In this document: positions 1 to 64,000 of the stretch, one piece after another | Layout of the letters: each line of letters starts with the position of its first letter | Position numbering within the stretch: position 1 is the first letter of the stretch | Source of the DNA: a virus | Taxonomy: Duplodnaviria > Heunggongvirae > Uroviricota > Caudoviricetes | Virus record (IMG/VR): IMGVR_UViG_3300029305_005988 | Location: 59,096-123,095 of that record | DNA: 64,000 nucleotides | Reading direction: 5' to 3' (one strand) | Program-made: the position numbers and the translations under genes | Notes under the pieces: model-generated | Database searches by the model: none | What the model saw: the letters and a program-made list of their open reading frames with translations, nothing else | What the model was told of the DNA's origin: nothing

Positions 1-72
1 TTATTTAATTCAATGGAAGAGCGTGATGCAGAATTTCGTAGAATATGGGATATTTTAAGCAAAGGCGCATAA
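1..72 (+). CDS. 3' end of upstream gene (partial, ...LSKGA*)
   Basis: open frame from window edge to TAA at 70-72, followed by terminator hairpins. Confidence 0.3.
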   Translation, partial: LFNSMEERDAEFRRIWDILSKGA

Positions 73-125
73 TGTGCGCCTTCTTTTTTCGGCCGGCCCG
101 CTTACCTACGCCGCGGGCCGTTTTA
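63..125 (+). terminator. tandem rho-independent terminators (two GC hairpins + T-runs)
   Basis: ggcgcataatgtgcgcc+ttctttttt then ggcccgc..gcgggccgtttta. Confidence 0.6.
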
Positions 126-181
126 TGCAATTTGCACAAATTAGCATCTTTTTTTCTTCAAAACTTTGTTACTTTTGCCTA

Positions 182-210
182 TTGACATTATCCCGCTTTT
201 ATGGTATAAT
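182..210 (+). promoter_or_regulatory. sigma70-like promoter TTGACA-17-TGGTATAAT (early class)
   Basis: ttgaca 182-187, tggtataat 202-210, RBS aaaggaaagggg before ATG 245. Confidence 0.6.
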
Positions 211-244
211 TAAGGTACAGTAAAGGAAAGGGGTACTACATACT

Positions 245-553
245 ATGATTAACATTCGTTCAATACTCAAACTCAAAAACAACGACGGCTTGACTCTCAA
301 GAAGGGCGCGCCCATCACCTACAAAAGCGGTTATCAGGTAGCGACCGAGGGTATAGAGTGCAAAACCGCAAGAGAGGCAATTAACGCGGTAAAGGCATAC
401 GGCGGTAACTGTGGAGTGTGGCTATCCGATGGCGTGTTTTATATCGATAAATCACATAGGGTCAACACAAAAAAGGAAGCGCTTGAAGTCGGTCGGGCGC
501 ATAATCAAATCTCCATTCTCCGTTGGCGCGATATGGGACTTGTCTATTGTTGA
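245..553 (+). CDS. hypothetical protein (102 aa)
   Basis: ORF with upstream consensus promoter and RBS. Confidence 0.55.
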   Translation: MINIRSILKLKNNDGLTLKKGAPITYKSGYQVATEGIECKTAREAINAVKAYGGNCGVWLSDGVFYIDKSHRVNTKKEALEVGRAHNQISILRWRDMGLVYC

Positions 554-618
554 CAAGTCCCGAGCCAAAACTTTGTGCAAAATGCCATATTGACAAAAGC
601 AAGGATATATGGTATAAT
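549..618 (+). promoter_or_regulatory. promoter with TTTGTGCAA box, TTGACA 590-595, TGGTATAAT 610-618 (second TTGACA at 549)
   Basis: motifs seen directly; drives 655-867. Confidence 0.55.
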
Positions 619-654
619 ATATATGTAAGATAAAGAAAGGAAAGGTACACACCT

Positions 655-867
655 ATGATTAAAATGGACATTCTCGATTTCGGTATTTATGAGGACGGCA
701 CGCATATCGCAGACTTTGACGATAAGGAAAGAGCCGTCAAATATGCAAGAGCCAACGCAACCACAAGAAAAAAGAATACCGTGGTCATTTGCAATTTCAC
801 GGGCGAGGTTATTGCTGAATATACCATCGTCACAAATACAGTAGTGAAAGAGTGGGTGGCGGACTAA
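655..867 (+). CDS. hypothetical protein (70 aa)
   Basis: ORF after promoter/RBS aaagaaaggaaagg. Confidence 0.5.
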
Positions 868-893
868 AATCCGCCCCTACAAGGGGGTACATA

Positions 894-1244
894 ATGAAAC
901 CATTAAATATTCGCAGAGGTCAAATTTACTACGCAGACTTATCACCTGTCATTGGAAGCGAACAAGGCGGTATGCGCCCAGTGCTTATCATTCAAAATGA
1001 TATAGGCAATAGTCATGCGCCCACGGTTATCGCGGCGGCTATCACCTCGCGCCTTTCAAAAGCAAGCCTTCCCACACATATCGAAATTCGCAAGTGCGGT
1101 TTGACGAAAGATAGCATTGTTCTTTTGGAACAGATTAGAACACTCGACAAGCGCAGACTTAAAGCGTATATGGGAGAACTTGACGAAAACACTATGGCAC
1201 AAATTGATAAGGCAATTATGATTAGCTTGGGGGTAGAGGTATGA
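894..1244 (+). CDS. mazF: MazF/PemK-family endoribonuclease toxin
   Basis: RGQIYYADL...[32 protein letters not shown] matches MazF/PemK core; ATG 894 with RBS. Confidence 0.8.
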
Positions 1245-1615
1245 AAATTTATATGGCAAGCGCAATGTTCACCGAAGAACAAAAGGAAAGAATAGATAAA
1301 CACGCAAGGCTCTTGAGGGCTATGGGGCATACAGTATATGTCCCCCACGAGTTCAAAGTTCCCGATGCAAAAGACCTAACCAATGAAGAATGGGCAAATG
1401 AGGTTTTCCTCGAAGATATTCATCAACTCGACGAGTGTGATGCTATCTATTATTTTTGCGAGGGGATGGAGGGTGACCTTGGCTCTGCTTGGGAATGTGG
1501 CTATGCCTATGCAAAAGGAAAACAGATATTCGTCGATGAATTATCATACAGCACTGAAATCTCTTTAATGGTGGCACAATGCTCCAGTAATGAAATTTCA
1601 AGTTATCAAAGTTAA
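1241..1615 (+). CDS. nucleoside 2-deoxyribosyltransferase / dNMP N-hydrolase (DNPH1/Rcl)-like
   Basis: [10 protein letters not shown]...[17 protein letters not shown] resembles NDT/Rcl fold signature. Confidence 0.55.
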
Positions 1616-1616
1616 G

Positions 1617-1680
1617 AGGGCGCCCGCCCTCTTTTCTTTTTTCCGACGGCTCGAAAACTAGGGTTCCGAGCCGTTTTATT
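1617..1680 (+). terminator. tandem terminators
   Basis: agggcgcccgccct+cttttc and cggctcg..cgagccgtttta. Confidence 0.55.
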
Positions 1681-1735
1681 CGTGGGCTAGCATTTTGCAC
1701 AAAAATCGGCGCAAAACTTTGGTGATTATTACCTA

Positions 1736-1764
1736 TTGACAAATCCCGATAAATGTGGTATAAT
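1736..1764 (+). promoter_or_regulatory. early promoter TTGACA/TGGTATAAT
   Basis: ttgaca 1736, tggtataat 1756. Confidence 0.5.
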
Positions 1765-1896
1765 AAGTATGTCAAGAGGAAGAGAGCACCCAAGCAACAG
1801 AACCACAGACCCCGACAGACACCAAGTCGACAAAGGTAAATGGATAGGGGCGAGAGGAACGGCACAGACCCTCTCACGAAAAAAAATGCATATTTT

Positions 1897-1935
1897 TTCA
1901 AAACCTCTTGACAAATACATAAAAGTATGGTATAA
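1897..1935 (+). promoter_or_regulatory. early promoter with UP-like ttttcaaaaacctc, TTGACA, TGGTATAAT
   Basis: cctcttgacaaatacataaaagtatggtataat. Confidence 0.6.
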
Positions 1936-1967
1936 TATATATACCAAAGGAAAGAGAGGAAATACTT

Positions 1968-2231
1968 ATGATTAAGAAATCTACTATCGAGGGCAAGAGC
2001 GCAAGTGCCTACTGTTTGATTGAGGATATTCTCTATCAAAACAAGGACTGCTATCTTACAAAAGAAGAAATCTATATGCGTATGCCTTGCGACGAAGATG
2101 GAGTTCCGCTTGTGACTATCGGCAGTTTGGAAAGTGCTTTGCGATGCTTGTGCCACACAAGAGAAATCGAGTGCGAGTATATCCGAGGCAGACGGCACTT
2201 TGCATATCGAGAAGCAAGAGAGCGAAGATAA
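1968..2231 (+). CDS. hypothetical protein (87 aa)
   Basis: ORF with promoter+RBS. Confidence 0.5.
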   Translation: MIKKSTIEGKSASAYCLIEDILYQNKDCYLTKEEIYMRMPCDEDGVPLVTIGSLESALRCLCHTREIECEYIRGRRHFAYREARERR

Positions 2232-2301
2232 TCGCTCTCATACATAAAAATAAAGGCGCGCACTAGAAAAAATTGGAAATGCGCGCAAAAGGAGAAGAAA
2301 T

Positions 2302-2625
2302 ATGGCAAAAATTATTCATCTTGAATACGACCTCATCGAGTTTGATGATGGCACTACAATCACCGCAGATCATTGTCAAGACTGTTGCGAGTGGAACTAT
2401 GCAGACTGTCAACAGCTTGATGATTTGGCAAGAGCCTACGATTTTGATACCAAACACTTGTTTTTTGAAGCGGTTGAAGAACAAGGATTTCGCTTTGGTG
2501 ACAATCCGTGGAGAATGTTTTTTGTTCCTTGTTATTCTTCACAGAATGGCTATTATTCAAGCGATATCGACATTTATCTCAACGGAGAAAAGAAACTCAA
2601 CTTTCTTTGCAAAGAAGATTTCTAA
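2302..2625 (+). CDS. hypothetical protein (107 aa, Cys-rich)
   Basis: ORF with RBS aaaaggagaagaaatatg. Confidence 0.5.
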   Translation: MAKIIHLEYDLIEFDDGTTITADHCQDCCEWNYADCQQLDDLARAYDFDTKHLFFEAVEEQGFRFGDNPWRMFFVPCYSSQNGYYSSDIDIYLNGEKKLNFLCKEDF

Positions 2626-2626
2626 A

Positions 2627-2662
2627 AGAGGGCGCAGAGTAATCTGCGCCTTTTGACTTTTA
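2627..2662 (+). terminator. rho-independent terminator
   Basis: gggcgcagagtaatctgcgcc+ttttgactttt. Confidence 0.6.
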
Positions 2663-2728
2663 TAAAATTTTATATTATAATATAAATGTAAAAAGAAAAT
2701 AAATAGAGATACAAGGAGGTCACGCGGT

Positions 2729-3031
2729 ATGAAGTATCACTTCATCCACGCTCTTGTCGTAACTCAATTTGAATCATCACTAACCCCTCTTGATTGGGAA
2801 ACCCTCTCGGCGCAAGACTATCCCCTTCACGCGCTTTATTGTGAAGAGTTGGGCGCCCTTCTTTTTCATTCTGACAATCAAAAAAATGATTGTTCGAATA
2901 TGATTTCATTCTTAAAGGAAATATTTAAAATTTTAAACATTCCTGCTGAATGGGAAAATAAAATTATAATTATGAGTGATGATGAAAATGAGTACAGCGC
3001 GCAAGACGTGTTGAAACACTTCAGCCATTAA
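2729..3031 (+). CDS. hypothetical protein (100 aa)
   Basis: ORF with RBS acaaggaggt. Confidence 0.5.
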   Translation: MKYHFIHALVVTQFESSLTPLDWETLSAQDYPLHALYCEELGALLFHSDNQKNDCSNMISFLKEIFKILNIPAEWENKIIIMSDDENEYSAQDVLKHFSH

Positions 3032-3159
3032 GCTGACGGACGAAAGCGGTCGCGCCTAGTCCGATTTTCCGCGACTTAGACCTCTTACACATTTGCCGCG
3101 AACTTTGTCGAATGTTCGAGGCTTTTTCTTTTTCCTGCAATTACCTATGCGCAATTTAA

Positions 3160-3205
3160 AGTGCCGGCCGGCGCCTTTGCGTTCGCGCGGCGCCGTTTTG
3201 TGCAT
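3160..3205 (+). terminator. terminator hairpin ggcgcc..ggcgcc + gtttt
   Basis: seen in sequence. Confidence 0.45.
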
Positions 3206-3254
3206 TTTGTATACTTCTCGCCATTTTTCGCGCGAAAGTTTGTGCAACATTACT

Positions 3255-3290
3255 ACTTGACATTTTCCCGATTGTATGGTATAATAATAA
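3255..3290 (+). promoter_or_regulatory. early promoter (TTTGTGCAAC box, TTGACA, TGGTATAAT)
   Basis: cttgacattttcccgattgtatggtataat. Confidence 0.5.
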
Positions 3291-3447
3291 TGTCAAGAGG
3301 GGAACCTCGTGCGGAGAAAACAGTGGCAAACATAGACTTGGAAAGCAGTAACCTTTGTGCGCACAAGGATAAACACAGAAACAAACGGTCTACACTACTA
3401 GGCGAGTATCGGAGATAAGAAAAATAGTTGCAAATATTTTTCGAAAA

Positions 3448-3482
3448 CCTCTTGACAAAACTACATACTTGTGGTATAATAT
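3448..3482 (+). promoter_or_regulatory. early promoter
   Basis: cctcttgacaaaactacatacttgtggtataat. Confidence 0.55.
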
Positions 3483-3595
3483 AAGTGTGAAAGAGAGGTA
3501 AACACTTATGATTATTGAAAATATCATTATGGCTACTTTATATATCATTTTAGGAATGGGAATTGAAGAAGTTATAAGGGAGATAATGGGAAAAA

Positions 3596-3778
3596 ATGAT
3601 TAAATGTCCAAATTGCGGTAGCACCGCACAACCCGAGCCTTTTGAGGTACAATATCATGAAGATGGTTGGACTATATATGTAGAGCGTTGGTATCGTTGT
3701 GGCTGTGGACACGGCTTTGTTACCTCTACAACCTACGAAAGTGATGGAGATGAGGAAATTATAGATGCGTGCATTTAG
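3596..3778 (+). CDS. zinc-ribbon protein (60 aa; CPNCG...CGCG); terminates at TAG (would extend 5 codons to TGA if TAG is sense)
   Basis: ORF, Cys pairs; stop is TAG, which is otherwise unused as stop in this window. Confidence 0.45.
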   Translation: MIKCPNCGSTAQPEPFEVQYHEDGWTIYVERWYRCGCGHGFVTSTTYESDGDEEIIDACI

Positions 3779-4019
3779 AACCTTTTTCAACCTTGACCGC
3801 CCTTATGAGTTCGATATCACAGACCTCACCGCCTTAATTTATACAATATGCGCCATAGGCGGTATGATGGGCGCAAACATGACAATACTATGGTGCATTG
3901 GCGCAACAATCGCAACCGCTTTCTGTTGGGAAGCGCGCAAAATCAACCTTGTAGTTCTCAATCTCGCCCTTTGGGTGATGAATATGTGGAACTTATTTCA
4001 AATGATAATCGGAGGTTAA
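3765..4019 (+). CDS. small membrane protein (84 aa)
   Basis: hydrophobic ORF overlapping previous stop. Confidence 0.45.
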   Translation: MRAFRTFFNLDRPYEFDITDLTALIYTICAIGGMMGANMTILWCIGATIATAFCWEARKINLVVLNLALWVMNMWNLFQMIIGG

Positions 4020-4177
4020 TATGTGGAAAATTAGAGTACACACAATAGATTGTCAAAGGGGATTTTATCTTACTCCAACTTTTAAAACAGAAGAAGAAGC
4101 AGTTGCCTATGCAGTAAAAACAGATGTTGCTTGGCGATTTAACGCCTACTGCACCTATGAGCAGAAAGGAGAATAAT
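4020..4177 (+). CDS. hypothetical small protein (52 aa)
   Basis: ATG directly after previous stop, RBS aggaggttaat. Confidence 0.35.
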
Positions 4178-4339
4178 ATGAAAGTCAAAACCTACATTTA
4201 TGAAGCCAATGGCTTTATTAAAGGTCGCATGGTAGCCAAAAACAAACGCGAGGTAAAAAAGCAAATTCTTAAAACCGTTGCACTGTTTTGTCCTACAAGA
4301 GGACTTGAATATATGAAGATTAAGAGGATAAAAGAATGA
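4178..4339 (+). CDS. hypothetical small protein (53 aa)
   Basis: ATG after RBS aaaggagaataat. Confidence 0.4.
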   Translation: MKVKTYIYEANGFIKGRMVAKNKREVKKQILKTVALFCPTRGLEYMKIKRIKE

Positions 4340-4554
4340 AAGCAAAATTCATACTTGAAAAAGACGAAAGTCACAAGATAAGACAAATGCTTGACGATAT
4401 TCCAATCGACCTTTGCAGATATGTAACTTGTCCCGACGAACTTGACGGTAACTGCGATGCCTGCCCCTTGCTTGCCATTTCAGACAGTTGGAGCAGAGGA
4501 TTGGAACTCCTTTGCGACCAGACAAGCGAAGCATTAAAAAAGATTGAGGGGTAA
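4336..4554 (+). CDS. hypothetical protein (72 aa)
   Basis: ORF, ATGA overlap. Confidence 0.45.
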   Translation: MKAKFILEKDESHKIRQMLDDIPIDLCRYVTCPDELDGNCDACPLLAISDSWSRGLELLCDQTSEALKKIEG

Positions 4555-4558
4555 AGAT

Positions 4559-4759
4559 ATGGAATATGTATATCTTATTTCCGACGAGGTTCACGGACTT
4601 TATTGTATTTGTGCAAACAAAGATAAGGCAACCGAAATTGTAGACGATATTAGTCATGGTTGTTATGGATTGCCAAAAGAAACCAAACCCGACTATGATA
4701 ATGAAAATTGTTATGGTTATGATGGTGCGGCTTCTTGGAAAAGAGTAGAGGTGGTTTAA
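4559..4759 (+). CDS. hypothetical protein (~66 aa)
   Basis: ORF after RBS gaggggtaaag. Confidence 0.4.
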   Translation: MEYVYLISDEVHGLYCICANKDKATEIVDDISHGCYGLPKETKPDYDNENCYGYDGAASWKRVEVV

Positions 4760-4800
4760 ACCACCTCTTTTCTTTGGTCGGCACGGCGGCGCCCGTCGCC
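4751..4800 (+). terminator. tandem terminators
   Basis: ggtggtttaaaccacc+tctttt and cggcacggcg..cgccctgccg+ttttt. Confidence 0.5.
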
Positions 4801-4885
4801 CTGCCGTTTTTGTGCAAATTGCACAATTCCACACCTTTTTTCGCCAAATGTTTGTGCAACTTGACGAAAAGAAATTTCCCAAAAC

Positions 4886-4946
4886 CGCTTGACATTCACC
4901 GCCTTTTGTGGTATAATATTATCGTAGTCAAGGGGCGAAAGGTTAA
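4886..4946 (+). promoter_or_regulatory. promoter + conserved leader (copy 1 of duplicated tggtataatattatcgtagtcaaggggcga)
   Basis: near-identical to 7222-7280. Confidence 0.5.
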
Positions 4947-4994
4947 CGGCAGAGAAAAACCGACCACCGCAACTCGAAAAAATTTTTCAAAAAC

Positions 4995-5035
4995 TTTTGA
5001 AAAACCCCTTGACAAATCATTCAAAGTATGATATA
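4995..5035 (+). promoter_or_regulatory. early promoter (cccttgacaaatc...tgatataat)
   Basis: seen. Confidence 0.5.
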
Positions 5036-5071
5036 ATATAAGAGCAGTAAGGAACAAGAGAGGAAAACCAA

Positions 5072-5509
5072 ATGACGATTTATTTTGATATGGACGGCAC
5101 TATTGCAGACCTCTATGGGGTACAAGGTTGGCTTGCTGACCTTGAAGCGCACAATCCTCGTCCGTATGAAGAAGCGCAAGTCATGCACAATATGTCCGCG
5201 CTTGCAAGAGCATTGAATACGGCACAGAGCAAGGGCGCACGCATAGGCATTATATCGTGGCTATCCAAGACCGCAACCGAGGACTATAACAAAGCGGTTG
5301 AAAAAGCCAAGCGCAAGTGGCTCAAAAAGCACCTTAAGTCCGTTCAGTTTGATGAAATCCATATCGTGCCGTATGGCACTCCAAAATCGTCCGTTGCCAA
5401 GAGCGTGGGCATACTGTTCGATGATGAGGAGCGCAACCGCGCCGAATGGAGTAAAGGACGCGCATATCCGCCCGAAAAAATCTTTGAAATTCTCAAAGAA
5501 ATTTCGTAA
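5072..5509 (+). CDS. HAD-superfamily 5'(3')-deoxyribonucleotidase (NT5C)-like
   Basis: N-terminal DMDGTIADL (DxDGT motif I) and ILFDDE motif. Confidence 0.55.
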   Translation: MTIYFDMDGTIADLYGVQGWLADLEAHNPRPYEEAQVMHNMSALARALNTAQSKGARIGIISWLSKTATEDYNKAVEKAKRKWLKKHLKSVQFDEIHIVPYGTPKSSVAKSVGILFDDEERNRAEWSKGRAYPPEKIFEILKEIS

Positions 5510-5608
5510 AACCTCTTGACAAATCCGTCAAGATGTGATATAATAATAATGTCGAGAGGGAGAGGAAGCAATCCCCTATGACAGAAAGAGAGGAAAAAGA
5601 AAAATCCA

Positions 5609-6346
5609 ATGAACATTCTTGTGTTTGACACCGAAACCGCTGGGTGCTGTACCCAAACTTTGTTAAATATCGGTTATTGCGTTGCCGATATTGACTTGAC
5701 CACATTCAAGTATCGCATACTCAAAGGTCGTGACTATCTTGTAGGCAAACACTACAAAAATCGTCTGTGGCTCTTGAACGATATGTTCGTCAAGGCAGAA
5801 AAACTTGCCAAGTTCGACTATAATGTTGAAAATGGCTCGGCAATTCTCCGCACCGAGAAGCAGATTTTCGAGCAAATGGCGCGCGATATTGACCGCTATG
5901 GTATTCAGTACGGCTTTGCGTATAACTGTCAATTTGACGAGGACAAATTCCGCAGAACCGCGACCGCGCTCAATCTCCTTAATCCGCTTGACAAAATCGA
6001 GGTTGTGGATATTTGGACGAACGCGCAACTTGCAATTTGCGCTACCGAGGACTATATCGCATTTTGCAACGAACACAATCTCCGTACCCCAAGTGGTAAG
6101 TATATCCCAACCTCTGTTGAGGGTGTAACCGCTTTCCTTAACAATGATAAAGAATTTGTTGAGGAACACACCGCGCTCTCCGATGTTCAATGGGAATTGC
6201 GTATCCTTTGCGAATTGGGTAAGAGAGGTTGTAATATCTTCCAAGTACCCACGCATAATGGCTGTCTCACTCCCGAAGGTGAATGGGTATTCCCATTCCA
6301 CAAGCGCAAGACCGAATTTGACGATGTAACCACGGGGAGAGAATAA
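5609..6346 (+). CDS. DEDDh (DnaQ-like) 3'-5' exonuclease
   Basis: Exo I VFDTETAG, Exo II YNCQFDEDKF, Exo III HTALSDV. Confidence 0.7.
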   Translation: MNILVFDTETAGCCTQTLLNIGYCVADIDLTTFKYRILKGRDYLVGKHYKNRLWLLNDMFVKAEKLAKFDYNVENGSAILRTEKQIFEQMARDIDRYGIQYGFAYNCQFDEDKFRRTATALNLLNPLDKIEVVDIWTNAQLAICATEDYIAFCNEHNLRTPSGKYIPTSVEGVTAFLNNDKEFVEEHTALSDVQWELRILCELGKRGCNIFQVPTHNGCLTPEGEWVFPFHKRKTEFDDVTTGRE

Positions 6347-6377
6347 TCTCTCCCCACAAAAAAAATAAAAAAATTTT

Positions 6378-6415
6378 CAAAAACCTATTGACAAATACCA
6401 AAAAGTATGGTATAA
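6378..6415 (+). promoter_or_regulatory. early promoter
   Basis: ttttcaaaaacctattgacaaataccaaaaagtatggtataat. Confidence 0.55.
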
Positions 6416-6491
6416 TATAAATGTAAACAAGAGGGAAACCTCAAAATAAAAATAATATGGGTTGCGACCTACCGCAAGAGAGGAAAAAATT

Positions 6492-6902
6492 ATGGCAGAA
6501 ATCAAGGAAATCAAGTACACGCAGAAGCAGATGTTCGAAGCAATCCTCGCAGAGACTGACCGCACCGACGAAATTGGCGGTATTCCGTCCGCAGTTTTCA
6601 AGGCGTTCGCAGAGAAGAAAATTGCGCAGTTGGAGAGTAAGTCGGGCAAGACGAGCGCAAAGCGCACCGAGGAACAGGACGCTTTCATGGAAATTATCCG
6701 CGATGTTCTCGCAGAGTATCCCGATGTCAAGGGTATGCAGTGCGGCGCGGTCGCCAAGGACGAGCGTATTGCTTCGTTCAAGTGGGCAGACGGCAAGGAA
6801 ACCTCGGCGCAGAGAGTGTCGGCTATGCTGAAGAAGTTGGCCGACTGCGGTGATGTGATTAAGACCACGGACAAGAAAGTCACCTACTTTCGCCTTGCAT
6901 GA
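6492..6902 (+). CDS. small-protein paralog family member (MAEIK...; family with 7475-7903 and 16508-16897)
   Basis: shared N-terminal MAE(I/K)K, central DILAEV..G.LTVG, C-terminal K.V.Y(F/Y).LA. Confidence 0.55.
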   Translation: MAEIKEIKYTQKQMFEAILAETDRTDEIGGIPSAVFKAFAEKKIAQLESKSGKTSAKRTEEQDAFMEIIRDVLAEYPDVKGMQCGAVAKDERIASFKWADGKETSAQRVSAMLKKLADCGDVIKTTDKKVTYFRLA

Positions 6903-6929
6903 GTGAGGGGCGCAAGCCCCTCTACATAT

Positions 6930-6999
6930 CGACGGGTAGTTTAGTGGTTAAAACAGTCCGTAGGAAGGACAGAGGTGAGTTCGAGGCTCACACCGTCGC
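6930..6999 (+). ncRNA. tRNA-like element (perfect T-arm gtgag/ttcgagg/ctcac, 6/7 acceptor; anticodon unclear, possibly AGG)
   Basis: cloverleaf-like fold seen by eye; no CCA. Confidence 0.3.
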
Positions 7000-7070
7000 A
7001 GAGCATTAAATCCAAAACCCCCTATGCGCAAGGAGCGGTGAGAAAGTGAGAATGCTCAACCCATGGGATA

Positions 7071-7138
7071 GACCTCTGCGACGGCAGAGGTCTTTTTTCT
7101 TTCGTCGGCTCAGTGGCGGTCGCCACTGAGCCGTTTTG
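7071..7138 (+). terminator. tandem terminators
   Basis: gacctctgcgacggcagaggtc+tttttt and cggctcagtggcggtcgccactgagccg+tttt. Confidence 0.65.
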
Positions 7139-7221
7139 TGTGTTTTTATGCAAATTGCACAATTTTTCCGCCAAAATCTGCCTAAATTTTGTGCAAATTA
7201 TTTTCCCATTTTCTATTGACA

Positions 7222-7280
7222 AATTTTCATTTTTGTGGTATAATATTATCGTAGTCAAGGGGCGAGGGTGAGTTAAAACC
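7222..7280 (+). promoter_or_regulatory. promoter + conserved leader (copy 2 of duplicated element)
   Basis: ttgacaaattttcatttttgtggtataatattatcgtagtcaaggggcgaggg. Confidence 0.5.
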
Positions 7281-7374
7281 TCGAAAAAAATCTCCTCATT
7301 CTTCAATGTGAAACAAATGCGATAAAGTAGCATTGAGAATAGTATCGCAAAAAATTTTTGAAAAACTTTTCAAA

Positions 7375-7412
7375 AACCCCTTGACAAAAGCCACGAAATG
7401 TGGTATAATATA
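7375..7412 (+). promoter_or_regulatory. early promoter
   Basis: ccccttgacaaaagccacgaaatgtggtataat. Confidence 0.55.
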
Positions 7413-7474
7413 AGTGTAGTAAGGGAGAGCCACTCCCCACTAACAAAAAATAAAAATAAAGAGAGGTAGAAAAA

Positions 7475-7903
7475 ATGGCAGAAAAGAAGATTACCAAGAG
7501 AGAGAAGAATGAACTCCTTATCGCCGTACTTAACGGCAGAGTTCCCACCGAGGACGAGAAGAATATGCTTATCGAGCATATCACCCACGAGAACGAACTC
7601 CTTGCTCGTAAGGGTAGCAAGTCCGCAACCGCAACCCCTGCACAGAAGGACGCGCTTGCCGTCAGCGAGATTATCAAGGATATTCTTGCCGAGGTCGAGG
7701 GTAAGGGTTTGACCGTAGGCGCAATCCTTAAGGACGAGCGCATCAAGTCCTATGTGCGCCACAATGGAGAGGGTGTGTCCTCGCAGATGGTCACCTCTAT
7801 CTTCTCCAAGAACCCCAAGGATTTCGTGCGTACCGTCGAGAAGAAGGTCGCATACTACGCCCTCGCTTATGGTGAGGTCGTAGACGAGGGTGAGGGGGAT
7901 TAA
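7475..7903 (+). CDS. small-protein paralog family member
   Basis: see 6492-6902. Confidence 0.55.
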   Translation: MAEKKITKREKNELLIAVLNGRVPTEDEKNMLIEHITHENELLARKGSKSATATPAQKDALAVSEIIKDILAEVEGKGLTVGAILKDERIKSYVRHNGEGVSSQMVTSIFSKNPKDFVRTVEKKVAYYALAYGEVVDEGEGD

Positions 7904-7944
7904 CCCCCCTCTCCCCACGGAGAAAAATTTTTTCAAAAAGTTTT

Positions 7945-7985
7945 ACCAAACCTCTTGACAAATAGCCAAAGGTATGGTATAATAT
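7945..7985 (+). promoter_or_regulatory. early promoter
   Basis: cctcttgacaaatagccaaaggtatggtataat. Confidence 0.55.
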
Positions 7986-8019
7986 ATATGTCAAGAGGAT
8001 AGAAAGAGAGGTAAACAGT

Positions 8020-8445
8020 ATGGCAAGTATGTATACCCCCTACACCTTAAAAGGTGGCAAGGTGGTCAATGTGCCGAATAAGGCGGTCGCCAATCTGCAA
8101 GCACAGTTGAAACTGTCAAGAGCCGAAGCGGTTGAGTTGTGGCTTTATGACGAGGGATATATCGAGTGTCCCGAAGCAGACGAGTTGACCGCCAAGGCAA
8201 AAGAGAATAAAGTATCTCATGGGGCGCGCGCCGAGAATAAGCAGAAAACGCAGAGAGAGCGCGTGGTGAAAGAGGACAAGGTCAAGGAAGCAATTATCCA
8301 AGCGGTAGCCGATATGCTCCCCAACCTCAATGCCGAGAATGTGATTATTGAGAAAAAGGGAAAACTTATCACCTTTACCGTGGGTGAGGATAAATTCAAG
8401 TTTGACCTTATCCGTCAGCGACCGCCCAAGGAAAGCAAGGGGTGA
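8020..8445 (+). CDS. hypothetical protein (141 aa, charged)
   Basis: ORF with RBS agagaggtaaacagtatg. Confidence 0.5.
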   Translation: MASMYTPYTLKGGKVVNVPNKAVANLQAQLKLSRAEAVELWLYDEGYIECPEADELTAKAKENKVSHGARAENKQKTQRERVVKEDKVKEAIIQAVADMLPNLNAENVIIEKKGKLITFTVGEDKFKFDLIRQRPPKESKG

Positions 8446-8485
8446 AAACCCCTTGCTACATAAAACGAAAGCGAGGAAGAAGAAA

Positions 8486-8695
8486 ATGGCTAAAACTATG
8501 GAATTTACTTGTCCCGAATGTGGCGAAGATATTTTCATTGACGAGGTTGATGCAACGGTTGAGGATATGGTTGCCTATATCAAAATGACTTGTTGCAGTT
8601 GTGGAGCAGAATGGACTGATACCTTTCGCTTGACCTATAACGGATACGCTATGGGCAGTGAAGTTTGGGATAAGAATGGAGAGAAAATCGTATGA
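8486..8695 (+). CDS. zinc-ribbon protein (69 aa)
   Basis: CPECG...CCSCG; RBS gaggaagaagaaaatg. Confidence 0.5.
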   Translation: MAKTMEFTCPECGEDIFIDEVDATVEDMVAYIKMTCCSCGAEWTDTFRLTYNGYAMGSEVWDKNGEKIV

Positions 8696-8928
8696 CGGCA
8701 TATGAAGAATTGAAAGCGTGGTGCGAGAAACACCTTGGAGATAAATATAGAATAGAGATAATACCTGAAACAACTGAATATTATACAACAATGTATATTC
8801 TCAAGGGTGAGGAAGAGATATTTTACGCCGCCTTTGATGCCGAAGAATATTTCATTGGAATGAGCAGTGCCACTTGGGACGAGTTCCAAGAACATATTGA
8901 ATTGGCAGAAAGAGAGGGAAAAATATAA
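8692..8928 (+). CDS. hypothetical protein (78 aa)
   Basis: ORF, ATGA overlap. Confidence 0.5.
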   Translation: MTAYEELKAWCEKHLGDKYRIEIIPETTEYYTTMYILKGEEEIFYAAFDAEEYFIGMSSATWDEFQEHIELAEREGKI

Positions 8929-8948
8929 GCGCCAAACGCACTAAAAGA

Positions 8949-8976
8949 AAACAGAGGGTAAAGCCCTCTGTTTTTT
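8949..8976 (+). terminator. rho-independent terminator
   Basis: cagagggtaaagccctctg+ttttttat. Confidence 0.65.
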
Positions 8977-8989
8977 ATCTGCACCAATC

Positions 8990-9210
8990 GCGTTCACATC
9001 TTGTTCACAATTCGACGGGTCGCTAGCCATCGGCTAGCCCCGACTTCCACATTCCACTACCATTCCATATATACGCGATCGAAAAATGGTTGTTTCAATT
9101 TCACTCTCATTTTCCCGCAAACCTAGACCCTTGCTCTATACCGGGCGCCTGAACTAGCGCGGGCCGCGGACAATCGCGAAAGCCCGTCTAAGGCCTAGAC
9201 TAGCACCTTC
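8990..9210. repeat. GC-rich palindrome/iteron-like non-coding block (gctagccatcggctagc, cgcgggccgcg, cctagac x2)
   Basis: local GC well above the flanks; palindromes seen directly. Confidence 0.4.
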
Positions 9211-9587
9211 CATACTTTATACGCCAACTTTTGCTGTTTGTTTCATTTAATTATTTTCCTATAATTAGCATTTTTATCAATTTTTTCGCATAATATGTGA
9301 ATATTTTATCAAAAATGCCATGTTTTAATGTATTTTCCTTGTTTTAGTTCTTTCAATAGTGCTAAAATTTAATCACAGAAACAAAAATATGACAATGCGC
9401 GCCTAGATTCAAGAGAAAAAGTTGATTTTTAGTGAAAATTATGGTATAATATAAGTAGAAAATGAATAGTGGCGCAATAGCAAAGAAGGAGGTTGCTGTT
9501 GGGTCAAGAGAAGAAAGTTTTTAGGGAAGCCGTGACTTGGGGGTAGTGTAGGTGCGCATTTCCAAAATTTGGTAAAAATGTAAAAAT

Positions 9588-9618
9588 ATGGAAAGGCGCT
9601 TAATTCGCGCCTTTCTTT
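9588..9618. terminator. bidirectional terminator hairpin aaaggcgcttaattcgcgccttt
   Basis: T/A runs on both sides; closes minus-strand module. Confidence 0.5.
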
Positions 9619-9701
9619 AGTCTCCAGTCTGACACTAATATTGGACAGTCTCCAAACTCTGACTTAAAGCGCAAACGCGCCGCAGCAAAGTATCCTTTTT
9701 C

Positions 9702-10274
9702 TTTAGAGATGTCTTCGCCCTGCTCTTGACGATAAAAAGCATTAGCTGCTTCAGACTCAGATATATGTTCTTCAAACATAATTTGGCGCCAACGTTCTAG
9801 AATCTATTGATCAAGAGGTTCGTATGTGCTATACCATACCCAGCGCCTAACGCCATTAGATTCTCCATATTCATCAAATACGGGACCAACATAGCGCTTA
9901 CTTACACCCTGTACATTATCATGCCCATACTTCTCTCTGCCAAAAGCGCATAACGCTTCACGAGTAGTTTTAGCTTTGCTATTAGGCTTAAACTCAGTAC
10001 CAAGCGCAGCAATAGTAAACATCTTGTAATCTTCTTGTTTTTGCGCCGTAGAAATTAAATTCTTGCGCGGTAAAGGTTGATAGGTGCCATAAATCTCATT
10101 AATTTTAATACGAATTGGGCGCCCATCCAATAATTCATAGTCATAGAAGTTGCTAATATGTTCTAACAACTCTTCTCTACGGGACTCCCATTGATTCTTT
10201 TTAATACCTGTCAATAGCCAGAATTCTTTTTTAAAGTCATAAATGTGTCCTACTTCAATTTGCATATTATTCAC
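9702..10274 (-). CDS. hypothetical protein; in-frame TAG at 9804-9806 (157 aa to TAG, ~190 aa if read through to TAA 9702)
   Basis: ORF 9804-10274 plus 34 open codons after TAG; RBS aaaggagtgaataat. Confidence 0.45.
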
Positions 10275-10459
10275 TCCTTTCTTAATTGATAAATAGCAAC
10301 TTCTCCTGAAAATTTGTCCTTATCTATAATATATATAGGGACAAAAATTAGGGTAGAAGTTTCTCAGGAAGACTTCTTCCTATTCATATTTATATTAAAA
10401 AAGCAATAGATAAATTAACTAATTTTGACCAAGCGCCGAACCTCGATTTATACTTCTTA

Positions 10460-10590
10460 AACCTGGACCCGCGCCAAAAAAGAGGTATGCGTTAGCATAC
10501 CCCTAGGGCGCCGATCTCTCCTTTATATCGACGCCCTCTCCTTTATCTCCTAGTCCATAGTATTATTAACCTGGACCGGCGCTTACATCA
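10460..10590. repeat. direct repeats aacctggacc(c/g)gcgc x2 and ctctcctttat x2
   Basis: seen in intergenic region of minus module. Confidence 0.4.
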
Positions 10591-10945
10591 ATCCTTTGAA
10601 GAAATCTTCATCATTAAACTTCTCTTGCATCTTCAATAGCTGAACATACATAGGGATCATCTTCTCCATCTTAATGATTGCGGTCTCCAGCTCCTTGATA
10701 TCTTCTTCAGTCCACTCTTCTCCATCTTCAAAGAGGTCAAATGCCTCAGTATATGCGAGAACTGCATTAATCAAATAGGCGCGGCCTTCTTGGAGAAGAT
10801 CTTCTTTACTCTTTTGATTTGCAGCAGCTTCTTGCTCTGCGCGCAATGCTTCTTCTTGTCTAGCTTTTTCTGCGCGGATGTCGGCTAGCGTCTTTTCAAT
10901 TTCCTCTTCAGAAGCTCCATTCCAGATCATTTCTTCAATATTCAT
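10583..10945 (-). CDS. hypothetical acidic coiled-coil protein (120 aa)
   Basis: ORF; AT-rich-class promoter on minus strand at ~10955-11010. Confidence 0.5.
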   Translation of the reverse strand: MNIEEMIWNGASEEEIEKTLADIRAEKARQEEALRAEQEAAANQKSKEDLLQEGRAYLINAVLAYTEAFDLFEDGEEWTEEDIKELETAIIKMEKMIPMYVQLLKMQEKFNDEDFFKGLM

Positions 10946-10954
10946 TAGTTTATA

Positions 10955-11010
10955 TCTCCTTTACTTTTCTATATATATTATATCATATTTTTTATATTAT
11001 TTCAATAAGG
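10955..11010 (-). promoter_or_regulatory. minus-strand promoter (ttgaaataatataaaaaatatgatataat)
   Basis: reverse complement matches second promoter class. Confidence 0.45.
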
Positions 11011-11111
11011 AAGACGAAGACGAGGGATGGGAGATGGTGGTTCTGGAGTCGGTTGCACCACACATCCACACTCTCTTATGCTCTCTTATATTTTTTTATA
11101 TTTTCTTATAA

Positions 11112-11372
11112 TTATAATACAATCTCCCACCACTTTGTATCTTCACTTAATATTCCTTCTTCTTGCAATCTTACTGTATACCAATATCTTGCATCAATTT
11201 CTTTTAACATCTCTTCTCTATCCACATTGTTTTCAATCATATCTTCTAATCTTTCTATCCATTTATTCTATTCTTCTACTATTACCACTCCTGCATGACT
11301 TAAACAATTAATCTAATCTTCATATTCCTTTTTTGCTTCTGGATATTTCTCCAACAACTCTTTTAACATCAT
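11112..11372 (-). CDS. hypothetical protein (86 aa) with 2 in-frame TAG
   Basis: RBS aaggagggttatagaatgatg; MMLKELLEKYPEAKKEYED*INCLSHAGVVIVEE*NKWIERLEDMI...; ends TAA. Confidence 0.45.
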
Positions 11373-11386
11373 TCTATAACCCTCCT

Positions 11387-12099
11387 TAAAAATTAAATCC
11401 AGCAATTTTCTTCTTTATCTCATCCTCATCTTGATCGTGGACGCAGTCCACGGGAGGGATAGACGAAGTCTTTCCCGACAAATTCTAATTATAATCATAA
11501 TTCTAATTATAATCATAATTCTAATAAGGAAACTTTGGAAACTTGGAAACATTTCCAGTTTCCTTAATTCCATCACAACTTTCCAAACTTTCTTGGAAAC
11601 TTTCAGAAACATTATCTACAATTTCCATATTTCCTAATGTTTCCAAACTTTCTTGGAAATTTCCAATGTTTCCAGAAATTTCTGGAAACTTTCCTAATGT
11701 TTCCTTATTTTCCAGTAAATGTGGAAACTCTGTGCGGATTTTTGTAAACATTTTTGATACTGCTGGCGGCTGAACTCCAAGCTCGCGGGCAATTGCCGCC
11801 TGTGTCATACCACTATTTTTCATTTCAATAATTCTACGATATTTCTCTTCAGAAGCAGCTATTTTAGCATCGTACCTATTCTTGCTTTGCGCAATTCTAT
11901 CTACATATCCTTCAAGAGCATCTTCAATATTCATATCATCACTACTAATATCTCCAGTAAGTATAGCTTCTAAAAAACTAATTGCATACTCTCCACCTTT
12001 AACAGGGTCTCTTTGATACCACTTCTTTGCCGTTTCAAACATCTTTCCATATACAATACCACTTTTTCTTACAGGATTGTTTTTAAACTCTTTAATCAT
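11387..12099 (-). CDS. HTH-containing protein (MTQAAIARELGV) with repetitive C-terminal tail; TAG at 11521-11523 (core 11521-12099 = 192 aa)
   Basis: ORF 11521-12099; if TAG is sense, extends through 18-bp tandem repeats (QNYDYN x2) to TAA abutting next RBS. Confidence 0.5.
11461..11520. repeat. 18-bp tandem repeat aattctaattataatcat x~3
   Basis: seen directly. Confidence 0.7.
11530..11700. repeat. repeat-rich block (ttccaaactttcttggaaa / tttccagaaatttctggaaa variants)
   Basis: multiple direct/inverted copies seen; encodes SFQESLE-type repeats. Confidence 0.6.
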
Positions 12100-12123
12100 T
12101 TCCGATACCTCCGATCCCTTATT

Positions 12124-12300
12124 TTAAACCTAAGACAATTTGCGCATAGCCTCTTGTAACTCAAGACTATCTTCAAATACATAATTATCAAAATAAGGCT
12201 TCTTCTCGTCAGGTACCACTCTAATAATCTTAAATCCCAACTTGCGCAATTCATACGCCATTTTTCGAGTGTAAATCACTCTTTCATTCATTTGATCCAT
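12124..12300 (-). CDS. hypothetical small protein (~58 aa); TAG-GTT-TAA at 3' end
   Basis: MDQMNERVIYTRKMAYELRKLGFKII...; starts overlapping previous TGA. Confidence 0.4.
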
Positions 12301-12484
12301 TTCCGTTTACGCGGCGCAAATAGTTCTCTAATTGCTACTTCACCCAAGCGGCAGGCGCATCCCTGTTGATAAACTTATAAAGCTAATCAGGATTATCTAA
12401 TTTTGCCTCTTGCGCAATCAACTTATAAGTATAACCTTTTACGCGCATCTCCTTTAACTAAAATATTATTTCTTCACGAGTCAT
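12288..12484 (-). CDS. small HTH protein (65 aa) with 3 in-frame TAG
   Basis: MTREEIIF*LKEMRVKGYTYKLIAQEAKLDNPD*LYKFINRDAPAAWVK*QLENYL...; RBS gaaaggagttagaaatg. Confidence 0.45.
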
Positions 12485-12509
12485 TTCTAACTCCTTTCAC
12501 TATTATATA

Positions 12510-12580
12510 AAAATTAAGGTAGTAATTGTATCTATTTTTGTCCAAATTTTTTACCATAATACTACCTTAATTTGCCAATT
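12510..12580. repeat. inverted repeat aaggtagta...tactacctt (9-bp arms)
   Basis: seen; possible operator/terminator between minus genes. Confidence 0.4.
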
Positions 12581-12745
12581 TTTCGACGATATGTTCTTTT
12601 CATGTTTTTTCTTATCTCGTCATCTTTAATTGATCTGCAACAATCTGTTGTTATTCCACCTTTTTTCAAAAGCAAATTCAATTAAAATCGTAACAAAATC
12701 GTGTTGGTTTGAAATGCGCCTAATCTTGCCCATTGGCGCCTTTTA

Positions 12746-13102
12746 TTAACAGCCATAAGTCTTCTTTATATCATGAGTAGCATATTCCAAATGGTCAGTC
12801 ATTGCGCGAATATTTGAAAGATCAAACTGTGTAACAACCTCATCTTCATTCTAATCTAATCGCCGCTCTAAAGCATTTACTCTATCCACTAACTTATCTA
12901 CATTAGCTTCAGCGCTAATTAATCTCCAAATCAAATCTCGTAAATCATAATCAGCATCTCCAATGTGAATGATAATAGTCTGCTCTCGAAGAATAGATCT
13001 TGGAAGACCACTTAACATCTCATAATCAATCACTTCTTGTTCACATGTAATATCAACAGGCTAAGACATAAAAATCTCTTTATCAAAACTATCTATCATC
13101 AT
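12746..13102 (-). CDS. hypothetical protein with 2 in-frame TAG (ORF 12851-13033 extended both ways)
   Basis: MMIDSFDKEIFMS*PVDITCEQEVIDYEMLSGL...RRLD*NEDEVVTQF...; ATGA overlap with upstream gene. Confidence 0.4.
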
Positions 13103-13515
13103 TCTACCTCTCTTTTATAGTGTAGTGTTTTAAGCGCCGATCGTAGCTCAGAGCATTCTTTTTTAGGCACAAAATTCTTCTTAAGGTCATTGATTTGCGC
13201 ATCTATCCTCTTAATTTCTGTAATAAGGCTATCAGTTATATTTTCAATAGCATAGTCATTAGCCTTAATAACTCCACTACAATACAAATTACCGCTATTC
13301 GCACTAGCTATTCCATAAGCGGTGTTGCTTCCTTCAGTTGCTAAATCAAAAGTACAATCAACCTCCGTCGCAGAGTCCGCGCTGAGACTTAAACTGCAAT
13401 CTTTAATATATCCCTTCATTACCTCATCACCGTTTGCACTATAACAAGCAACCGAGTAGGGTCTATTAAAACTATCTCCAAACCATGCTTCATTTGTTTT
13501 CTACCAAATAGCCAT
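13099..13515 (-). CDS. hypothetical protein (138 aa) with TAG at codon 5; C-terminal LKTLHYKREVE motif
   Basis: MAIW*KTNEAWF... joins ORF 13099-13419; C-terminus shared with 32256-32477. Confidence 0.5.
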
Positions 13516-13516
13516 T

Positions 13517-13994
13517 ATTTACCTCCACTCTTTTCGCTACAAATTCCAATATTTATCATATAATCCAATAACCCCAACTGTTTTATAATGGTGCGCTCGG
13601 CGCCTTCAGGCAGCTTGTGGTCAAAAAATAATTTAATTTCATAGTTATCTCTTTCAAATGGCGACAATGCTTCAACTTCTCCCTGCTCATAATCAATAAC
13701 TAAAAGCTAATCTCCATTATCGAAACAGGTAATCACTTTTCCATCTAATTGAAGCGCACTTTTTATTCCAATTTCAGCTTTAGCATGTGCCTCTATATCC
13801 ATTTGCGCAAGGTCTTGAATATATTTACTGCCTTTTGCGCCAATCATAATGTATTTAGTTGGAGTATATGGTGTAAAATCTATGCTTTCTTTCTCGCAAA
13901 GCCGCTATAGGCGCCGATTCTTCACTATTAGTCGCCCATAGTCAAACCCAATATATGTCAATATCAAAAATAAAAACAATCCCGTCCAGAACAT
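13517..13994 (-). CDS. membrane-anchored hypothetical protein (~159 aa) with 2 in-frame TAG
   Basis: MFWTGLFLFLILTYIGF... hydrophobic N-terminus; RBS aaaaggagaagcagatg. Confidence 0.4.
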
Positions 13995-14109
13995 CTGCTT
14001 CTCCTTTTATCTCTTTAATCTTTTATACACTTTAATTATACAATAAAATTAAAATAAAGTCAAGTGTTCCTTCCCATCAGCACCTTTTCAATTACCTTTT
14101 ATTTTCTAA

Positions 14110-14160
14110 TTGATTTTTTGAAAAAAATATGATAAAATATATGTGTAAATAAAAGAAAGA
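14110..14160 (+). promoter_or_regulatory. AT-rich-class promoter (ttgattttttgaaaaaaatatgataaaat)
   Basis: second promoter class consensus TTGATTTTTAATAAAAATTATGWTATAAT. Confidence 0.5.
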
Positions 14161-14174
14161 GAGGAAATGAATAA

Positions 14175-14486
14175 ATGAGTATTCGAGTAAATGCAATTCA
14201 TGTTATTAACATTGACGACATTTGTGACGAATTCAATACTTCTGGTAGAGATTATAAATTTTTAGAGGGCGCCGAAAATGGTAGTTATACATTTTTAAAC
14301 ACAGACGAAGATGCTCTTGAAGAAGCTCGTAATGAACTTGATGCTGCAATGGAAAGATGCGCTCAATCTGAAAGCAAAATATGGGAAAGTAAAAAGTTAT
14401 ATGAAGCAGAAGTAATGTATGACCTCATTAACTATTTACACTATGCTGGTTATAAAGACGGCGTTCTTGTTTACACAGCTTGGTAA
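14175..14486 (+). CDS. hypothetical protein (103 aa)
   Basis: ORF+RBS. Confidence 0.5.
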   Translation: MSIRVNAIHVINIDDICDEFNTSGRDYKFLEGAENGSYTFLNTDEDALEEARNELDAAMERCAQSESKIWESKKLYEAEVMYDLINYLHYAGYKDGVLVYTAW

Positions 14487-14528
14487 GCGCACTGGAAAAA
14501 TTTGGAAATTCGCAAAGGAGTAGTTAAT

Positions 14529-14771
14529 ATGAATACCATCAAAGTAACTGTTGGAAATCATTTTTATCATGGAGTTATTGAAGAATTTATCTGCTCAAAT
14601 GTAGATATCTCTGATCTTGAAGAAATGGAATATTGCGCAGAAGAATGCGTAGGTCAATATATGGAAATGCATGAGGATATCGCGCACGGCTATTGCCCCG
14701 ATGTCTCATATGAAGATCTCGTAGAAGCGTGTTATTATTCTATTGAGGAGGTTAATACAAATGAACTTTAA
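14529..14771 (+). CDS. hypothetical acidic protein (80 aa)
   Basis: RBS aaaggagtagttaatatg. Confidence 0.45.
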   Translation: MNTIKVTVGNHFYHGVIEEFICSNVDISDLEEMEYCAEECVGQYMEMHEDIAHGYCPDVSYEDLVEACYYSIEEVNTNEL

Positions 14772-14973
14772 TATCCTTAATATGGCAATAGCAGAGCATT
14801 ATGAAAAAGTTGAAAATGCTATCAATTATCTTGTAGATCTTTATTATGATGACTATGATATTACAAATCCTCTTATTTTTAACCAAGTAATGACACGCTA
14901 TGGTCTTGATGATGACGGCTTTGAATCAGAAAGAGAGCATATCATGCAAGAGGTGGAAAGGAGAATTAAATAA
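14761..14973 (+). CDS. hypothetical protein (70 aa)
   Basis: RBS gaggaggttaatacaaatg. Confidence 0.45.
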   Translation: MNFNILNMAIAEHYEKVENAINYLVDLYYDDYDITNPLIFNQVMTRYGLDDDGFESEREHIMQEVERRIK

Positions 14974-14974
14974 A

Positions 14975-15247
14975 ATGTGGACAATTTTTATATCTTGTTG
15001 TGCAGTTATATTTATTATAGTTTTAATCTGTCTTCTTGTGAGAGATGTTCGTGAAAAGAAAACAAATCCTCCTCAAGAGATTAAAGAAACACACACTCGA
15101 TTATTGAAAGCAACCTGTAATAGATGTAATCGTAAATTTTATGTTTCCGAAAAAGACGCTCTTGCTCAATATGATTATGGAACAAAGTTTCTTATAGCCT
15201 GCCCACATTGTGGAAAACTTATGAAAGTAAAAGTTAAGGAGGAATAA
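14975..15247 (+). CDS. TM + C-terminal zinc-ribbon protein (90 aa)
   Basis: hydrophobic N-term, CNRCN...CPHCG. Confidence 0.45.
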   Translation: MWTIFISCCAVIFIIVLICLLVRDVREKKTNPPQEIKETHTRLLKATCNRCNRKFYVSEKDALAQYDYGTKFLIACPHCGKLMKVKVKEE

Positions 15248-15249
15248 AA

Positions 15250-15414
15250 ATGGTTCAAGGTGTTTGTAGCAATTGCGGCGCTAGTTTCTATCTTAATCTA
15301 GAAACAATTAAAGAATATGCACAAGAGCATAATCAAAAATTAAATGAGGGTGTTGAAGTATGGTGTCCTCATTGCAATGCAGTGCATCTGCTTCGTTTAG
15401 AAGATAAATAGTGA
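15250..15414 (+). CDS. zinc-ribbon protein (54 aa); ends ...TAG TGA
   Basis: CSNCG...CPHCN; TAG immediately followed by TGA. Confidence 0.45.
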
Positions 15415-15416
15415 TT

Positions 15417-15450
15417 AAAAGAGGCGCATACGCGCCTCTTTTATTTTTGT
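15417..15450 (+). terminator. rho-independent terminator
   Basis: aaaagaggcgcatacgcgcctctttt+attttt. Confidence 0.65.
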
Positions 15451-15513
15451 TGATTTTTTATTTTTTTTATGTTATAATATACATATAAGAAAAAACAAAG
15501 AAAGAGAAATAAT

Positions 15514-16305
15514 ATGACTAAACAAGAAGTGTTTAAATATCTCTTAAAAGCAATTCCTTATTTTGACGAAAATTTTTGCGATGAAAATAGAGATGAATAT
15601 ATTGATATTCCTTTACAAAAAGCACACCTCCCTTTTGAATATTCAATAGAAAGTGGAATTACAAAAACAGTAATTCTTATCAAGGGCGCCAACTTTGTAA
15701 TCAAGATTCCTTTTACTTGTTGGTTTAATGAAGATCAATTTGATGAAGAACTAAATGACTGGCATTATCAAATGGAGGAACTTCAAGAAAAAGAGCGTGA
15801 GAACTTTATTATTGATAATCCTGAGCCTTGTTGTACCGATGAACGCTGGTTTTATGAATTCTTTGGAGCCTATCATGATGGATTAAATGAAGAGTTTTCA
15901 GGCTTTGACTATTGTCACCTTGAATCTGCAATTTACAGACAAGCGGTAGAAGAAGGTCTTGGCGCCTATTTTGCAGAAGAAGGCGCGCTTGGGGAAATAG
16001 ATGATACAACCATCTATTATCAAACGAGATGCACTCCTGTTAGCTCTCTTGAGATTGATTACAATAGTCAAGAGTATCAAAAGAAAAGTAAACTTTCAAA
16101 AGACCTCTGTAAGAAACTTGAAATTGATTGTTTTCATCCTATTTGGATTGCTGATTTTGTTGAACGCTATGGTGCGGCTGAGTTTAAACGCCTTTATTCT
16201 TTCTTGGAGTTTTATCAAATTGGCGATTTGCGATCTTGCAACATTGGCTATCTTGATGGCGCGCCAATCTTGTTTGATTATTCAGGATATAGAGAGTGGG
16301 ATTAA
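15514..16305 (+). CDS. hypothetical protein (263 aa)
   Basis: long ORF with promoter+RBS; no motif recognised. Confidence 0.55.
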   Translation: MTKQEVFKYLLKAIPYFDENFCDENRDEYIDIPLQKAHLPFEYSIESGITKTVILIKGANFVIKIPFTCWFNEDQFDEELNDWHYQMEELQEKERENFIIDNPEPCCTDERWFYEFFGAYHDGLNEEFSGFDYCHLESAIYRQAVEEGLGAYFAEEGALGEIDDTTIYYQTRCTPVSSLEIDYNSQEYQKKSKLSKDLCKKLEIDCFHPIWIADFVERYGAAEFKRLYSFLEFYQIGDLRSCNIGYLDGAPILFDYSGYREWD

Positions 16306-16507
16306 AAAGATAGATTAATGGTTCCGCCTTGAAAAACTTAAAATTTTTTGATATAATAATAATGTAAGATAAAGAAAGCGAAAGAATAAAGAGTTAATAA
16401 AAGTTGCTTCTGAGTTCAGATGCTTTCAGTTGAAAAAATAAAAAATTTTTGGTATAATAAAATCACCAAATAAAAATAATATTTAATTAAAAAAGGAGAA
16501 ACAAAAA

Positions 16508-16897
16508 ATGGCAGAGATTAAGAGAACCACAGCTATGAAGCTCAATGAATGGAAGGAGCTTTACGCAGACAACGCAGAGTTTGTTGAGTACGCAGAGAAT
16601 GAGCTTGCAAAGCTCGAGAAGAAGAACGCAAAGGCAAGAGAGCGTGCAGCAGAGAAGAGAGCTATCGGCGACGAGCTTCAGGCTTCTGTTCTTGCTACAA
16701 TTACCGCTGATCCTAAGACTCGTGACGACATTCTTGCAGAGGTTGTTGAGGCAACTGGCGATGAAGAGCTCACGGTTGGTAAGATTCAGTCTAAGCTCAA
16801 CAACATCGTTGAGGCTGGTCAGGCTTCTAAGTGCAAGGTTAAGACCGAAGATGGCAAGACCAAGACTGCTTATACGCTTCCCGTTGACGCAGAGTAA
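16508..16897 (+). CDS. small-protein paralog family member
   Basis: see 6492-6902; two upstream promoters. Confidence 0.55.
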   Translation: MAEIKRTTAMKLNEWKELYADNAEFVEYAENELAKLEKKNAKARERAAEKRAIGDELQASVLATITADPKTRDDILAEVVEATGDEELTVGKIQSKLNNIVEAGQASKCKVKTEDGKTKTAYTLPVDAE

Positions 16898-16915
16898 TTT
16901 GATTTAAGAAAAAAG

Positions 16916-16957
16916 TAAAAACAACAACTCCTTAAAAAGGAGTTGTTGTTTTTTATT
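16916..16957 (+). terminator. strong rho-independent terminator
   Basis: aaaaacaacaactcctt aaaa aggagttgttgtttttt. Confidence 0.75.
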
Positions 16958-17020
16958 TGATTTTTAATAAAAAGTATGTTATAATATATTATAAAATAAA
17001 TTAAAAGGAGAAATAAAAAG

Positions 17021-17329
17021 ATGGCACGCGGAGCTGAAGCAAAAGCAAAAATCCAGAAACAAATTCTTGAGGCTTTCCCTGGAAGCTTCACATACAATGA
17101 CGGTAAAGAAATTCGTATTCCCACTCCCGAGGGCGCTGAAGTGGTTCAGATTAAGGTTGTTCTTACTTGCGCCAAAGAGAATGTGGAAATGGGCGCTGAT
17201 AATGCAATGCCTGGCGACTTCCCTGCACCAAAGATGACTGCGCCGACCCCTGAGCGCACTGAACCTGTGAAGCCTTCAGAAACCGAGAAGCAAGCAGTTG
17301 CAGATCTCTTAAAGTCTTTAGGTCTTTGA
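17021..17329 (+). CDS. hypothetical protein (102 aa; MARGAEAKAKI..., Pro-rich C-half)
   Basis: ORF+RBS. Confidence 0.5.
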   Translation: MARGAEAKAKIQKQILEAFPGSFTYNDGKEIRIPTPEGAEVVQIKVVLTCAKENVEMGADNAMPGDFPAPKMTAPTPERTEPVKPSETEKQAVADLLKSLGL

Positions 17330-17355
17330 TTTCAAAAACAGAAAGGAGAGATATT

Positions 17356-17655
17356 ATGGTAAGACCCGCAAAATTACTGAAATATGTTGAATGGCAAGAT
17401 GCAGGTGGAAATTGGTTGTGTAATGACACCTCTGATCTATGCAGTCCACGCGCCTTATGGTGGGTGCCGGCGCGAATGCTTAATATCTCTCCCGAAGAGT
17501 ATGTTCAGCTATTGATTGAGCAATTTCATCCAGATCGTATTCAATATTTCCAAGATACCGATGTTCTTGTTTACTCTTGGAAGAATATTAACGACATGAG
17601 AAAGTATAAGAACTGGTTAAACGCACAAGCAAGAAAATATCAATATATCATTTAA
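17356..17655 (+). CDS. hypothetical protein (99 aa)
   Basis: RBS gaaaggagagatattatg. Confidence 0.5.
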   Translation: MVRPAKLLKYVEWQDAGGNWLCNDTSDLCSPRALWWVPARMLNISPEEYVQLLIEQFHPDRIQYFQDTDVLVYSWKNINDMRKYKNWLNAQARKYQYII

Positions 17656-17733
17656 TAATAGTAATCTTAATTGATTTTATTAAAAAAATTTGATATAATA
17701 TATATGTAATAATGAGAAAGGAAGAAAAAACAA

Positions 17734-18024
17734 ATGGAAAATAATGAACGAGTATTCTATCATTATCGAGTTAAGTGGTATTATGATAGTAAACCAACCT
17801 TTAGCGAGGGATTTCTTTTTGCATATGGAGTCTCTGAAGCGGCGGCAATCATTGATGAAAGTTTTGATTGTATTGACGAGGTTAAGCTTTCCGCAATTTG
17901 TGATGGAAGACTGCTTGATTTTGAAGACCTTCTTGATTATTTGCAAGGTGAATACAATATAAATAAGGCGCTTGGCCCTCAGGTTTACGAAGCAATTCAA
18001 AACGCGATAGAAGTAAAAGAATAA
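17734..18024 (+). CDS. hypothetical protein (96 aa)
   Basis: ORF+promoter. Confidence 0.5.
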   Translation: MENNERVFYHYRVKWYYDSKPTFSEGFLFAYGVSEAAAIIDESFDCIDEVKLSAICDGRLLDFEDLLDYLQGEYNINKALGPQVYEAIQNAIEVKE

Positions 18025-18070
18025 TAAAATCCGCGCGAGCGGATTACATAGAGTATAATGGAGGTAAAAA

Positions 18071-18835
18071 ATGACTGATGTAATGGCAAGAGTGCAAAAG
18101 CATTATGATAAAGCTGTAGAGCATTATGGTGAAGAGAATATCTTTGGTGTATTCTGTTATGGCTCTTGGAACTATGGCACCAACACTCCTGATTCTGATG
18201 TAGATACTAAATGTATTCTCATTCCTAACCTTTACCATTTAGCGCTTAAGCCTTATGAAGTAAAGCACTTGCATGTAGACGACGAAATTTGTGAGTGTAT
18301 GCCTATTATGCATATGGTTGAGAACTGGAAGAAGCAGAATATTAACTTCCTTGAAATCTTATTTACTCCTTATTGCATTTTGAATGAGGATTACGCCGAT
18401 CTTTGGTGCGGACATCGCGAGGCTGAATGGGAGCATCCTATGACTTTTGGTATGGCAGAAAAAGTTGCGCGCTATGATGTTAAGAAAGCGGTTATGTCTA
18501 TGAGCGGCCAGGCGCTGCATACTATCAGACAAGATCCGACGGATTTAAAGAAGATTATGAACGGTGCGCGCATTATGCGGTCATTGGCGATTTTGACCTC
18601 TAACCCTACAGCATCTTATATTGATGTTATTCGCGCAACTCCCAAGATTGCAGGTATGCGCACAGGAGAGACTAAAATTAAAGATGGTTTCATTGAGGAA
18701 ATGATTTCTTATTTTGATTATATGATGACGCATGCTGATGACTTTGCGCATCTTAGTAGTAACAAACACGAGGTAGACGAATTTCTTAATCAATTTGTAC
18801 TTCAAATGATTAGACAAAGAATTGCTCTTGATTGA
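18071..18835 (+). CDS. Pol-beta-superfamily nucleotidyltransferase (minimal NTase + helical domain)
   Basis: GSWNYGTNTPDSDVD (G[SG]x9-13DxD); sits at head of tRNA array. Confidence 0.5.
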   Translation: MTDVMARVQKHYDKAVEHYGEENIFGVFCYGSWNYGTNTPDSDVDTKCILIPNLYHLALKPYEVKHLHVDDEICECMPIMHMVENWKKQNINFLEILFTPYCILNEDYADLWCGHREAEWEHPMTFGMAEKVARYDVKKAVMSMSGQALHTIRQDPTDLKKIMNGARIMRSLAILTSNPTASYIDVIRATPKIAGMRTGETKIKDGFIEEMISYFDYMMTHADDFAHLSSNKHEVDEFLNQFVLQMIRQRIALD

Positions 18836-18850
18836 GCAATTCTTACATAT

Positions 18851-18925
18851 GCGGGATTAACTCAGCGGAAGAGTAATCGCCTTCTAAGCGATAAGCCAAA
18901 GGTTCGAATCCTTTATCCCGTGCCA
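18851..18925 (+). tRNA. tRNA-Arg(TCT)
   Basis: cloverleaf by eye: stem atcgc/gcgat, loop cttctaa; T-loop ggttcgaatcc; CCA encoded. Confidence 0.6.
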
Positions 18926-19024
18926 GCATCCCAGAACTAGCCTTAATATATTATGCGACTTGCGATAATAAAGTCTGACATAATATATGCTGTCAGAGGC
19001 GGCAGCGGTTCTGGGGTAACATCT

Positions 19025-19100
19025 GCGCCCCTAGCTCAGACGGAAGAGCGGCTGACTCTTAATCAGTAGGTCCAGGGTTCGAATCCCTGGGGGCGCACCA
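19025..19100 (+). tRNA. tRNA-Lys(CTT)
   Basis: loop ctcttaa; T-arm caggg/ttcgaat/ccctg; CCA. Confidence 0.6.
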
Positions 19101-19411
19101 GAGGGAGACCTCAAGGGAATGATTCCGATGCCCGCTTAGCAGCGAAAAAAGGCGTGTTACCGTACTCGATAACAAACGGGGTTTTGCAATGGGTATTTGC
19201 TCCTTATAAACAACCCATAGGGAAGTCGTGGTCCCTAAAGGCTAGCTGGCTAACCACAACTCAAGAAAGTTCCACGCTTGGCTTGGCGGCAAAAGGTGGC
19301 GGTATGTATGGTTACCGAAAAAGTATCATATAGGGCGATAGAGGGACTGAAGCCTCTATAGTGGAGTTCAAGCCTCACTGTACAAGGTTTAGCCAACCAG
19401 CTTGAATTTAT

Positions 19412-19485
19412 ACTGGATTAGTTTAGCGGAAGAACGGGGCGCTACGGACGCTCAGACAAGGGTTCAACTCCTTTATCCAGTGCCA
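19412..19485 (+). tRNA. tRNA-Arg(ACG)
   Basis: loop ctacgga; acceptor actggat/atccagt; CCA. Confidence 0.6.
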
Positions 19486-19558
19486 TACACAACCGACGGA
19501 CAAGGCTTTGGCGCATGAAACAAGGCGGTGGGATGCGAGTGGTTAGGTTGTGTAATTT

Positions 19559-19635
19559 GGGCCACTAGCTCAGTTGGTCAGAGCATCCGGCTCATAACCG
19601 GACGGTCCAAGGTTCAAGTCCTTGGTGGCCCACCA
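19559..19635 (+). tRNA. tRNA-Met(CAT) elongator-type (or Ile-lysidine)
   Basis: loop ctcataa; G1-C72; CCA. Confidence 0.6.
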
Positions 19636-19666
19636 ATACATATAAAAATCAAAAGGAGAGAAGATA

Positions 19667-19816
19667 ATGAAGCCACTTGAAATTAAAGAGTCTAAAGAGC
19701 GAAGAAAAGAGCGGGTCCGTAACTCGGCTTCTCTCCGCACAAGAGTCGTTGAAAGTAAGAAGAAATATAATCGCAAGCGTCAAAAGGCGCGCGACCGTCG
19801 CTCTATGGAGGATTGA
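19667..19816 (+). CDS. very basic 49-aa protein (bS21-like?)
   Basis: MKPLEIKESKERRKERVRNSASLRTRVVESKKKYNRKRQKARDRR; RBS aaaaggagagaagataatg. Confidence 0.35.
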   Translation: MKPLEIKESKERRKERVRNSASLRTRVVESKKKYNRKRQKARDRRSMED

Positions 19817-19817
19817 A

Positions 19818-20096
19818 ATGACTTATTATCACGGCACTTCTGATATATTTGAAATGGGTACTTATATACTACCCGCCTCTTGCACTCATGTTTTACGAGA
19901 AGATTGGCGTAAAAAAGATTTAGATATAGTATTTTCTACTATCTCTTATAAATCAGCTTATATGTATGCCAAGAAGGCAGTTGAAAAGTATGGAGGTGCG
20001 CCAGTGGTATATCGCATTATTCCTCTTGGTAATGTACATTATCGTGGCGGTATAGAATACGGTTCTAATATTGCAGTTATAGTTGCTAAAGAGTAA
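19818..20096 (+). CDS. Arr-like mono-ADP-ribosyltransferase mini-protein (92 aa)
   Basis: MTYYHGTSDIFEMGTY... and VVYRIIPLG resemble Arr YHGT / YIVEPTG motifs (from memory). Confidence 0.35.
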   Translation: MTYYHGTSDIFEMGTYILPASCTHVLREDWRKKDLDIVFSTISYKSAYMYAKKAVEKYGGAPVVYRIIPLGNVHYRGGIEYGSNIAVIVAKE

Positions 20097-20171
20097 AAAT
20101 TTTTTCATTTTTAATTAAATCATTAAAAGTAATTTTAATATAAAAATACCCCACTCAGAAAGGAGAAGCTT

Positions 20172-20417
20172 ATGGGATACAAAAGAAGTCAAGAACAAAG
20201 AAGGCGAGATGAGCGCACCTATTCTGAAACTAAAACTTGGTATGGTAAAGGGGTATGGTATGATAAAGAAAAAGGCATTTATCGTAGATATTCATTACCT
20301 GAGCGTACGCGTTTTGTAAAGCGTAAATGTAACCGCGCAGTTCGTCGATATAAAGGAGATTTAACTACTAAAGGAGCGTATCGTAAAGTTTCTGAGTATT
20401 GGTGGGAAATCTGGTAA
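20172..20417 (+). CDS. basic Arg/Lys-rich protein (81 aa)
   Basis: ORF+RBS aaaggagaagcttatg. Confidence 0.4.
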   Translation: MGYKRSQEQRRRDERTYSETKTWYGKGVWYDKEKGIYRRYSLPERTRFVKRKCNRAVRRYKGDLTTKGAYRKVSEYWWEIW

Positions 20418-20425
20418 TTCATATA

Positions 20426-20498
20426 GGGAATTAGTTTAACAGTAGAATGACTGTCTCCAAAACAGTAGGCTGCGGGGCAGCACCGTAATTCCCTGCCA
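20426..20498 (+). ncRNA. degenerate tRNA-like (Trp CCA-type anticodon arm, no canonical T-arm)
   Basis: acceptor gggaatt/aattccc 7/7, stem actgt/acagt, loop ctccaaa; T-region replaced by ctgcggggcag. Confidence 0.3.
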
Positions 20499-20603
20499 GT
20501 TCCTTTAAAGATCTTCATAGTGACCATCGGCGCATTTATTGATTTTATAAAAAAATTATGATATAATAAATTGTAAAATGAAAGAGGGAAAGAGAGGGAA
20601 AAA

Positions 20604-20822
20604 ATGAAAGCACAAATTCGACTTGATACCATGTCTGATGTACATCGCTTTGTTAATATTGCAACAAAGCAAAAGGGTAGTGTCTATATCACTGATGACA
20701 ATGGTTTAAAGGTTAGCGCCAAATCATTGCTCGGTGCGCTTTATGCTCTTGAGTTTGATGAACTCTGGTGTGAAGCAGAAAATGATATTTATACTGCTAT
20801 TGCTGATTTCGTTATTCTTTAA
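20604..20822 (+). CDS. HPr-like phosphocarrier domain protein (72 aa)
   Basis: DVHRF (His15-like) and NGLKVSAKSLLGALYALEF vs HPr GLHTRPA / NGKSASAKSLFKLQTLG. Confidence 0.55.
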   Translation: MKAQIRLDTMSDVHRFVNIATKQKGSVYITDDNGLKVSAKSLLGALYALEFDELWCEAENDIYTAIADFVIL

Positions 20823-20889
20823 TTGACTTTTCTAAAAAATTATGTTATAATAAAGTACAAAATAAAACAAACCGCAAAGGAGAAAAGTT

Positions 20890-21024
20890 ATGCAAGCTGT
20901 ATGGTATCTTGATGATGAAAATATGAAGCACGTGACTGTCGTGCGTGATCCTGCTGAGTTAATCTTTCTTAAAGAGCGATTTGATTTTGTCGGTACTCTT
21001 GAAGATTTTATGGTAAAAGCATAA
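20890..21024 (+). CDS. hypothetical small protein (44 aa)
   Basis: promoter + RBS aaaggagaaaagttatg. Confidence 0.3.
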   Translation: MQAVWYLDDENMKHVTVVRDPAELIFLKERFDFVGTLEDFMVKA

Positions 21025-21412
21025 AAACTTCATTGATTTTTAATAAAAATTATGATATAATATATGTGTAAGATAAAGGAAACGGGAGTTGTCAGTCCCC
21101 ATAAGCGCCTTTCTTTCGCGCAACTGACTTGGATATGCGGCTGATGGTTCATGAGCCTAAAGCTGTACTTCCTCAGTGAGAGGCGTTTTTTGAGAGTTTT
21201 AGCCGAGATTAAAATTCTACCTTGAGAGTTTTGGAGAAACTCTTCGTTTCAGACAAAAGAGGTATCAATCACTTAGAGTCTTTGTTCGTATAAGTTAAAA
21301 AACATGATAGATTGGTCGCGGCGAGAGTGGCGAGCCTTATGCGGTGTAACGAGCAGAAGCGCAAGAAGATCTTCGCGCCTTGGGAGGGCGGTTATAATAC
21401 TCCCTTTATGGG

Positions 21413-21486
21413 ACCTTAGCTCAGATGGTAGAGCACTTCTTTGATGGCGAAGGTGGCAACGGTTCGAGTCCGTTAAGTTCCTCATA
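21413..21486 (+). tRNA. tRNA-Ile(GAT)-like with imperfect stems (possible pseudo-tRNA)
   Basis: T-arm aacgg/ttcgagt/ccgtt; loop ttgatgg with 31:39 mismatch; acceptor 6/7. Confidence 0.3.
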
Positions 21487-21698
21487 TGTGTAGGTTCACG
21501 ATAACCCTTAATTAGTGAAAATCGTTTAAATGAAGTCGCGCCCGTTGATGGAGTGGCGGACGCGGTTATTAATGAGTATGATGACGCAGACGATTTACCC
21601 TTGGTAGTTGCGTGGAAGGTTGATAAAAGGGCGGTTAGGGAGTAATCCGAGTGAAAACACCACGCTACTTGATGGGCGTTGAATGCATCAAGGTCGAC

Positions 21699-21774
21699 GG
21701 GGGTATAGTTTAAATGGTCAGAACGGGAGCCCTTCAAGCTTCAGATGTGGGTCCGATTCCCGCTATCCCTACCA
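21699..21774 (+). tRNA. tRNA-Glu(TTC)
   Basis: loop ccttcaa; T-arm gtggg/tccgatt/cccgc; CCA. Confidence 0.5.
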
Positions 21775-21861
21775 TAGCGCTTAGGTAAGGCGCTATATAA
21801 ATCTTCTACATTGTCCGTGAGTGACGGGGGTTGGTTTGTCAGCAATATAATCATTTATTAT

Positions 21862-21936
21862 GGAGCTTTAGTTAAGTGGTCAAAACGGGGCGTTCTCAGC
21901 GCTCAGGCGAGGGTTCAATTCCCCCAAGCTTCACCA
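21862..21936 (+). tRNA. tRNA-Glu(CTC)
   Basis: loop ttctcag; acceptor ggagctt/aagcttc; CCA. Confidence 0.5.
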
Positions 21937-22745
21937 TGTTAATGCCGCCCATCAACTAATAAGAGCGCCGATGGGGAAGAGTTAATCTTTTAAGGTTGCG
22001 CCACTCCTGTCCGAGTGGGAGTATAAATAAAAATCTGGCGCACAGTGCCAACTTGGCTGTGCTTAATGGGAAGTTGGGATAAGGTTTCGAGGGTACCGTA
22101 AACCCTCACTTACATAAACTTGTCGACATTCTGCAAAATGTTCGAGTACAAGGGTAGCGTAAATTCCGTCGAGATTTGTTGCAGCATTGCAAAACGGGTC
22201 GGCGCCCAAGGGTAAGTAGCAAGTTGTCTTACCCCATATGATATGGCGGATGGGCATAGTGTTCACCAGAGCCTCATAAGCTCAGGTTGCTCGGGGCAGT
22301 ACCGAGATCCGCATCCACTATACCTAAAATAAAAAAGAGGTTCCTTGGGGAAGAAGCAGGGACCCAGTATCTCCACCTCGAGAATCTGATAAGGGCAGGC
22401 ATCTCAGTTGCGAGACTGAGCGGTAGATAATTACCGTCTTGAGCAGAAAAAATTATACTCTGTTATTGGAGAAAATTGCAATAACTATGCACCTGAATTG
22501 GAATGCCCCATTACAGCTCATGGGTGACTTGGTAGCGCGGAGGCGATGACGCAAAGTCTTCGAAAGAACAAGGGAAAGCTCAACCCAATGCGCCATATGC
22601 CAGAAGGGTCGGCGCCCATCGACGCCTCATACGCGTTGAGCGCTTGGATCGACACCAAGTTTTGGCACCATAAATCCGAGAGGGGCGGCGATGGAAGTTC
22701 TGTCGGCTCGGCTTGTCTGCGCGCACAGGCGCCCCCATTATATAC

Positions 22746-22833
22746 GCAGATCTGGCGAAGAGGTAAACGCACTCGTTATAGGGACGGGTTATATACTCCA
22801 TTATCGTGGGTTCGAATCCCACGATCTGCTCCA
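22746..22833 (+). tRNA. class II tRNA, anticodon TAG (Leu), A33 in loop tataggg
   Basis: acceptor gcagatc/gatctgc, stem ctcgt/acggg, 17-nt variable arm, T-arm gtggg/ttcgaat/cccac, CCA. Confidence 0.45.
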
Positions 22834-22897
22834 CCTCCGAGAGCAAATGTGGGAGGTTAAATGGATATGCAGTTGACTGACTTAAAGTCGCTTTTAT

Positions 22898-22983
22898 CGG
22901 CGGGTGAGCGGAATTGGTAACGCAGCGGACTGTAACTCCGTGGCTCTAGGGCATTGTTGGTTCAAGTCCAACCTCGCCGACCA
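22898..22983 (+). tRNA. tRNA-Tyr(GTA), class II
   Basis: loop ctgtaac; 14-nt variable; T-arm gttgg/ttcaagt/ccaac; CCA. Confidence 0.55.
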
Positions 22984-23075
22984 TTTATCAATCACTATGA
23001 AACTTCTTTGATTTTTACAAAAAATTATGATATAATAAATATGTAAAATGAAAGAGAGGAAAAAAAGAAAAATAT

Positions 23076-23201
23076 GGAGTGGTAGCCCAACAGGCAGAGG
23101 CAATGGACTTGTCTGATGTTCGGTAACCTAGACTGGGTCAGCACCAGTATCAGGCACCAAAAATCCATCAAGTGAGGGTTCGAATCCCTCTCACTCTACC
23201 A
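23076..23201 (+). ncRNA. 126-nt tRNA-like gene with 55-nt insertion in anticodon loop
   Basis: acceptor ggagtgg/tcactct, D-arm gccc..ggc, anticodon stem atgga/tccat enclosing 55 nt, T-arm gaggg/ttcgaat/ccctc, CCA; own upstream promoter. Confidence 0.4.
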
Positions 23202-23356
23202 ATTACATATTAAGGTACGGGAATAAAGCGGCCCCGCTAAGTAAGAGCAGCTTAGAGCGAATGCCTTGATGAAAAGAATATTCTTTATATTAGGTGCCTA
23301 CTCGGGGAATACAGGTGGTAGGATAAATGTGACGACCCAGCCAGCCTAATATTTAT

Positions 23357-23449
23357 AGTGGGGTAAGCCTAATTGGTAAGGCAGTAGGTTGCTAACCTAC
23401 TAGTAATCGAGTAATCGGTGTGTGAGTTCAAGTCTCACCCTCGCTGCCA
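23357..23449 (+). tRNA. tRNA-Ser(GCT), class II
   Basis: stem gtagg/cctac loop ttgctaa; long variable arm; acceptor agtgggg/cctcgct; G73; CCA. Confidence 0.55.
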
Positions 23450-23621
23450 GCTGTCGTTGATACGGCGACATAAAAGGTGAAACTCCCTTTAGGCAGAAGC
23501 GTATTGGTGGACTATCCACAATCGGAGGTAGCGTTCGTGCACAGCGAATAGTGCAATCGTAGCGGTCTTTAAAGGCGCCATATGGGACTGCGTCTGGTAC
23601 GAAAACCCAGACCTTTGAAAT

Positions 23622-23713
23622 GGGAGATTAACCCTAAAGGCAAGGGACTAGTCCTGAAAACTAGTAGTAGCGAGTCAAATCGTGTGTGGTTTCGAGATCC
23701 ACATCTCCCTCCA
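23622..23713 (+). tRNA. tRNA-Ser(TGA), class II
   Basis: acceptor gggagat/atctccc; stem ctagt/actag loop cctgaaa; long variable arm; CCA. Confidence 0.5.
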
Positions 23714-23864
23714 CTTACCCGTGAGTAGTGGGGCTCTCGGCATCGCCAGTAAATAGCTACTCAAACTCCCAACGGTAGAGCAAATGACCAGAACTAGGAG
23801 TTAAAATAAACGAGACTAAGGATGTGCGGCTGACAACCTACTGTCATTACATATGCGAGTTTAG

Positions 23865-23939
23865 TTCAGAAGTAGAATACCGCTCTGATAAAGCGGGGGT
23901 GCTTGGGGCAGTACCAAGAATTCGCACCAAAACTCAAGA
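23865..23939 (+). tRNA. tRNA-Ile(GAT) with non-canonical T-loop ggcagta
   Basis: stem ccgct/agcgg loop ctgataa; acceptor gcgagtt/aattcgc; CCA. Confidence 0.55.
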
Positions 23940-24324
23940 GATAAAAGGAAGATGTAGGTTCGAGCCCTGCCCGCGCCGTCTTTAATTTGCGCGGTAGTGT
24001 GAAGTGGTTTAACACATCCGAAGCGCACCTTTTGAGTTTGTTGTAAGGAGTCATGACCTTACCGTGACATTGGTTAGCTACCGTCGATTAGCCATGAGCG
24101 CGAAAATGCTCTAAAAAAGTAGCAAACGGTAACTCATTACCGTGAATATTTGATAACCTTTAGGAACTGTAGGTTTAACTCAGTGCTAAAGACGAAGCGC
24201 AGTGCACGGCGCAAATGAGAGGATTGTCAGTTGTCTTATCTAACTACCTAAACTGAATAGTCAAGGGATACGAAGATCCCTCCCCGTAGCTGTTCGCGGG
24301 AGTGAGATTGTGAGCAGCATCTAT

Positions 24325-24402
24325 GGGGGACTAGCTCCAATTGGCTAGAGCACGACACCTGCAATGTCGGGGTTATGGGTTCGAATCCCATGTCCTCCAC
24401 CA
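24325..24402 (+). tRNA. tRNA-Ala(TGC)
   Basis: G3:U70 present; loop cctgcaa; T-arm atggg/ttcgaat/cccat; CCA. Confidence 0.65.
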
Positions 24403-24500
24403 GCTGGCTCAAGATAGATAGGCGTAATTAACCTATTGACAAGAACAGCTCCTTCTTCTTGAGTCTAAAATTTTGAGGAGCTATAAAGGAGTTTATAAAA

Positions 24501-25265
24501 ATGACATCAGGAATTTATATGTATTAGAACAAGGTTAATGGACAGTGCTATATTGGATAGGCAATAGACCTTGCACGGAGAAAAAAAGACCATAAAACAA
24601 GAGCCTTTAATGAATTTGAGGGTAATAATGAGTATAATTCAGTAATACATTAGGCTTTTAGAAAATATGGTTATGATAATTTTGAATATTCAGTATTAGA
24701 AGAATGTGAAATATCTTTGCTTAATGAAAGAGAACGATATTGGATTGCTTATTATAATTCTTATAAAGTTGGATATAATTGTGATGAAGGTGGCAATACT
24801 GCAAGACATTTTTGTAAATTTAATGCAGATATATTATAGGCATTAAAAAATGATTTACAAGAAACAAAAGATACCTATGAAATATTAGCAGCTCGATATG
24901 GAGTGTCCATTGGATATGTAAGCGATATTAATAATGGAAAAATATGGCATCAAGATGGTGTAATTTATCCATTACGGAAAAAGCAGTCTAAAAGTATTCA
25001 ATATTGTTCTTTATGTGGAGTTGAGATTTCTGGAGAAGGACAGACGGGCTTATGTGTTGCCTGTGCAAATGCAAGATATAGAAAAGTAGAACGTCCAACT
25101 CGAGAAGAACTAAAATATCTTATTAGAAATTTTACTTTTGTAGAAATTGGTAAGCAATTTGGAGTTGCAGATAACACTATTAAAAAATGGTGTAAAGCAA
25201 TGAATTTACCTTCTCGTAAAAAAGATATTAATTTATATTCAAACATAGAGTGGGAAGCTCTTTAA
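24501..25265 (+). CDS. GIY-YIG homing endonuclease with C-terminal HTH/Zn module; 4 in-frame TAG (24525, 24558, 24651, 24837)
   Basis: MTSGIYMY*NKVNGQCYIG*AIDLARR...; paralog 45405 has Q where this has TAG (FHQAIRKYG vs IH*AFRKYG); ORF 24903-25265 is its tail. Confidence 0.7.
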
Positions 25266-25280
25266 CTTTCCACCAAGATA

Positions 25281-25358
25281 TGGAGTCGTTAGTTCAGTAG
25301 GTTAGAACGCCAGATTGTGAGTCTGGATGTCGTCAGTTCGAGTCTGACACCTCTCCCC
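25281..25358 (+). tRNA. tRNA-His(GTG) (extra 5' G; 2 acceptor mismatches)
   Basis: stem ccaga/tctgg loop ttgtgag; T-arm gtcag/ttcgagt/ctgac; CCA. Confidence 0.45.
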
Positions 25359-25529
25359 ATAAAAACTGAGTCCATCTGATGCGGCACCAGCGCTCAGGAA
25401 AGTAGGATGGATAAAAAGCATTAGCCCAGACATCTGCGGGAAAGCGCTCCTGACAAGTACCGACCGAAAGCGAAATGCGGGATAAGTGAACAGCACCTTA
25501 TCATTTACATAATAACAAAGGAGCAATAT

Positions 25530-25703
25530 ATGAAAAAATCAATCGGTCTTGAATGCCCTCATTGTGGTTATCAGTGGACAACTAAATATTGGATTTGGAT
25601 TTTGAAGGCGCCGATGCACTGGTTTAAATTTCGTGATTGGCGTGATTACAGATATACTAAGTGCCCGAGCTGTGGAAAACGAGGCTGGGTTAAATATTCT
25701 TAA
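25530..25703 (+). CDS. zinc-ribbon small protein (57 aa)
   Basis: CPHCG...CPSCG; RBS aaaggagcaatatatg. Confidence 0.4.
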   Translation: MKKSIGLECPHCGYQWTTKYWIWILKAPMHWFKFRDWRDYRYTKCPSCGKRGWVKYS

Positions 25704-25705
25704 TT

Positions 25706-25770
25706 GATTTTTAATAAAAATTTTGTTATAATATATATACAAAATGAGAAATGAAAAAAGAAAACATTTG
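25706..25770 (+). promoter_or_regulatory. AT-rich-class promoter driving tRNA-Asp leader
   Basis: ttgatttttaataaaaattttgttataat. Confidence 0.5.
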
Positions 25771-25895
25771 GTGACTGGATTTAGCGGTAAGACCTGTTCA
25801 GATAAACGCGTATCAACAGGCGCAAGTTAATCAGTCTTAAATCAGGAAACTTTCCTTTGGGCGCGAATTGCCCATCTGAGCCAGTCCTTTGCTAC

Positions 25896-25970
25896 GGCGG
25901 TATAGTTCAGCGGTGGAGCGCCTGACTGTCTATCAGGATGTCGAGGGTTCGAATCCCTCTACCGTCGCCA
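25896..25970 (+). tRNA. tRNA-Asp(GTC)
   Basis: stem cctga/tcagg loop ctgtcta; T-arm gaggg/ttcgaat/ccctc; CCA. Confidence 0.6.
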
Positions 25971-26199
25971 AAGTCTAATTTGTTAGTTATCCGAGACTTT
26001 AAACCTAAACTGACAAAAGGCGATTATCAACGCCGCACGCGAGCCTTTGAAAGATAAGTAGTGAAAAGCTGGAGTACTACAGTCTGATACGAATCGTATG
26101 TCATCGTGAGCCAACGGCATACTGCGGGACCTTGCCCGTATAAAACCAAGGAGGGTCAGAAGTGGAGTGAGCTACCGAGTATAAACGCTCACGATTTAT

Positions 26200-26275
26200 G
26201 CTGTGATAATTCAATTGGGAGAAGAGCCGGCGTCAAGCAGGCTAGTTGTGGGTTCGAGTCCCACTCACAGGTCCA
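26200..26275 (+). tRNA. tRNA with UCA-centred anticodon loop (cgTCAag, G33) - opal-reading/Sec-like candidate or mis-parse
   Basis: acceptor 6/7 (G1-G72 mismatch); T-arm gtggg/ttcgagt/cccac; CCA; anticodon stem gccgg/caggc with one mismatch. Confidence 0.3.
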
Positions 26276-27009
26276 GAGGTGCCAATGCCTAATCATTGGT
26301 CAGGAGTCTAACCTGTGCGGTATTACGCAGAGCGACCGGGGTCCCGCATCCGTGAGCAACGGGAAAAATAATAGGTGCCACGAAGCCAATAACTAGGGAG
26401 TGAATATTACTTGATGTAATTAGCCCATTCGATAAAATCCTAGGTACGAATGAGATACAGCTCTGTGAGGCGATAAAATGCAGTGGTAAATGGAGTTTGA
26501 TGAACAGCCTATTCCACCCCGCTCTAAGGGTGAGTACTCGAGGTCTGGAGCAACGAGTAAATAAATAAATAAAGTCCCCAGAGTCGTTTTGCGGTGTCGG
26601 AGAAAACCGCCATAGAGCGCAAGTGTTGTGGGTCGAGCGGGCTTAGAGCAATGGCCCAATTAGGTAAGGACAAGGTTCATGGAAATGCGCGGAAGTGACA
26701 AAAACCCTCAGTTTTCCTTGTTTTCACAAAACAAGGTGGGCTCAAGTTGGGCATCTACTGTGACCTCTGGGAGGAGTCCCCTTCGATCCTCCACCTATTC
26801 AACAGAGTGAGTAGAGAGCGAAGTCGCAAACGCTATATAAAAAGACGAGTAATAGTGTTGAGTCTTAAGACACAGGCAGCGGTGGGCCAAATATCCGCTG
26901 GAGTTTCGCCTCCAAGATGAAGTGCGAGATTTATGATGTAAGTCGTGATTAGCTCTGAAGTGGACGCTTATTTAAGCAGCTTCGGTCTACGGCGCGGGTC
27001 CAGCTTTCC

Positions 27010-27085
27010 GCATCCAAGAGCTGGAATTTCGGGGTGTAGCCTAGTTGGTTAGGCGCTTGCTTTGGGAGCAAGATCACGCGGGTTC
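27010..27085 (+). tRNA. tRNA-Pro(TGG)
   Basis: stem cttgc/gcaag loop tttggga; D-stem gcct/aggc; CCA. Confidence 0.6.
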
Positions 27086-27260
27086 GAGTCCTGTCACTCC
27101 GTCCAATATTTACACCCTAAAGATTCTTAGGGCAACAATCGGCGCCAATCCATCTCCCAGCAGTTGGATAATACGCGCAAGAACTTTATGGAGTTCGGAG
27201 AGTCTTTCTCTTGCTGGGTATAAAAACTCTCCTCCTCTTTTTCCATTAAGAGATACATAT

Positions 27261-27347
27261 GCGTTTGTGGTGTAATTGGCAGCCACGCAGCGTTGAGGTC
27301 GCTGTGCTCGAAAGAGCGTGTAGGTTCGACTCCTATCAGACGCACCA
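27261..27347 (+). tRNA. tRNA-Leu(GAG), class II
   Basis: stem cagcg/cgctg loop ttgaggt; variable arm gctcgaaagagc; A73; CCA. Confidence 0.6.
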
Positions 27348-27389
27348 TTGTTTGCAGCGTAGCAAAGAAAAACCTGCTGCAGAGAGCTA

Positions 27390-27440
27390 TCATCTAACCA
27401 CCATTAGATGATAGTAGCCTCCAAGTTTTTAATTGATTTT
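27390..27440 (+). terminator. long hairpin terminator (gctatcatctaa..ttagatgatagc + gttttt)
   Basis: seen. Confidence 0.55.
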
Positions 27441-27582
27441 ATTAAAAATTTATGATATAATAATATTGTAATAATGAGAAAGGAAATAAAAATAAAAAGA
27501 AATGAGAAATGTAAAGCGAAAATTTAGAGCCTTGGAGAATTAATCCATCTAAGGTATTTAAAACATAGATGGGTTTTAATAT

Positions 27583-27656
27583 GAGCCCGTCATATAATGG
27601 TAGTATTTGCGACTTTTAATCGCACCGTCGGAGTTCGACTCTCCGCGGGCTCACCA
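27583..27656 (+). tRNA. tRNA-Lys(TTT)
   Basis: acceptor gagcccg/cgggctc; loop cttttaa; T-arm cggag/ttcgact/ctccg; CCA; own promoter. Confidence 0.65.
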
Positions 27657-27812
27657 TAAAGAATTTAATTGATTTCTTAAAAAATTTATGATATAATAAA
27701 TATGTAAGATAAAGGCGATGCAATATAAGTAGCGAGAAACAAAGACACTCGCCGCTTCCATCAACAAATTCTCGATTCAAAATTGCTCGAAAGAGGTCGC
27801 TAATCGTAATAT

Positions 27813-27888
27813 TGGGTCTTCGCCTAAACGGTTAGGGCACAGGACTTTGACTCCTGCAGTCTAGGTTCGAATCCTAGAGACCCAGCCA
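27813..27888 (+). tRNA. tRNA-Gln(TTG)
   Basis: U1:A72, G73, tc-gcc D-arm (Gln-like); stem cagga/tcctg loop ctttgac; CCA. Confidence 0.6.
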
Positions 27889-27923
27889 AATATTGGAGGT
27901 TAGCCTAGTGGTCAGGCAGTCGG

Positions 27924-28392
27924 CTGTTTTAACTGACTTTAATCTTTAATGAAAAAAGATAGTGAACAGTAAGCAAATTGGCAATATTACCGAAGTATCT
28001 GTTATGCTTGAGTTTTTAAAATTAGGATATAATATTTTAACTCCTTATGGAGATTGCGAACGATATGATTTTGTTGCAGATATTAATCATAAATTTTATA
28101 AAATTCAAGTAAAAACAGCAAAAAAAGATAATGGTAAAATCGAATTTAATACAGCATCCACTCATTATGTAGATGGAAAATGTATTCATGACTCTTATAC
28201 AAAAGATGAAATTGATTACATTGCAACTTATTTTAATAATAAGTGTTATTTAATTCCAATTGAGGAATGTGGAAAGCGCTCTGCTTCAATTCGTTTTGAA
28301 GCTCCTAAAAATGGACAAACCAGAGGAGTTCGAATGGCAGAAGATTATGAGTTGGAGGAAGTAATTAAAAGATTAAACTGATGTTAAAGCAA
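27924..28392 (+). mobile_element. intervening element in tRNA anticodon loop (group I intron-like or novel) encoding PD-(D/E)XK-like nuclease
   Basis: only ~40 nt 5' and ~11 nt 3' of non-ORF sequence, too little for a canonical group I core. Confidence 0.4.
27962..28381 (+). CDS. putative PD-(D/E)XK-fold homing endonuclease (139 aa), paralog of 30291-30905
   Basis: GDCERYDFVADIN...KIQVK motif block conserved with paralog (GEDCRYDMIVDIN...RVQVK); lies inside split tRNA. Confidence 0.45.
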   Translation: MNSKQIGNITEVSVMLEFLKLGYNILTPYGDCERYDFVADINHKFYKIQVKTAKKDNGKIEFNTASTHYVDGKCIHDSYTKDEIDYIATYFNNKCYLIPIEECGKRSASIRFEAPKNGQTRGVRMAEDYELEEVIKRLN

Positions 28393-28653
28393 CCGACCTA
28401 CGGGAGTTCAATCCTCTCACTTCCAGCCAGTCGATTATCGACAAAAACCGTTATCATGAATTTGGCAGTTAAACTACCACCGACTCTAACAATTAGCACC
28501 CAGTATGCGGTCAAGTATTGAATATGAGGTATGTGGCTTAGTGGGAAACGGTATATCAAAGACGCAAAGTAAACTGCCGCTTGGATGATTTTTTCATGGT
28601 TTTCCTCCCTTCAACGGGTTTGGGCATTACCGTTAAAACAATGCCTTTAGAAT

Positions 28654-28730
28654 GTCAGTCTAGCCCAATTGGCAGAGGCACTAGTCTTAGGAACTAGTTA
28701 GTGTGGGTTCGACTCCCTCGATTGACACCA
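28654..28730 (+). tRNA. class I (short variable arm) tRNA with anticodon TAG (Leu codon CUA) - atypical
   Basis: stem ctagt/actag loop cttagga; acceptor gtcagtc/gattgac; T-arm ~gtggg/ttcgact/ccctc; CCA. Confidence 0.45.
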
Positions 28731-29419
28731 TGGATGCTACTTCCAAGCCGTAAGGTGAATGTAGCGGTTTTTACGATGAGGTTTTGACGGTTTTTCCAAG
28801 AGTCGTAATCCCCATAATATAATTATTAAAATAAATCGGCAACTCTTGGGTGTTGATGTACAAGTAGCACCATCAACCTCTCCTATGCGTTCCGTATATA
28901 AAGACTCGGAAGAGGTAACAGAGCGTAGGTGACTATACGGTATCAAGAGGCGGAATCCGTACGCGCGACGAGGCATGATGCGAAAAATCAAAAAGGTGGC
29001 AGCCTGCTCGAGAATATATGGTATTATAAATTTAATCGGTATCAATGTGGAAAGACACTGCCAAAGGTTGACAACCATTATGAGTTGTTGAAACAGAGAT
29101 ACTCGATATAAGTAAATAATCTTGATTACATTAAGTAGTTTGAGGCGATTACTACTGTGAAATGCAGAGTAGGCTTGAGAGAGCGCTCACGAACAAGAAT
29201 TGAAATCAAATGCTGAGAAGATCGTGGATTTCGTCCATCCGAAGCACAGAGTAGGATGCGATTAGCGACGAGGATGTGGTGAGGTTCTGGTAGACCAACC
29301 AATGGTGTCTAAGTCAGATGTAGATTGAAAGATGTAACGGTTATTTACTCGAATTGTGGAAGGTAGCAAATACCCGATGCCCAAAAGAAGAAGATATGCG
29401 GTTAGCTGACCTAAAGCTT

Positions 29420-29460
29420 CACCTCTTTATTGACAAAATAAAAAATTTTTGTTATAATAA
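29420..29460 (+). promoter_or_regulatory. promoter of GIY-YIG HEG (ttgacaaaataaaaaatttttgttataat)
   Basis: seen. Confidence 0.5.
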
Positions 29461-29539
29461 ATAAGTAATCGAAAGTTCATTGATAATTGCATAAGAAAAT
29501 ATATAAGACATCTATAAAAGAAGGAGTTGAATTTATTAT

Positions 29540-30176
29540 GGGTTTTATTTATAAAGTTACAAATAAAGTCAATGGTAAAGTTTATATTGGAAAAACTTTA
29601 GACTCTTCTATAGAGGAGCGCTTTAAAGAACATATTAAAGAAGCTAAAGTAAAACAATATAATCGACCTTTTCATCTGGCTTTAAATAAGTATGGAGCAG
29701 AAAATTTCATAATTGAAGAAATTGAGCAAATTCCTGCAAATGAATTAAGCAAAAGAGAAATATATTGGATTTCTTTTTATCATTCTTATATTCACGATCC
29801 AGTTTCAAACGGATATAATGCCACTAAAGGTGGCGAAGGATCGCTAGAATATGACTATGATAAAGTTATTGTAGAGTATCATAAAACACAAAGTATTACT
29901 CAAACAGCCAATAATTTAAAATGTTCTATATCTACAGTACAGAGAGCTATTCGAGAATATAATGTTCCCGTATATAAACAGCGCGCCTGTGGAGTTAAAA
30001 TTATTGGCTATAATGATATGGAAGAATTAACTTTTGATTCTATCCGACAAGCTGCTGAATTTTTATCAAAACGATTAAATAAAGATATGCAGACAATACG
30101 AAAGCGAATTACTTCTATTATTAATCATAAACCTAATCAAAAAGGGTATGGTTATTACTGGAAAGAACAAGAATAA
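29540..30176 (+). CDS. GIY-YIG homing endonuclease (no in-frame TAG)
   Basis: MGFIYKVTNKVNGKVYIGKT...ERFKEH...YWISFYHS...GYNATKGG; ORF track 29487-30176. Confidence 0.7.
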
Positions 30177-30228
30177 CTATATTTTCTTATGCAATTAAGT
30201 TGAACTTTTTAATATGCACCTGTCGCAT

Positions 30229-30919
30229 AGTGGCCGATTGCACTCGCCTTGTTCGTAAATTTAAGACTTCCTATAAAGGAGGTTGATATAATGAATGAGA
30301 CAAAGATTAAAGGTTTAACCACTGAGCTTCAATGTCAATTATTCTTTACTCAATTGGGTTATAATGTTAGTATCCCGTTAGGAGAAGATTGTAGATATGA
30401 TATGATAGTAGATATTAATGGCATACTCTTGCGAGTTCAAGTAAAACACGCAACTGTTGCAGAAAATGGTATTACTATTTCTACTCGTTCTACTCAATCT
30501 AACACTTCAGGATCAAAAAGTTTAACCTATAATAAGGAACAAATTGATTATTTTGCAACTTTTTATAATAACCAGTGTTATTTAATTAAAGTTGAAGAAT
30601 GTTCAACTCAAAAAACTTTAGCTTTTACTAAAATTCAACAAATGCAGAACTTCATTGATGATTTTTTGGCTGAAAAAGAAATTCAAAGAATCTTAAATGG
30701 GGAAGATGCTATAGAAGATACTGTAATAGCAAATGTATATCAATATGATTTGCGTGGCAACTTAATAGGAGCCTATTCAAGTGCCGTTGCAGCAGCTGAA
30801 AGTTTAGGAGATCGCTCTAAAAATTCTCATATTACCAAATGCCTTAATGGGCATAGGCAAACAGCATATGGGTATAAATGGAGCAGGACACTATTGAAGT
30901 CTTAAACATTATGATCAAA
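30229..30919 (+). mobile_element. intervening element in tRNA anticodon loop encoding nuclease ORF
   Basis: no G at predicted 3' splice position, so a group I assignment is doubtful. Confidence 0.35.
30291..30905 (+). CDS. putative PD-(D/E)XK-fold homing endonuclease with C-terminal DNA-binding tail (GYKW), paralog of 27962-28381
   Basis: conserved block with paralog; RBS ataaaggaggttgatataatg. Confidence 0.45.
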   Translation: MNETKIKGLTTELQCQLFFTQLGYNVSIPLGEDCRYDMIVDINGILLRVQVKHATVAENGITISTRSTQSNTSGSKSLTYNKEQIDYFATFYNNQCYLIKVEECSTQKTLAFTKIQQMQNFIDDFLAEKEIQRILNGEDAIEDTVIANVYQYDLRGNLIGAYSSAVAAAESLGDRSKNSHITKCLNGHRQTAYGYKWSRTLLKS

Positions 30920-31505
30920 GCGAGAGACCTTGTCCGCGTTGGTTCGAATCCAACTAGGTGCTCCATGGCGTCAAGAAGAAAACCTGCGCGTGGTGACGCT
31001 GCACGCTCTTACCCAGTGGCTAATTTCTTCATGCATCACCTCCTTTCGATGCAAAAAGGCGGCGCACGCCTGTAAGTCCCCAAGCTATCTTGGCTAAAGT
31101 GTTGCGGGGAGCATACCCTGACAAACCTCTGTGGCTGGGTTATAAGCTCGGAAAATAGACACTTCTCCATTTAGTGAGAAACCGTTAGTGTCACTAAGCG
31201 AGGGTGGCGGGAAAAACCTTCGCTTCTTCCCATTTAAACTTGATATACGACAGGTGAAGTCGATAAAACTGCCTTGGTAGGGTAGCGCCCTACGGAAGAG
31301 ACGATAGAGCGCAAGAGGGCGTCCCAAGATTATCAAGTACAATTTATATTAGCTTAAGAGAGCCTTTGTCCCAAACACAGCGCTCCGTCAAAAGAAACCG
31401 TTTAGCACGGACTCGCAAGAGATAGTACTCGGTAGGGTTGGGAAAAGCGTGGATACAATTAGCTACTCCACGGGAAATTTCAATTGACAATCTTAAGCGC
31501 CTTCT

Positions 31506-31580
31506 GCAGGTGTCGTATAATGGCTATTACCTCTGCCTTCCAAGCAGATGATGGGAGTTCGATTCTCCCTACTTGCTCCA
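31506..31580 (+). tRNA. tRNA-Gly(TCC)
   Basis: stem tctgc/gcaga loop cttccaa; T-arm gggag/ttcgatt/ctccc; CCA. Confidence 0.6.
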
Positions 31581-31657
31581 GCCCTTTGGGCGACATTTTT
31601 CTACCCTTCCTTTCTGCTTTACCGCGCGCTGTTCGTTGGCGCGCGGTAATTGAACAT
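31581..31657 (+). promoter_or_regulatory. perfect 10-bp hairpin taccgcgcgc..gcgcgcggta between tRNAs (processing site?)
   Basis: seen. Confidence 0.35.
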
Positions 31658-31734
31658 GGTGATGTACCCGAGTGGACTAAGGGCGCGCTCTGCAAAAGCG
31701 TTGTGCGTTGATTCGAATTCAACCATCACCTCCA
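31658..31734 (+). tRNA. tRNA-Cys(GCA)
   Basis: acceptor ggtgatg/catcacc; stem gcgct/agcgt loop ctgcaaa; CCA. Confidence 0.6.
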
Positions 31735-31736
31735 TA

Positions 31737-31765
31737 TAGTCACTCTTAAGAGTGGCTTTTTTCTT
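31737..31765 (+). terminator. rho-independent terminator ending tRNA array
   Basis: cactcttaagagtg+gcttttttc. Confidence 0.65.
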
Positions 31766-31888
31766 TTTATTCTGTGCGGAGCGCCAAGGCTCGTATTTTG
31801 AAATAAAAAGGTGGTTTTAGATATTTTGTATTGAAATTTTCAAAATTATATGTTATAATTTATTAAAGAATAATAAGAGGTAATTGAT

Positions 31889-32266
31889 ATGATAAGTTAT
31901 GATAAAGTCTGTACAATAGCAAAAGACTATGAAGCAGATATTCGTGAATTTAGATTAGATGGCGACCTTGGGCGCCTAATGGATTTCTTAGAGGCAGTGG
32001 TGGGCGCTGATCGGTTAATTTTAGTAGAAGATTTTTATAAAGCTCTAACAGATAATGAGAAAAAAGCATTTATAGCAATTAGAGAAACAATTGGCTTCTC
32101 TGGTAATATTTCAATTGTTAAAATGATACAAAAAACAAACCTTTCGCGCCCTGTTTGGACTTCACTGTTGGCGAAAATGGAAAAATTTGGAATTGCGCAA
32201 GTTAAAAGTCAAGGAGTAAAAGGAACTTATATTGAAATATCAAAGGAGATTAACAATGCCTTCTAA
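31889..32266 (+). CDS. winged-helix DNA-binding protein (125 aa)
   Basis: KTNLSRPVWTSLLAKMEKFGI HTH-like; promoter+RBS. Confidence 0.45.
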   Translation: MISYDKVCTIAKDYEADIREFRLDGDLGRLMDFLEAVVGADRLILVEDFYKALTDNEKKAFIAIRETIGFSGNISIVKMIQKTNLSRPVWTSLLAKMEKFGIAQVKSQGVKGTYIEISKEINNAF

Positions 32267-32477
32267 AGAAGAAACTTTAAAACAAGCTCAAGACGACATG
32301 ATAGAAGCAATGAGAAAAATTCAAAGGGCAGTTAGCTCTTATGGAATATCAATGCAAGAAGCTATGGGCGCCTTGGCGCAACTTTCAAAAACAGCAGAAG
32401 AAACCACTTTACTTCCAGGTGATGCTGAGCGTCGCGCCAAATATAAAACACTTAATTATAAACACGAAGTGGAATAA
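32256..32477 (+). CDS. small helical protein (73 aa) ending YKTLNYKHEVE
   Basis: RBS caaaggagattaacaatg; C-terminal 11 aa near-identical to 13099-13515 protein; directly upstream of MVP-like gene. Confidence 0.45.
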   Translation: MPSKEETLKQAQDDMIEAMRKIQRAVSSYGISMQEAMGALAQLSKTAEETTLLPGDAERRAKYKTLNYKHEVE

Positions 32478-32560
32478 AGGTAGAATATAAATTCTGCCTT
32501 TATTTTTTATAAAATTTATGATATAATAAATTATAAAATGAAAGAAAGGAAATAAAAAGA

Positions 32561-42220: not shown

Positions 42221-42319
42221 TGGGGGGTCGCTTAATGGTCATAGCAGCGGTCTCTAAAACCGCCAGAGCCTACGGGTCTGCTCCGTAGTATGTGGGTTCG
42301 AGTCCCACCCCCCCAGCCA
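42221..42319 (+). tRNA. amber-suppressor tRNA(CUA), Gln-type identity, with 28-nt extra (variable) arm
   Basis: stem gcggt/accgc loop ctCTAaa; U1:A72, G73, tc-gct D-arm as in tRNA-Gln; variable arm ctacgg-gtctgct-ccgtag hairpin; T-arm gtggg/ttcgagt/cccac; CCA. Confidence 0.6.
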
Positions 42320-42321
42320 AT

Positions 42322-42357
42322 TGTGCCTCCTTCGTGAGCTTTGAAGGAGGCTTTTAA
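42322..42357 (+). terminator. rho-independent terminator
   Basis: gcctccttcgtgagctttgaaggaggc+tttt. Confidence 0.65.
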
Positions 42358-42378
42358 TCTATCAATAAGGAGTAACTA

Positions 42379-42876
42379 ATGAACAATAAAAAATTAGATA
42401 CTTATCTTCGCAAAGAATTACGGAAGATGGGTCATGATTATAAGCGCGAAAAGGCAAGATGCGCACGCCTTTATCCCGACTGGCGCGACGATGAATTCAA
42501 TATGCTAGACAATCTCTTTATATGGGGATATAATACAAATCCAAATACAACGCCTTCATTTTGTTCTTGGGATGATGCTTATATTTACTTTAATCGTCAA
42601 ACTAAGAAATATTATATGACTATAGATACAGGTTTCTATGGACTGAATTATGATGCGGATTTGGCTCGGACGGAGAGCGACCGACTTTCTCAAATCGACG
42701 AAGCTTTTAGAAATTTTTTAATCGAAAAAGGGTTACCAATGCGCGCGGATATTTTTCCATTTGAGGACCCGGCGCTCGAAGCAGATACTTTAAATGAGTT
42801 GTATGTTAAGTTCCGCATAATGATTGAAGGATATAAAATTTATAATTTAAATAAAGAAAATAAACCACAGAGTTAA
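42379..42876 (+). CDS. hypothetical protein (165 aa)
   Basis: ORF+RBS, terminator follows. Confidence 0.5.
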   Translation: MNNKKLDTYLRKELRKMGHDYKREKARCARLYPDWRDDEFNMLDNLFIWGYNTNPNTTPSFCSWDDAYIYFNRQTKKYYMTIDTGFYGLNYDADLARTESDRLSQIDEAFRNFLIEKGLPMRADIFPFEDPALEADTLNELYVKFRIMIEGYKIYNLNKENKPQS

Positions 42877-42895
42877 TCTGTGGTTTATTTTGTTG
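42860..42895 (+). terminator. rho-independent terminator
   Basis: aaaccacagagttaatctgtggttt+attttgttg. Confidence 0.65.
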
Positions 42896-43049
42896 AAATT
42901 TTTGAAAAAATATGTTATAATATAGTATAAGTAAATAAAAATGAATAAAAAATAAGATTGGTGATATTATCCTATCCTTGGGCAAAGTTATATAAATTAT
43001 TACAAGTAATTTTTATATATAATAACAAGATAAAAGGAGATGAATAAAA

Positions 43050-43901
43050 ATGACTTATACTCTAAAAAATGGTGAGACTATTGAATCTATACCAATTGGA
43101 CGTTCCTCTGTGATTATAGGAGAAAAAAGTCCAAGTGGAATGCTAACAGTTTGTGATCGAGGCCCTGCTCCTATTAGCGGGAGAGGCGCCACCGTAATCT
43201 GTCAATGCTAGTGCGGAAAATATACTCTTATTAAATTAAATGAGTTGCGAACAGGTAATACTAAATCTTGTGGTTGTTATGCACAAGAAAAAGCAAAAGA
43301 AAATGGTAAATATGTAGGCTCTTTACCTAAAAAAGCAAAAGATTATACACTTATAGATAATCCTTTTTATACTTTTATTCAAAGAACAGATAAAAAAGAT
43401 ATTTCAAATAGTTTCTTTTGGATAGTACAGTGTAAAAGATGCGGCAAACAATATGAAGAAGTGCCTTCTCAAATTATTTCTACCACTCGAGCACGAGGCA
43501 ATAATCCTTGTAGTTGTTGGAAACATTTAAGTAAAGGAGAGCAAAAGATCATAAATCTGCTTTTAAATAACAATATTTCCTTTTCACAACAAGTGACTTT
43601 TAAAGATTGCCTTTCTCCACTAGGGAACCCTTTAAAATTTGATTTTTTTATTGAACAAAAGTATTTAATTGAATTTGATGGTGAGTAGCATTTTTTACCT
43701 CAACAATTTGGAAATAACGAATCTGGAGAAGAAAAATTAAAGCTTACTCAAGAATACGATGCAATTAAAAACCAATGGTGTAAAAATAATGGAATTCCGC
43801 TAATAAGAATTCCTTATACTCATTACAGTCAATTAAATATTAAAGATTTATTATTAGAAACAAGTAATTTTATATTAAAGGAGAAAATAAATGCCGAATA
43901 A
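43050..43901 (+). CDS. Zn-finger + Vsr/DUF559-like (PD-(D/E)XK) endonuclease, HEG-like; 2 in-frame TAG (43209, 43686)
   Basis: RBS aaaaggagatgaataaaaatg; ...VICQC*CGKY...KFDFFIEQKYLIEFDGE*HFLPQQFGN...; ORF 43245-43688 is the middle segment. Confidence 0.5.
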
Positions 43902-45171
43902 AATTTATAATGAAGATAGTACGCAACATATATCTCCTCGAGAGTTTACACGAAAAAGACCTGGTACCTATTGTGGTTCAACCGAGTATAGCACACAGCT
44001 TATTCGAGAGCTATTCGCCAATGCTTTAGATGAACACAATATAGGCCATGGTAATGTAATTTCAATCGAGGCTGATACAAAAAAGAACTTGTATACGGTT
44101 ACAGACTTAGGACAAGGCTTTATCCCTGGCGCGCCAAGAGAAAATGGGGAAACAATGTTTTCAGAATGTTTCTCGGTTATTAATACTTCAGGCAAGTATG
44201 ATGATGCTGATGATTCGATCTATGGTGGAAGTGCTCTAGGACTCAATGGTATAGGCATGAAGTTAGTCTGTTACCTTTCAAGCTGGTCTCAAGCTACAAC
44301 AACCAATGGCAGCGGCAAGAGAGAAACAATTACCTATAAAGATGGTTTGTTTGAATCGCGTCAAATTACCGACGAAAAGAAAGATATTCACGGTACAACA
44401 ATTAGTTATCAACCAGATCCTCAATTCTTCCAGCATCAAGAAGCAAACTTTGACGAGTTGAGAAAGATGTTTACCGACATCGCCGCACTTTGCCCCATGC
44501 TTACTATTGAACTTACTGTTGACGGAAAAAAAGAAATATTCCACTCTTCAAGAGGTTTAAATGACTTGATTGATGCAAAAGTTGGTGATAATGAAATTCT
44601 TTCAAATCGTTTTATTGCGCGTAGAGAGTCGGGCGCAGATCTCTTTGATATTTGCTTAACTTATACTTCTAATTATTCAGAAGATGTAACGGGTTATGTT
44701 AATTTTGGTTTAACTGAAAGCGGCGTTCATATGACGGCTTTGAGAACTAATTTAACAAGACTAATTAATAAATTTGCGAATGATAAAAAGATGTTTAAAG
44801 CAGGAGAGTCAAATCTTACTGGACAGGAGCTCTCTGAAGGACTTGTAATTATTTTCAATCTTAAAGCAAAAAAGGTTGCTTATGATAGCCAGTCAAAAGT
44901 AAGAGTTGTTGACATTGATAAGACATTGATTAATCAGACTCTAAGTGAAGACTTTGCTCAATGGCTTGAGTCTAATCAAAAGGATGTTAAAATTATTATT
45001 GACAAAGCGCTAAGTGCTCGTAGAGCAAGAGAGGCTGCTAAAAAGGCGCGCGACGCGGCTCGAGGCGACAAAAAGAAAAAGGAAAAGGCGCTTAAGTTTG
45101 ACTCTAAACTAGCAGATTGTTATTCAAAGGTTCGCGCCAACTGTGAGATCTATGTAACTGAGGGTAAGTGA
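43891..45171 (+). CDS. gyrB: DNA gyrase/topo II subunit B, exon 1 (GHKL ATPase + transducer), ends inside TOPRIM motif
   Basis: GHKL ATPase motifs; ...CEIYVTEG then K-stop from intron. Confidence 0.8.
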   Translation: MPNKIYNEDSTQHISPREFTRKRPGTYCGSTEYSTQLIRELFANALDEHNIGHGNVISIEADTKKNLYTVTDLGQGFIPGAPRENGETMFSECFSVINTSGKYDDADDSIYGGSALGLNGIGMKLVCYLSSWSQATTTNGSGKRETITYKDGLFESRQITDEKKDIHGTTISYQPDPQFFQHQEANFDELRKMFTDIAALCPMLTIELTVDGKKEIFHSSRGLNDLIDAKVGDNEILSNRFIARRESGADLFDICLTYTSNYSEDVTGYVNFGLTESGVHMTALRTNLTRLINKFANDKKMFKAGESNLTGQELSEGLVIIFNLKAKKVAYDSQSKVRVVDIDKTLINQTLSEDFAQWLESNQKDVKIIIDKALSARRAREAAKKARDAARGDKKKKEKALKFDSKLADCYSKVRANCEIYVTEGK

Positions 45172-46273
45172 AAACTATTGCCCGAATCCTTTTTACCATT
45201 AATCAGTGGGGTCACAATTATTGTGGCTAACGGGGAAAGCTGACCATTACACAGATATGTCAAAATCTGTTTAGGTGAAGTCAATCCCGTGGCAAAATTT
45301 TAAAATTTTTAGGTCAAATCTTGATAAATTTCTTACTCTCACTTTCATATATAAATAGAAGGAGACAGAGTACTTCTAATATATTTGAAATAAGGAGAAT
45401 AATAATGATTGGAATTTACAAGTACACAAACAAAATTAATGGGAAACACTATATTGGATAGAGCATTAATTTAGAAATGCGCAAATATGCACATAAATCT
45501 TCTGCTTTTAATGAAAATGCTAAAGATTATAATGCTCAATTTCATCAAGCAATTCGTAAATACGGTTGGGATAATTTTGATTATGAAGTAATCGCAGAGT
45601 TAACCCCAGAAGAATATACGAAAGAAGGACTTGATGCCTTAGAAAGATATTTTATTAAATATTACGACTCTTTTCATAATGGCTATAATGCCACCGAAGG
45701 CGGAGATGATAATCCACTTAGGGCGCAAAAAGGCTCTGCCAATGGGCGTGCGCTTTTAACAGAAGAGGATGTTATTTATATTAGAGAATGTTATAATGCA
45801 CATATTCCTTTTAGAGAGGTTTATGCAGAGTATCAAGATAAAATATCTAAAAGAGGGCTTCAAAAAGTATGGTGGTTTGATACATGGAAAGATATCTATC
45901 CAGAGTATCATACAGAAGAAAATAAAAAATGGCATGCTACAAAAGCAAAAGCTAATGCTTCAGAGGTTGCCGCAAATAATAAACGCAGTTTTACCGAAGA
46001 AGAAGTTAAAAAAATGAGAGAAGAGTACGACAATGGAATGTCACCAAAGCAAATTTGGCTAAGATATGCACCAGAGAAAGCTTGGTCGACAGTTTATAAT
46101 GTTGTAACAAGACAGACCTATAAAGATATTTAAAATAAGCTGTATCGACTATCCCGAGTGAGATCGGGAGTAGAAATGTTATTGATACGCATTTCGAAAT
46201 AGAGGACACGATGATGACCTGACAAGTCGGAGTGAAGAGATAGTCAGTGCCTATAGAAATATAGGAGCACATG
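45166..46273 (+). mobile_element. group I-like intron in gyrB carrying GIY-YIG HEG
   Basis: 5' exon ends ggT, intron ends atG; splice restores YVTEG|DSASGN = TOPRIM EGDSA motif; candidate P1 pairing gggu/gccc. Confidence 0.55.
45405..46133 (+). CDS. intron-encoded GIY-YIG homing endonuclease with in-frame TAG at 45459
   Basis: MIGIYKYTNKINGKHYIG*SINLEMRKYAH...GYNATEGG; ORF 45477-46133 is its body. Confidence 0.7.
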
Positions 46274-46912
46274 GATAGTGCGTCTGGAAACCTTAAGTCA
46301 GCTCGAAACAATGAGTTCCAGGCTGTAATGCCAGTTCGAGGTAAAATCCTTAATTGTCAAAAGAATACGCTGGATAAGATCCAAAAGAACGCAGAGATTA
46401 TGACTATGATTGAGGCATTTGGTCTTAAAGCAGACCCTAAGACGATGAAACTTACCTATGACAAAGACTCACTGCGTTATGGCAAGATTATTATAGCTGC
46501 TGATGGAGATGCTGATGGTAGCCATATTCGAAACCTGTTTTATACTTTTATCTGGAACTTCTGTCCGCAACTTATTCAAGAGGGATATGTGTATGCTCTT
46601 GTAGCGCCGCTCTATAAGATTACGATGGGTAAAGATACTTATCTATATTTAAGAGACGATAAAGAATTGGCTGAGTTCCAAGAGAAAAATAGAGGAAAAA
46701 AGTATCAGGTCAATAGATTTAAGGGATTAGGTGAAATGTCAGAGGACGAGACTGAAATTCTTGTAGACCCAGGCTTAAGAGTGCTAAATCAGGTTGCGGT
46801 TGAAGAAGCAAAGAAAGCAGATGTCTTATTTGATCAATTGATGGGCGTTGGGGTTGCAGCGAGAAAGAAGTTTATTCAGGATCATAGCAAGGAGGCTAAA
46901 TATGGAGTATAA
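46271..46912 (+). CDS. gyrB: DNA gyrase/topo II subunit B, exon 2 (TOPRIM + tail)
   Basis: DSASGN...PVRGKILNCQKNT...IIIAADGDADGSHIRNL ~ GyrB EGDSAGGS...PLKGKILNVEKAR...IMTDADVDGSHI. Confidence 0.75.
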   Translation: MDSASGNLKSARNNEFQAVMPVRGKILNCQKNTLDKIQKNAEIMTMIEAFGLKADPKTMKLTYDKDSLRYGKIIIAADGDADGSHIRNLFYTFIWNFCPQLIQEGYVYALVAPLYKITMGKDTYLYLRDDKELAEFQEKNRGKKYQVNRFKGLGEMSEDETEILVDPGLRVLNQVAVEEAKKADVLFDQLMGVGVAARKKFIQDHSKEAKYGV

Positions 46913-47138
46913 TTTTATTACTGTTGCCGTTCCTGCTAATTCTGATTTACAAGAAAAGACACATGAGTTTTTGTATAACAATTGTGGGGATTGTTATGTA
47001 GGAGTATTATGTGAAGATATTCATAACGAACAAGAATTAAAAAATGTTTTACAAGCATATGCTGAAGCTGTTCAAAGAATTATTATACAGGAGGTTAAAA
47101 CAAGACAATGTCCATGGAATATAACAGAGTTGAATTAA
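46902..47138 (+). CDS. hypothetical small protein (78 aa)
   Basis: ATG overlapping gyrB stop. Confidence 0.4.
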   Translation: MEYNFITVAVPANSDLQEKTHEFLYNNCGDCYVGVLCEDIHNEQELKNVLQAYAEAVQRIIIQEVKTRQCPWNITELN

Positions 47139-49450
47139 CACAAGAGTTATCAAATAACTGTATTGAATATGCAGCCGCCGTTAATGAAGACCGTGCTATC
47201 CCAGACGCTACAAGCGGTTTGAAACCAGTTGCAAGAAGAATTATCTATGGCGCATATGATTCAGGTAGAAGCTCCAATAAGCCTCATGTTAAGTGCGCAA
47301 ATATCGTCGGTGATGTAATGGCTAGATTTCATCCCCATGGAGATAGCTCTATTTATGGTGCGCTTGTTCGCCTTGCGCAGCCTTGGGAGATGAGATATCC
47401 GCTAATTGATTTCCACGGAAACATGGGTAATGTGGGCGGCGATGGCCCGGCGCATTATCGTTATACCGAAGCGCGCCTTGCTAAATTTACTGAAGATGGA
47501 TTATTGCAAGGATTAAAGAAGCGCAATGTGCGTTTTATGCGCAACTATGATGAAACAACAGAAGAGCCTATGACTCTTCCTGCATTGTTCCCTAACTTAC
47601 TTTGCAACCCGAATATGGGTATTGGCTGGGCTATTGCATGTAACTGGGCGCCGCATAACTTAGGTGAAGTTGCAGATGCAATCTTCGCATATATGGATGG
47701 CGCCGAGCCTATGTTGCCTGGACCTGACTTCCCAACAGGTGGTGTTGTAATAAATAAAAACGACATCCCTGCAATTATGAAAACTGGCCGCGGAACAGTA
47801 AAGGTTCGCGGTAGATATAATATTGAAAAGCAAAATATCGTCTTTTATGAGATACCTTATGGAGTTCAAACAGAAGCACTTCTTGCAGAAATTGGCAAAC
47901 TCTGTGATACAAAAGAACTTGAAGGTATTGAGAATCTAAGAGACGAAAGTAATAAGAAGGGTATGAGAATTGTTATCGAGTGCGAGAGAGGCGCGAATCC
48001 CGATGCGATCGTAAAGCAATTGTTCGCAAAGACCGATCTCCAGTCCTCATTCTCATACAACCAGGTCGCGCTTGTTGATAAAACTCCTACGGAGCTTAAT
48101 TTGAAGCAGAGTTGCGAAATTTATGTAGACCATAACTTACTTTGTATTCAAAATGAAGCGCAGTTTGATTTAGAAAAAGCTCAAGATAGACTTCATATTG
48201 TTGAAGGACTTCTTCGTGCATTAGAAGATATCGACAATATTATTGCGCTCATTAAGAAATCTGCAAGTGCGGCGGCCGCTAAGGATGCGTTAATCGCCAC
48301 CTATAAGTTCTCTGAAGCACAGGCAAAAGCTATCGTAGATATGAAGCTTGGTAAATTAGCTGGACTTGAAAAGGTTGAGCTGAATCAAGAGGCAGAGGAA
48401 TTGCGTAAAGAGGTTGCAGAACTAAATACTCTCTTCCTTAATGAAACTAAGCAGCGTGAAGTATTGCGCGAGCGCCTTGCGGCATTTGTCAAAAAATATG
48501 GCGATAAGCGTAGAACTGGTCTTGAGCAGATCGAACTTCCTAAGGCGGAAAAGGAGATTGAGACGGTAGTGCCTGAAGACTGTGTAGTAATAGCTACTCA
48601 AAATGGTGACATTAAGAGAGTGCCTGCCGCATCCTTTAAGACGCAACGGCGCAACGGAAAAGGGGTAAAGACAACAGATGATGCAATCCTTGACATGATT
48701 TCTACTAATACTGTTGATACTCTAATGTTCTTTACAAATAAGGGTAAGATGTATCGTTTATTGGTAGATAAAGTTCCTACTGGTACTAATGCTTCTAAGG
48801 GTGGACGCATTGGTGCATTGATTAACCTTGAGGCAGATGAAAAAGTCGTAGCTATGACTTCGCTTTATCGCAAAAGTCAAGCAGATTATGTTATTTTCAT
48901 CACAAAGCAAGGTCTATTTAAGAAGACTAAACTGGAAGAATATCTTCAAACTAAGCGCGCAACAGGTATTGCCGCAATCAAATTCAAGGAGGGTGACTCT
49001 CTTGCTACTGTTACTTTTGCTAATGAAGAAGATTTTATCGTGGTTACGAAGCAGGGTATGAGTATCCATTTTGAGACAAAAGAAATTGCTCCTATTGGGC
49101 GCGTGACCTCTGGTGTAAAGAGCATTAAGTTAAACGAAGGTGACGAGGTATTAACTGGATTGCCCATTAAACACAAGACGGATACCCTTGCAACGTTTAG
49201 CGCGAATGGTATGGGGCGCAAGACCTTGCTTGAAGAATTCCCTGTCCAGGGTAGAGGTGGTAAAGGTCTAAAGATAGGCTACGGAGACCTGGCCGGCGCA
49301 GCATTAATTAGTGATGAAGATAACCTCCTAATTGTTGGCTCACCAAATAGTATCTGTATATCAGCCACTGAAATTCCGCAGTTGGCGCGTACGGCGCAAG
49401 GTAATATAATGATTAAGAATAGCACTATTAAAGGAGTTATTAAGCTATGA
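47108..49450 (+). CDS. gyrA: DNA gyrase subunit A (with C-terminal beta-pinwheel domain)
   Basis: AAAVNEDRAIPDATSGLKPVARRIIYG...RFHPHGDSSIYGALVRLAQ; active-site Tyr region; CTD repeats. Confidence 0.85.
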   Translation: MSMEYNRVELTQELSNNCIEYAAAVNEDRAIPDATSGLKPVARRIIYGAYDSGRSSNKPHVKCANIVGDVMARFHPHGDSSIYGALVRLAQPWEMRYPLIDFHGNMGNVGGDGPAHYRYTEARLAKFTEDGLLQGLKKRNVRFMRNYDETTEEPMTLPALFPNLLCNPNMGIGWAIACNWAPHNLGEVADAIFAYMDGAEPMLPGPDFPTGGVVINKNDIPAIMKTGRGTVKVRGRYNIEKQNIVFYEIPYGVQTEALLAEIGKLCDTKELEGIENLRDESNKKGMRIVIECERGANPDAIVKQLFAKTDLQSSFSYNQVALVDKTPTELNLKQSCEIYVDHNLLCIQNEAQFDLEKAQDRLHIVEGLLRALEDIDNIIALIKKSASAAAAKDALIATYKFSEAQAKAIVDMKLGKLAGLEKVELNQEAEELRKEVAELNTLFLNETKQREVLRERLAAFVKKYGDKRRTGLEQIELPKAEKEIETVVPEDCVVIATQNGDIKRVPAASFKTQRRNGKGVKTTDDAILDMISTNTVDTLMFFTNKGKMYRLLVDKVPTGTNASKGGRIGALINLEADEKVVAMTSLYRKSQADYVIFITKQGLFKKTKLEEYLQTKRATGIAAIKFKEGDSLATVTFANEEDFIVVTKQGMSIHFETKEIAPIGRVTSGVKSIKLNEGDEVLTGLPIKHKTDTLATFSANGMGRKTLLEEFPVQGRGGKGLKIGYGDLAGAALISDEDNLLIVGSPNSICISATEIPQLARTAQGNIMIKNSTIKGVIKL

Positions 49451-49875
49451 ATAAATGGCTAAGTCGAATATGGGAAGCGCCTCAAAAGGCGCTTGCCCAT
49501 ATCATAGCAAAAGTAACAAAAGCAGAAACGCTTGATTTAGTAAGCATGAATAGAGAAACTGTTCATTTTTACTTTTGGAATAAAAGTAGAGGAATGTCTT
49601 TAAGTAATCATATCTTTTTACCAAGAAAGTATTTCGATAAGCCAATAGAAGAAGTAATGGCATCTAAATGGCACCGAGAATATATAGCACATGAATATGG
49701 ACACACAATTCAATCTCACAAGCTCGGTCCGCTATATTTATTAGTAATCGGTCTTCCTTCTGTTGTCTGGGCTGGATGCTTTGAGAACTATCGTAAAAAG
49801 CATAATATTAGTTATTATTCATTTTATACTGAACAATCCGCAGATAAGCTAGGCAGGGTTAAAAGAGAGGATTAA
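49447..49875 (+). CDS. putative HExxH metallopeptidase-like protein
   Basis: AHEYGHTIQS. Confidence 0.4.
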   Translation: MNKWLSRIWEAPQKALAHIIAKVTKAETLDLVSMNRETVHFYFWNKSRGMSLSNHIFLPRKYFDKPIEEVMASKWHREYIAHEYGHTIQSHKLGPLYLLVIGLPSVVWAGCFENYRKKHNISYYSFYTEQSADKLGRVKRED

Positions 49876-49895
49876 ATATCCTCTCTTCTTTTGAT
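49860..49895 (+). terminator. rho-independent terminator
   Basis: aaaagagaggattaaatatcctctcttctttt. Confidence 0.65.
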
Positions 49896-49951
49896 TTTTT
49901 ATTAAAAATATGTTATAATATATTATAAGAATAAAAAAGGAGAAGATAATA

Positions 49952-50164
49952 ATGACCGATAAAGAAAAAGAGTTAATTGATATTATTCTCACTCAACGCA
50001 AACACATTGTTTATCTTGCTCTTGAGTATAAAGGGGAGCGAATGCAGTTAAATGCCGAAGGATTTTCTGCTCTTCAATTTTGGCGAGATATTTATAATAT
50101 TGAAGCCGTTGATAACTACTTAAAACAAGTAAACGATTATTTGGAGGAAAATTATGATATTTGA
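49952..50164 (+). CDS. hypothetical protein (70 aa)
   Basis: promoter+RBS. Confidence 0.4.
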   Translation: MTDKEKELIDIILTQRKHIVYLALEYKGERMQLNAEGFSALQFWRDIYNIEAVDNYLKQVNDYLEENYDI

Positions 50165-52103
50165 AGAAAAATCAAGAATGATAGAGCTTATTGAATTTCT
50201 AAACTATCATCAAGACTTGTATGATAGAGGAACTCCTCAAATCAGCGATAGTAAATGGGACGCCGCCTATCTTGAGTTAAAAGAGCTTGAAACTCTTGGA
50301 GGTTATAGTCTACCCAACTCGCCTACTCAAAAGATAAGATATGAAGTTGTAAATGAACTTAAGAAAGTAAAACACGAATATCAACCTATGCTTTCTCTTG
50401 ATAAAACAAAAGATATTGAGGAAATAAAGTCTTTCATCGGTAATAAAAACTGGATTGCAATGTTAAAGCTGGACGGTCTAACTTGTCGTTTGACCTATGA
50501 AGAAGGTAGACTAGTTCGCGCCGAGACAAGAGGTAATGGTATTGAAGGAGAAGATATTACTCATAACGCGCGAGTGCTTCCCTCTATTCCGCAGATTATC
50601 CCATATAAAGATACACTTGTAGTAGATGGAGAAGTTATTTGTGACCTTAATACTTTTGAGCGGTTTAAAAATGAATACGCAAATGCGCGAAACTTTGCAG
50701 CAGGTAGTATTAGGCTACTTGATAGTAATGAGTGTGCTAAAAGAGGATTAACTTTTGTAGCTTGGGATGTAATTACTGGCTACGAAGATTATGATACTTC
50801 TTTAAATAAAAAATTAACCACTCTTATTGATTATCATTTTACTATTGTTCCCTTTTCAATGTTATATCTTGAAACAGTGGTTGATGATTTACAAGATAAT
50901 AATAAAAAATATTGCAATTACCCTATTGATGGTATTGTCTTTAAGTATAATAAAAATGACGACTATTATACAGCAGGCAAAACCGAGCATCATTTCCGCG
51001 GCGGTCTTGCTTATAAATTCTATGACGAAGAATATGAAACTGAGCTCTTAGATATTGAATGGTCTATGGGTAGAACCGGTGTCTTAACTCCAGTTGCAGT
51101 TTATAAAGATATAGAAATTGACGGAGCAATCTGCAACCGCGCAAATCTTCATAATGTCTCTATAATGCAAGAGTTGCTTGGTCAAACTCCTTTTATCGGA
51201 GAAACTTTATGGATTTATAAAGCGAATCAGATTATTCCTCAGGTATCTAGAGCTGGACATATGTATATCGAAGGCGGCAATACCTTTATTCCAGATGCCT
51301 GTCCTATTTGCGAAGGCTTAACAGAAATACGAGAAAGCGATTCTGGCACAGTTGAACTCTATTGCACAAACCCTCAGTGTCCAGGCAAACTCGTTAATAA
51401 GCTAGACCACTTCTGTGGCAAGAAAGGCCTAGATATTAAAGGCTTGTCCAAAGCTACTTTGGAGAAACTTATTGACTGGGGTTGGGTCACTTCAATAAAC
51501 GATATTTGCGCACTCGGTGAAGTAGCTGATCTTTGGGCTAGCAAGCCTGGTTTTGGGCCTAAGAGTGTAAATAAACTTATTGACTCTATATGGGAGGCGC
51601 GCAATACTACCCTGGCGCAGTATTTAAGTGCAATTAGTATTCCGCTTATTGGTAAGACTTACGCGCAGAAACTTGCAAATACTTTTGAAACCTATGAAGA
51701 GTTTAGAAATGCTGTTACAGATGGCTTTGATTTTGAGTCACTTGATGGTATTGGACCAGAAAAAGCAGATGCAATTTTAAGTTTTGACTATACAGAAGCA
51801 GATAATCTCGTAGAAAAAGGTATTATCACATTTAAAGCAAAAGAAAGCGCACTGGAAAATTCTGGAAATTCGCTCGAAGGCAAGACTTTCTGCGTAACCG
51901 GACGAGTCCATATCTGGAAAAACCGAGACGAACTTTCAGCAGCAGTAACTGCCGCAGGAGGCAAGGTAACATCGTCAGTCTCATCAAAAACCGATTATCT
52001 CGTAAACAATGATGTTACAAGCACAACTGCAAAAAATCTTAAAGCAAAAGAACTCGGTATCCCGATCATCACTGAAGAACAACTACTGGAGATGATGAAA
52101 TGA
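50154..52103 (+). CDS. ligA: NAD-dependent DNA ligase LigA (with HhH and BRCT)
   Basis: KLDG adenylation motif, Zn-finger CPIC...C..C, C-terminal BRCT GKTFCVTG. Confidence 0.85.
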   Translation: MIFEEKSRMIELIEFLNYHQDLYDRGTPQISDSKWDAAYLELKELETLGGYSLPNSPTQKIRYEVVNELKKVKHEYQPMLSLDKTKDIEEIKSFIGNKNWIAMLKLDGLTCRLTYEEGRLVRAETRGNGIEGEDITHNARVLPSIPQIIPYKDTLVVDGEVICDLNTFERFKNEYANARNFAAGSIRLLDSNECAKRGLTFVAWDVITGYEDYDTSLNKKLTTLIDYHFTIVPFSMLYLETVVDDLQDNNKKYCNYPIDGIVFKYNKNDDYYTAGKTEHHFRGGLAYKFYDEEYETELLDIEWSMGRTGVLTPVAVYKDIEIDGAICNRANLHNVSIMQELLGQTPFIGETLWIYKANQIIPQVSRAGHMYIEGGNTFIPDACPICEGLTEIRESDSGTVELYCTNPQCPGKLVNKLDHFCGKKGLDIKGLSKATLEKLIDWGWVTSINDICALGEVADLWASKPGFGPKSVNKLIDSIWEARNTTLAQYLSAISIPLIGKTYAQKLANTFETYEEFRNAVTDGFDFESLDGIGPEKADAILSFDYTEADNLVEKGIITFKAKESALENSGNSLEGKTFCVTGRVHIWKNRDELSAAVTAAGGKVTSSVSSKTDYLVNNDVTSTTAKNLKAKELGIPIITEEQLLEMMK

Positions 52104-52351
52104 AAGCTAACTATAACTTAACACCAGATGCTCCCGCGTCTCCAATGAATAGAGATCAGCGCAGAGCAATGCATGAGCGCCTTATGCCTAAAATCAAGCG
52201 CATTGTAGAACTTGAAAAGCAAATTAAAGCAGGTATCGACAAAGATGCTGCTGAAACAGAAATGAGCCAAATTGTAGAAAGCTGCACAATGGTGGAAATG
52301 TTCGCTATCGAAGATTATATCTATAATAAGAATCTACTTGACAATAAGTAA
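52100..52351 (+). CDS. hypothetical protein (83 aa)
   Basis: ATGA overlap. Confidence 0.45.
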   Translation: MKANYNLTPDAPASPMNRDQRRAMHERLMPKIKRIVELEKQIKAGIDKDAAETEMSQIVESCTMVEMFAIEDYIYNKNLLDNK

Positions 52352-52429
52352 ATTTTATTATATAATTATAATATCACAATAGCAGAATAAATCTGCAAAT
52401 ATTAAGATATAAAAGGAGATTTAAGGCAA

Positions 52430-52680
52430 TGGCACTTAAAGAAAATTCACTCGTAATTTTTAATTATGTAAAAGATCACAAGGATGAAGATATCACAGCA
52501 GCTGATATTGCATAGGCAACAAACATCCCTGTAAAATCAGTAAACGGTTCTATCACAGCAATGGCTAGACACCATGAGCTTATGTATCGTGAAGAGGTTC
52601 CTGTAACTGGCGGTAAGGTGAAATATATTCGCCTCACTGATAAGGGACTTGATTACGATCCTACGGCAGATGCAGAGTAA
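52430..52680 (+). CDS. winged-helix DNA-binding protein (83 aa) with in-frame TAG at 52513
   Basis: MALKENSLVIFNYVKDHKDEDITAADIA*ATNIPVKSVNGSITAMARHHEL...; RBS aaaaggagatttaaggcaatg; missed by ORF track. Confidence 0.45.
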
Positions 52681-52734
52681 TTAAAAAAGGAAATAAGGGG
52701 TAATTGAATAAATTACCCCTTAAATTGTAAAAAT

Positions 52735-53926
52735 GATAGCATTATGTGTAATATCAATTCTTCTTGGCGCAGGCGGTCTTGCTTATGGAGTATGGACTAA
52801 AGCCACATCTGGAAAGGTTAACCGCTATACAATAGAAGAAAATTAGAAACTAGAAGAACTCAATTAGTCATTACATGCAACTCGCAAAAGTCTAGAAGCT
52901 CAAAATGACTTATTGATAAAATCTAACAATGAAATTTCTCAAAGGTATGAAGAGAACTGTAAAAAAACAAAAAATTCTTACGACGAATTAAATCAATTAA
53001 CTCAATAGAAATTAAAGTTAATAGATGAAATTCAAATTAAACAAATTGAAAAAGCGGGAGTGGAAGCGCAAATCACTGCTTTAAGTAGCTCTGTAGAAAC
53101 AATGTCAGGCGACTTAAAGGTAGCTGCTCGCGCATCATTCGAACAATATTGTGATGCTCTTGATTATGAGTATAAGAAAAAAGAACAAGAGTTCGATACA
53201 GAAATAGATACTCTTGATCAACTATACTTTAATAGATTACAAGAGCTTGATGCAAGAGAAAAAGGATTAATTGAAGAGCGTAGACAAGATATTGAGATAC
53301 TTGCAAAACTATTCTATGATAAGCAACAATCAATGTCTAAAGAGTTGCAAGAAGAAGAAGCGGCAATGCGCGCCGATCTAGATTCAATTCGTAAAGAGCT
53401 AGAAAAAATTCGTGCAACTAAGGCCGCCGCGATGGAGGCACAGTTACGCGAAGAAGAAATTAAAAACAAAGCAACATTTTATACCCTTCAGCTTAATGAT
53501 GCAGATAAGCGCGATGTTGCATATCTTCAAAGCATTGAATATAACTTGCGCGAACCAAGACCTTTACGCATGCTTATATGGTCTACATTCTATCGAGATA
53601 AAGTCAATGACCTTGCGGCGCGCGTAGGCGCGTTGGGCGCAAGTGGAATATATAAGCTAACCCATATTGACTCTGGTATATCGTATATCGGTCAAGCTAA
53701 GGACATTAAAGAGCGTTGGGTAACACATGTTAAATGCAGCTTGGGTATCGACACCCCTGTAACAAGTCAACTCTATGCATTTACAAGAGAAAAGGGTATT
53801 GACAACTTTACTTTTGAAGTATTAGAGAAATGCAGTATAAATGAATTAAATGAAAAGGAGAAGTTTTATATCGACCTTTATCAAACATATGATTTTGGAT
53901 TGAATAAAACTCGCGGAAATGGATGA
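52735..53926 (+). CDS. TM-anchored coiled-coil protein with C-terminal GIY-YIG nuclease domain; 3 in-frame TAG
   Basis: MIALCVISILLGAGGLAYGV... then 3 TAG, joins ORF 53060-53926 (GIYKLTHIDSGISYIGQAKDIKERW). Confidence 0.5.
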
Positions 53927-54078
53927 AAGTAACAAGAATTGAAATCTCTCTTGAATGGGAGGATAGTGGCGAATTTGAGCATGAGACTTACGAAGACTCT
54001 TTTGACGATGCAATTCGCTACTTAAAGAAAATGAAAAAGAAATATCAAGAAAAAAATATGGAGGACGAGTGGGAATAA
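53923..54078 (+). CDS. hypothetical small protein (51 aa)
   Basis: ATGA overlap. Confidence 0.3.
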   Translation: MKVTRIEISLEWEDSGEFEHETYEDSFDDAIRYLKKMKKKYQEKNMEDEWE

Positions 54079-54275
54079 TGTTAGCTATGTGCCCAAAATG
54101 CCACTATGCAGCTCGTCCTATTCAGGTTGGAGACGAAGGCGGCCGCCGCCCTTATTGGGTAGTACAATGTTCTCATTGTTATTATGTGGCGGCTGACTAC
54201 GATGAAGCAAAGGTAGATTGTAGAGATGCAATAGAATTATGGAATAGAAAGGTAAATAAAGAAAATGGAATTTAA
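54078..54275 (+). CDS. Lar-family restriction-alleviation-like zinc-ribbon protein
   Basis: CPKCHY...YWVVQCSHCYY...AIELWNRK ~ Lar CPFCGG...WYVECTNCGA...AIAAWNRR (from memory). Confidence 0.5.
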   Translation: MLAMCPKCHYAARPIQVGDEGGRRPYWVVQCSHCYYVAADYDEAKVDCRDAIELWNRKVNKENGI

Positions 54276-54972
54276 GAATACTGAGGTTTTTAATTTTGAG
54301 GGGGCTTTACGGGGAATGAGAAATCCCCTTGAAAGCTGGGCTAAAAGCGATAGTCATTGGGGTTCAGTAATTGACGAAGAAGCAACTGCTCATGCAAATG
54401 CACAAGGATGTGATATCATATGTCGTAAACAACAATATATAGTAGGACCTAATGATATGGACTTATGTCGTAGATTAATTAATGGTGGTCCAGAACATCG
54501 TAAATTCCTTAGACAAATCTTTGTAAGCGTAGATATTACAGCTCCTTTATACTGGTTTAAGGAGTTTGATACCTACCGTATTGGAGTAACCGAGAATTCA
54601 ACTAGCACGATGCATAAGTTGGCAAGCACCCCAATTACACTTGATTGTTTTGAAACTGATGATTTATTGGATATGGGATTAGAACTTCCTATGAAAGGAA
54701 TTACTCCAACTCTACAAGAGTGGACAAATGCAGTAGTTGATGGCTGTGAAGCTCTTCGTCAAAAGTATCTTGAAACAAAAGACAAGTGTTATTGGAAAGA
54801 GCTTATTCGTTGGCTCCCTAATGGCTGGCTCCAAACGCGCACGATAACAATGAACTACGAGAATCTTCGTAGCATGGCTCATCAGCGCGCTGGGCATAAA
54901 CTCTCTGAGTGGAGAAGTTTTCTCGAATGGGCGCAGACTCTTCCTTATGCAAAAGAGCTAATCTTTGATTAA
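54265..54972 (+). CDS. ThyX-like (flavin-dependent thymidylate synthase fold) protein with degenerate RHR motif
   Basis: [25 protein letters not shown] ~ ThyX [33 protein letters not shown] ~ NLRADSHAQ. Confidence 0.4.
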   Translation: [235 protein letters not shown]

Positions 54973-55053
54973 TTTATTGACTTTTTATACAAAATTAATT
55001 ATAATATTTATATAAAATGAACAAATAAATAGAAATGGAGATAAATTAATTAA

Positions 55054-55458
55054 ATGACAAACAAAAAACAATTTATTCAAGAGATTGAAGAATTATTGGC
55101 TGATCGTTGCAAGACTTTTGGAGAAGATGGACTTTCAGAGGGCGCCCGCGCCTACTTTGAGCAGCTTAAAGCAACGCCTGAAAAGGAGAAGGCTCCTTTT
55201 ACAGAAAATGGCGCAAATGTTCTTATCTGGATGCAGGAGAATTATGAATCTTATAATAATATTCTCAAAGCAAAAGAAATTGGAGATGGGCTGTTTTGTT
55301 CTTCGCGCACAGTTTCTGGCGCAATGAGAAAGCTTGTTACGGATGGCTATGTGAGCAAAATAGAAGGAACTCCTACTTGTTATTCGCTTACCGAGCTTGG
55401 TATGAATGTGACAGTAGTTATTCCAGAAAAGAAGTCGAAAGAAGAAGAACTTGACTAA
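55054..55458 (+). CDS. winged-helix (MarR-like) DNA-binding protein
   Basis: SSRTVSGAMRKLVTDGYVSK. Confidence 0.5.
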   Translation: MTNKKQFIQEIEELLADRCKTFGEDGLSEGARAYFEQLKATPEKEKAPFTENGANVLIWMQENYESYNNILKAKEIGDGLFCSSRTVSGAMRKLVTDGYVSKIEGTPTCYSLTELGMNVTVVIPEKKSKEEELD

Positions 55459-55541
55459 ATAAAAAATTTTTGTTATAATAATATAGATATTGGACAAAAA
55501 TATTAAATAAGTAAAATAATTAAATTTAAAAGGAGAAAAAA

Positions 55542-56507
55542 ATGAAGTACACAAAAAATTCAATCACAATTCAAGGAAGAGTTTACAGTTTTGGTGAAGC
55601 AAACGGAAGAAATATGCTTGAGGTTAAGACCGTAAAGAATGAGCAGTCTGATAACTTCGGTAAAGAGTATATCTCTGGAACCGTTCAGGTTGCAGTAGAT
55701 GAAGCAGGTCTTAATGTAATTCCTGTTCACTATACTTGGGTAACTCCTACAACTAAGGCTGGCGGAACAAATAATACCTTCGTTGCTCTTAAGTCACTTA
55801 TCGATGGTGGTAAGACTTGGGTTAAGGACGGCAAGGACGCCGCGCCCATGGTTAAGCTTGAGCCTTCTTTCGCGCTTAATGATTTCTATATCAATGAGAA
55901 TGGCGAAGACAAGCTCGTGTCACAGGTAGTGCATGAGGGTGGTTTTGCGACTATTGTAAACACGCTTCCTGAAAACGAGGCTGATAGAAGCCACTTCCGT
56001 TGCGATATGGTTATTACAAATGTAACTCATGTTGACGCAGATGAAGAGAAGAATATTGACGAGCATGTTGCTCTTCGTGGTGCAGTGTTCAATTTCCGTA
56101 AAGAGCTTCTTCCTCTGACTTTCACAGTTAAGAACCCCAACGGTATGAACTACTTCGAGGGACTCGGTGTTTCTGGCAGTGAGCCTGTTTACACTTGGGT
56201 TGAGGGTGTTATTAATTGCAACACCGTGAAGAACGAAATTAAGGAAGAAACTGCCTTTGGTGGTGATTCTGTAAGAACCTTTGAAAAGAAAACTAAGGAA
56301 TGGCTCGTGGTCAGAGCTTCTCAGAATCCCTATGACTTCGGTGAAGAGGGTATTCTTACTGGAGAAGAGCTTACAAAGGCTATGCAGGATAGACAGGTTA
56401 AGCTCGCTGAGGAAAAGAAGAGAAGTGAAGAGTACAAGGCGCAGAAGAACAATCCTGTAGCAGCGCCCGCCGCTCCTAAGGCAAAAGCTGGTGGCTTTAA
56501 CTTCTGA
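55542..56507 (+). CDS. putative ssDNA-binding protein (tandem OB-like halves)
   Basis: position upstream of RecA-like/Sak4-like gene; no firm motif. Confidence 0.3.
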   Translation: MKYTKNSITIQGRVYSFGEANGRNMLEVKTVKNEQSDNFGKEYISGTVQVAVDEAGLNVIPVHYTWVTPTTKAGGTNNTFVALKSLIDGGKTWVKDGKDAAPMVKLEPSFALNDFYINENGEDKLVSQVVHEGGFATIVNTLPENEADRSHFRCDMVITNVTHVDADEEKNIDEHVALRGAVFNFRKELLPLTFTVKNPNGMNYFEGLGVSGSEPVYTWVEGVINCNTVKNEIKEETAFGGDSVRTFEKKTKEWLVVRASQNPYDFGEEGILTGEELTKAMQDRQVKLAEEKKRSEEYKAQKNNPVAAPAAPKAKAGGFNF

Positions 56508-56526
56508 TAAAACGAGGTAAGTAAAA

Positions 56527-57561
56527 ATGGCAGATTTTAACTTACTTGATATTCAACCTCACTAGGTTTCACGAGATATGCGCGGTTATTGCGTCTTCTT
56601 CTATGGAGACGCAAAGACCGGCAAAACCACTACCGCGACTAAATTCCCTAATCACCTTTTGGCAGCTTTTGAAAAAGGATATAATGCAATTCCTGGCGCC
56701 ATGGCACAGCCTATCAATAGCTGGTCTGAGTTTAAGAAATTCCTGCGCCAGTTAAAGAATGAACAGGTTAAGGCTAAATTCGAAACAATTATCGTAGACA
56801 CTGCAGATATTGCCTATGACTATTGTGAGAAATATATTTGCGCCAATGTTCAGCGCCCAGACGGTTCTATTGGAGTAGACAATATCGCAGATATTGGTTA
56901 TGGAAAAGGCTTTAAAATGGCGGCAAAAGAGTTTGATGATGCGCTCCGTTCAATCCTTCAAATGGGTTACGGTTTAGTAATTATCTCTCACGCGCAAGAT
57001 AAGACCTTTAAAGATCAGAATGGTAATGAATACAATCAAATTGTTCCAACTCTTGATAACAAGCCTCGTAATATTGTAAATCGTATGGCAGATATTATTG
57101 GTTATGCAAGAAATGTTGAAACTGAAAATGGTGAAAAAGATGTTAAACTCTTTATGCGCGGAACTCCTCGTTTCGTAGCAGGAAGCAGATTTAAATATAC
57201 ACCCGACTATATTGACTTCAACTATAATGCACTTGTTAACGCAATAGGCGATGCTATTGATAAACAGGCGGCTGAAGATGGAACTCAATACTTCACAGAT
57301 ACGGGATCTAATTTGCACACATTTGTTTCAAAGGAACTCGACTTTGACGAACTTATGATGCAGTTTAACTCAATGATTCAAGACCTTTCAATCAATAGTG
57401 ATGAAGAAACATTCAAAACCTATTGGCAACCTCGTATTAGCCAGTGTATAGAGAAGTATCTCGGCAAGGGGCAAAAAGTTTCTCAATGTTCTCGTGAACA
57501 GACAGAAGCACTTGATCTTATAGTTACGGAACTTAGAGATTTGATAAATACAGCTCAATAA
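56527..57561 (+). CDS. RecA-superfamily recombination ATPase (Sak4-like); in-frame TAG at 56563
   Basis: good RBS gaggtaagtaaaaatg at 56527; MADFNLLDIQPH*VSRDMRGYCVFFYGDAKTGKTT (Walker A); ORF track starts at internal ATG 56578. Confidence 0.55.
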
Positions 57562-57567
57562 TGATTA

Positions 57568-57601
57568 AGTCAATAGAGGGTAATATCCTCTATTGACTTT
57601 T
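57568..57601 (+). terminator. terminator whose 3' arm doubles as -35 (ttgact) of next promoter
   Basis: agtcaatagagggtaatatcctctattgact+tttt. Confidence 0.6.
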
Positions 57602-57653
57602 TATTTAATTTATGTTATAATATACATATAAAAGTATAAAAAGAGGTAAAAAT

Positions 57654-58154
57654 ATGTCAGTAGTTGCAGTAAAAATTTATGCAGATAAAATTACAATAGC
57701 CGCAGATTCTATCATGTGTTCTGGTTATACCAATATTAATCATGCAAAAAAGTTTTCTAAACTCGTTGAAATAAATGATATGATTATGGGAACGGTGGGA
57801 ACTGCTAATGAAGGCAGTCTTATGTGGCTTTATATGAATACACATAAACCAAATGGAGCAACCGAAAAAGATATTCTTGAATTCGTTGCAGAATTTTCTT
57901 CTTGGAAAACAAAATATAATGACAACAATCAAATCAATAATTCTTATATTTTAATTTATCAAAATAAGGTATTCAGCATTAGCGGACTATTTGTTACTGA
58001 AATTGAGTCTTATTTAGCCATTGGCGCCGGTGAGGATTATGCGCTTGCGGCTTTATATTTAGGACATTCTCCGAAAGAGGCTGTTAAAGTGGCATGCGAT
58101 CTTTGCTGCTATGTTGCTGAACCCATTATTGAAATAGAGAAAAAGAGAGGCTAA
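57654..58154 (+). CDS. HslV/proteasome-beta-like Ntn peptidase
   Basis: MSVVAVK...ITIAADS ~ HslV TTIVSVRR..VVIAGDGQ; GAGEDYALAALYLG ~ GSGGNYALAAARAL. Confidence 0.45.
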   Translation: MSVVAVKIYADKITIAADSIMCSGYTNINHAKKFSKLVEINDMIMGTVGTANEGSLMWLYMNTHKPNGATEKDILEFVAEFSSWKTKYNDNNQINNSYILIYQNKVFSISGLFVTEIESYLAIGAGEDYALAALYLGHSPKEAVKVACDLCCYVAEPIIEIEKKRG

Positions 58155-58156
58155 TT

Positions 58157-58678
58157 ATGGCAGCAAAAGCAATGGTTAAATGCCTTTATTGTGGTCAGCT
58201 TTTTGATCGTAACTCTGAGCCTTGCGCCAAGCCAAAAGGTAATCGTTATGCACATCAGAAATGCTATGAAACACATATGGCATCGATGTCTCAAGAAGAG
58301 CGAGACTATAATGAATTAATCGAATATATAAAATACCTCTTAGGAGAGGATTTAAATCCGCGAGTGTGGAAACAGCTCAAAGAGTATAAAGAAGTGTATA
58401 AATATTCTTATAGCGGAATATTAAAAACACTTAAATGGTGGTATGAATTAAAAGGAAACGATGTAGAAAAGGCGAACGGCGCAATAGGTATTGTGCCCTA
58501 TGTTTATAAGGATGCTTGTGCCTATTACTATGCGTTATACCTCGCGGCGGTTGCTAATGAAGACAAAGATGTAGAACATTTTCAAGTTAAAGTTAGAGAA
58601 TTCTCTATTGAACCACCTATGAGAATCGTAAAACCGCCGCGTTTATTTAACTTAGATGATTTGGAGGAAGAGGAATGA
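58157..58678 (+). CDS. zinc-finger hypothetical protein (173 aa)
   Basis: CLYCGQ...C...C. Confidence 0.5.
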   Translation: MAAKAMVKCLYCGQLFDRNSEPCAKPKGNRYAHQKCYETHMASMSQEERDYNELIEYIKYLLGEDLNPRVWKQLKEYKEVYKYSYSGILKTLKWWYELKGNDVEKANGAIGIVPYVYKDACAYYYALYLAAVANEDKDVEHFQVKVREFSIEPPMRIVKPPRLFNLDDLEEEE

Positions 58679-60219
58679 GCAAAAGTAAATATGTAGATAC
58701 CGCCGCAATAATGCAAGTAATCGGCGCTATCTATATTCAACCTTCACTTTTAGATAACGAAAATTATCACTTCCATGAAGAGGATTTTTGTGAAGACTTT
58801 CATGTGACTCTTTTTGGAACTATATATAATCTTCATGCGCTCGGCGCCAAGGAGATAACTCTCAACGCAATAGAAGACTATCTTGCACAGCGCCCCAAGC
58901 GCCAAGCAATATATAAAGCGAATAAGGGCGCAGAATATCTTGAGCAGCTTAAAGAAGCTACACAATTAAGCGCTTTTCAGTATTACTATGATAGAGTTAA
59001 AAAGATGACGCTCTTGCGCATGTATAATGAACGCTGTGGAATGGATTTATCGTGGCTCTATGATATGGATAATATCTTCGATGCAAAGAAAAAACAAGCG
59101 CAAGAGGACTGGTTAGATAGCACACCTCTTGTAGAAATCGCAGATTTAATTGATAAAAAGATAGATGATGTTAAGTCAATTTATGTAGATAATTGCGAAG
59201 CAGATATTGTTCAGGCTGGCGCCGGTGTAGAATTGCTTCTTGAGCAATTAAAACAGAATCCTGAACTCGGTTACCCATTATATGGCAAATATATCAATAC
59301 TATTTTCCGCGGCGCGCGCTTGAAAAAATTTTACTTACGCTCAGCCGCAACGGGTGTTGGTAAAACGCGTTCAATGGTAGCAGATGCGTGTTATATTGGA
59401 TGTGGCTCTATGTATAGTATTGAAGAGCGCACTTGGATAAACACGGGTGAACCTCAAGCGACTCTTTATATTGCAACAGAGCAAGAGTTATCAGAAGTTC
59501 AAACTATGATGATAGCATTTTTGTCTGGTGTTAATGAGGAACATATTGTGACGGGTGAATATCTTGAAGGTGAATGGGAGCGCGCGCTCCATGCTGCGCA
59601 ACTCCTAAAGACTGGAAAGATCTATTTTGAAGCACTTCCAGATTTCTCGTTGCAAGACATTGAGAATGTTATTAAGAAAGGCATTAGAGAGAATGATATC
59701 AAGTATGTCTTCCACGACTATATCCACACTAGTATGAAGATTCTCGAAGAGATTACTCGAAGAAGCGGCGGTGTGCGCCTTAGAGAAGATAATATCCTCT
59801 TTATGATTTCCGTAAGACTTAAAGACTTGTGCAACCAGTATGGAATATTCATAATGTCTGCGACTCAGTTGAGCAATGATTATCACGAAGCAGAGGTTTA
59901 TGACCAAGGACTTCTTCGTGGCGCAAAATCTATAGCAGATAAAATAGATGCTGGATCTATTTTACTTGAAGCGACGGATAAAGATAAAGAAGCGCTGGCG
60001 CCTTTGGTTAAGCGTCTTGGGTGTGAGATGCCAGATATTAAGATGTCGATTTATAAGAATAGACGAGGTCGCTGGAAAAATGTTCTAGTTTGGATTAAAT
60101 CAGATCGTGGTATTTGTAGATTGGATCCGATATTTGTGACTAAATATAGCTATGAATTAGTTGATATAGAGGACTTTAAAATAAATGTAAAAAAGAGCGT
60201 TGATTTATCAGCGTTTTAA
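58675..60219 (+). CDS. dnaB: DnaB-like replicative DNA helicase
   Basis: N-terminal DnaB-like domain; Walker A SAATGVGKT; RecA-fold motifs. Confidence 0.7.
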   Translation: MSKSKYVDTAAIMQVIGAIYIQPSLLDNENYHFHEEDFCEDFHVTLFGTIYNLHALGAKEITLNAIEDYLAQRPKRQAIYKANKGAEYLEQLKEATQLSAFQYYYDRVKKMTLLRMYNERCGMDLSWLYDMDNIFDAKKKQAQEDWLDSTPLVEIADLIDKKIDDVKSIYVDNCEADIVQAGAGVELLLEQLKQNPELGYPLYGKYINTIFRGARLKKFYLRSAATGVGKTRSMVADACYIGCGSMYSIEERTWINTGEPQATLYIATEQELSEVQTMMIAFLSGVNEEHIVTGEYLEGEWERALHAAQLLKTGKIYFEALPDFSLQDIENVIKKGIRENDIKYVFHDYIHTSMKILEEITRRSGGVRLREDNILFMISVRLKDLCNQYGIFIMSATQLSNDYHEAEVYDQGLLRGAKSIADKIDAGSILLEATDKDKEALAPLVKRLGCEMPDIKMSIYKNRRGRWKNVLVWIKSDRGICRLDPIFVTKYSYELVDIEDFKINVKKSVDLSAF

Positions 60220-60229
60220 GGAGTAGAAA

Positions 60230-60457
60230 ATGAATAACTTTGGAATAAAAAACCCAGAACGAGTCACTCAATGTAGTGCAACTCAATGTTTATATAATAA
60301 AGATGAATACTGCACCGCTTCACTTATTCTTCATGATGAACGAGGTATCTGTAAGATATTCATGCCAAGAGATAAGTTTGAGAAGATGATGGAAGATTTA
60401 AAGCGATTAAATGAAAGGGAGGATAAAACAAATGGATCAAAAGAACACAATAGTTAA
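60230..60457 (+). CDS. Cys-rich small protein (75 aa)
   Basis: ORF+RBS. Confidence 0.4.
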   Translation: MNNFGIKNPERVTQCSATQCLYNKDEYCTASLILHDERGICKIFMPRDKFEKMMEDLKRLNEREDKTNGSKEHNS

Positions 60458-61064
60458 ATGTAAGGCGCATCCTGATTGCCTATTTAATCATAATGGAGTA
60501 TGTGATAACTATGTGATTAATATTGGCGAAGATGGGAAGTGCGAGTGTTATGTTGAAACTTGTCCAGAAGGTATTAATGTTACTGAAGAAGAAGTCATTT
60601 ATGAAAACGCTCAAAGGATGCTTGAAAAAACTGGTGTAACTTTGATAGAACCAAAAGGCGAGGTTAAAAGAGGTCAACGAGCAAAAGGCAATTTTATTGA
60701 CGATATGAGGGATATTGATGATAAACATTTGAGAGAAACTGTGACAATTAAAATGAAGATTGCAGAACTTAATAAACCCAATAAGAATAAATCTATCATA
60801 AGTGACTGGGATTATGCAGCTACTCCAGACATCTGCAAGACTTGTAAAAAAATAGTTTATGGACAGCCTTGTAAATATAAAGATGTATCAAATGGAGTTT
60901 GGGCTTGCTATGAAATGGACGAGTCTATTAAAAAAGCAGGTACTTTAAATGAGTGCTGGTGGTGTGATTTCTTTAATTCAGAAAAAAGAGGATGTAAACA
61001 TAAGAATCCAGATATTGATAAACTTGGTTGTCACTCTTTACAATCTACAGGAGGCAATAGATGA
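60432..61064 (+). CDS. Cys-rich protein (210 aa)
   Basis: RBS gaaagggaggataaaacaaatg. Confidence 0.45.
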   Translation: MDQKNTIVKCKAHPDCLFNHNGVCDNYVINIGEDGKCECYVETCPEGINVTEEEVIYENAQRMLEKTGVTLIEPKGEVKRGQRAKGNFIDDMRDIDDKHLRETVTIKMKIAELNKPNKNKSIISDWDYAATPDICKTCKKIVYGQPCKYKDVSNGVWACYEMDESIKKAGTLNECWWCDFFNSEKRGCKHKNPDIDKLGCHSLQSTGGNR

Positions 61065-62176
61065 AGTATGATTCAGATCAAATCAAACAACAACTTACCT
61101 TCCAACAAGTCTTTGATTATGTGGCTGAACTCGGAGGAAATCCAAAACTTGACCCAACTGGTGGAGAAGTATTTGTATCGCATACCATCTGTCACAACCC
61201 TGCCTGTTCCGGATCTCACAAGCTCTACTTCTATAATAATACTAGACTCTTTAGATGTTATACCGAGTGCGCAGGAGACGCATTTGACATCTACGACTTA
61301 ACACGGCGCGCAATGAAGATCCAGCGCGGCGAAGAGTGGTCACTATCACGCGCCGTAGGGTATGTTGCCCGTTATTTCGGTATAGCTTCATCTGAAGAAG
61401 AAAATTTTGGAGACGCACAACAAAAACTTCGTGATTGGGATATTTTAAAGAATTATCAACAAAATAGTTCCATCAGTAATGATAAAAAAATAATTGAGTT
61501 CAAAGAATTTGATGAAAATATCCTTCAACACTTGCCGCGCCCGCGCATCATACCATGGCTTAATGAAGGAATAACTCAAGAGATAATGGATTCTCAAGGT
61601 ATTTGCTATGACCCCGTAAATCAAGGCATTGTGATACCTCACTATGATGAAAATGGGGCGCTAATAGGTATCCGTGAGCGCACGCTTATCAAAGAAGAAG
61701 AGGCATACGGCAAGTATCGACCAGCGATTCTTAATGGTGTGCAATACAATCATCCACTGGGTTTCGCTTTATATAATTTAAACAATAGTAAAGAGCATAT
61801 CAAACAGATGGGTATCGCCATCGTATTTGAAGGTGAAAAGAGCTGCCTTAAATACGCCTCAATGTTTGGCGCCGACAATGACATCTCTGTTGCCACTTGT
61901 GGCAGTAACTTAATTCAGCATCAGGTCGACCTTTTGCGCCAATATGGAGCAAGAGAAATAGCGATCGCGTTTGATCGCCAATTTAAGGAAGTAAACGACA
62001 ATGAATATAAGCAGTGGACGAAGAAACTCACAGCACTGCATAATAAATATAGTAAATTAGTGAATATCTCTTTTATTTTTGATAAAAAAGGAGATATGTT
62101 AGGATATAAAGATGCGCCCGTCGACGCGGGTGCAGAAGTATTTATGAAATTATTTAAGGAAAGGGTGAGATTGTGA
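61061..62176 (+). CDS. dnaG: DnaG-type DNA primase (CHC2 Zn finger + TOPRIM)
   Basis: CHNPACSGSHKLYFY...FRCYTEC; TOPRIM VFEGEKS...D..D. Confidence 0.7.
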   Translation: MKYDSDQIKQQLTFQQVFDYVAELGGNPKLDPTGGEVFVSHTICHNPACSGSHKLYFYNNTRLFRCYTECAGDAFDIYDLTRRAMKIQRGEEWSLSRAVGYVARYFGIASSEEENFGDAQQKLRDWDILKNYQQNSSISNDKKIIEFKEFDENILQHLPRPRIIPWLNEGITQEIMDSQGICYDPVNQGIVIPHYDENGALIGIRERTLIKEEEAYGKYRPAILNGVQYNHPLGFALYNLNNSKEHIKQMGIAIVFEGEKSCLKYASMFGADNDISVATCGSNLIQHQVDLLRQYGAREIAIAFDRQFKEVNDNEYKQWTKKLTALHNKYSKLVNISFIFDKKGDMLGYKDAPVDAGAEVFMKLFKERVRL

Positions 62177-62177
62177 A

Positions 62178-64000: not shown

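Follow-up and report, generated by a model that had tools for sequence, protein, structure and literature searches.

A lineage-specific tRNA gene with a UCA anticodon and a defective anticodon arm in a phage that uses TGA as an ordinary stop codon

The window analyzed here, a 64,000-nt stretch covering about half of a ~135-kb genome, belongs to a large gut or rumen phage (GC ~39%). A cluster of about 30 tRNA genes extends from 18.8 to 31.7 kb and has homing endonuclease genes of the GIY-YIG and PD-(D/E)XK types dispersed across it. In almost all of these tRNA genes CCA is encoded and base 1 immediately follows a (c/t)(a/t)tat leader. Inside the cluster is a 76-nt tRNA-shaped gene with UCA in the anticodon position (the UCA tRNA), which has a 'tttat' 5' leader and an encoded CCA like its neighbors. 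The gene order is Asp, 229-nt spacer, UCA tRNA, 754-nt element, Pro(UGG), and the local features are as follows.

25704..25732, plus strand: promoter-like site TTGATT-17-TG-TATAAT, a match to the consensus only and one of a repeated set in the cluster
25896..25970, plus strand: tRNA-Asp(GUC), upstream neighbor of the UCA tRNA (ARAGORN, Rfam)
25971..26199, plus strand: 229-nt non-coding spacer, forming one cassette with the UCA tRNA; 71% identical to related locus L053 and absent in L028
26200..26275, plus strand: tRNA-shaped gene of 76 nt, anticodon position UCA, encoded CCA (ARAGORN; Rfam RF00005, 33.9 bits)
26226..26242, plus strand: anticodon arm of the UCA tRNA, stem GCCGG/CAGGC and loop CGUCAAG (ARAGORN)
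26248..26264, plus strand: canonical T arm of the UCA tRNA, GUGGG-UUCGAGU-CCCAC, perfect in the ARAGORN fold and the Rfam alignment
26276..27029, plus strand: 754-nt conserved non-coding element, running from directly after the UCA tRNA CCA to tRNA-Pro (alignment with relatives)
27030..27105, plus strand: tRNA-Pro(UGG), downstream neighbor (ARAGORN, Rfam)

Because the promoter-like consensus at 25704-25732 is followed by another only at 27433, with no terminator-like site seen between the two, the UCA tRNA is probably part of one transcript comprising tRNA-Asp, the spacer, the UCA tRNA, the 754-nt element, tRNA-Pro and tRNA-Leu.

The sequence of the gene, GCUGUGAUAAUUCAAUUGGGAGAAGAGCCGGCGUCAAGCAGGCUAGUUGUGGGUUCGAGUCCCACUCACAGGUCCA, is folded by ARAGORN into a 76-nt cloverleaf with the acceptor strands GCUGUGA/UCACAGG, in which a G1.G72 mismatch sits atop the 7-bp helix. 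The D stem has three pairs plus A10.G25 (3-4 bp, with an 8-nt loop), the variable loop has 5 nt, and U73 precedes the encoded CCA. Direct reading of the sequence gives a complete and canonical tertiary core, with U8-A14-A21, A15-U48, C13-G22-G46, A9-A23-U12 and U54-A58, with G18/G19 matched to U55/C56, and with a purine (A37) at position 37. A canonical anticodon arm has five standard pairs, U33 and a non-Watson-Crick 32-38 combination; here the stem contains the internal mismatch G30.A40 (26229/26239), position 33 is G (26232), and C32 and G38 of the 7-nt loop are able to pair. The triplet at 34-36 is UCA (26233-26235), complementary to a stop codon. The ARAGORN fold and the Rfam match thus reproduce the cloverleaf described in an initial annotation made from the sequence alone, including its good T arm, its CCA and its G1/G72 mismatch, and the fold also bears out the stem gccgg/caggc with a single mismatch, identified as G30.A40, and the loop cgTCAag with G33.

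ARAGORN labels the gene 'SeC', which is merely its name for the anticodon tca, and a selenocysteine tRNA has only this label and the anticodon in its favor. Its shape excludes that class: the acceptor and T helices are 7/5 instead of 8/5, the D stem has 3-4 bp instead of 6, the variable loop has 5 nt in place of a long arm, position 73 is U and not G, and the whole is 76 nt long. Moreover, the general tRNA model outscored the related clan model, none of the approximately 40 window proteins scanned against Pfam is SelA, SelB or SelD, and no in-frame TGA was found in the 64-kb window. The probability of a selenocysteine tRNA is therefore close to nil.

When the region was searched alone, the Rfam tRNA model RF00005 matched the UCA tRNA over model positions 1-71 with 33.9 bits, above the cut-off of 29 (E = 7.6e-6 for 181 nt searched and 4.7e-5 for 1.1 kb). 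In the whole-window scan the gene was dropped by the speed filters, and all 23 tRNAs reported there, at 43.7-71.4 bits, score higher. The Rfam alignment retains only three anticodon-stem pairs, around an 11-nt 'loop'. With 18 canonical pairs, the gene has fewer than any other normal-length tRNA of the window. The minimum-energy fold is 8.3 kcal/mol more stable than its cloverleaf, a gap that only one other tRNA of the window exceeds. The anticodon proposed in the initial annotation is kept by the software, whereas the covariance score, on which the proposal also depended, is the lowest seen and barely over the threshold. Nevertheless, the UCA tRNA is a genuine tRNA derivative and not a chance match, because it lies in a cluster of about 30 tRNAs and shares the leader type and the encoded CCA of its neighbors.

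Several other tRNAs of the cluster are unusual in their own ways. The odd T loop GGCAG(C/U)A occurs instead of UUCGAAU in a Trp-CCA, an Ile-GAU and a CAU tRNA of the window (20425-20498, 23855-23929 and 22245-22317, plus strand) and in a Pro-UGG tRNA of a relative (L055, 15275-15346); all four were missed by ARAGORN, and that at 22245-22317 was missed by Rfam too. The tRNA-Thr(UGU) at 23076-23201 (plus strand) contains a 47-49-nt tRNA-like mini-helix nested in its anticodon loop, with the acceptor GUCUGAU/AUCAGGC starting from G35 of the outer anticodon, the T arm CUGG-GUCAGCA-CCAG and a terminal ACCA; at the matching point in relative L055 (15868-16021) there is a 76-79-nt tRNA-like insert that also ends in GCACCA. 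Asn(GUU) and Thr(UGU) tRNAs, within 27894-28429 and 30216-30965 (plus strand), are each split immediately after anticodon base 36 by an insert consisting almost wholly of a PD-(D/E)XK homing endonuclease ORF (27962-28381 and 30249-30905). These inserts give no Rfam intron match at E up to 1, and the RNA left around each ORF is too short to accommodate a group I core. Asn and Thr tRNAs occur in the window only in interrupted form. A cluster of RNA ligase, kinase and phosphatase genes at 37.6-39.9 kb (37636-39942) could in principle reseal cut tRNAs.

Related loci were collected through the 829-aa protein encoded downstream of the cluster, which resembles the Major Vault Protein (MVP) and yielded 45 IMG/VR loci, and through a protein encoded upstream of it, which yielded four more (L054-L057) that extend the clusters of the closest phages. 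The MVP-like protein itself (32561-35050, plus strand) has MVP shoulder and repeat domains, is 50-88% identical across the 45 IMG/VR phage contigs, and in GenBank matches only the uncultured huge phages LR756500, LR756501 and LR756503.

A table of anticodon arms was drawn up for 136 unique tRNAs called by ARAGORN in the window and in all related loci scanned; that of the UCA tRNA is the most deviant among them. Position 33 is U in 125 of 135 clade tRNAs, and G33 occurs in two of 136, as does an internal 30-40 mismatch. The combination C32-G38, able to close the loop to 5 nt, is found in the UCA tRNA and in no other of the 136, so that this gene alone unites all three defects. The remaining non-U33 tRNAs of the clade mainly have C33 (Glu-UUC, Ala-UGC) or A33 (Leu-UAG), and in the three window examples the same loop recurs in a relative:

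21699-21774, plus strand: tRNA-Glu(UUC), C33
22746-22833, plus strand: tRNA-Ala(UGC), C33
24325-24402, plus strand: tRNA-Leu(UAG), A33

Since these non-U33 loops are conserved in the clade, G33 by itself does not disqualify the UCA tRNA. The conserved C33 and A33 loops may be an adaptation against anticodon-loop nucleases (compare PMC10264068).

No homologue of the UCA tRNA was recovered. ARAGORN found no UCA tRNA in any of the 45 + 4 related loci, including the covered parts of the clusters of the three closest phages, and an Rfam scan of the upstream loci L054, L055 and L057 gave no further candidate. Pattern scans of IMG/VR (on the anticodon and T arms, on these two arms with the loop left free, and on the D arm), of JGI metagenomes (free anticodon loop) and of GTDB genomes were likewise without a UCA tRNA homologue. 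In blastn against GenBank phages the only similarity was generic, at ~75% to Gly, Trp and Lys tRNAs, and among 142 tRNAs of the window and its relatives the closest match has ~70% identity, which is also a generic level. The strain is also present in JGI samples 3300029705, 3300032167, 3300024270, 3300018878, 3300018475 and 3300024272. Exact-protein look-ups for the same strain elsewhere returned only contigs of 1-8 kb that stop short of the gene, and look-ups of the spurious ORFs overlapping it and of a flanking gene fragment returned nothing. A suppressor would be expected to be common to related phages; the UCA tRNA is absent in the three closest phages and in all collections scanned and is, by these sequence comparisons, an orphan specific to a single lineage.

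A further proposal is that the gene is a variant Trp tRNA for which UGG and UGA would be equivalent, as they are under genetic code 4. UCA is one change away from CCA, but the UCA tRNA has U73 instead of G73 and G1.G72 instead of A1-U72, and it has no specific similarity to the phage's own Trp(CCA) tRNA (20425-20498), which has A1-U72 and G73. Neither the identity elements nor the descent of a Trp tRNA are thus found, and TGA is a stop in this phage, making a Trp variant very improbable. Presumably, U73, C2-G71, C35 and A36 would make charging with Gly or Cys more plausible than charging with Trp.

The elements on either side of the gene are shared with a few relatives. IMG/VR scans for the flanks recovered only phages already among the relatives, with the spacer in one contig and the downstream element in four contigs representing the three closest phages; GenBank phages gave no match, a metagenome scan for further copies was empty, and no Rfam family (ROOL, GOLLD, Y RNA or any other) matched either flank at E up to 1. 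The 3' 280 nt of the 754-nt element are conserved in four phages, with compensatory changes in 9 of 62 predicted pairs. In the window and in the relatives this element always starts directly after a tRNA CCA, and it ends at tRNA-Pro. In contig 3300029305_006221 it directly follows the CCA of the Asp tRNA, and neither the spacer nor an extra tRNA is present.

In the closest relative (contig 3300029305_004519, locus L053) the spacer is present, with an identical 47-nt core and with its last 45 nt ~93% identical to the window, and the downstream element has 95.5% identity over its first 112 nt. The slot of the UCA tRNA is occupied there by a different, 71-nt tRNA-like element with a perfect 7-bp acceptor (G3.U70, A73), a 5-bp T arm, a canonical T loop and CCA, and without an anticodon arm; its Rfam score of 28.1 bits is under the cut-off. 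Because this element replaces the UCA tRNA between flanks that are 93-95% identical, the slot must have been exchanged exactly at the mature-tRNA boundaries, and it tolerates occupants that do not decode.

The finding that the slot can hold an armless element raises the alternative that the UCA tRNA is a non-decoding tRNA-like module retained for its upper half (acceptor, T arm and CCA), which would serve either as an RNase P and 3'-end signal releasing the 229-nt and 754-nt RNAs or as a decoy for host tRNA-targeting nucleases. Consistent with this, the occupant in the closest relative keeps just the acceptor, T arm, T loop and CCA, a tRNA CCA always immediately precedes the downstream element, the two flanks show conservation and apparent structure, and anticodon nucleases exert selection on phage tRNAs (PMC10264068). 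The argument has only two examples, however, and since an ordinary tRNA-Asp forms the same boundary in a third phage, no special boundary element is required. Such a module is accordingly a decidedly unlikely explanation.

Whether the UCA tRNA reads UGA is constrained by the use of TGA in the genome. Among the 51 ORFs of at least 120 aa in the window, 24 end in TGA (~47%), 23 in TAA and 4 in TAG, and many of the TGA stops overlap the start of the next gene as ATGA, which agrees with the initial annotation that more than 20 confident genes end in TGA and that it is a real stop. Coding coverage with TGA as sense is 45.7 kb compared with 45.5 kb, which is no gain, whereas TAG as sense adds 5.5 kb. 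No gene in the 64-kb window of the ~135-kb genome was found to require an in-frame TGA, so that TGA shows neither of the marks of a suppressed stop, in-frame occurrence and depletion as a terminator. The only long ORF pairs joined by TGA, on the minus strand at 4-8 kb, were rejected as antisense shadows, as PHROG hits were obtained for the overlapping ORFs of the plus strand and for none of those on the minus strand. A crude coding-density signal for TGA recoding in relatives was likewise dismissed as noise from tRNA regions. In a comparison of 21 genes with their orthologues in four relatives, TGA is used here where the relatives often use TAA; TGA stops have therefore not been purged in the lineage carrying the UCA tRNA. 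TGA and TAA stops do not clearly differ in how far away the following in-frame stop lies, a comparison for which there are too few genes. TGA is thus an ordinary stop here, and the genome is not adjusted to UGA read-through.

These data weigh on the alternative that the gene is a working, weak opal suppressor, that is, an RNA that is charged and occasionally reads UGA, which would give low-level C-terminal extensions or constitute a first step toward TGA recoding. The 7-nt loop that holds UCA has A37, the tertiary core is undamaged, CCA is encoded, the gene lies within what the promoter consensus suggests is an expressed unit, and non-U33 loops are tolerated in the clade. In a published model (bioRxiv 10.1101/2021.08.26.457843) a suppressor is gained ahead of recoding, and the structural and lysis genes in which recoding concentrates are absent from those identified in the window. 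Against it, TGA ends ~47% of the genes, is undepleted relative to the relatives and is never needed in-frame in the 64 kb, and the tRNA has the worst anticodon arm of 136, has G1.G72 and is conserved in no relative. A working weak suppressor is thus possible but rather doubtful. The more specific proposal of a deliberately weak opal suppressor, with its non-canonical G33/C32-G38 loop, in a phage that already reads TAG as glutamine, is unlikely.

The true code change of this phage, which the initial annotation passed over, is, judged from its sequence, the reading of TAG as Gln through a second tRNA:

42221..42319, plus strand: tRNA(CUA), a Gln-like amber suppressor with a long extra arm (Rfam, 56.3 bits; hand fold)

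ARAGORN calls this gene '???' with a four-base anticodon (taaa), but the hand fold gives the stem GCGGU/ACCGC and the loop CUCUAAA, and the anticodon is therefore CUA. The gene has U1-A72, G2-C71, G3-C70 and G73, as in Gln tRNAs, and has only the 17-nt T arm in common with the UCA tRNA. CUA tRNAs occur 8-10 kb downstream of the MVP-like gene in L001, L028 and L038, as in the window. TAG 'ends' just one gene in a curated set of 51 on the plus strand, and the frame of this gene runs 70 codons further. Two GIY-YIG endonuclease genes contain in-frame TAG, four in 24501-25265 and one in 45321-46133, with the Pfam GIY-YIG domain extending across these codons; Gln occupies the YIGQ position in a third paralogue and, in one of the TAG genes, a position where the other has TAG. 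Further candidates for in-frame TAG are 43050-43901 and 52733-53926, and several more distant relatives show a strong coding-density gain with TAG as sense. The reading as Gln follows because TAG is almost never terminal, occurs in-frame at Gln positions and is accompanied by a Gln-like tRNA(CUA). It corresponds to the recoding already known from gut phages (bioRxiv 10.1101/2021.08.26.457843; PMC10607447; PMC9523058).

Two further parts of the window may be described here. A minus-strand block at 9600-14000 has a GC content of ~35% and reversed GC skew, and its ORFs broken by TAG join when TAG is taken as sense. The replication genes at 43-64 kb encode GyrA, a split GyrB, NAD ligase, DnaB and RecJ; GyrB (43891-46912, plus strand) is encoded in two pieces, the N-terminal one at 43891-45171 and one with the Toprim and C-terminal regions at 46271-46912, and the interrupter is the GIY-YIG endonuclease gene with in-frame TAG at 45321-46133.

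Taken together, the UCA tRNA is read here as a mutated or decaying, structurally impaired tRNA cassette with little or no decoding role, to which a probability of slightly over one half is assigned; most likely it is at most a weak opal suppressor. Its anticodon-arm defects, its orphan status and the armless occupant of the same slot in the closest relative fit a pseudogene or non-decoding element, but its core is intact. Among the four options of the initial annotation, the Sec-like element falls on its shape and the Trp variant on its lack of relation to Trp(CCA), whereas both a decayed tRNA and a weak opal suppressor remain, with the evidence leaning to decay. Several observations count against decay. 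The intact core, T arm and CCA fit a tRNA that is working or was working very recently. In addition, the context for transcription and processing is normal, non-U33 loops are tolerated in the clade, and phage suppressor tRNAs are expected to be non-canonical (Borges et al., bioRxiv 10.1101/2021.08.26.457843).

On the favored reading, the UCA tRNA is a real tRNA-derived gene of one lineage in a cluster that homing endonucleases keep reshuffling. It is probably co-transcribed with tRNA-Asp, tRNA-Pro and tRNA-Leu and excised by RNase P and 3' trimming like its neighbors, a route suggested by the undamaged state of its acceptor helix, T arm, tertiary core and CCA. The resulting RNA would be impaired at its decoding end by G30.A40, by the C32-G38 pair that can shrink the loop to 5 nt and by G33, and G1.G72 would add a mismatch at the end read by elongation factor and synthetases. 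With so poor an anticodon arm and this mismatch, UGA would be decoded poorly or not at all, and TGA would stay a stop. Its only retained use may be to mark the processing boundary of the two conserved non-coding RNAs that flank it.

Among known systems, the gene resembles the opal suppressors of gut phages in being a UCA tRNA of an animal-gut phage whose relatives have genomes of ~130-140 kb; the genetic code is labile in those clades, and a standard-code phage with an acquired TGA suppressor has been reported (Borges et al., bioRxiv 10.1101/2021.08.26.457843). Unlike in those phages, TGA is here the commonest stop and never needed in-frame, the recoded codon is TAG, and the UCA tRNA is absent from relatives and defective in its anticodon arm. 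The low covariance score, broken pairs, lack of conservation and endonuclease-rich surroundings are those of degenerate tRNA copies and pseudogenes in large phage tRNA clusters, yet the core, T arm and CCA are perfect, and it is the anticodon arm and the 1-72 pair that bear most of the damage. The amber tRNA-Sup(CUA) of phages that read TAG as Gln, among them phAss-1 and crAss-like phages (PMC10607447, PMC9523058) has its counterpart in the window at 42221-42319, together with in-frame TAG at Gln positions, and the UCA tRNA is a different gene. Phage tRNAs that evade host anticodon nucleases (PMC10264068) share with it a non-canonical anticodon loop, and an RNA ligase, kinase and phosphatase cluster lies nearby; those tRNAs, however, read sense codons and are conserved, whereas the UCA tRNA is an orphan with a stop-reading anticodon.

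For a phage in which about half the genes stop at TGA, an opal-reading tRNA is an apparent paradox, which the favored reading resolves as a lineage-specific impaired copy. The ARAGORN labels 'SeC' and '???' are both misleading here, and because the TAG-as-Gln code change is hidden behind the '???' call at 42221, the genome should be annotated with translation table 15. If the gene were instead a working weak suppressor, a single phage would be manipulating two stop codons, and either read-through isoforms of TGA-terminated genes would arise or the first step of a second code change would have been captured. The case shows that cassettes in phage tRNA clusters are swapped rapidly, and precisely at the boundaries of the mature tRNAs.

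Follow-up and report, generated by a model that had tools for sequence, protein, structure and literature searches.

The tRNA array and the gap within it

The 64,000-nt stretch of viral DNA analysed here, referred to throughout as the window, comes from an uncultured gut phage of ~130 kb. Its gene content includes topoisomerase II, an NAD-dependent ligase, a DnaB-like helicase, a primase, an RNA ligase, a sigma factor and a vault-shoulder-domain protein. A blastn search for cultured relatives in 50,697 phage records returned the tRNA-Pro gene as the only match; the nearest relatives are IMG/VR contigs of 100–135 kb and ENA gut-type assemblies, and the best hint as to the host is that a Eubacteriales MAG contains one related contig. 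Positions 1–9000 looked ORF-poor under a 150-aa cutoff, a reading that we rejected, as this stretch is densely filled with small genes on the + strand.

The features of the tRNA array, and of the operon within it that concerns us here, are as follows.

18851–31734, + strand: tRNA array, ~25 (24–25) tRNA genes by ARAGORN and Rfam
20535–31873 (for example 25700–25749, 27429–27478 and 27665–27714): repeated promoter, TTGAYTT, 17-nt spacer, TGNTATAAT
25704–25732, + strand: sigma-70-type promoter with extended −10, TTGATT-17-TGtTATAAT, matching at 10/12 positions with the TG present; one copy of the repeated promoter, at the head of the operon
25896–25970, + strand: tRNA-Asp(GTC), first gene of the operon, 62.3 bits
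26200–26275, + strand: weakly scoring tRNA-like gene whose TCA anticodon would read UGA; ARAGORN 'SeC' (tca), Rfam 33.9 bits against a cutoff of 29
27030–27105, + strand: tRNA-Pro(TGG), 57.7 bits, with the same junction in the relative L001
27261–27347, + strand: tRNA-Leu(GAG), last gene before the promoter at 27433

Three homing endonuclease genes interrupt the array, as do 8–9 copies of one strong extended −10 promoter, and these promoter copies split it into many short operons. Syntenic arrays of relatives were found by means of two anchors, a 254-aa gene upstream and a vault-like gene downstream of the array. The latter, at 32561–35050, lies directly downstream and encodes an 829-aa protein with major-vault-protein shoulder and repeat domains; this protein has more than 6000 metagenome homologues at E ≤ 1e-50 and marks a large phage clade.

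The subject of this analysis is a gap of 754 nt, 26276–27029, that lies exactly between the CCA of the tRNA-like gene and tRNA-Pro. A preliminary description of the window had drawn attention to 26280–27009 as one of several ORF-free, GC-rich and structured spacers; the region is real, with true bounds of 26276 and 27029. At 48.1% GC it is indeed richer than the window (39.2%), although 'far more GC-rich' was an overstatement. Only 4% of 730-nt windows are equally GC-rich; GC contents of the other intervals listed with it are 41–50%. The statement that 26280–27009 contains no credible ORF is borne out, the longest stop-free run being 117 codons (on the minus strand) compared with 92 ± 22 in shuffled sequences. 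Likewise, ARAGORN finds no tRNA inside this interval, as had been claimed. In one of the other spacers, 21937–22745, there is an ARAGORN tRNA-Met-like call (22599–22670).

The region had also been called dense in local palindromes, which by folding energy is not above chance. Minimum free energy (MFE) z-scores were −0.63 for the whole region, −1.18 for its 3′ domain, +1.09 for its 5′ part and −1.34 for the homologue in L071, and were non-significant on both strands and in every sub-domain tested. The evidence for structure in 26276–27029 is covariation, not folding energy.

Conservation and modular organisation

The preliminary description had made its reading depend on conservation among relatives, and the region is conserved. 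The whole element is 81% identical to its homologue in L001 by BLAST (88% of aligned positions), its first 113 nt are 93–96% identical in L004, L071 and L073, and its 3′ 230–300 nt show 75–83% identity in nine further contigs. Among related contigs all three modules described below have higher nucleotide identity than the flanking 254-aa gene, the one flanking gene compared, for which the protein is only 50–59% identical and the DNA ~67%. It is important to note that the homing endonuclease genes in the array could raise nucleotide identity through gene conversion, independently of function.

In a full alignment, relatives differ in which blocks they have, in the copy number of the blocks and in their order; the blocks resolve into three modules and a short linker:

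26276–26515, + strand: 5′ domain, comprising conserved hairpins and the BD module
26517–26715, + strand: module E, a pseudoknotted RNA of ~190 nt, defined by nhmmer and covariation
26716–26736, + strand: hairpin F, CCUUGUUUU-CAC-AAAACAAGG, the linker between E and G, read from the sequence
26750–27029, + strand: domain G, 280 nt folded into several helices and two pseudoknots, with 11 homologues

Hence what had been described as one long spacer is a non-coding RNA region, as supposed, but one made up of three separable RNA modules. The modules are separable units that are also found solitary between tRNAs in other phages, and their order can change, E lying upstream of BD in L076. To judge from the matches described below, two of the three belong to families spread across many large phages. 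Hairpin F also occurs in L068, L069 and L076. In L061 a different ORF-free stretch of ~410 nt (17288–17700), whose 3′ end consists of a tRNA-like T arm, acceptor strand and CCA, takes the place of the 5′ and middle modules; this may be yet another RNA.

A scan of metagenomes with one sequence pattern gave 0 matches. With a second pattern there were two, which barely fit the profile of the 3′ domain (E = 0.5) and look like chance; we rejected both.

Covariation in domain G

The structure of G was drawn by hand from 11 sequences, and consists of 40 pairs in 8 helices with two pseudoknots. Its elements, together with Hx, are:

26754–58/26811–15, + strand: H1
26765–69/26803–07, + strand: H2
26770–92, + strand: variable hairpin
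26817–20/26831–34, + strand: H5
26855–57/26871–73, + strand: Hx, left outside the pair count, the alignment being out of register there
26878–82/26895–99, + strand: H6
26900–03/26910–13, + strand: H7
26904–09/26924–29, + strand: PK1, pseudoknotted with H7
~26940–26990, + strand: variable stem
26994–98/27007–11, + strand: PK2, interleaved with H10
27000–05/27019–24, + strand: H10

Covariation analysis with related phages, which the preliminary description had proposed, reveals compensatory base-pair changes in both E and G. In G, 96.7% of 423 cells form standard pairs, compared with 35–49% when the partners are slid by 1–3 columns. Thirteen pairs change on both sides, a number reached in 0 of 500 shuffles, while the slid controls give at most 3. 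Thus CCAGCU/AGCUGG is replaced by CCAGCC/GGCUGG or CCAGUC/GACUGG; a pairing between a loop and downstream sequence, UCGC/GCGA, becomes GCUC/GGGC or GCUC/GAGC; and PK2 changes from GCGGG/CCCGC to GCGGU/ACCGU in L076 and to ACGGG/CCCGU in L057. G-U pairs are frequent, and as they would read C-A on the opposite strand, we assign the RNA to the + strand. G was located in just 11 contigs, 4 of which are in IMG/VR; these contigs are close relatives, and the covariation of G is thus drawn from few lineages.

G is solitary in L061, following a tRNA-like element, and a sub-module of it has been relocated to the 5′ side in L068. A long-range helix of three pairs, GCG/CGC, that RNAalifold proposed was set aside, a local AGCG/CGCU hairpin together with PK2 being the better explanation.

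Module E is widespread among phage tRNA arrays

By nhmmer, module E is present in the window, L001, L057, L076 and L046, and in at least 22 further IMG/VR loci. The latter were reached by way of a 17-base conserved word, which retrieved 39 IMG/VR stretches, 38 of them new; 22 of the 38 were confirmed by the profile at E ≤ 1e-8. In an alignment of 18 distinct sequences, 83.9% of cells are paired as against 30–44% with slid partners, and there are 73 double-change cells compared with 22.6 ± 3.8 in shuffles. Across eight sequence versions the helix GCAGA/UCUGC stays 100% paired, with 4 of its 5 pairs covarying, and a crossing helix of three pairs is 94% paired, with all three covarying. In total, compensatory double substitutions occur at 15 pairs of E. 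A long-range pairing of (N)GGGU with ACCC(N) can also be seen by eye to covary, appearing as GGGU/ACCC, AGGU/ACCU, GUGGU/ACCAC and GUGAGGU/ACCUCAC. From the two sets of alignments we conclude that selection acts on base pairing in both E and G.

E has the same orientation as the nearest flanking tRNAs in 23 of 23 loci. It lies 0–12 nt upstream of a tRNA in 14 of the 23, often tRNA-Pro(TGG), and at L046 (1544–1751) it is solitary, flanked by two tRNA-Ser genes. E, which matches no Rfam family, is a member of a widespread RNA family that is new relative to Rfam.

Other RNAs share some of these arrays. Three of ten scanned E loci (L080, L083 and L089) also have ROOL, at coordinates that differ from those of E, and five of the ten have a tmRNA match, one of which (L089) is a short match of 55.5 bits. 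The coordinates of ROOL or phage tmRNA in these E-bearing phages are 1911–2226 and 4478–5073 in L083, 39–667 in L080, 2836–3438 in L089 and 9990–10310 in L094.

The 5′ domain and the BD module

26282–26299, + strand: hairpin CCAATG/CATTGG of the 5′ domain
26343–26363, + strand: hairpin CCCG–13-nt loop–CGGG of the 5′ domain
26371–26388, + strand: 5′ part of BD, AAUAGG-UGCCAC-GAAGCC, followed by a variable insert
26483–26515, + strand: 3′ part of BD, GUGGUAAAUGG...CAGCCUAUU, which closes BD on itself

BD closes on itself by pairing of AAUAGG with CCUAUU and of UGCCAC with GUGGUA, enclosing the variable insert. The nhmmer profile of the 5′ domain matched 11 distinct contigs. Where it is present the domain is nearly invariant, and the proposed fold is based mainly on this conservation and on one compensatory change, from CCCG/CGGG to TCAG/CTGA in the hairpin of L065. 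Solitary copies of BD are found in the tRNA arrays of six other large phage contigs of 94–214 kb (L116–L120 and L123), and BD is present in two copies in L073 and L119. In five cases (the window, L001, L004, L071 and L073) the ...CCA that immediately precedes the element belongs to a tRNA or to a degenerate tRNA-like sequence.

An MFE prediction for L071 contained a long-range 5′/3′ helix, GGGUCCCGC with GCGGGACCC. This helix was rejected, since in L065 the 5′ strand changes within its local hairpin, and since L002, L061 and L076 are without the 5′ strand yet retain the 3′ strand.

Comparison with known RNAs

The Rfam search that had been suggested was run over the array, and 26276–27029 matched no family. 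There was no match at gathering scores, at E ≤ 1 (array) or at E ≤ 10 (the 754 nt alone). The same tool scores ROOL at 333–351 bits, and finds tmRNA, in other phage arrays, and we therefore regard this negative result as informative. In six more distant relatives Rfam found tRNAs only.

The preliminary description had offered degenerate tRNAs, small stable RNAs, and ribozymes or introns as possible identities. Degenerate tRNAs find no favour, as neither ARAGORN nor Rfam gives a tRNA signal inside 26276–27029, even at E ≤ 10, and both flanking genes are detected. The intron models (Intron_gpI, Intron_gpII and group-II-D1D4) likewise have no match at E ≤ 10; moreover, the genes on either side are complete and are not the same in every relative, which argues that the element is not an intron. 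For the catalogued ribozymes hammerhead, twister, pistol, hatchet and HDV-like there was again no Rfam match at E ≤ 10.

We also considered RNase P RNA, of which the short motifs GGUGCCAC..GAAG, CAACAGAG and GGCCAAAUA are reminiscent. The RNaseP_bact_a and RNaseP_bact_b models do not match the gap at E ≤ 10. Alignment to RNase P sequences is at the level of chance (p = 0.07–0.5 against shuffles), and shared 7–9-mers are expected by chance at such lengths. The only AAAGUCC-like motif is in module E, its complementary 3′ strand is absent, and several homologues are without module E. RNase P RNA was accordingly rejected as a candidate.

Three systems from the same genomic niche bear comparison with the element. 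GOLLD (RF01998) is a structured RNA of ~800 nt and of unknown function; the phages and prophages that carry it often have it in, or next to, a tRNA island. Its 3′ region is conserved and its 5′ region variable, and its linker sometimes holds tRNAs (PMC12286853). ROOL (RF03087), pseudoknotted and ~580 nt long, is likewise found in the tRNA islands of phages; neither a function nor a protein partner is known for it (PMC12286853). Like GOLLD, our element is long (754 nt), lies in a tRNA array, and combines a 3′ domain conserved in 11 contigs with variable 5′ and middle content; unlike GOLLD, it divides into units that are found solitary elsewhere, and it has no match to the covariance model at E ≤ 10. 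In common with ROOL it has pseudoknotted modules in phage tRNA islands, but the window has no match to the ROOL model and no sequence similarity. Profiles of the three modules did not match GOLLD env-38 (E ≤ 10), ROOL env-120 or T4 rnaC and rnaD by nhmmer, and BLAST detected no similarity to GOLLD env-38. The structures of both GOLLD and ROOL have been solved.

The T4 species 1 and 2 RNAs come from transcripts shared with tRNAs and are processed along with them. The order in T4 is tRNAs, the GIY-YIG homing endonuclease gene segB, then rnaD and rnaC, that is, small stable RNAs of unknown function adjoining tRNA genes with a GIY-YIG gene in the cluster, and the same layout is seen here. The differences are that the element is far longer than these RNAs (139 and 119 nt) and has no sequence similarity to them, and that host and phage lineage differ. 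All six of the spacers named in the preliminary description gave only 9–12-nt chance matches to rnaC and rnaD (E ≥ 0.4). By analogy of genomic layout, and in spite of this lack of sequence homology, small stable RNAs like T4 species 1/2 are the closest of the identities originally offered.

We conclude that the RNA families are new relative to Rfam, while RNAs of this kind, large, structured and housed in phage tRNA islands, are already known. A large-scale screen of viral contigs in IMG/VR yielded 10,006 predicted RNAs with covariation; their reported lengths reach 151 bases, with a mean of 67, and they have not been curated into Rfam (PMC10690425). Fragments of E or BD may be among the candidates of that screen.

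A proposed processed RNA, and the alternatives

The promoter at 25704 is followed on its strand by promoters at 27433 and 27669, and we found no terminator either between 25704 and 27433 or inside the element. The upstream neighbour of the element varies. In L001 it is tRNA-Asp(GTC), and in L004, L071 and L073 it is a T-arm-bearing or otherwise degenerate tRNA-like sequence that ARAGORN does not call. An odd T arm, GCGGGGGCAGCACCCGUC, is present in the degenerate tRNA-like elements of L071 and L073.

Our preferred explanation, to which we assign a probability of roughly 75%, is that 26276–27029 encodes a + strand structured non-coding RNA, a head-to-tail fusion of three modules that fold independently (the 5′ domain, E and G), and that this is freed as a stable RNA. 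Transcription from 25704 would yield a precursor carrying tRNA-Asp, the tRNA-like(UCA) sequence, the element, tRNA-Pro and tRNA-Leu. Maturation of the 3′ end of the upstream tRNA-like sequence would cut at 26275/26276; this sequence is a likely 5′ processing signal, given that its 3′ CCA abuts the element. RNase P, cutting at tRNA-Pro (27029/27030), would set the 3′ end. The tRNAs would thus act as punctuation, and the product would be a stable RNA of ~750 nt, or separate modules if further cuts are made. We infer this release from the layout of the operon and from established tRNA processing. The least certain step is the last, in which the released RNA would act in trans during infection, perhaps as a folded scaffold or binder tied to tRNA or translation; in this it would parallel GOLLD, ROOL and the T4 species 1/2 RNAs, all of them found in this genomic niche.

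Alternatively, the modules could be cis-acting parts of the precursor, that is, folding or processing scaffolds or leaders for the maturation, stability or transcription of adjacent tRNAs, which are then degraded. The closeness of E to a downstream tRNA is what one would expect of such parts, particularly as the tRNA-Pro(TGG) that often follows E also follows the element in the window, and PK2 and H10 of G end 5 nt before tRNA-Pro in both the window and L001. However, the tRNA downstream of E may be Pro, Gln, Ile, Ser, Val, Cys or Lys, and in some contigs G lies 118–260 nt from the next detected tRNA and has a different neighbour. Most tRNAs in the same arrays have no such element, and a pseudoknotted, covarying RNA of 200–750 nt far exceeds what known tRNA leaders need. 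We consider a purely cis-acting role unlikely. Far less probable is that conservation is at the level of DNA, arising from recent horizontal spread and gene conversion driven by homing endonucleases, with no RNA function. The array does hold three homing endonuclease genes, one of them splitting a tRNA gene, module content is mosaic between relatives, and blocks of 93–96% identity are shared by otherwise diverged phages. Gene conversion, however, does not yield changes that keep helices intact, such as the double substitutions at 13 pairs of G and 15 of E, or the eight fully complementary versions of one E helix across distant phages, and for this reason we disfavour such an origin.

A similarly small probability, if anything slightly smaller, attaches to the element belonging, in diverged form, to a known class, whether degenerate tRNAs, group I or II introns, RNase P RNA, GOLLD, ROOL or one of the catalogued self-cleaving ribozymes. 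GOLLD does come to mind from the genomic niche and from the layout, a conserved 3′ part with a variable 5′ part, and the short motifs given above are reminiscent of RNase P RNA. Set against this are the empty Rfam result at E ≤ 10, the failure of the module profiles to reach GOLLD env-38, ROOL env-120 or T4 rnaC/rnaD, the chance-level alignment to RNase P sequences, and the intact, varying flanking genes that speak against an intron. Lastly, the presence directly upstream of a tRNA-like gene that would read UGA raises the idea that the region encodes protein under an alternative code. Recoding TGA, TAG or TAA yields no convincing ORF across 26276–27029, however, and the comparison with L001 shows 7 of 10 indels that are not multiples of 3 and mismatches without codon periodicity (29/24/32); whole modules, furthermore, are present, absent or moved among relatives. 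We regard coding as scarcely credible. The freed structured RNA thus remains our preferred reading.

The locus adds to the niche of GOLLD and ROOL at least three new pseudoknotted RNA modules in a single 754-nt gap, with two more large covarying RNAs a few kb away. Modules that are fused, duplicated, moved or solitary amount to a natural dissection of independently folding or acting parts. Having more families in the niche also allows comparative questions to be posed, such as which tRNAs, defence systems and hosts they track with, and this could help in testing what large RNAs are for in phage tRNA islands. We entertain, as a speculation that is probably wrong, that the tRNA array of this phage clade is an 'RNA island' of several unrelated RNA-only devices, with at least five covarying RNAs, namely the three modules and the spacers at 28731–29431 and 30966–31505, in which one or more of E, BD and G represents a new functional class; this could be a ribozyme, a decoy that binds tRNA or ribosomes, or a self-assembling cage like ROOL or GOLLD. 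If true, such devices would help the phage to take over or protect translation.

Other spacers and genes of the array

The preliminary description had grouped 26280–27009 with five other spacers as possible RNAs. All six are mutually unrelated, showing chance matches only. As candidates for conserved non-coding RNA the others are supported, two by covariation and the rest by conservation. The spacer at 30966–31505 aligns across six contigs and has 21 covarying pairs among 114 predicted, while the 3′ 350 nt of that at 28731–29431 has 16 among 92; both are further conserved structured RNAs, and neither belongs to an Rfam family or is related to 26276–27029. Those at 19101–19411, 21937–22745 and 23940–24324 are 75–95% conserved in some relatives. 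The T-arm-like motifs quoted from these spacers exist, with some error of position: gtaggttcgagccctgc is at 23954 rather than 23975, and gtggagttcaagcctcac is at 19361. The pairing ggcagtt/aactgcc is also present, at 28464/28572 and not at 28465/28576.

At 31036–31045, in a stretch predicted to be unpaired in the 30966–31505 RNA, is the sequence UCACCUCCUU, which equals the anti-Shine-Dalgarno sequence at the 3′ end of Firmicute 16S rRNA; conservation extends to 4 of 5 relatives. The 28731–29431 RNA ends in a similar sequence, UCACCUCUUU (29419–29428). Only 0.4 anti-Shine-Dalgarno-like matches are expected by chance in the window.

Of the endonuclease genes, one is a GIY-YIG cassette with its own promoter at 29432–30204, absent from that position in L001, and it lies just upstream of a split gene for tRNA-Thr(UGU) at 30216–30965. 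The split falls right after the anticodon, where a 665-nt insert (30253–30917) consists almost entirely of a ribosome-binding site and a PD-(D/E)XK/NUMOD1 homing endonuclease gene (ATG at 30291, ending at 30905), and so has no room for a ribozyme; nor does it match an Rfam intron. In L001 (18873–18957) and L002 the tRNA-Thr gene is unsplit. There are two possible explanations, namely that the split gene is a dead tRNA gene or that it contains an unusual intron. The third endonuclease gene, of PD-(D/E)XK type, is at 27962–28381.

Far from the array, at 42221–42319, is a tRNA of 99 nt (Rfam 56.3 bits) for which ARAGORN gives an anticodon of four bases (taaa); it could contain an intron or be a frameshift suppressor.

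Follow-up and report, generated by a model that had tools for sequence, protein, structure and literature searches.

A hairpin that covaries with the anticodon surrounds homing endonuclease genes in split phage tRNA genes and suggests a mobile intron spliced by proteins

The DNA analysed here (the window) is a 64,000-nt stretch of phage sequence, and all features described lie on its plus strand. A single tRNA gene at positions 27894-28429 is interrupted by a 462-nt insert (27929-28390). The 5′ exon (27894-27928), TGGAGGT-TA-GCCT-AGTGGTC-AGGC-A-GTCGG-CTGTT, comprises the 5′ strand of the acceptor stem, the D arm, the 5′ strand of the anticodon stem (GTCGG, 27919-27923) and nucleotides C32, U33, G34, U35 and U36 (27924-27928). 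The 3′ exon (28391-28429), AA-CCGAC-CTAC-GGGAG-TTCAATC-CTCTC-ACTTCCA-G-CCA, carries A37 and A38, the stem strand CCGAC, the variable loop, the T arm, the 3′ strand of the acceptor stem, G73 and an encoded CCA (28427-28429). Across the insert, the acceptor stem forms 7 of 7 pairs and the anticodon stem 5 of 5, as the initial annotation had claimed, although one acceptor pair is a G.U wobble; the T stem is also complete (5/5, one G.U). The joined halves pass ARAGORN as a 74-nt tRNA. With introns permitted, the program calls a tRNA at 27894-28429 with an intron of 462 nt, and without this option it reports zero tRNA at the locus. The claim that a tRNA gene is split in its anticodon loop by the ORF of a PD-(D/E)XK nuclease is thus borne out. 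Since the arrangement recurs in dozens of independent loci, it is far beyond chance.

The split gene encodes tRNA-Asn(GUU). The joint of the insert reads CTGTT|...AAGC|AA, so that it lies between nucleotides 36 and 37 of the tRNA and leaves the anticodon GUU. This boundary was chosen because it is the sole join that gives CUGUUAA and because the same rule is common to the whole family of loci described below. The initial annotation had instead proposed a splice at ctgt|...ag|caa, giving an Asp-GUC loop. ARAGORN, whose default intron boundary is the U...G rule of group I introns, also labels the split gene Asp when the intron option is on. This Asp reading (35/36, U...G rule) was rejected on the identity of the tRNA body and on the family-wide 36/37 rule. 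The joined tRNA has 65/75 identities to uninterrupted phage tRNA-Asn genes, compared with 50/80 to the window's own tRNA-Asp, and of the 8 uninterrupted matches that GGCAGTCGGCTGTYAACCGACC has in viral contigs, every one shows T and is thus Asn. No second tRNA-Asn was found within the 64-kb window. Other phages have intron-less tRNA-Asn genes with an identical anticodon arm; a search for an intron-less allele of exactly the window's tRNA-Asn returned none, and a synteny comparison showed that the tRNA arrays differ between the window and the phages with an uninterrupted tRNA-Asn. No close relative was found in the phage GenBank collection.

The insert contains an ORF of 139 aa with a GTG start (27962-28381). 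The sequence left non-coding is 33 nt on its 5′ side and 9 nt on its 3′ side, and not about 40 and 11 nt as first estimated. The protein matches Pfam PF11645 (PDDEXK_5) with 122.5 bits (cut-off 26.1) over residues 1-131, and the structure of I-Ssp6803I (PDB 2OST) with an E-value of 1e-6. The catalytic E...D...QxK motif is present, and its residues E11, D36, Q49 and K51 are invariant in 12 relatives. Judged by these matches, the protein is a PD-(D/E)XK homing endonuclease of the I-Ssp6803I family. Several related nuclease ORFs, found in TAG-recoded phages, hold in-frame TAG codons. This points to a long residence of the nuclease genes, during which the tRNA halves have stayed intact.

The ends of the insert and the anticodon loop can be folded into a hairpin. 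Its first helix, helix A, pairs U33, the anticodon GUU and intron nucleotides +1 to +5 (UUAAC), together 27925-27933, with positions 28383-28391, which consist of GUUAA, the anticodon complement AGC (with a U35.G wobble) and A37. Both exon-intron junctions lie inside this one continuous helix, with 3 bp between them. An internal loop follows, with UGAC on its 5′ side (27934-27937) and CUGAU on its 3′ side (28378-28382); the UGA stop codon of the ORF (28379-28381) sits inside the latter. Helix B is formed by UUUAAUCUUU (27938-27947), in the 5′ UTR, and AAAGAUUAAA (28368-28377), in the last codons of the ORF. On the 5′ side, the gap between helices A and B is only 4 nt. The predicted fold of the full window pre-tRNA consists of the cloverleaf arms plus helices A and B, with a minimum free energy of -127.7 kcal/mol (z = -3.69). 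A second split tRNA in the window, with a long variable arm (30216-30965), follows the same hairpin plan, its helix B being UUUAAGACUUC / GAAGUCUUAAA. It is split by the gene of a 218-aa PF11645+NUMOD1 endonuclease (ORF 30249-30905).

At least 39 non-redundant phage tRNA genes, for Asn, Lys, Ile, Thr, Ala and Val, share this plan. They were collected by applying the 36/37 rule systematically and checking each spliced product with ARAGORN; insertion at 36/37 is the only position that yields a sensible tRNA in every isotype. Nucleotide 36 is U or C and forms a Watson-Crick pair with position -3 at the 3′ end of the intron. The last intron base is C in Asn and Ile and A in Thr, Val, Ala and Lys, and the G of group I introns is absent. 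In a set of 25 loci delimited using ARAGORN alone, the helix A pairs 33:37, 34:-1, 35:-2, 36:-3 and +1:-4 are formed in 24-25 loci, and these pairs are more constant than those deeper in the helix. The end of the insert changes together with the anticodon (GUU/AGC or AAC, GAU/AUC, UGU/ACA, UAC/GUA, UGC/GCA or GUA). The Lys(UUU) class has AAA ends, and in it the +1:-4 pair also changes from U-A to C-G or A-U. Nucleases that are 55-58% identical occupy either GUU or GAU tRNAs, with AGC or AUC insert ends respectively. Over 24 loci, the paired share of the cells is 93.6%; shuffling lowers it to 60.5% and sliding the partners to about 40%. In the same loci the covariation score is 0.858 versus 0.206, a value reached by none of 500 shuffles, and changes on both sides occur in 13 of the 15 pairs. 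The hairpin and its covariation extend over at least 39 loci and at least six anticodons.

Helix B has a different sequence at every locus and is complementary within each. Cognate arms reach a median duplex energy of -12.0 kcal/mol and non-cognate arms one of -6.1 kcal/mol; the cognate arm ranks first or second in 18/24 cases. The internal loop of the Asn class has the motifs YUGAC (5′ side) and YUGAUG(U) (3′ side); YUGAC opposite YUGAUG permits tandem G.A pairs plus U.U and G-C pairs, and by inspection this loop may be of a box D-like or tandem G.A type. A kink-turn of the box C/D kind has a canonical stem, a 3-nt bulge, tandem sheared G.A pairs and a non-canonical stem; the Asn-class loop has 1 + 2 nt where that motif has 0 + 3, and the other classes carry AAA(C) / (G)CAUU in its place. 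The sequence of the internal loop thus varies between classes and defines no universal recognition motif. The six pairs nearest the junctions contain 30 G.U and 2 A.C, which assigns the structure to the sense strand, i.e. to RNA. Moreover, copies inserted in tRNA genes have a median end-pairing energy of -25.7 (shuffled -13.4), whereas nuclease relatives for which no split tRNA was scored have a median of -13.8 (shuffled -15.0). The hairpin is therefore specific to the tRNA-inserted copies.

A cassette of RNA repair genes (37636-39942) is present in the window, 9 kb downstream of the split tRNA-Asn. It encodes an RNA ligase of the Naegleria/Deinococcus Rnl5 type, with an N-terminal OB domain and an adenylyltransferase domain (37636-38814), a P-loop protein resembling polynucleotide 5′-kinases (38916-39383), whose best PDB matches are the kinase domain of C. 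thermocellum Pnkp and T4 Pnk, and a calcineurin-like metallophosphoesterase (39376-39942). The ligase is a candidate for joining the exons, and the kinase-like protein and the phosphoesterase are candidates for healing the ends. A contig of 4952 bp with a Val-type intron also carries this ligase, 2.6 kb downstream of the intron, and homologues of the phosphoesterase turn up in 13 of the 79 flanks examined around related loci; the repair cassette is present in only a minority of the ±10 kb flanks. The ligase family is 140-fold enriched in tRNA-rich gut phages, with a role that is not known (PMC10879173). A defence against the anticodon nucleases of the host, as in T4, would account for such a cassette just as well. 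No candidate splicing endonuclease was found among the window ORFs or among the gene families common to the flanks of the 79 loci, which are homing endonucleases, the phosphoesterase, the kinase, a DUF2828/DUF7788 protein, a Clp protease and unknowns. The EndA/Sen family (PF01974) had no match among about 49 window ORFs and the commonest flank families, the small ORFs being partly scanned. To our knowledge, no bacterial or phage enzyme cuts an RNA helix with a 3-nt stagger; RNase III leaves 2-nt overhangs.

The sequence features probably describe a mobile hairpin intron that is excised by a protein endonuclease and whose exons are rejoined by an RNA ligase. The gene of the I-Ssp6803I family would have been placed between nucleotides 36 and 37 by a double-strand cut that its nuclease made in the anticodon region of an allele without intron. 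The transcript carries no ribozyme core. Its short insert ends prolong the anticodon stem into a long irregular hairpin, in which U33 pairs with A37, the anticodon with the last three bases of the insert, and +1 to +5 with -4 to -8. Beyond helix A come the internal loop and then helix B, which closes off the ORF as a large loop. In this hairpin the junctions face one another across a single helix, offset by 3 bp with 3′ overhangs, and both sites would be cut by a protein endonuclease; this geometry would suit a dimeric, structure-specific enzyme. After excision, the tRNA halves would be held together by the tRNA body and the nick in the anticodon loop would be sealed by an RNA ligase, the phage kinase, phosphoesterase and Rnl5-type ligase genes being the obvious candidates for this step. 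Excision and ligation, the cut positions and the acting enzymes are what we infer.

The main rival explanation, which corresponds to the HEG-disrupted pseudo-tRNA of the initial annotation, is a dead tRNA: a dispensable phage tRNA gene was invaded by the homing nuclease gene, and its transcript always retains the insert. The hairpin would then serve the nuclease gene alone, for instance through paired 5′ and 3′ ends that stabilise its mRNA or release it from a polycistronic tRNA transcript, and the halves would look intact since the insertions are recent or renewed by repeated homing. Phage tRNAs are indeed often dispensable, splicing machinery for such a structure is not known in bacteria, and a second copy of the same anticodon is present in 3 of 26 loci. 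Decayed copies also exist (L028, L060 and L061), and an ORF-less derivative of the Asn-class hairpin was searched for in metagenomes and not found. However, a helix that stabilises an mRNA need not involve the anticodon, nor peak in conservation at both junctions, and the relatives outside split tRNAs manage without the hairpin. In 23 of the 26 regions surveyed, including arrays of 27 and 31 tRNAs, no second gene with the same anticodon accompanies the split one. The three decayed copies indicate that decay is visible when it happens, and the in-frame TAG codons argue for long residence with the exons still intact. We consider a dead tRNA unlikely. Repeated homing into intact alleles could, however, preserve the intact look of the halves without functional selection.

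In the boldest version of the hairpin intron, the homing endonuclease may make the RNA cuts itself, acting on the RNA helix at the positions of its DNA cuts and leaving 5′-phosphate and 3′-OH ends ready for the ligase. The nuclease is the only protein that always accompanies the element. The exon side of the RNA helix (27-36 paired with the anti-anticodon, A37, A38 and 39-43) is a copy of the left half of the DNA target, the bottom-strand cut site expected there being part of it, and the cuts would be two-fold symmetric about the middle of the anticodon. I-Ssp6803I is said, after Bonocora and Shub in 2001 and Zhao et al. in 2007, to be a tetramer whose cuts leave 3-nt 3′ overhangs. The PD-(D/E)XK fold is also common to tRNA splicing endonucleases (PMC3424549). 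However, the insert ends are unlike the right half of the target, with 1.6-1.9 identities out of 7, a value equal to that of non-cognate pairs. The insert ends were also rejected as mimics of the whole DNA target, the resemblance of the window's TTAACTGAC to AACCGAC not being general. The nuclease family alignment contains no invariant histidine, so that an EndA-like Tyr-His-Lys site in the 139-aa protein was rejected as well. Cleavage of this kind would make the kinase and the phosphoesterase unnecessary, and cutting of A-form double-stranded RNA is not known to us from any PD-(D/E)XK restriction-type enzyme. On balance, splicing by the intron's own nuclease appears improbable.

A novel small self-cleaving ribozyme, built from the ~42 non-coding nucleotides with the ORF in a peripheral loop and followed by ligation, is very hard to sustain. 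The conserved loop motifs of the Asn class (YUGAC / YUGAUG) would be compatible with it, small ribozymes tolerate large loop insertions, and HDV-like ribozymes adjoin tRNAs in these phages (PMC10879173). However, both junctions lie in regular helix, which is unfavourable to in-line attack, the loop motif gives way to AAA(C) / (G)CAUU outside the Asn class, and neither RF02682, another HDV-family model nor any other Rfam ribozyme matched within the inserts. An HDV-like fold with the ORF in P4 was rejected: the lengths fit, but such a fold needs a P1 from nt +1 to an internal segment upstream of P4 as well as P3/L3, and the 4 nt between helices A and B leave no room for P1 and P3. A hammerhead, considered from the CUGAUG motif, was also rejected, as there is no GAAA/three-stem context and no Rfam match and the motif is absent in the other classes.

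The option that the ORF overlaps the catalytic core of a group I intron, which the initial annotation had left standing, deserves even less credence. Known PF11645 nucleases live in group I introns of tRNA-fMet and tRNA-Arg (PMC13011429), Patescibacteria have group I introns at 35/36 of tRNA-Asn/Asp, and the Asn class happens to permit a U...G reading (CUGU|...AAG|CAA). That reading would, however, put an Asp anticodon on an Asn body. Other isotypes have 5′ exons ending in C and inserts ending in A or C, and 5′ exons ending in U or C combined with inserts ending in C or A contradict the group I boundary rule. The Pfam domain fills the ORF, and only 42 nt of the sequence are non-coding. Covariance-model searches with Intron_gpI (RF00028) and other ribozyme models gave no match at E ≤ 10 in positions 27500-28800 or at E ≤ 1 in 19 related loci, and none at the Rfam gathering score in the whole window. 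Nor was a hidden RNA core detected inside the ORF, since across 25 ORFs every 10-codon window gives a same-codon fraction at synonymous sites of 0.46-0.73, a flat profile without a strongly conserved stretch. A core overlapping the ORF was rejected on the absence of an Rfam match, of a U...G rule and of a conserved stretch, and on the 33 + 9 nt of non-coding sequence. The earlier view that a group I core has no room here, and that this is another kind of intervening element, stands.

An element that acts at the DNA level without an RNA role is barely conceivable, whether pictured as a transposon-like cassette bounded by terminal inverted repeats or as a cruciform or hairpin that a resolvase-like nuclease would cut: helices A and B do form imperfect inverted repeats at the insert ends and the nuclease fold is near that of Holliday-junction resolvases (PMC3384342), but given the 30 G.U against 2 A.C near the junctions only the sense strand can form the structure, the repeat enters the exon (anticodon) on one side only, and a 420-bp spacer makes cruciform extrusion implausible. 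Transposon repeats, a cruciform and a target-site duplication were all rejected on this asymmetry and on the absence of direct repeats.

As far as we know, the tRNA introns of bacteria and phages are regarded as self-splicing ribozymes of group I or, rarely, group II, and tRNA splicing by proteins as a trait of archaea and eukaryotes. According to a 2014 review, the phage introns then known were all in protein genes (PMC3984707). A literature search turned up no account of such a hairpin element. If the hairpin intron is spliced, phage-infected bacteria possess a protein-based tRNA splicing pathway and a structure-specific endoribonuclease awaits discovery. For phage RNA ligase and Pnk-type genes, splicing would mean a housekeeping function besides the repair of defence damage, and the tRNA annotation of phage genomes would miss whole isoacceptors. 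Joining by an Rnl5/DRB0094-type ligase with kinase and phosphoesterase would, if true, explain the enrichment of the ligase in tRNA-rich gut phages. The system is small (about 540 nt of RNA and one ORF), and the covariation dictates compensatory mutants.

The cyanobacterial tRNA-fMet group I intron (I-Ssp6803I) and the tRNA-Arg introns share with the present loci the nuclease family PF11645 (PDB 2OST), the site in the tRNA anticodon loop and presumably the DNA homing logic. Group I introns bearing PF11645 nucleases are longer than 500 nt, with a ribozyme core of ~200 nt and the U...G boundary rule (PMC13011429), whereas here the non-coding sequence amounts to 42 nt with no core, the boundaries are U/C ... 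C/A, and it is the 3′ end of the insert, not an internal guide, that pairs with the exon. The intervening sequences that RNase III excises from bacterial 23S rRNA likewise combine an end-formed helix in a stable RNA gene with a double-strand-specific nuclease. However, their fragments are functional unjoined, which a tRNA nicked in the anticodon loop would not be, their overhangs are of 2 rather than 3 nt, and they contain no ORF. The heal-and-seal chemistry of T4 Pnkp/Rnl1 and bacterial Pnkp-type repair matches the kinase, phosphoesterase and ligase genes of the window, and the proposed final step, the sealing of an anticodon-loop nick, is alike. In T4 it is a defence nuclease of the host that breaks an intron-less tRNA, whereas here a role of these genes in splicing is what we infer.

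Archaeal bulge-helix-bulge introns with homing genes (for example those for I-DmoI, I-PorI and I-ApeI, in rRNA or tRNA) are likewise mobile and without a ribozyme, and their ORF is likewise looped out from a helix of the intron ends. In archaeal pre-tRNAs the anticodon region is also paired to the intron, as it is here in 24-25 of 25 loci, with covariation, and a protein endonuclease plus a ligase is the working model in both systems. The bulge-helix-bulge has a 4-bp helix flanked by two 3-nt bulges, one on each strand, and each bulge holds a splice site. A canonical motif of this type was rejected for the phage loci, where bulges are absent and U33-A37 and +1:-4 are paired in 25/25 loci; a continuous helix with 3 bp between the sites takes the place of the 3-nt bulges and 4-bp central helix. 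Moreover, the insertion lies at 36/37 rather than at the archaeal 37/38, the nuclease is of the PD-(D/E)XK and not the LAGLIDADG type, the host is a bacteriophage, and no EndA homologue was seen among the scanned ORFs. It is a serious possibility, which we stop somewhat short of calling probable, that with these elements the bacterial world has its first class of mobile introns that are processed by proteins and do not splice themselves. They would then be a phage counterpart of the archaeal endonuclease-bearing introns, with a recognition structure of their own, in which the anticodon pairs with the 3′ end of the intron within an uninterrupted helix and the cuts are staggered by 3 bp.

The two tRNA halves reported at 27894-28429 in the initial annotation are present and pair as described there. 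Once joined they form a 74-nt tRNA accepted by ARAGORN, which, with introns allowed, also finds the split gene with an insert of 462 nt. The focal stretch is 100% identical to two ENA metagenome contigs, which rules out an assembly accident. The window is a tRNA-rich part of a large phage-like genome, with 24 tRNAs by ARAGORN and more by Rfam, and also encodes gyrase, a sigma-70 factor, NAD-dependent DNA ligase, DnaB, RecJ and several homing endonucleases. Two tRNAs found with the Rfam model were missed by ARAGORN (20425-20495, 44.8 bits; 23855-23926, 44.7 bits).

The insert carries a 139-aa ORF with a GTG start (27962-28381), a full-length PF11645 member (Pfam) homologous to I-Ssp6803I (PDB 2OST), the PD-(D/E)XK homing endonuclease from the cyanobacterial tRNA-fMet intron. 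The PD-(D/E)XK-like character assigned to this ORF from sequence alone is thus borne out. Residues E11, D36, Q49 and K51 are invariant in 12 relatives. The non-coding flanks are short, as had been noted, amounting to 33 nt upstream of the ORF and 9 nt downstream of its stop rather than about 40 and 11 nt. A 7-codon out-of-frame ORF (ATGAAAAAAGATAGTGAACAGTAA) at 27949-27972 overlaps the GTG start. In relatives an upstream ATG is in frame, e.g. ATGAAAAAGATAATGAAT (MKKIMNSKQ) in the related locus L042, and the A-run before the nuclease has one extra A in the window. Owing to this extra A, the focal nuclease either uses GTG as its start codon, depends on slippage or has begun to decay.

Joining CTGT to CAA, as first proposed and as ARAGORN does by default, gives tRNA-Asp. 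Three lines of evidence show this to be wrong: the tRNA is Asn, with the insert between nucleotides 36 and 37. When viral contigs were searched with the anticodon arm, allowing T or C at position 36, eight uninterrupted genes matched, and each is a tRNA-Asn with CTGTTAA. The joined focal tRNA is identical at 65/75 positions to uninterrupted tRNA-Asn genes, versus 50/80 for the window's tRNA-Asp, whose separate presence was correctly reported. ARAGORN called no second tRNA-Asn within the window. Since CUGUUAA can be obtained from one join only (CTGTT/...AAGC/AA), the insert spans 27929-28390.

This insert is not a group I intron. The covariance-model search recommended at the outset returned no group I or other ribozyme family at the focal locus at E≤10; ribozyme families gave no match at E≤1 in 19 related loci and none at gathering score across the whole window. 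A group I core overlapped by the ORF, one option originally considered, is likewise not seen. The PF11645 domain spans residues 1-131 of the 139, and the fraction of identical residues encoded by the same codon is 0.46-0.73 in each 10-codon window of 25 related ORFs, a profile in which no conserved RNA hidden in the ORF is visible. Across the family, 5′ exons end in U or C and inserts in C or A, which contradicts the U...G rule of a group I-style join at 35/36. What stands is the other option, an intervening element of another kind with no room for a group I core.

Protein-guided scans gathered about 95 loci with a gene related to that of the nuclease, mostly from 80-190 kb tRNA-rich viral contigs and in a few cases from Bacillota, Clostridia, Ruminococcus and Bacteroidales MAG contigs. 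Intron-allowed ARAGORN, followed by an independent search checking every spliced product, yielded a non-redundant set of 39 split tRNAs, whose inserts measure 432-490 nt. The largest classes by ARAGORN call are Asn(GUU) with 17 members, Lys(UUU) with 5, Ile(GAU) with 3, Thr(UGU) and Ala(UGC) with 2 each and Val(UAC) with 1; two more Ile(GAU) loci (L025, L032) were identified by hand. The remaining loci are single calls, some AU-rich ones having a register ambiguity of 1-2 nt. In all classes the insertion point is between nucleotides 36 and 37, and the 3′ exon usually starts with AA (AC in two Ile loci). Three copies are decayed or fragmentary: L060 (~1440-1960) lies between two other tRNAs and retains of its own tRNA just an anticodon-arm fragment (CTGC TTTGT/...ACA/AA GCAG) around the nuclease, L028 is mutated in the 5′ anticodon arm and T loop, and L061 lacks a recognisable 3′ half.

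The insert ends continue the anticodon stem as a hairpin (helix A). Pairs were counted in 25 loci whose boundaries had been set independently of pairing, numbering from the first (+1) and last (-1) insert nucleotides. U33-A37, 35:-2, 36:-3 and +1:-4 are paired in 25/25 loci, 34:-1 and +3:-6 in 24/25, and +2:-5 in 23/25. The insert ends covary with the anticodon (GUU:AGC/AAC, GAU:AUC, UGU:ACA, UAC:GUA, UGC:GCA/GUA); in the Lys(UUU) loci the insert ends in AAA and +1:-4 is C-G or A-U, not U-A. Paired cells make up 93.6% of a gap-free alignment of 24 loci, compared with 60.5% after shuffling and about 40% with slid partners. The covariation score of 0.858 (versus 0.206) was reached by 0/500 shuffles, and 13/15 pairs have two-sided changes. 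Helix A is followed by an internal loop, which is YUGAC opposite YUGAUG(U) in the Asn class and roughly AAA(C) opposite (G)CAUU in the others, and then helix B, in which 6-16 bp join the 5′ UTR to the last codons of the ORF. Helix B is locus-specific in sequence and complementary within each locus (UUUAAUCUUU / AAAGAUUAAA in the window, CUGAGAGUUUUGAU / AUCAAAACUCUUAG in the related locus L023), with a median duplex energy of -12.0 kcal/mol for cognate and -6.1 for non-cognate arms. Folding of the whole 536-nt focal transcript recovers the acceptor, D, anticodon and T arms together with helices A and B (MFE -127.7 kcal/mol, z = -3.69). End-pairing of tRNA-inserted copies is -25.7 versus -13.4 for shuffled sequences, and nuclease relatives not scored as within a split tRNA have none above shuffled (-13.8 versus -15.0). 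The junction-proximal pairs include 30 G.U and just 2 A.C; the structure therefore belongs to the sense strand, i.e. to RNA.

We read the hairpin as defining the cut sites, since its most constant pairs are those closest to the junctions. Both junctions lie on one helix, the 5′ junction after pair 36:-3 and the 3′ junction after -1, the partner of nucleotide 34. The three base pairs separating them are the anticodon and its complement, with a two-fold axis through nucleotide 35 and 3-nt 3′ overhangs. Such a geometry would be expected of a dimeric nuclease that acts across the minor groove. Other cutters were considered: RNase III leaves 2-nt overhangs versus 3 nt here, BHB cleavage needs bulges and does not match the geometry, and no ribozyme could be fitted to it.

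After excision, the exons could be joined by the products of three adjacent RNA repair genes 9 kb downstream of the focal locus: an RNA ligase closest, among solved structures, to the Naegleria nick-sealing ligase (E 3e-26; T4 Rnl2 also matches), a polynucleotide-kinase-like protein best matching the C. thermocellum Pnkp kinase domain and T4 Pnk, and a calcineurin-type phosphoesterase. The same ligase is encoded 2.6 kb downstream of a Val-type intron (4952-bp contig) and near the family loci L153 and L180; the phosphoesterase occurs in 13/79 and the kinase in 6/79 related flanks (±10 kb). This ligase family is 140-fold enriched in gut phages with HDV-like ribozymes flanking tRNAs, where its role is unclear (PMC10879173; 2024). 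The repair genes may be tied to splicing; defence against host anticodon nucleases, as in T4, would account for them equally well.

A hairpin intron processed by proteins is the best explanation of the focal locus, and we consider it reasonably probable. The main rival, a dead tRNA that is never spliced, seems unlikely. In 23/26 regions, including arrays of 27 and 31 tRNAs, no other tRNA gene has the anticodon of the split one. In-frame TAG codons in the nuclease ORF of several related phages (L002, L004, L013, L014) indicate that these are stop-codon-recoded, and in TAG-recoded phages with such codons the tRNA halves are still intact. Decay is detectable when it happens, since visibly decayed copies exist. 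These observations fit selection for a working tRNA and do not prove it. The window tRNA at 26200-26275 (anticodon UCA, called SeC) is probably an opal suppressor, and a 99-nt tRNA at 42221-42319 is assigned either a 4-base anticodon or CUA plus a 23-nt insert.

For the cutting step of a protein-processed intron, no EndA-like or other obvious RNA endonuclease was found among about 49 ORFs of the window or among the families common to the 79 related flanks. The intron's own nuclease is an attractive candidate: it always accompanies the element, it shares a fold superfamily with tRNA splicing endonucleases (PMC3424549), and the part of the RNA helix made of exon sequence unavoidably repeats the left half of the nuclease's DNA target. 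That it cuts the RNA is nevertheless quite improbable: the right half of the target is not mimicked by the insert ends, the EndA-type His is absent, and we know of no case of double-stranded RNA cutting by an enzyme of this type. The commonest non-endonuclease neighbour, in 24/79 flanks, is a 503-aa DUF2828 + DUF7788 protein (e.g. L174 12496-14008), and several arrays have weak Y-RNA-like (YrlA) matches, a hint of an RNA quality-control module.

A second split tRNA in the window (30216-30965; 85 nt joined, long variable arm) contains a 218-aa PF11645 + NUMOD1 nuclease (ORF 30249-30905) with a strong Shine-Dalgarno sequence. Its hairpin has the same layout, in which helix B is TTTAAGACTTC / GAAGTCTTAAA and 36:-3 is a U.U mismatch. 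Where the exons join is ambiguous, since 36/37 would give UGU, 35/36 Ser-UGA and 34/35 UCA. The tRNA at 23076-23201 (Rfam tRNA model, 43.7 bits with a 52-nt insertion) has a 49-nt ORF-less anticodon-loop insert (23111-23159), with counterparts in L015 (1324-1459), L018 (10241-10376), L020 (9207-9342) and L153 (8901-9036). This insert, with the conserved motif GGG(G/U)CAGCACCA, forms a 7-9 bp stem from G+1 with a free ACCA tail and resembles a tRNA acceptor minihelix. Other phage tRNAs (L144, L145, L154, L180, L183) have looser inserts of 31-57 nt, of the form hairpin + CAGCAA. The short ORF-less inserts matched no Rfam family and may represent a second type of phage tRNA intron outside group I.

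ROOL RNA genes adjoin split tRNAs in four loci (L059 828-1420, L044 2430-3016, L107 2177-2609, L041 3111-3426), and RAGATH-33 occurs in one related locus (L053 209-337). A sub-threshold HDV-like (F. prausnitzii / theta-type) ribozyme match in L026 (1973-2040; 38.4 bits, E 0.0014) begins exactly at the 3′ end of the split tRNA. Elsewhere in the window, GyrB is split over two ORFs, N-terminal (43891-45171) and Toprim/C-terminal (46271-46912), between which lies a 218-aa ORF without Pfam matches (45477-46133); either gene fracture or a further insertion of an unconventional kind may explain this arrangement. Unusually for a phage, the window also encodes an 829-aa protein (32561-35050) carrying major-vault-protein shoulder and Vault_3 repeat domains.

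Literature searches found no published description of the hairpin element. The pipeline published for finding interrupted tRNAs in bacteria depends on a group I model match and would therefore miss it, and according to a review all phage introns known by 2014 were in protein genes (PMC3984707). Conservatively, the element is a tRNA intervening sequence that bears an endonuclease; were splicing to be confirmed, its mechanism would have no precedent in the bacterial world. With archaeal endonuclease-bearing introns it shares the lack of a ribozyme, an ORF looped from a terminal helix and anticodon:intron pairing, and with the bacterial group I tRNA intron its type of nuclease, yet by their defining tests it belongs to neither family.

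Follow-up and report, generated by a model that had tools for sequence, protein, structure and literature searches.

Does a tRNA gene with a leucine anticodon still encode a leucine tRNA when it lacks the long variable arm, and does a second gene with the same anticodon and an aberrant anticodon loop encode a decoder at all? Both questions are raised by a tRNA array in the window analyzed here, a stretch of 64,000 nt that is part of a phage genome of about 135 kb and belongs to a clade that is common in metagenomes. The features discussed below are collected in Table 1. In the reading that we favor, to which we assign a probability of roughly 0.75, the short-arm tRNA is a genuine CUA-reading tRNA-Leu, while the odd long tRNA is most likely no routine leucine decoder.

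Table 1. Features of the window that are referred to in the text, with the basis of their assignment.
Feature	Position	Strand	Basis or remark
RlaP-like nucleotidyltransferase gene	18071-18835		Directly before the tRNA array
tRNA array holding the odd long and the short-arm tRNA	18851..31734	+	22 tRNAs by ARAGORN, 3 more by Rfam
Odd long tRNA with a Leu-like body	22746..22833	+	ARAGORN, Rfam, orthologues, covariation, loop diversity
Interrupted tRNA with a short-Leu body	23076..23198	+	Rfam tRNA, 43.7 bits; 52 unaligned loop positions
Canonical class II tRNA-Leu(GAG)	27261..27347	+	ARAGORN; 4-bp variable stem GCUC/GAGC, A73
Short-arm (class I) tRNA-Leu(UAG)	28654..28730	+	ARAGORN, Rfam, family covariation, phage matches
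RNA ligase	37636-38814	+	Pfam PF09414/PF21189
P-loop kinase, AAA_33 family	38916-39383	+	PF13671
Calcineurin-like phosphoesterase	39376-39942	+	PF12850/PF00149
Amber suppressor tRNA (anticodon CUA)	42221-42319		

The short-arm gene is predicted by ARAGORN as a tRNA-Leu(tag) of 77 nt and scores 53.3 bits against the Rfam model RF00005, which has a gathering score of 29. In the Infernal alignment the acceptor stem is GUCAGUC/GAUUGAC, the anticodon stem is CUAGU/ACUAG (with an additional A26-U44 pair), and the loop CUUAGGA (C32 U33 U34 A35 G36 G37 A38) presents the anticodon UAG. The variable loop comprises 4-5 nt (UUAGU), and the long variable arm of the class II architecture is absent. The preliminary description of this DNA had called the tRNA class I from the same stem, loop and short variable region, and ARAGORN and Infernal both agree with it. 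The D stem has 3 bp and the D loop, which is large (11 nt), contains G18G19 with an A two positions past G19, along with an A15:U48 Levitt pair; the T loop is UUCGA. The D arm, UAGCCCAAUUGGCAGAGGC, has the same length (19 nt) and the same G18G19 placement as the D arm of E. coli leuT, UGGCGGAAUUGGUAGACGC. The 3′ end reads GAUUGAC-A-CCA, with A73 and an encoded CCA. Two mismatches occur, a U-U within the T stem and a C-A at positions 13-22. The class II tRNA-Leu(GAG) of the same array is a normal bacterial-type leucine tRNA and serves as internal comparison.

The long arm is a structural hallmark of tRNA-Leu, said in a review to be present everywhere but in animal mitochondria, yet it is dispensable for E. 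coli LeuRS, whose determinants are A73, A15:U48 and G18G19 (PMC9976931); these rules come from E. coli, and those of the phage host may differ. A tRNA without the arm is atypical, but as the E. coli enzyme ignores the arm (PMC9976931), leucylation would still be possible. Arm-less variants of E. coli tRNA-Leu (Asahara 1998; Larkin 2002; Tocchini-Valentini 2000, as cited in PMC9976931) are charged by LeuRS if A73 and the tertiary contacts between D and T arms are kept. The short-arm tRNA likewise keeps A73 and the D and T features; the variants were made in the laboratory, whereas the phage genes occur in nature and are widespread. Animal mitochondrial tRNA-Leu also combines a short variable loop with identity via A73 and core nucleotides (PMC9976931). 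It belongs to an unrelated lineage, is served by a mitochondrial synthetase and often has reduced D and T loops, in contrast to the phage tRNA, which retains the full bacterial-type core (G18G19 and the UUCGA T loop).

The gene is a member of a large phage family with a wide range of hosts. A blastn search with it matched 287 GenBank phage records, and the matches that were listed and inspected are annotated as tRNA-Leu. These include Kolesnikvirus phi63_307, with a Leu(aag) of 78 nt and a Leu(taa) of 77 nt, and Gordonia phage Phendrix, of which gene 143 is a 75-nt tRNA-Leu reading CUA that is 93% identical to the tRNA of the window over 59 nt. Erwinia, Mycobacterium, Streptomyces and relatives of E. 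coli also have cultured phages with members of the family, and the standard code is used in the annotation of these phages. The annotated short tRNA-Leu genes (Phendrix, phi63_307, Streptomyces and Mycobacterium phages) share with the one in the window a cloverleaf of 74-78 nt, a D arm of the form GCCCAA..GGCAGAGGC, A73 and a variable loop of 4-5 nt with U48 as its last nucleotide, and the anticodon arm of their UAG members, GCACUAGUCUUAGGAACUAGU, is nearly identical to it. They differ in that the tRNA analyzed here is encoded in a gut-type, uncultured phage clade and combines an acceptor stem of its own (GUCAGUC) with the U-U mismatch in the T stem. Syntenic orthologues were found in seven loci of related phages (L008, L009, L011, L056, L060, L069 and L072). 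The anticodon-arm pattern further matches five IMG/VR arrays and six arrays from metagenome-assembled genomes (MAGs), and exact copies of the anticodon arm were found in just six contigs among 185,579 species genomes, each of them a dense tRNA array. Short tRNA-Leu is thus nearly absent from cellular genomes and recurrent in phage arrays; blastn against E. coli genomes gave no match. The rule that bacterial tRNA-Leu is always class II, as the preliminary description put it, holds for cells (PMC9976931) and is broken by this phage family. No description of a short-arm (class I) tRNA-Leu in phages was retrieved by full-text literature searches.

The family is structurally conserved. All four helices are preserved (97.6% paired) in sixteen distinct homologues, the sources of which are the clade of the window, IMG/VR phages, Gordonia phage Phendrix and MAG arrays. 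Both partners have changed in 16 of 21 pairs, and none of 500 shuffles matched this pairing. Because the helices are kept via compensatory changes, the tRNA and its homologues do not represent chance folds. Six anticodons were found on the short-arm body (UAG, UAA, CAA, CAG, GAG and AAG), which are leucine anticodons without exception among the sequences collected. The interrupted tRNA of the same array also has such a body, with a GCCCAACAGGCAGAGGC D arm, a CAAGU variable loop and A73; about 50 nt are inserted into its anticodon loop after CUU, and their removal could restore the loop CUUAAAA with the anticodon UAA. When 63 distinct tRNAs with leucine anticodons were collected from phage-type arrays, 37 had a short variable region (≤6 nt), six an intermediate one (7-11 nt) and 20 a long one, in a sample that was seeded with the short form and is therefore biased toward it. 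The identity elements are largely retained: A73 was present in 17 of 18 short tRNA-Leu (first set), and A15:U48 in 32 of 37 short tRNA-Leu, in 18/18 long and intermediate tRNA-Leu with A73 and in 131 of 385 other phage tRNAs. A73 is common, and A15:U48 occurs in a third of the other phage tRNAs. In locus L011, the positional orthologue (20171-20253) has the same anticodon arm and a mini hairpin, CC-GAAA-GG, left in its variable region. Descent from class II tRNA-Leu is suggested by these intermediates and identity elements, and overall similarity is not its basis. The short-arm lineage would thus have lost the long variable arm while retaining leucine identity.

What the genome expects at CUA can be read from its own genes, which says nothing on the tRNA that delivers the amino acid. 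GyrA, GyrB and LigA of the window contain 22 CTA codons, 21 of which align with the E. coli proteins. Nine of these stand at an E. coli leucine and 86% at L, I, V, M or F, compared with 33-57% leucine and 72-86% hydrophobic residues for the other five leucine codons. Across 120 phage relatives of GyrA, the CTA sites are 81% leucine (other leucine codons, 74-83%). As the CTA codons in the gyrase and ligase genes are leucine-like, CUA is not reassigned.

Judging from its sequence, we read the short-arm gene as a true tRNA-Leu(UAG), presumably charged with leucine and used in decoding. It would read CUA and probably other CUN codons by U34 wobble, and would supply leucine at CUN codons during infection, which may be most useful in case of depletion or cleavage of the host tRNAs. 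For this single gene the outcome is mostly deflationary, as it adds one more copy to a type of phage tRNA-Leu already labeled correctly by annotation pipelines. The family as a whole is a large-scale exception to the rule that only animal mitochondria have a tRNA-Leu without the long arm, and the phage genes form a natural test set for the use of the long arm by LeuRS, processing enzymes and tRNA-targeting defense.

The odd long tRNA is a different case. ARAGORN predicts a Leu(tag) tRNA of 88 nt, which scores 44.1 bits against the Rfam tRNA model. Its anticodon stem is CUCGU/ACGGG and its loop UAUAGGG (U32 A33 U34 A35 G36 G37 G38); the A33 in place of U33 that had been noted before was confirmed by the Infernal alignment. 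Shifted anticodon registers (AGG, AUA or similar) leave no paired stem, and Infernal and ARAGORN concur on the register. Two further features had escaped the preliminary description, namely a discriminator U73 (followed by CCA) and a 17-nt AU-rich variable region, UUAUAUACUCCAUUAUC, that is predicted to be essentially unpaired. Eleven of the 12 loci from related phages contain the gene, which always lies between an aberrant 72-nt tRNA-Met and a tRNA-Tyr(GUA). Among GenBank phages, blastn returned no match to it, and a pattern scan of metagenomes yielded 28 matches, comprising 26 chance hits, one unrelated tRNA-like sequence and one true orthologue (L040).

The acceptor, D, anticodon and T helices are maintained in twelve distinct orthologues (97.5% paired). 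Both partners have changed in 13 of 23 pairs, and no shuffle out of 500 did as well. As in the short family, the compensatory changes by which the helices are kept argue that these are not chance folds. The 7-bp acceptor stem and the 5-bp T stem are each 100% paired in the 12 sequences. U73, C72 and the motif AUACUCCA in the variable region are invariant; U73 is found in 12/12 orthologues, as opposed to A73 in all other long tRNA-Leu of the clade. The variable region measures 15-20 nt and allows a single stem, the invariant AUA/UAU, which shows no covariation. The anticodon loop, on the other hand, exists in seven versions of three lengths (7, 8 and 10 nt) with the anticodons UAG, CAG, GUU and UGG. 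Position 33 is A in nine members, G in L040 and U only in L068 and L069; the 10-nt loop of L009 has U33 only under an assumed bulged 7-nt fold. UAG or CAG is combined with G37 in nine of the 12 members. The orthologous neighbors (Tyr, Ser, Leu(UAA) and the short Leu(UAG)) keep a constant anticodon and at most two loop variants per set. A short or intermediate tRNA-Leu(UAG) is also encoded in 7 of the 12 clade loci, and the other loci end about 10 kb past the nucleotidyltransferase gene, ahead of the expected position of this tRNA.

Because of U73, the purine at position 33, the invariant AUACUCCA and the non-conserved anticodon loop, the odd tRNA is most likely no routine leucine decoder. The earlier doubt about its identity and charging was therefore justified, and the case is stronger than had been stated, given U73, A33 and the non-conserved loop. 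It probably does not act as a regular leucine decoder, and we favor a tRNA mimic or special-purpose tRNA that would be under selection for its L-shape, U73-CCA end and variable loop. It would represent a clade-specific, structurally conserved RNA built on a Leu-like class II body. A drifting anticodon loop next to a frozen variable-loop motif is unlike the evolution of a decoder, and the gene may represent a phage tRNA mimic of a new kind, or an off-rule tRNA. The complement of the motif, TGGAGTAT, has four further copies in the window where 1.5 are expected; 2 of 100 shuffles did equally well, and it is unconvincing as a pairing target. That the AUACUCCA loop resembles an anti-Shine-Dalgarno sequence is only an idea.

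The loss of the long arm may itself have been adaptive. We regard it as a tentative possibility that short tRNA-Leu escape nucleases or toxins choosing class II tRNAs by their arm, and that purine-33 and C33 loops escape anticodon nucleases. The ligase, kinase and phosphoesterase genes of the window are adjacent (37636..39942, + strand) and form an RNA-repair cassette. In T4 Pnkp/Rnl1 and in bacterial Pnkp, these domains jointly repair cleaved tRNA, and by analogy we infer a tRNA-repair role for the cassette. U33 is missing in 30 of the 226 distinct tRNAs of the clade, 18 of which have C33 (Glu, Ala, Lys, Gly, Val, Ser and Met). Taken together, the repair cassette, the C33 tRNAs and the amber-suppressor tRNA point to pressure on tRNAs. 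An adaptive loss would also agree with the recurrence of short tRNA-Leu in phages and its near absence from cells, where the six contigs are all tRNA arrays. For the toxin MenT3, the long variable arm is the determinant for serine tRNAs; against an adaptive loss, we know of no defense system that selects bacterial tRNA-Leu via its long arm. The strong preference of MenT3 for serine (class II) tRNAs has been documented (PMC11541572).

Precedents exist for phage tRNAs that evade tRNA-targeting defenses by changes in the anticodon loop (PMC10264068, PMC11464382, PMC11555353). The window resembles the phages with anticodon-nuclease-escaping tRNAs (van den Berg et al., 2023, PMC10264068) in having a tRNA array, altered anticodon-loop positions and a repair cassette, and the same likeness applies to T5 tRNAs against PARIS and retron effectors (PMC11464382, PMC11555353). 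The searched text of PMC10264068 mentions neither position 33 nor the variable arm. Arm loss may also be merely tolerated, because LeuRS ignores the arm (PMC9976931), and class II tRNA-Leu are encoded in the same arrays, including the Leu(GAG) of the window. A wider version, in which both tRNAs are arms-race products (the arm having been lost under class II-targeting immunity and the odd tRNA being a tRNA-Leu mimic that titrates an effector or is charged off-rule), we consider doubtful, and any role of either tRNA in evading host defense would be putative.

The odd tRNA could instead still be a leucine tRNA for CUA or CUG that is charged by LeuRS despite U73, with A33 as an escape mutation from anticodon nucleases. 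The Leu-type D arm UGGCGRAAUAGGUAAACGC in most members fits this proposal, as do the prevalence of UAG or CAG with G37, a canonical U33 loop (AUUAGGA) in two members and the frequency of non-U33 loops in the clade. tRNAs with a substituted U33 are still able to decode, and the odd tRNA may yet decode CUN codons, poorly or in a nuclease-resistant form. We nevertheless judge a retained leucine function unlikely: U73 is invariant while the clade's other long tRNA-Leu all have A73, the key determinant of LeuRS (PMC9976931), members with GUU or UGG anticodons and with loops of 8 and 10 nt occur, a normal tRNA-Leu(UAG) is already available in the window and in at least six related phage loci, and the invariant motif in the variable loop is left unexplained.

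A missense role of the odd tRNA at leucine codons, for which it would have to be charged with an amino acid other than leucine, is improbable. Two systems that the tRNA resembles in part would be parallels. Like allo-tRNAs (Mukai et al., 2017, PMC5389517), it has a long variable region and belongs to a set with very different anticodons, leucine ones included, which vary among homologues; in both, identity appears to be uncoupled from the anticodon, and missense or nonsense suppressors or regulatory RNAs have been suggested. Allo-tRNAs have acceptor/T branches of 8/4 or 9/3 and a Ser-type long arm (PMC5389517), whereas the odd family has a 7/5 arrangement, U73, C2-G71, a weak A-U variable stem and an invariant CUCCA loop. 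Candida tRNA-Ser(CAG) shares with the odd tRNA a class II body bearing a leucine anticodon, a purine 33 (G33 in Candida), G37 and a discriminator other than A73. It has a Ser body and its serylation is known, in contrast to the Leu-like D arm and U73 of the phage tRNA; its discriminator is G73 (PMC2246281). The class II shape with a non-leucine discriminator, and the occurrence of U73 in some serine tRNAs of the clade, would be in line with mischarging. Against it, C2-G71, found in 11 of the 12 members, is an anti-determinant toward SerRS in E. coli tRNA-Leu (PMC9976931), the variable stem has at best 3-4 A-U pairs with no covariation, and the 7/5 arrangement is neither 8/4 nor 9/3. The CTA sites of the phage are moreover leucine-like, and missense insertion would therefore harm its own proteins.

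An isotype switch of the short-arm tRNA, which the preliminary description had raised together with an unclear identity, would require another class I tRNA to have mutated to UAG, with CUA being reassigned or deliberately mistranslated. We consider this highly improbable. In an anticodon-independent, leave-one-out nearest-neighbor (kNN) classification among phage tRNAs (control accuracy 61-76%), 21/21 long and intermediate tRNA-Leu were assigned to leucine, compared with only 6-9 of the 37 short ones, which sets the short body apart from class II tRNA-Leu as a switch would. The remaining short tRNA-Leu were scattered over many isotypes and pointed to no consistent alternative, and the short family therefore represents a separate cluster. 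A nearest-neighbor assignment against 28 E. coli K-12 tRNAs, by D arm and then by full length, had a control accuracy of about 30% and was discarded. In its D arm the short-arm tRNA is about as near to generic class I D arms as to Leu D arms, the closest single counterpart being a His tRNA of L011, and bodies are re-used within the clade, as in L062, where a Leu-type class II body carries a His anticodon and C73. The suspicion of a switch is countered by the Leu-annotated phage family, which includes cultured phages with the standard code, by A73 and A15:U48 at Leu-like frequency among the LeuRS determinants, and by the leucine-like CTA codons of GyrA, GyrB and LigA; in addition, the short body bears six leucine anticodons, and intermediates with a residual variable hairpin exist.

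Decay to pseudogenes, in an array shuffled by homing endonucleases, or faulty prediction is barely credible as an account of either gene or of both. In its favor are the PD-(D/E)XK and GIY-YIG endonuclease genes scattered through the array, aberrant members such as the 72-nt tRNA-Met (with a degenerate D arm) and the interrupted tRNA, and the two mismatches of the short-arm tRNA. Set against these are strong compensatory covariation in both families, Rfam scores well above the gathering threshold, a CCA encoded in both genes and the conservation of both in phages that share only 50-70% identity in the flanking protein.

The preliminary description had also remarked that the UAG anticodon is the reverse of amber. 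This has no bearing on either tRNA, as UAG reads the sense codon CUA, and the amber-suppressor anticodon CUA is absent from both. Genome-wide recoding of a stop codon was considered and rejected, as stop-to-stop open reading frame coverage, compared between the standard code and TAG, TGA or TAA read-through, gave no signal. The replication genes (32-64 kb) are intact under the standard code. A few genes do contain in-frame TAG codons.

The short tRNA (Leu anticodon UAG) is of a kind that already appears under its correct name in hundreds of phage records. The Rfam tRNA model (53.3 bits) and an Infernal alignment confirmed its description as a class I tRNA, with stem CUAGU/ACUAG, loop CUUAGGA, a 5-nt variable loop, A73 and CCA. 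A blastn search of GenBank phages returned 287 records, from phages of Mycobacterium, Streptomyces, Vibrio, Erwinia, Escherichia, Shigella, Salmonella, Gordonia, Enterococcus and others. The matched gene is annotated as tRNA-Leu in most records listed and unannotated in some, with Kolesnikvirus phi63_307 carrying tRNA-Leu(aag) (78 nt) and tRNA-Leu(taa) (77 nt), and Gordonia phage Phendrix a 75-nt tRNA-Leu that reads CUA. With its anticodon positions unspecified, the anticodon-arm pattern (GGCACTAGTCTNNNGAACTAGT) was matched in five IMG/VR contigs, each time within a tRNA array; these arrays contain many tRNAs of 73-77 nt with the Leu anticodons UAG, UAA, CAA, CAG and GAG that can be aligned to the short tRNA. 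Among 185,579 bacterial and archaeal species, each represented by one genome, the exact 22-nt arm occurs in only six contigs, all of them MAG contigs with a dense array of 18-28 tRNAs. This type of tRNA thus belongs in essence to phage arrays, the six MAG arrays being presumably of phage origin. The cloverleaf is kept in 16 distinct UAG members (97.6% paired, 16 of 21 pairs changed on both sides); none of 500 shuffles was as good and slid controls reached 33-42% pairing. A sample of Leu-anticodon tRNAs from phage-type arrays, biased because the short form was its seed, comprises 63 distinct members; the variable loop has at most 6 nt in 37 of them, 7-11 nt in six and is long in 20.

Features of the window and long tRNAs of related phages
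Feature	Position	Strand	Characteristics
tRNA-Pro(AGG)	6930-6999	+	70 nt, A34 anticodon (ARAGORN); below Rfam gathering threshold
Coherent ORF with in-frame TAG	9600-10319	-	
Nucleotidyltransferase	18071-18835	+	254 aa, conserved; weak matches to NTP_transf_2 and RlaP
tRNA array	18.8-31.8 kb		ARAGORN and Rfam
C33 tRNA-Glu(UUC)	21699-21774		Loop CCUUCAA
tRNA-Met(CAU)	22599-22670	+	72 nt; D arm much reduced (~1-2 bp, 5-nt loop); below Rfam gathering threshold
Odd tRNA	22746-22833	+	Class II-like, anticodon UAG
tRNA with insert	23076-23198	+	Rfam; short-Leu body, ~50-nt insert in anticodon loop after CUU
C33 tRNA-Ala(UGC)	24325-24402		Loop CCUGCAA
Coherent ORF with in-frame TAG	24498-25265	+	
tRNA, anticodon UCA	26200-26275	+	76 nt (ARAGORN), G33, U73; below Rfam gathering threshold
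Short tRNA	28654-28730		Class I, anticodon UAG
Replication-type genes	32-64 kb		GyrA, GyrB, NAD-dependent DNA ligase, DnaB-like helicase, RecJ, sigma-70 factor, RNase H, RNA ligase, vault-shoulder protein
Vault-shoulder protein	32561-35050	+	829 aa; PF11978, E = 2e-24
RNA ligase, AAA_33 P-loop kinase, calcineurin-like phosphoesterase (adjacent)	37636-39942	+	Domain matches
Class II tRNA	42221-42319	+	99 nt; 6-bp variable stem, U1-A72, G73
Long tRNAs with class I amino acid anticodons	L062:16668-16754; L008:18873-18957; L009:18427-18511; L008:17521-17607; L070:8244-8327; L056:19019-19103		80-87 nt; His, Thr, Lys, Trp, Asn

On balance of evidence, the short tRNA is probably a true tRNA-Leu(UAG) (probability about 0.8). 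The E. coli LeuRS requires A73, A15-U48, G18G19, A20a and the D/T tertiary contacts, while the anticodon and long arm are dispensable and arm-less constructs are still charged (PMC9976931). The short tRNA carries A73 and A15/U48, and its D arm, equally near generic class I and Leu D arms, equals that of E. coli tRNA-Leu in length and G18G19 position. Of the 37 short Leu tRNAs, 32 have the A15:U48 pair, as do all 18 long and intermediate Leu tRNAs with A73, compared to only 131 of the 385 remaining phage tRNAs. At the corresponding position in the related locus L011, the orthologue has the identical anticodon arm, a GGCG-type D arm and a retained small variable hairpin (CC-GAAA-GG); other arrays include Leu(CAA) tRNAs whose variable region has 10 nt. 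CTA accounts for 60 of the 711 Leu codons in the window's 29 clear ORFs. In GyrA, GyrB and LigA, 21 of 22 CTA codons can be aligned to the E. coli proteins, nine at Leu and 86% at L/I/V/M/F, versus 33-57% Leu and 72-86% hydrophobic residues for the other five Leu codons; across 120 phage GyrA relatives, CTA sites hold Leu in 81% (74-83% for other Leu codons). CTA sites thus behave like other Leu codons and CUA is not reassigned. The isotype switch proposed for this tRNA in the preliminary description is at odds with these sites and with the LeuRS elements present, and we consider it wrong, or at best very improbable.

Overall similarity gave no clear isotype for the short tRNA. Nearest-neighbour assignment against E. 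coli tRNAs had a control accuracy of only 30%. A leave-one-out, anticodon-independent kNN with phage and E. coli tRNAs (control accuracy 61-76%) assigned the 21 long and intermediate Leu tRNAs to Leu without exception, but only 6-9 of the 37 short ones when the other short ones were left out of the reference, the remainder scattering over many isotypes with no consistent non-Leu assignment. The short family is therefore its own cluster, whose nesting in class II Leu is not demonstrable by overall similarity. A full-text literature search found no description of the class I nature of phage short tRNA-Leu genes, which is contrary to the general statement of a 2023 identity review (PMC9976931). 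The scale of the short-arm form and the odd U73/A33 family lift the finding above a routine tRNA.

At its simplest, loss of the arm would be tolerated because LeuRS does not read it. It is also possible that the loss is adaptive and the short form escapes defence effectors recognising class II tRNAs. Consistent with this, published phage tRNAs evade tRNA-targeting defences via loop changes (PMC10264068, PMC11464382, PMC11555353). Adjoining the array are genes for a metallophosphoesterase, a P-loop kinase and an RNA ligase with PHA02142 OB and RNA_ligase domains. In its domains, this cassette matches systems for tRNA/RNA repair, and such a ligase/kinase/phosphatase set repairs tRNA in the case of T4 Pnkp/Rnl1 and bacterial Pnkp. 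In addition, U33 is missing in 30 of 226 distinct clade tRNAs, with C33 in 18 (Glu, Ala, Lys, Gly, Val, Ser and Met; the last five in the related loci L056-L070) and A33 or G33 in the other 12. The same pattern is seen in several isotypes and at several loci and therefore appears to be under selection, possibly for resistance to anticodon nucleases.

The odd tRNA (44.1 bits on Rfam tRNA) was as initially described, including A33 (stem CUCGU/ACGGG, loop UAUAGGG); its discriminator, U instead of A, and its 17-nt variable region, predicted to be unpaired, had gone unnoticed. Twelve distinct orthologues were collected via homologues of the nucleotidyltransferase gene heading the array, plus one of them from a metagenome scan. 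The odd tRNA is found in 11 of 12 clade loci, always between the aberrant tRNA-Met, itself conserved in related loci (e.g., L009:13687-13758), and tRNA-Tyr(GUA). Pairing in the acceptor, D, anticodon and T helices is 97-100%, and 13 of the pairs show compensatory changes, which argues against decay of the gene. All members share G1-C72, U73 and the variable-region octamer AUACUCCA, as well as AUA/UAU, the sole possible variable stem. The anticodon loop is not conserved: UAUAGGG occurs in five members, AUUAGGA in two, and UACAGGG, UGUAGGG, CAGUUAA, UAUAAGGG (8 nt) and GAUUGGAACG (10 nt) in one each, with nominal anticodons UAG, CAG, GUU and UGG. At the same loci, the sets of Tyr, Ser, Leu(UAA) and short Leu(UAG) orthologues keep their anticodon with at most two loop variants, and every other long Leu tRNA of the clade has A73.

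Judged by the E. coli rules, the odd tRNA would match no class II synthetase: Leu needs A73, Tyr needs A73 and a GUA anticodon, and Ser is doubtful because of the C2-G71 anti-determinant and the weak variable stem. With U73 and an anticodon loop that differs among orthologues, the initial doubt about identity and charging stands for this tRNA. We tentatively regard it as a mimic or special-purpose tRNA in which selection would act on L-shape, U73-CCA end and variable loop; a search for a base-pairing target of this loop found none. A nuclease-resistant decoder, still charged with Leu in spite of U73, is less probable, and a missense tRNA is unlikely; the rest falls to other roles or to decay. 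The closest concepts are Candida tRNA-Ser(CAG) and the allo-tRNAs (PMC5389517), whose hallmark 8/4 or 9/3 branch is missing here. The odd tRNA is a new tRNA variant for which we found no described counterpart.

The 99-nt class II tRNA was given a 4-base anticodon (‘taaa’) by ARAGORN but a normal 7-nt loop (CUCUAAA) by the Infernal alignment, which makes it a predicted amber (UAG) suppressor with anticodon CUA; seryl-tRNA synthetase would suit its long arm and G73. Of the two coherent ORFs with in-frame TAG, one is a GIY-YIG homing-endonuclease gene with four such codons, two of them within the GIY...YIG motif; its homologues in related loci are likewise interrupted by a stop at the YIG* position. 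The second ORF contains one TAG. Residues aligned to these sites are mixed (T/K/Q/R). In-frame TAG and a CUA-anticodon tRNA together suggest partial TAG recoding, which the replication genes do not use. The tRNA with anticodon UCA, which would read stop UGA, could be either a false prediction or a weak suppressor of opal codons.

Removal of the insert from the tRNA at 23076-23198 could leave CUUAAAA as the loop (Leu UAA). Group I introns are far longer than this insert, which could be a mini-intron, another insertion or the mark of a disrupted gene. Among the long tRNAs of related phages, the His tRNA combines a GUG anticodon and C73 with a Leu-type D arm (UGGCGAAAUUGGUAGACGC), which suggests that tRNA bodies may be re-used across isotypes in this clade.

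ARAGORN predicted 24 tRNAs across the window and Rfam three extra (at 20425, 23076 and 23855); those of the array are interleaved with PD-(D/E)XK and GIY-YIG homing-endonuclease genes. The nucleotidyltransferase gene lies directly upstream of the array's first tRNA in every related locus and is common to four IMG/VR viral contigs of 100-135 kb; RlaP denotes an ‘RNA repair pathway DNA polymerase beta family’. GenBank holds no close phage relative, but GyrA has hundreds of metagenomic relatives (67-93% identity) on contigs up to ~137 kb. The window thus comes from a large phage whose clade is common and uncultured. The lone tRNA-Pro lies outside the array. All the genes listed for the 32-64 kb region are intact under the standard code. 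One of them encodes a protein whose match to the major-vault-protein shoulder domain is clear and that to a vault repeat weaker, which is unusual for a phage.

Follow-up and report, generated by a model that had tools for sequence, protein, structure and literature searches.

To our knowledge, every tRNA intron so far recognised in bacteria and phages is a self-splicing group I ribozyme, and splicing of tRNA by proteins is considered a property of archaea and eukaryotes. Archaeal and eukaryal tRNA introns are spliced by proteins (EndA/Sen together with RtcB/Trl1) at a bulge-helix-bulge (BHB) structure, and some archaeal rRNA introns carry LAGLIDADG homing endonucleases. Intervening sequences of bacterial 23S rRNA are removed by RNase III with no religation, and insertion of a homing endonuclease gene can produce "genes in pieces", as with nrdA/mobE of Aeromonas phage Aeh1. 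The homing endonuclease I-Ssp6803I cleaves DNA to leave a 3-nt 3′ overhang. It is encoded by a 150-aa (450-nt) ORF within the 655-nt group I intron of tRNA-fMet in Synechocystis sp. PCC 6803, in which the ribozyme takes up ~205 nt (PMC1995217), and its DNA target is the pseudo-palindromic anticodon arm (PMC3384342). Free-standing homing endonuclease genes are found in phage tRNA clusters, T4 SegB being an example (PMC13096335). The tRNAs of Lak megaphages contain "enigmatic introns", characterized in the passages on which we draw as short and with no recognised ribozyme (Devoto et al. 2019, PMC6784885).

The window analysed here, a 64,000-nt stretch of a Caudoviricetes record (IMG/VR IMGVR_UViG_3300029305_005988, positions 59,096 to 123,095), contains a mobile, ribozyme-less intervening sequence, a homing endonuclease cassette of the I-Ssp6803I family at position 36|37 of a phage tRNA-Thr(UGU) gene. 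The gene and all of its parts described below lie on the plus strand. ARAGORN with introns allowed detected a tRNA with a 665-nt anticodon-loop insertion at 30216–30965. An IMG/VR contig, L200, is collinear with window 26.2–33.9 kb at ~80% identity and carries an uninterrupted tRNA gene, GCACCTGTCGCATAGTGGCCGATTGCACTCGCCTTGTAAGCGAGAGACCATGTCCGCGTTGGTTCGAATCCAACCAGGTGCTCCA. In the blastn comparison of L200 with the window, L200 positions 2720–2767 matched 30205–30252 and positions 2768–3309 matched 30918–31507, the alignment breaking exactly at 30252|30918. The insertion missing in L200 occupies 30253–30917, exactly 665 nt, between tRNA nucleotides 36 and 37 (CTTGT^...^AA). An earlier note on this DNA had placed the tRNA start at 30217, the insertion length at ~690 nt and the junction at CTT...AAA, all of which are corrected by these values; its view of the halves as a genuine class-II-shaped tRNA stands, given the intronless ortholog in L200, as does its 13-nt variable arm.

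The 5′ exon (30216–30252), bounded by the ARAGORN call and the end of the L200 alignment, comprises the acceptor, a 3-bp D arm, the anticodon stem strand CTCGC and loop nucleotides 32–36 (CTTGT), and is 97.9% identical to the intronless L200 allele. The 3′ exon (30918–30965), delimited by the same two sources, comprises A37 and A38, the anticodon stem strand GCGAG, the variable arm, the T arm, the acceptor, U73 and CCA. Once the insert is removed, the joined exons form an 85-nt tRNA with a full cloverleaf (ARAGORN), and in the minimum-free-energy structure of the full 749 nt the stems of the acceptor, T arm and anticodon all form despite the insertion (z = −3.8). The intron mode of ARAGORN yields many false joins of neighbouring tRNAs, which is the point in favour of a chance match or assembly artefact with unrelated tRNA-like fragments flanking an ORF. 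Against it, the joined halves differ from the contiguous L200 gene at only 2 of 85 nt, and 77 independent sequences as well as the finished genome of a cultured phage share this architecture. We consider this explanation refuted, with a negligible residual probability; the earlier note had named chance matching of the halves as what would undo its model, and both the L200 empty site and that of the Enterococcus phages EFP01 and EFDG1 described below exclude it.

Intronless alleles of the same tRNA body have the anticodon TGT and the pairs G1-C72 and C2-G71 in 7/7 cases, and U73-CCA in 6/7. Judged by these alleles, the split tRNA has the anticodon UGU and a predicted Thr identity. ARAGORN itself had called an opal-suppressor/selenocysteine tRNA(UCA) with the junction CTT|CAAA. 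This reading is out, as it conflicts with all seven alleles and also with a wider set, 122 intronless tRNAs bearing the class I anticodon arm, of which 98 have TGT. A tRNA-Ser(UGA) with the junction CTTG|AAA was likewise rejected; the anticodon arm resembles that of phage tRNA-Ser(TGA), but the true ortholog has TGT, U73, G1-C72 and C2-G71. Megablast of the locus against GenBank phages gave no match.

The insert is almost wholly a single ORF of 204 aa (30291–30905), preceded by 38 nt and followed by 12 nt, with the Shine-Dalgarno sequence AAGGAGG (30276–30282) 8 nt 5′ of the ATG. The product combines a PD-(D/E)XK domain (aa 1–135) with a NUMOD1-type DNA-binding tail (aa 149–197; Pfam NUMOD1, E = 2.5e-6). 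Against the PF11645 cut-off of 26.1 bits it scored 71.7 bits (E = 8e-20), and its 139-aa paralog from the ORF at 27962 scored 122.5 bits; the E-values of the two matches to 2OST were 7e-8 (204-aa ORF) and 1e-6. The catalytic D...QVK motif is kept, YDMIVD...RVQVK aligning with SYDLVFD...KVQVK of 2OST, and E12, D37, D41, Q50 and K52 are invariant across 26 homologs. The AF2 model (pLDDT 86.5) has a restriction-endonuclease-like fold, for which the best Foldseek matches were the 2OST chains (E = 1e-10, TM 0.75–0.77), followed by archaeal Hjc. By sequence and predicted fold, the protein is an I-Ssp6803I-type PD-(D/E)XK homing endonuclease (PF11645). The presence of a 204-aa ORF in the insertion, its paralogy to the ORF at 27962 (36% identity, E = 8e-26), its C-terminal DNA-binding tail and the placement of both proteins in the I-Ssp6803I nuclease family are all in agreement with the earlier note, which was silent on tRNA targeting being an already known property of I-Ssp6803I and lacked the exact junction, the Thr identity, the pairing of intron ends with the anticodon and the free-standing relatives beside tRNA genes. 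We found 349 homologs of the 204-aa ORF; representative bacterial genomes yielded no full-length family member, only matches to the NUMOD tail.

The paralog lies in a sister element on the plus strand, a tRNA-Asn(GUU) gene (27894–28429; ARAGORN, Pfam) split at 36|37 (CTGTT^AA) by a 462-nt insert (27929–28390) carrying the 139-aa ORF (27962–28381); the corresponding tRNA-Asn of L200 is intact. The 139-aa ORF is 55.7% identical to the ORF splitting tRNA-Asn in Enterococcus phage EFP01 (NC_047796, about 105242–105777), where gp109 is annotated as "hypothetical protein" and no tRNA is annotated. When joined, the EFP01 exons are identical to tRNA-Asn-GTT as annotated in phage EFDG1, which provides a second exact empty site, here among cultured phages. 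The insert is present in 1 of ~30 Schiekvirus genomes, with exact empty sites in about 29.

In total, 77 unique inserts were gathered from gut and rumen phages and one cultured phage, EFP01. All 77 are located at 36|37, in Thr, Asn, Ser, Gly, Pro and Lys tRNAs, and 29 of 40 IMG/VR loci with a homolog have the ORF inside a split tRNA; the earlier suggestion of a family that targets tRNA anticodon loops is thereby supported. The tRNA bodies form intact cloverleaves in ~31 of 40 unbiased IMG/VR loci and show decay in only 1–2. Nearly every ORF is intact, and intron derivatives without an ORF were absent from 304 loci and the window, a search that covered 1.7 Mb of related sequence. Some members are free-standing beside tRNA genes (loci L042 and L045, Pectobacterium phage My1 and Vibrio phage phi-pp2). 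These relatives resemble SegB-type genes, which as selfish nucleases exploit conserved tRNA clusters; unlike free-standing homing endonuclease genes, the gene described here resides inside a tRNA at a fixed nucleotide (36|37), with its ends base-paired to the exon. One locus (L050) has the nuclease gene and the paired ends in an anticodon-arm hairpin that stands alone, the tRNA body being absent, and another (L051) retains a tRNA remnant.

The window holds other mobile insertions. A free-standing GIY-YIG homing endonuclease cassette (29432–30204, plus strand; ORF 29487–30176, Pfam GIY-YIG and NUMOD1) lies outside the intron as a second mobile insertion immediately 5′ of it, its gene being 40 nt upstream of the split tRNA-Thr; it is missing in L200, where it corresponds to an alignment gap. 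A gyrB gene in the window is split by an intervening ORF. Stop-codon recoding of the window was set aside: ORF coverage under alternative codes gave no clear answer, and the 32–64 kb part reads well in the standard code. A ribozyme-less anticodon-loop insertion was also found at 23076–23201, in the other tRNA(UGU) gene, so that both window tRNA(UGU) genes are interrupted (23076–23201 and 30216–30965); no intact Thr tRNA was found in the window, and an exact-match search of IMG/VR gave no relatives of the tRNA at 23076. As far as the available passages on Lak phages go, the similarities include gut phage tRNA arrays, anticodon-loop insertions, presence/absence between variants and a tRNA-Thr(TGT) host, and the insert at 23076–23201 resembles the Lak "intron that may encode a tRNA"; the endonuclease ORF, the 36|37 rule and the anticodon-intron helix of the present family set it apart from the Lak introns as described in those passages (PMC6784885).

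Sequence comparison makes it highly probable that the element spreads by DNA homing, the predicted nuclease cutting near 36|37 of uninterrupted alleles and the insert being copied in by recombination. By homology to I-Ssp6803I, the nuclease would recognise the pseudo-palindromic anticodon-arm DNA of uninterrupted alleles and cut near 36|37, after which recombinational repair would copy in the insert. This model accounts for exact presence/absence polymorphism among close relatives and for one insertion point across at least six tRNA species.

In its nuclease (PF11645, with 2OST as the best sequence and fold match), its tRNA host, its anticodon-loop site and its mobility with presence/absence polymorphism, the phage element is like the Synechocystis intron. 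It is unlike that intron in having a phage host and a NUMOD1 tail added to the window ORF, in a −1 base that is not always U across the family, in the lack of an omega-G and of a covariance-model match, and in intron ends that pair with the anticodon instead of forming P1–P9. The Intron_gpI model gave no match at E ≤ 10 in window 27700–31800 nor at E ≤ 1 in 18 related loci, and other Rfam ribozymes gave none at E ≤ 10 in the window and E ≤ 1 in the same number of related loci. The non-ORF part measures ~50 nt in the tRNA-Thr insert (family median 36 nt), short of the structured RNA, some 200 nt at least, that is expected of a group I intron. The tRNA-Thr insert ends in ...ATCA and the sister element in ...AAGC, with no omega-G in either, and of the 77 inserts 42 have A as their final base, 16 have C, 12 have T and 7 have G. 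The base before the 5′ splice site is U36 in the window tRNA-Thr and T (59), C (10), G (6) or A (2) in the family, being C or G in Gly and Pro hosts. The lack of a 3′-terminal G and the resulting doubt about a group I mechanism, both voiced in the earlier note, are thus upheld.

Self-splicing, whether by a group I core overlapping the ORF or by a new small ribozyme made of the conserved ends and the tRNA body, appears improbable on this evidence. Position 36|37 after U, a classical group I site in tRNAs, is a point for it. The founder of the nuclease family is also encoded by a group I intron, one located in the anticodon loop of a tRNA (PMC1995217), and the Rfam Intron_gpI seed is without bacterial sequences (10.1101/2020.01.27.920355), so search sensitivity is imperfect. 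These points are outweighed by the small non-ORF part, compared with ~205 nt in Synechocystis, by the rarity of a terminal G and the C or G at −1 in Gly and Pro hosts, by the lack of any ribozyme-family match at permissive thresholds in 19 loci, and by conserved non-coding positions that amount to only a few bases.

What the ends of the insert do form, according to the minimum-free-energy fold, is a rod that stacks on the anticodon stem. In its first helix, P-b, tRNA nucleotides 33–36 (TTGT) and intron nucleotides 1–6 (TCGTAA), at 30249–30258, pair with TTATGATCA and A37 at 30909–30918; the terminal TCA of the intron faces the anticodon U34 G35 U36 as A-U, C-G and U.U. A conserved 1x2 internal loop follows (A 30259 versus CA 30907–30908), seen in the folded structures and in position-specific conservation (5′ AAA[C/T], 3′ [G/A]CATT). 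Helix P-c then joins TTTAAGACTTC (30260–30270) to its perfect 11-bp complement GAAGTCTTAAA (30896–30906) and closes the ORF-containing loop. The 3′ strand of P-c contains the stop codon TAA (30903–30905), whose end lies 6–16 nt before the 3′ junction in relatives, and CTTCC in the 5′ strand can alternatively pair with the Shine-Dalgarno sequence. The rod overlaps both the ribosome-binding site of the ORF and its stop codon, so an RNA that is being translated should be unable to form the rod, and vice versa. The general layout is an anticodon-intron helix of ~10–11 levels, the 1x2 loop (A/CA) and a second helix closing the ORF, with the two junctions three base pairs apart on opposite strands and symmetric about nucleotide 35.

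Across 73 homologous introns, canonical pairing in helix P-b ranged from 66% to 97% per level, compared with mostly 10–50% when the 3′ partner was slid. At levels 1–3, nucleotides 34–36 and intron positions −1 to −3 are canonically paired in 79–93% of cases, and the intron partners follow the host anticodon (..ACA for UGU, ..AGC for GUU and GCU, ..AAA for UUU). G.U pairs number ~194, versus ~3 A.C mismatches outside the native 32.38 position. This excess, together with the anticodon-matched partners, indicates from sequence covariation that the rod is under selection as RNA. Terminal inverted repeats or a target-site duplication at the DNA level were rejected as explanations, because the complementarity tolerates G.U and not A.C and because the anticodon reappears at the intron 3′ end as its reverse complement and not as a direct copy.

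The rod invites comparison with two systems that lack a ribozyme. Like archaeal and eukaryal protein-spliced introns, the phage insert adjoins and pairs with the anticodon and extends the anticodon stem, the two cuts fall on opposite strands with a few base pairs between them, a gene for an endonuclease may be housed inside, and ligation would be needed. It differs from BHB introns in its position (36|37, not 37|38), in its bacterial and phage setting, in the lack of an EndA homolog among the scanned window ORFs, and in its geometry, a continuous helix in which only 1x1 mismatches (32.38 and 36.−3) flank a 3-bp segment, where BHB has two 3-nt bulges and a 4-bp helix. Bacterial 23S rRNA intervening sequences share the complementary ends in a long stem, the sporadic distribution and sometimes an ORF. 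The geometry of RNase III (2-nt stagger, mid-stem) does not fit the phage junctions, and RNase III as sole excising enzyme was rejected by reasoning only, as a 2-nt stagger near mid-stem would give no 7-nt loop. Fragmented rRNA is functional but a tRNA nicked in the anticodon loop is not, so the phage tRNA would require ligation.

The recurrence of ribozyme-less inserts leaves two courses: phages either splice these tRNAs by proteins or tolerate broken tRNA genes. We tentatively favour protein-dependent excision and ligation that restores a working tRNA, at just under an even chance. The rod would then be the substrate for protein enzymes cutting both junctions, with the element's own nuclease, RNase P and an RNase III-like or other host enzyme as candidates, and an RNA ligase would join U36 to A37 and make the tRNA functional again. 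A host ligase could seal the exons, or a putative Rnl5-type ligase/kinase/phosphoesterase cassette 7 kb downstream (37636–39942, plus strand). This cassette encodes an Rnl5/NgrRnl-like RNA ligase (37636–38814; Pfam RNA_ligase and PHA02142 OB; 5COT, E = 3e-26), a polynucleotide-kinase-like P-loop kinase (AAA_33; CthPnkp kinase domain and T4 PNK, E = 2e-8 to 4e-7) and a metallophosphoesterase (Metallophos), a complete heal-and-seal RNA repair set that counts for splicing. Also counting for it are the further ribozyme-less anticodon-loop insertions of this phage group, at window 23076–23201 and in the Lak phages (PMC6784885). We regard the cassette as a candidate for exon ligation, its link to the intron being inferred. 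We know of no bacterial or phage enzyme that excises such an intron, and EndA (PF01974), RNase III and RtcB homologs were absent from the ~50 ORFs scanned in the 64-kb window. Two further points count against splicing or its link to the cassette: the splice sites lie within a nearly continuous helix and not in bulges as in BHB introns, and many large phages carry RNA repair cassettes of this sort to counteract anticodon nucleases (PMC7824862). In a summary of 357 records that match this ligase type, no Enterococcus phage figures among the organisms named.

The alternative, a serious possibility that we place second to splicing, is a selfish insertion in which the nuclease gene sits in its own recognition site and inactivates a dispensable phage tRNA. 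The insertion would shield its carrier from cleavage, the intact halves would reflect frequent re-invasion of intact alleles, and the tRNA body and rod would serve only as a structured scaffold for the nuclease mRNA, acting on its stability, processing or regulation in a highly transcribed tRNA array. The sporadic distribution (1 of ~30 Schiekvirus genomes with the insert, and none in L200), the free-standing members of the same family, the lack of a known splicing enzyme and the likewise split gyrB all agree with it, as do the almost always intact ORFs and the lack of ORF-less introns, which are expected of an actively spreading selfish gene. The L050 arrangement shows that a rod can persist with no tRNA to restore, L051 shows a tRNA remnant, and intact tRNA halves could reflect rapid element turnover. 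However, a broken gene does not readily explain why ~31 of 40 unbiased loci retain a complete cloverleaf and only 1–2 show decay, or why both window tRNA(UGU) genes are interrupted with no intact Thr tRNA found; moreover, the length of the rod, its internal loop and its anticodon-tailored pairing up to the junctions exceed the needs of a generic stabilising stem. Protein-dependent splicing remains our tentatively preferred reading. The full proposal is of phage tRNA introns that lack a ribozyme, depend on proteins alone for splicing and are carried and spread by a homing endonuclease; we hold it tentatively, at rather less than an even chance.

The phage tRNA intervening sequences described here are a coherent large set without ribozymes, defined by one site, one nuclease family and pairing with the anticodon. 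Either way, they are split tRNA genes missed by standard annotation, and phage EFP01 with E. faecium opens the splicing question to direct laboratory tests. Without splicing, they would be a case of a homing endonuclease that colonises a gene family by destroying it and recruits the tRNA body as an RNA scaffold. If they are spliced, they would reveal an unrecognised tRNA splicing pathway in bacteria or their viruses and give the RNA ligases of phages and bacteria a physiological substrate. Protein-only splicing of phage tRNAs, if true, would give the bacterial world its own counterpart to the tRNA splicing of archaea and eukaryotes.

Run with introns allowed, ARAGORN recovered a split tRNA spanning 30216-30965, its anticodon loop interrupted by 665 nt, and a second at 27894-28429, interrupted by 462 nt in the same loop. 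The tRNA array of this phage-like region comprises 24 tRNAs by ARAGORN and several detected by Rfam alone. In folds of the whole precursors, the acceptor, T and anticodon stems re-formed across the insertions (z = −3.8 and −3.4, respectively). Because the intron mode yields false joins as well, an empty site was sought by an IMG/VR pattern search for the anticodon arm, with any anticodon allowed. Seven uninterrupted genes with the same unusual body (3-bp D stem, 13-nt variable arm) were recovered; all carry the anticodon TGT, G1-C72 and C2-G71, and six of the seven have the U73-CCA end. The IMG/VR relative L200 is collinear with 26.2-33.9 kb of the window at ~80% identity, and its alignment stops at 30252 and restarts at 30918, so the insertion is exactly 30253-30917. 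It lies between tRNA nt 36 and 37 (CTTGT^AA) of a class-II-shaped tRNA with a Thr anticodon. At the place of the first split tRNA, L200 carries an intact tRNA-Asn(GTT); the window's junction there, CTGTT^AA, is again 36|37. Intron-mode ARAGORN, the fold and the uninterrupted alleles, including collinear L200, thus uphold the earlier note's view that the two halves form one complete class-II cloverleaf; its observation is real, and its interpretation is supported and sharpened.

The host tRNA itself is odd: its anticodon is that of Thr and its acceptor elements (G1-C72, C2-G71, U73) are of the Thr type, yet the body is class II, with a variable arm of 13-14 nt and an anticodon stem resembling that of Ser tRNAs. 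Such tRNAs occur in at least 10 phage contigs (L199-L205, L008-L011). A free-standing GIY-YIG + NUMOD/HTH homing-endonuclease cassette (29432-30204; ORF 29487-30176) lies 40 nt upstream of the split gene; missing from L200, it is an insertion separate from 30253-30917.

The insert encodes a 204-aa ORF (30291-30905, plus strand) preceded by an AAGGAGG ribosome-binding site. It matched Pfam PDDEXK_5 (E = 8e-20) and NUMOD1 (E = 2.5e-6), the latter bearing out the added C-terminal DNA-binding tail proposed earlier, as well as I-Ssp6803I (PDB 2OST, E = 7e-8), with the D...QVK active-site motif aligned. The top PDB matches of its AlphaFold model (pLDDT 86.5) were the four 2OST chains (E = 1e-10), followed by archaeal Hjc resolvases, and the modelled tail is similar to the NUMOD region of I-HmuI. 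The sister 139-aa ORF (27962-28381, plus strand) is also a member of this nuclease family (122.5 bits) and shares 36% identity with its 204-aa counterpart. Both products therefore have the nuclease fold on which the earlier proposal depended, and the two ORFs are paralogous, as it had claimed.

The 204-aa protein had 349 homologs at E ≤ 1e-3, mostly of ~205 aa with the same two domains, and their inserts came chiefly from rumen and gut; no full-length member was found in representative bacterial genomes. Among IMG/VR loci encoding a relative, the ORF lay within a split tRNA in 29 of 40, and two further loci were cut by contig ends. Together with 80 metagenome loci, the IMG/VR loci gave 77 unique inserts, all at 36|37 once the register was fixed. 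The hosts were Thr(UGU) (~50), Ser(GCU) (~6), Gly(UCC) (5), Pro(UGG) (4), Asn(GUU) (3), Lys(UUU) (3), Gly(GCC) (1) and Thr(AGU) (1), with one Val(UAC) noticed by eye. This diversity of hosts at one position substantiates the suggested site-specific family in tRNA anticodon loops. Immediately before the insert stands T (59 cases), C (10), G (6) or A (2), and the intron itself ends in A (42), C (16), T (12) or G (7). The ORF starts ~25-35 nt past the 5' junction and stops 6-16 nt ahead of the 3' junction, and the median non-ORF length was 36 nt. The anticodon arm of the class I hosts recurs in 122 uninterrupted phage tRNAs (TGT in 98), which, like those hosts, start GC... and end ...GC-U73-CCA; these features mark the class I hosts as genuine tRNA-Thr.

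The family extends to cultured phages. In Enterococcus phage EFP01 (Schiekvirus, NC_047796), gp109, annotated 'hypothetical protein', is a 55.7% identical ORF that interrupts, at CTGTT^AA, a tRNA-Asn missing from the annotation. In EFDG1 and other related genomes (about 29 in all), the corresponding place holds an intact annotated tRNA-Asn-GTT, identical to the joined EFP01 exons. Pectobacterium phage My1, Vibrio phage phi-pp2, L042 and L045 carry free-standing members next to tRNA genes. Two contigs resemble transitional states linking the intron-like to the free-standing layout: at L050 1467-1960, the endonuclease gene and paired ends occupy an isolated anticodon-arm hairpin (TCTGC TTTGT^...^AA GCAGA) between two tRNAs, and at L051 1373-1960 the endonuclease gene and the 3' remnant of a tRNA come after an intact tRNA-Thr.

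In every case compared, the two ends of the intron are base-paired, both to one another and to the exon. From the anticodon stem, this rod comprises the native 32.38 mismatch, U33-A37, and nt 34, 35 and 36 opposite intron positions −1, −2 and −3. The helix runs on to about the tenth base-pair level (30249-30258 with 30909-30918 in the window), followed by a conserved 1x2 internal loop, 5' A against 3' CA (30259 with 30907-30908), and a 5-11 bp helix closing the ORF (30260-30270 with 30896-30906). Across 73 distinct sequences, canonical pairing per level was 66-97%, falling mostly to 10-50% with the 3' partner slid by 1-3 positions. The terminal three intron bases follow the host anticodon: ACA or UCA for UGU, AGC for GUU and GCU, AAA for UUU, and GG(T) for UCC. 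There were 194 G.U pairs versus ~3 A.C mismatches outside native 32.38; a DNA-level inverted repeat would give both equally, and so the rod is under selection as RNA. Each strand holds one junction; the two are separated by three levels and placed symmetrically around nt 35. Since the outer helix contains the stop codon and can partly pair with the ribosome-binding site, translation and rod formation should compete.

Only 38 nt before the ORF and 12 nt after it are non-coding, whereas the 655-nt Synechocystis tRNA-fMet intron encoding I-Ssp6803I, with its 150-codon ORF, leaves ~205 nt for the ribozyme (PMC1995217). Omega-G is lacking from the 3' end of both the insert (...ATCA) and its sister (...AAGC). 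Rfam matched tRNAs alone across 27700-31800 at E ≤ 10, and no intron or self-cleaving ribozyme was found in 18 related loci at E ≤ 1. As the Rfam group I seed is without bacterial members (10.1101/2020.01.27.920355), this negative is not absolute; the shortage of space and the missing omega-G are arguments independent of it. None of group I, group II or the known small ribozymes accounts for the insert, and the doubt already cast on a group I mechanism was justified.

Family membership and empty sites point to a DNA-level mechanism, and homing of the cassette is very probable: the nuclease would target pseudo-palindromic anticodon-arm DNA, as I-Ssp6803I does (PMC3384342), and the cassette would be copied into the break. 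Whether the tRNA is also spliced, with the help of proteins, is more finely balanced. The rod favours splicing, being specific, tailored to the host and reaching right up to each junction; ~31 of 40 unbiased loci retain an intact cloverleaf, and an uninterrupted Thr tRNA was not found in the window. More ribozyme-less anticodon-loop insertions occur in these phages, at 23076-23201 and as the 'enigmatic introns' of Lak phages (PMC6784885). The window also has a plus-strand, three-gene RNA repair cassette (37636-39942): an Rnl5/NgrRnl-like RNA ligase with an N-terminal OB domain (NgrRnl, E = 3e-26), a PNK-like kinase resembling the CthPnkp kinase domain and T4 PNK, and a calcineurin-like phosphoesterase.

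Against splicing, such cassettes are common as anti-defence genes (PMC7824862), and no Enterococcus phage was among the organisms named in a summary of 357 records matching this ligase type. No EndA, RNase III or RtcB gene was seen among ~50 window ORFs scanned, and the BHB motif is absent at the junctions. L050 keeps the nuclease gene and rod without a tRNA body, and no ORF-less intron derivative was found among 304 loci and the window. No such nuclease activity is known. On this balance, splicing has slightly less than an even chance; an unspliced selfish insertion, with the tRNA serving as RNA scaffold, is a little less probable still; a cryptic ribozyme is very improbable, and an artefact practically negligible.

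Several further features accompany the element. The class I tRNA at 23076-23201 (loop CTTGT...AA, Thr-like) has a ~49-nt insertion resembling a tRNA-like minihelix, with a 7-bp stem GTCTGAT/ATCAGGC, hairpin CTGG-GTCAGCA-CCAG and ACCA end. Inserts like it, or complete nested tRNAs, are present at L049 395-530, L053 1145-1293, L247 846-994, L045 353-497, L219 81-213 and L253 2092-2228, and for Lak phages an intron in tRNA-Thr(TGT) 'that may encode a tRNA' has been reported (Devoto 2019, PMC6784885). If the inner element were processed by RNase P and at its 3' end, the exons would be left with 3'-OH and 5'-P termini, which suit an ATP-dependent RNA ligase. tRNAs at 20425-20495 (anticodon CCA) and 23855-23926 (GAT), detected by Rfam and missed by ARAGORN, have T-loops GGCAGCA and GGCAGTA instead of TTCRANN; the same 7-nt loop recurs in the 23076 mini-insert, L002 and L049. 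tRNA-Glu-like genes at L001 2197-2342 and L002 5740-5863 have 49-71-nt anticodon-loop insertions holding a T-arm-like hairpin, with flanks CTTTCAAG...CTTGAC. Putative suppressor tRNAs lie at 42221-42319 (99 nt, class-II-shaped, loop CTCTAAA, anticodon CUA; also in L274, L193, L235 and L280) and 26200-26275 (UCA, irregular anticodon arm). Treating TAG or TGA as a sense codon raises ORF coverage in window 1-18 kb, a hint that stop codons are recoded in part of the genome. Window 1-9000 has few long standard-code ORFs, GC of 0.42-0.47 (above coding parts) and positive AT skew, which recoded genes or non-coding RNA could cause.

ORF-less GC-richer blocks between tRNAs (28430-28650, 28737-29480, 30966-31500), 76-82% conserved in L200, had no Rfam match at E ≤ 10. 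The equivalent part of the EFP01 array holds a ROOL RNA (L304:3433-4019), so the blocks may be unclassified large structured RNAs. A sigma-70 gene (36738-37619) adjoins the RNA repair cassette. gyrB (43891-46912) is in two pieces, 43891-45171 (ATPase + transducer) and 46271-46912 (Toprim + C-terminus), separated by a 218-aa ORF of no Pfam family (45477-46133); a further mobile insertion could have left the gene in pieces, or the interruption could be an intron in which no ribozyme is detectable. Unusually for a phage, an 829-aa protein (32561-35050) has matches to the shoulder domain of the Major Vault Protein (E = 2e-24) and to a vault repeat.

The element resembles the I-Ssp6803I intron in its DNA-level working and in the family of its protein, but it fails the defining tests of a group I intron. 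It shares anticodon-intron pairing and the absence of a ribozyme with archaeal-type introns, but fails their BHB and 37|38 tests. Bacterial rRNA intervening sequences are alike in paired ends and sporadic distribution, although an interrupted tRNA would require religation. Phage tRNA introns were first reported in 2019 from Lak megaphages and left unexplained in that report (PMC6784885); in the literature searched, we found no description of endonuclease-bearing, ribozyme-less tRNA introns. The element is a mobile intervening sequence in a tRNA anticodon loop with an I-Ssp6803I-type nuclease, and its missing ribozyme and conserved anticodon-intron rod pose a clear, experimentally testable question.
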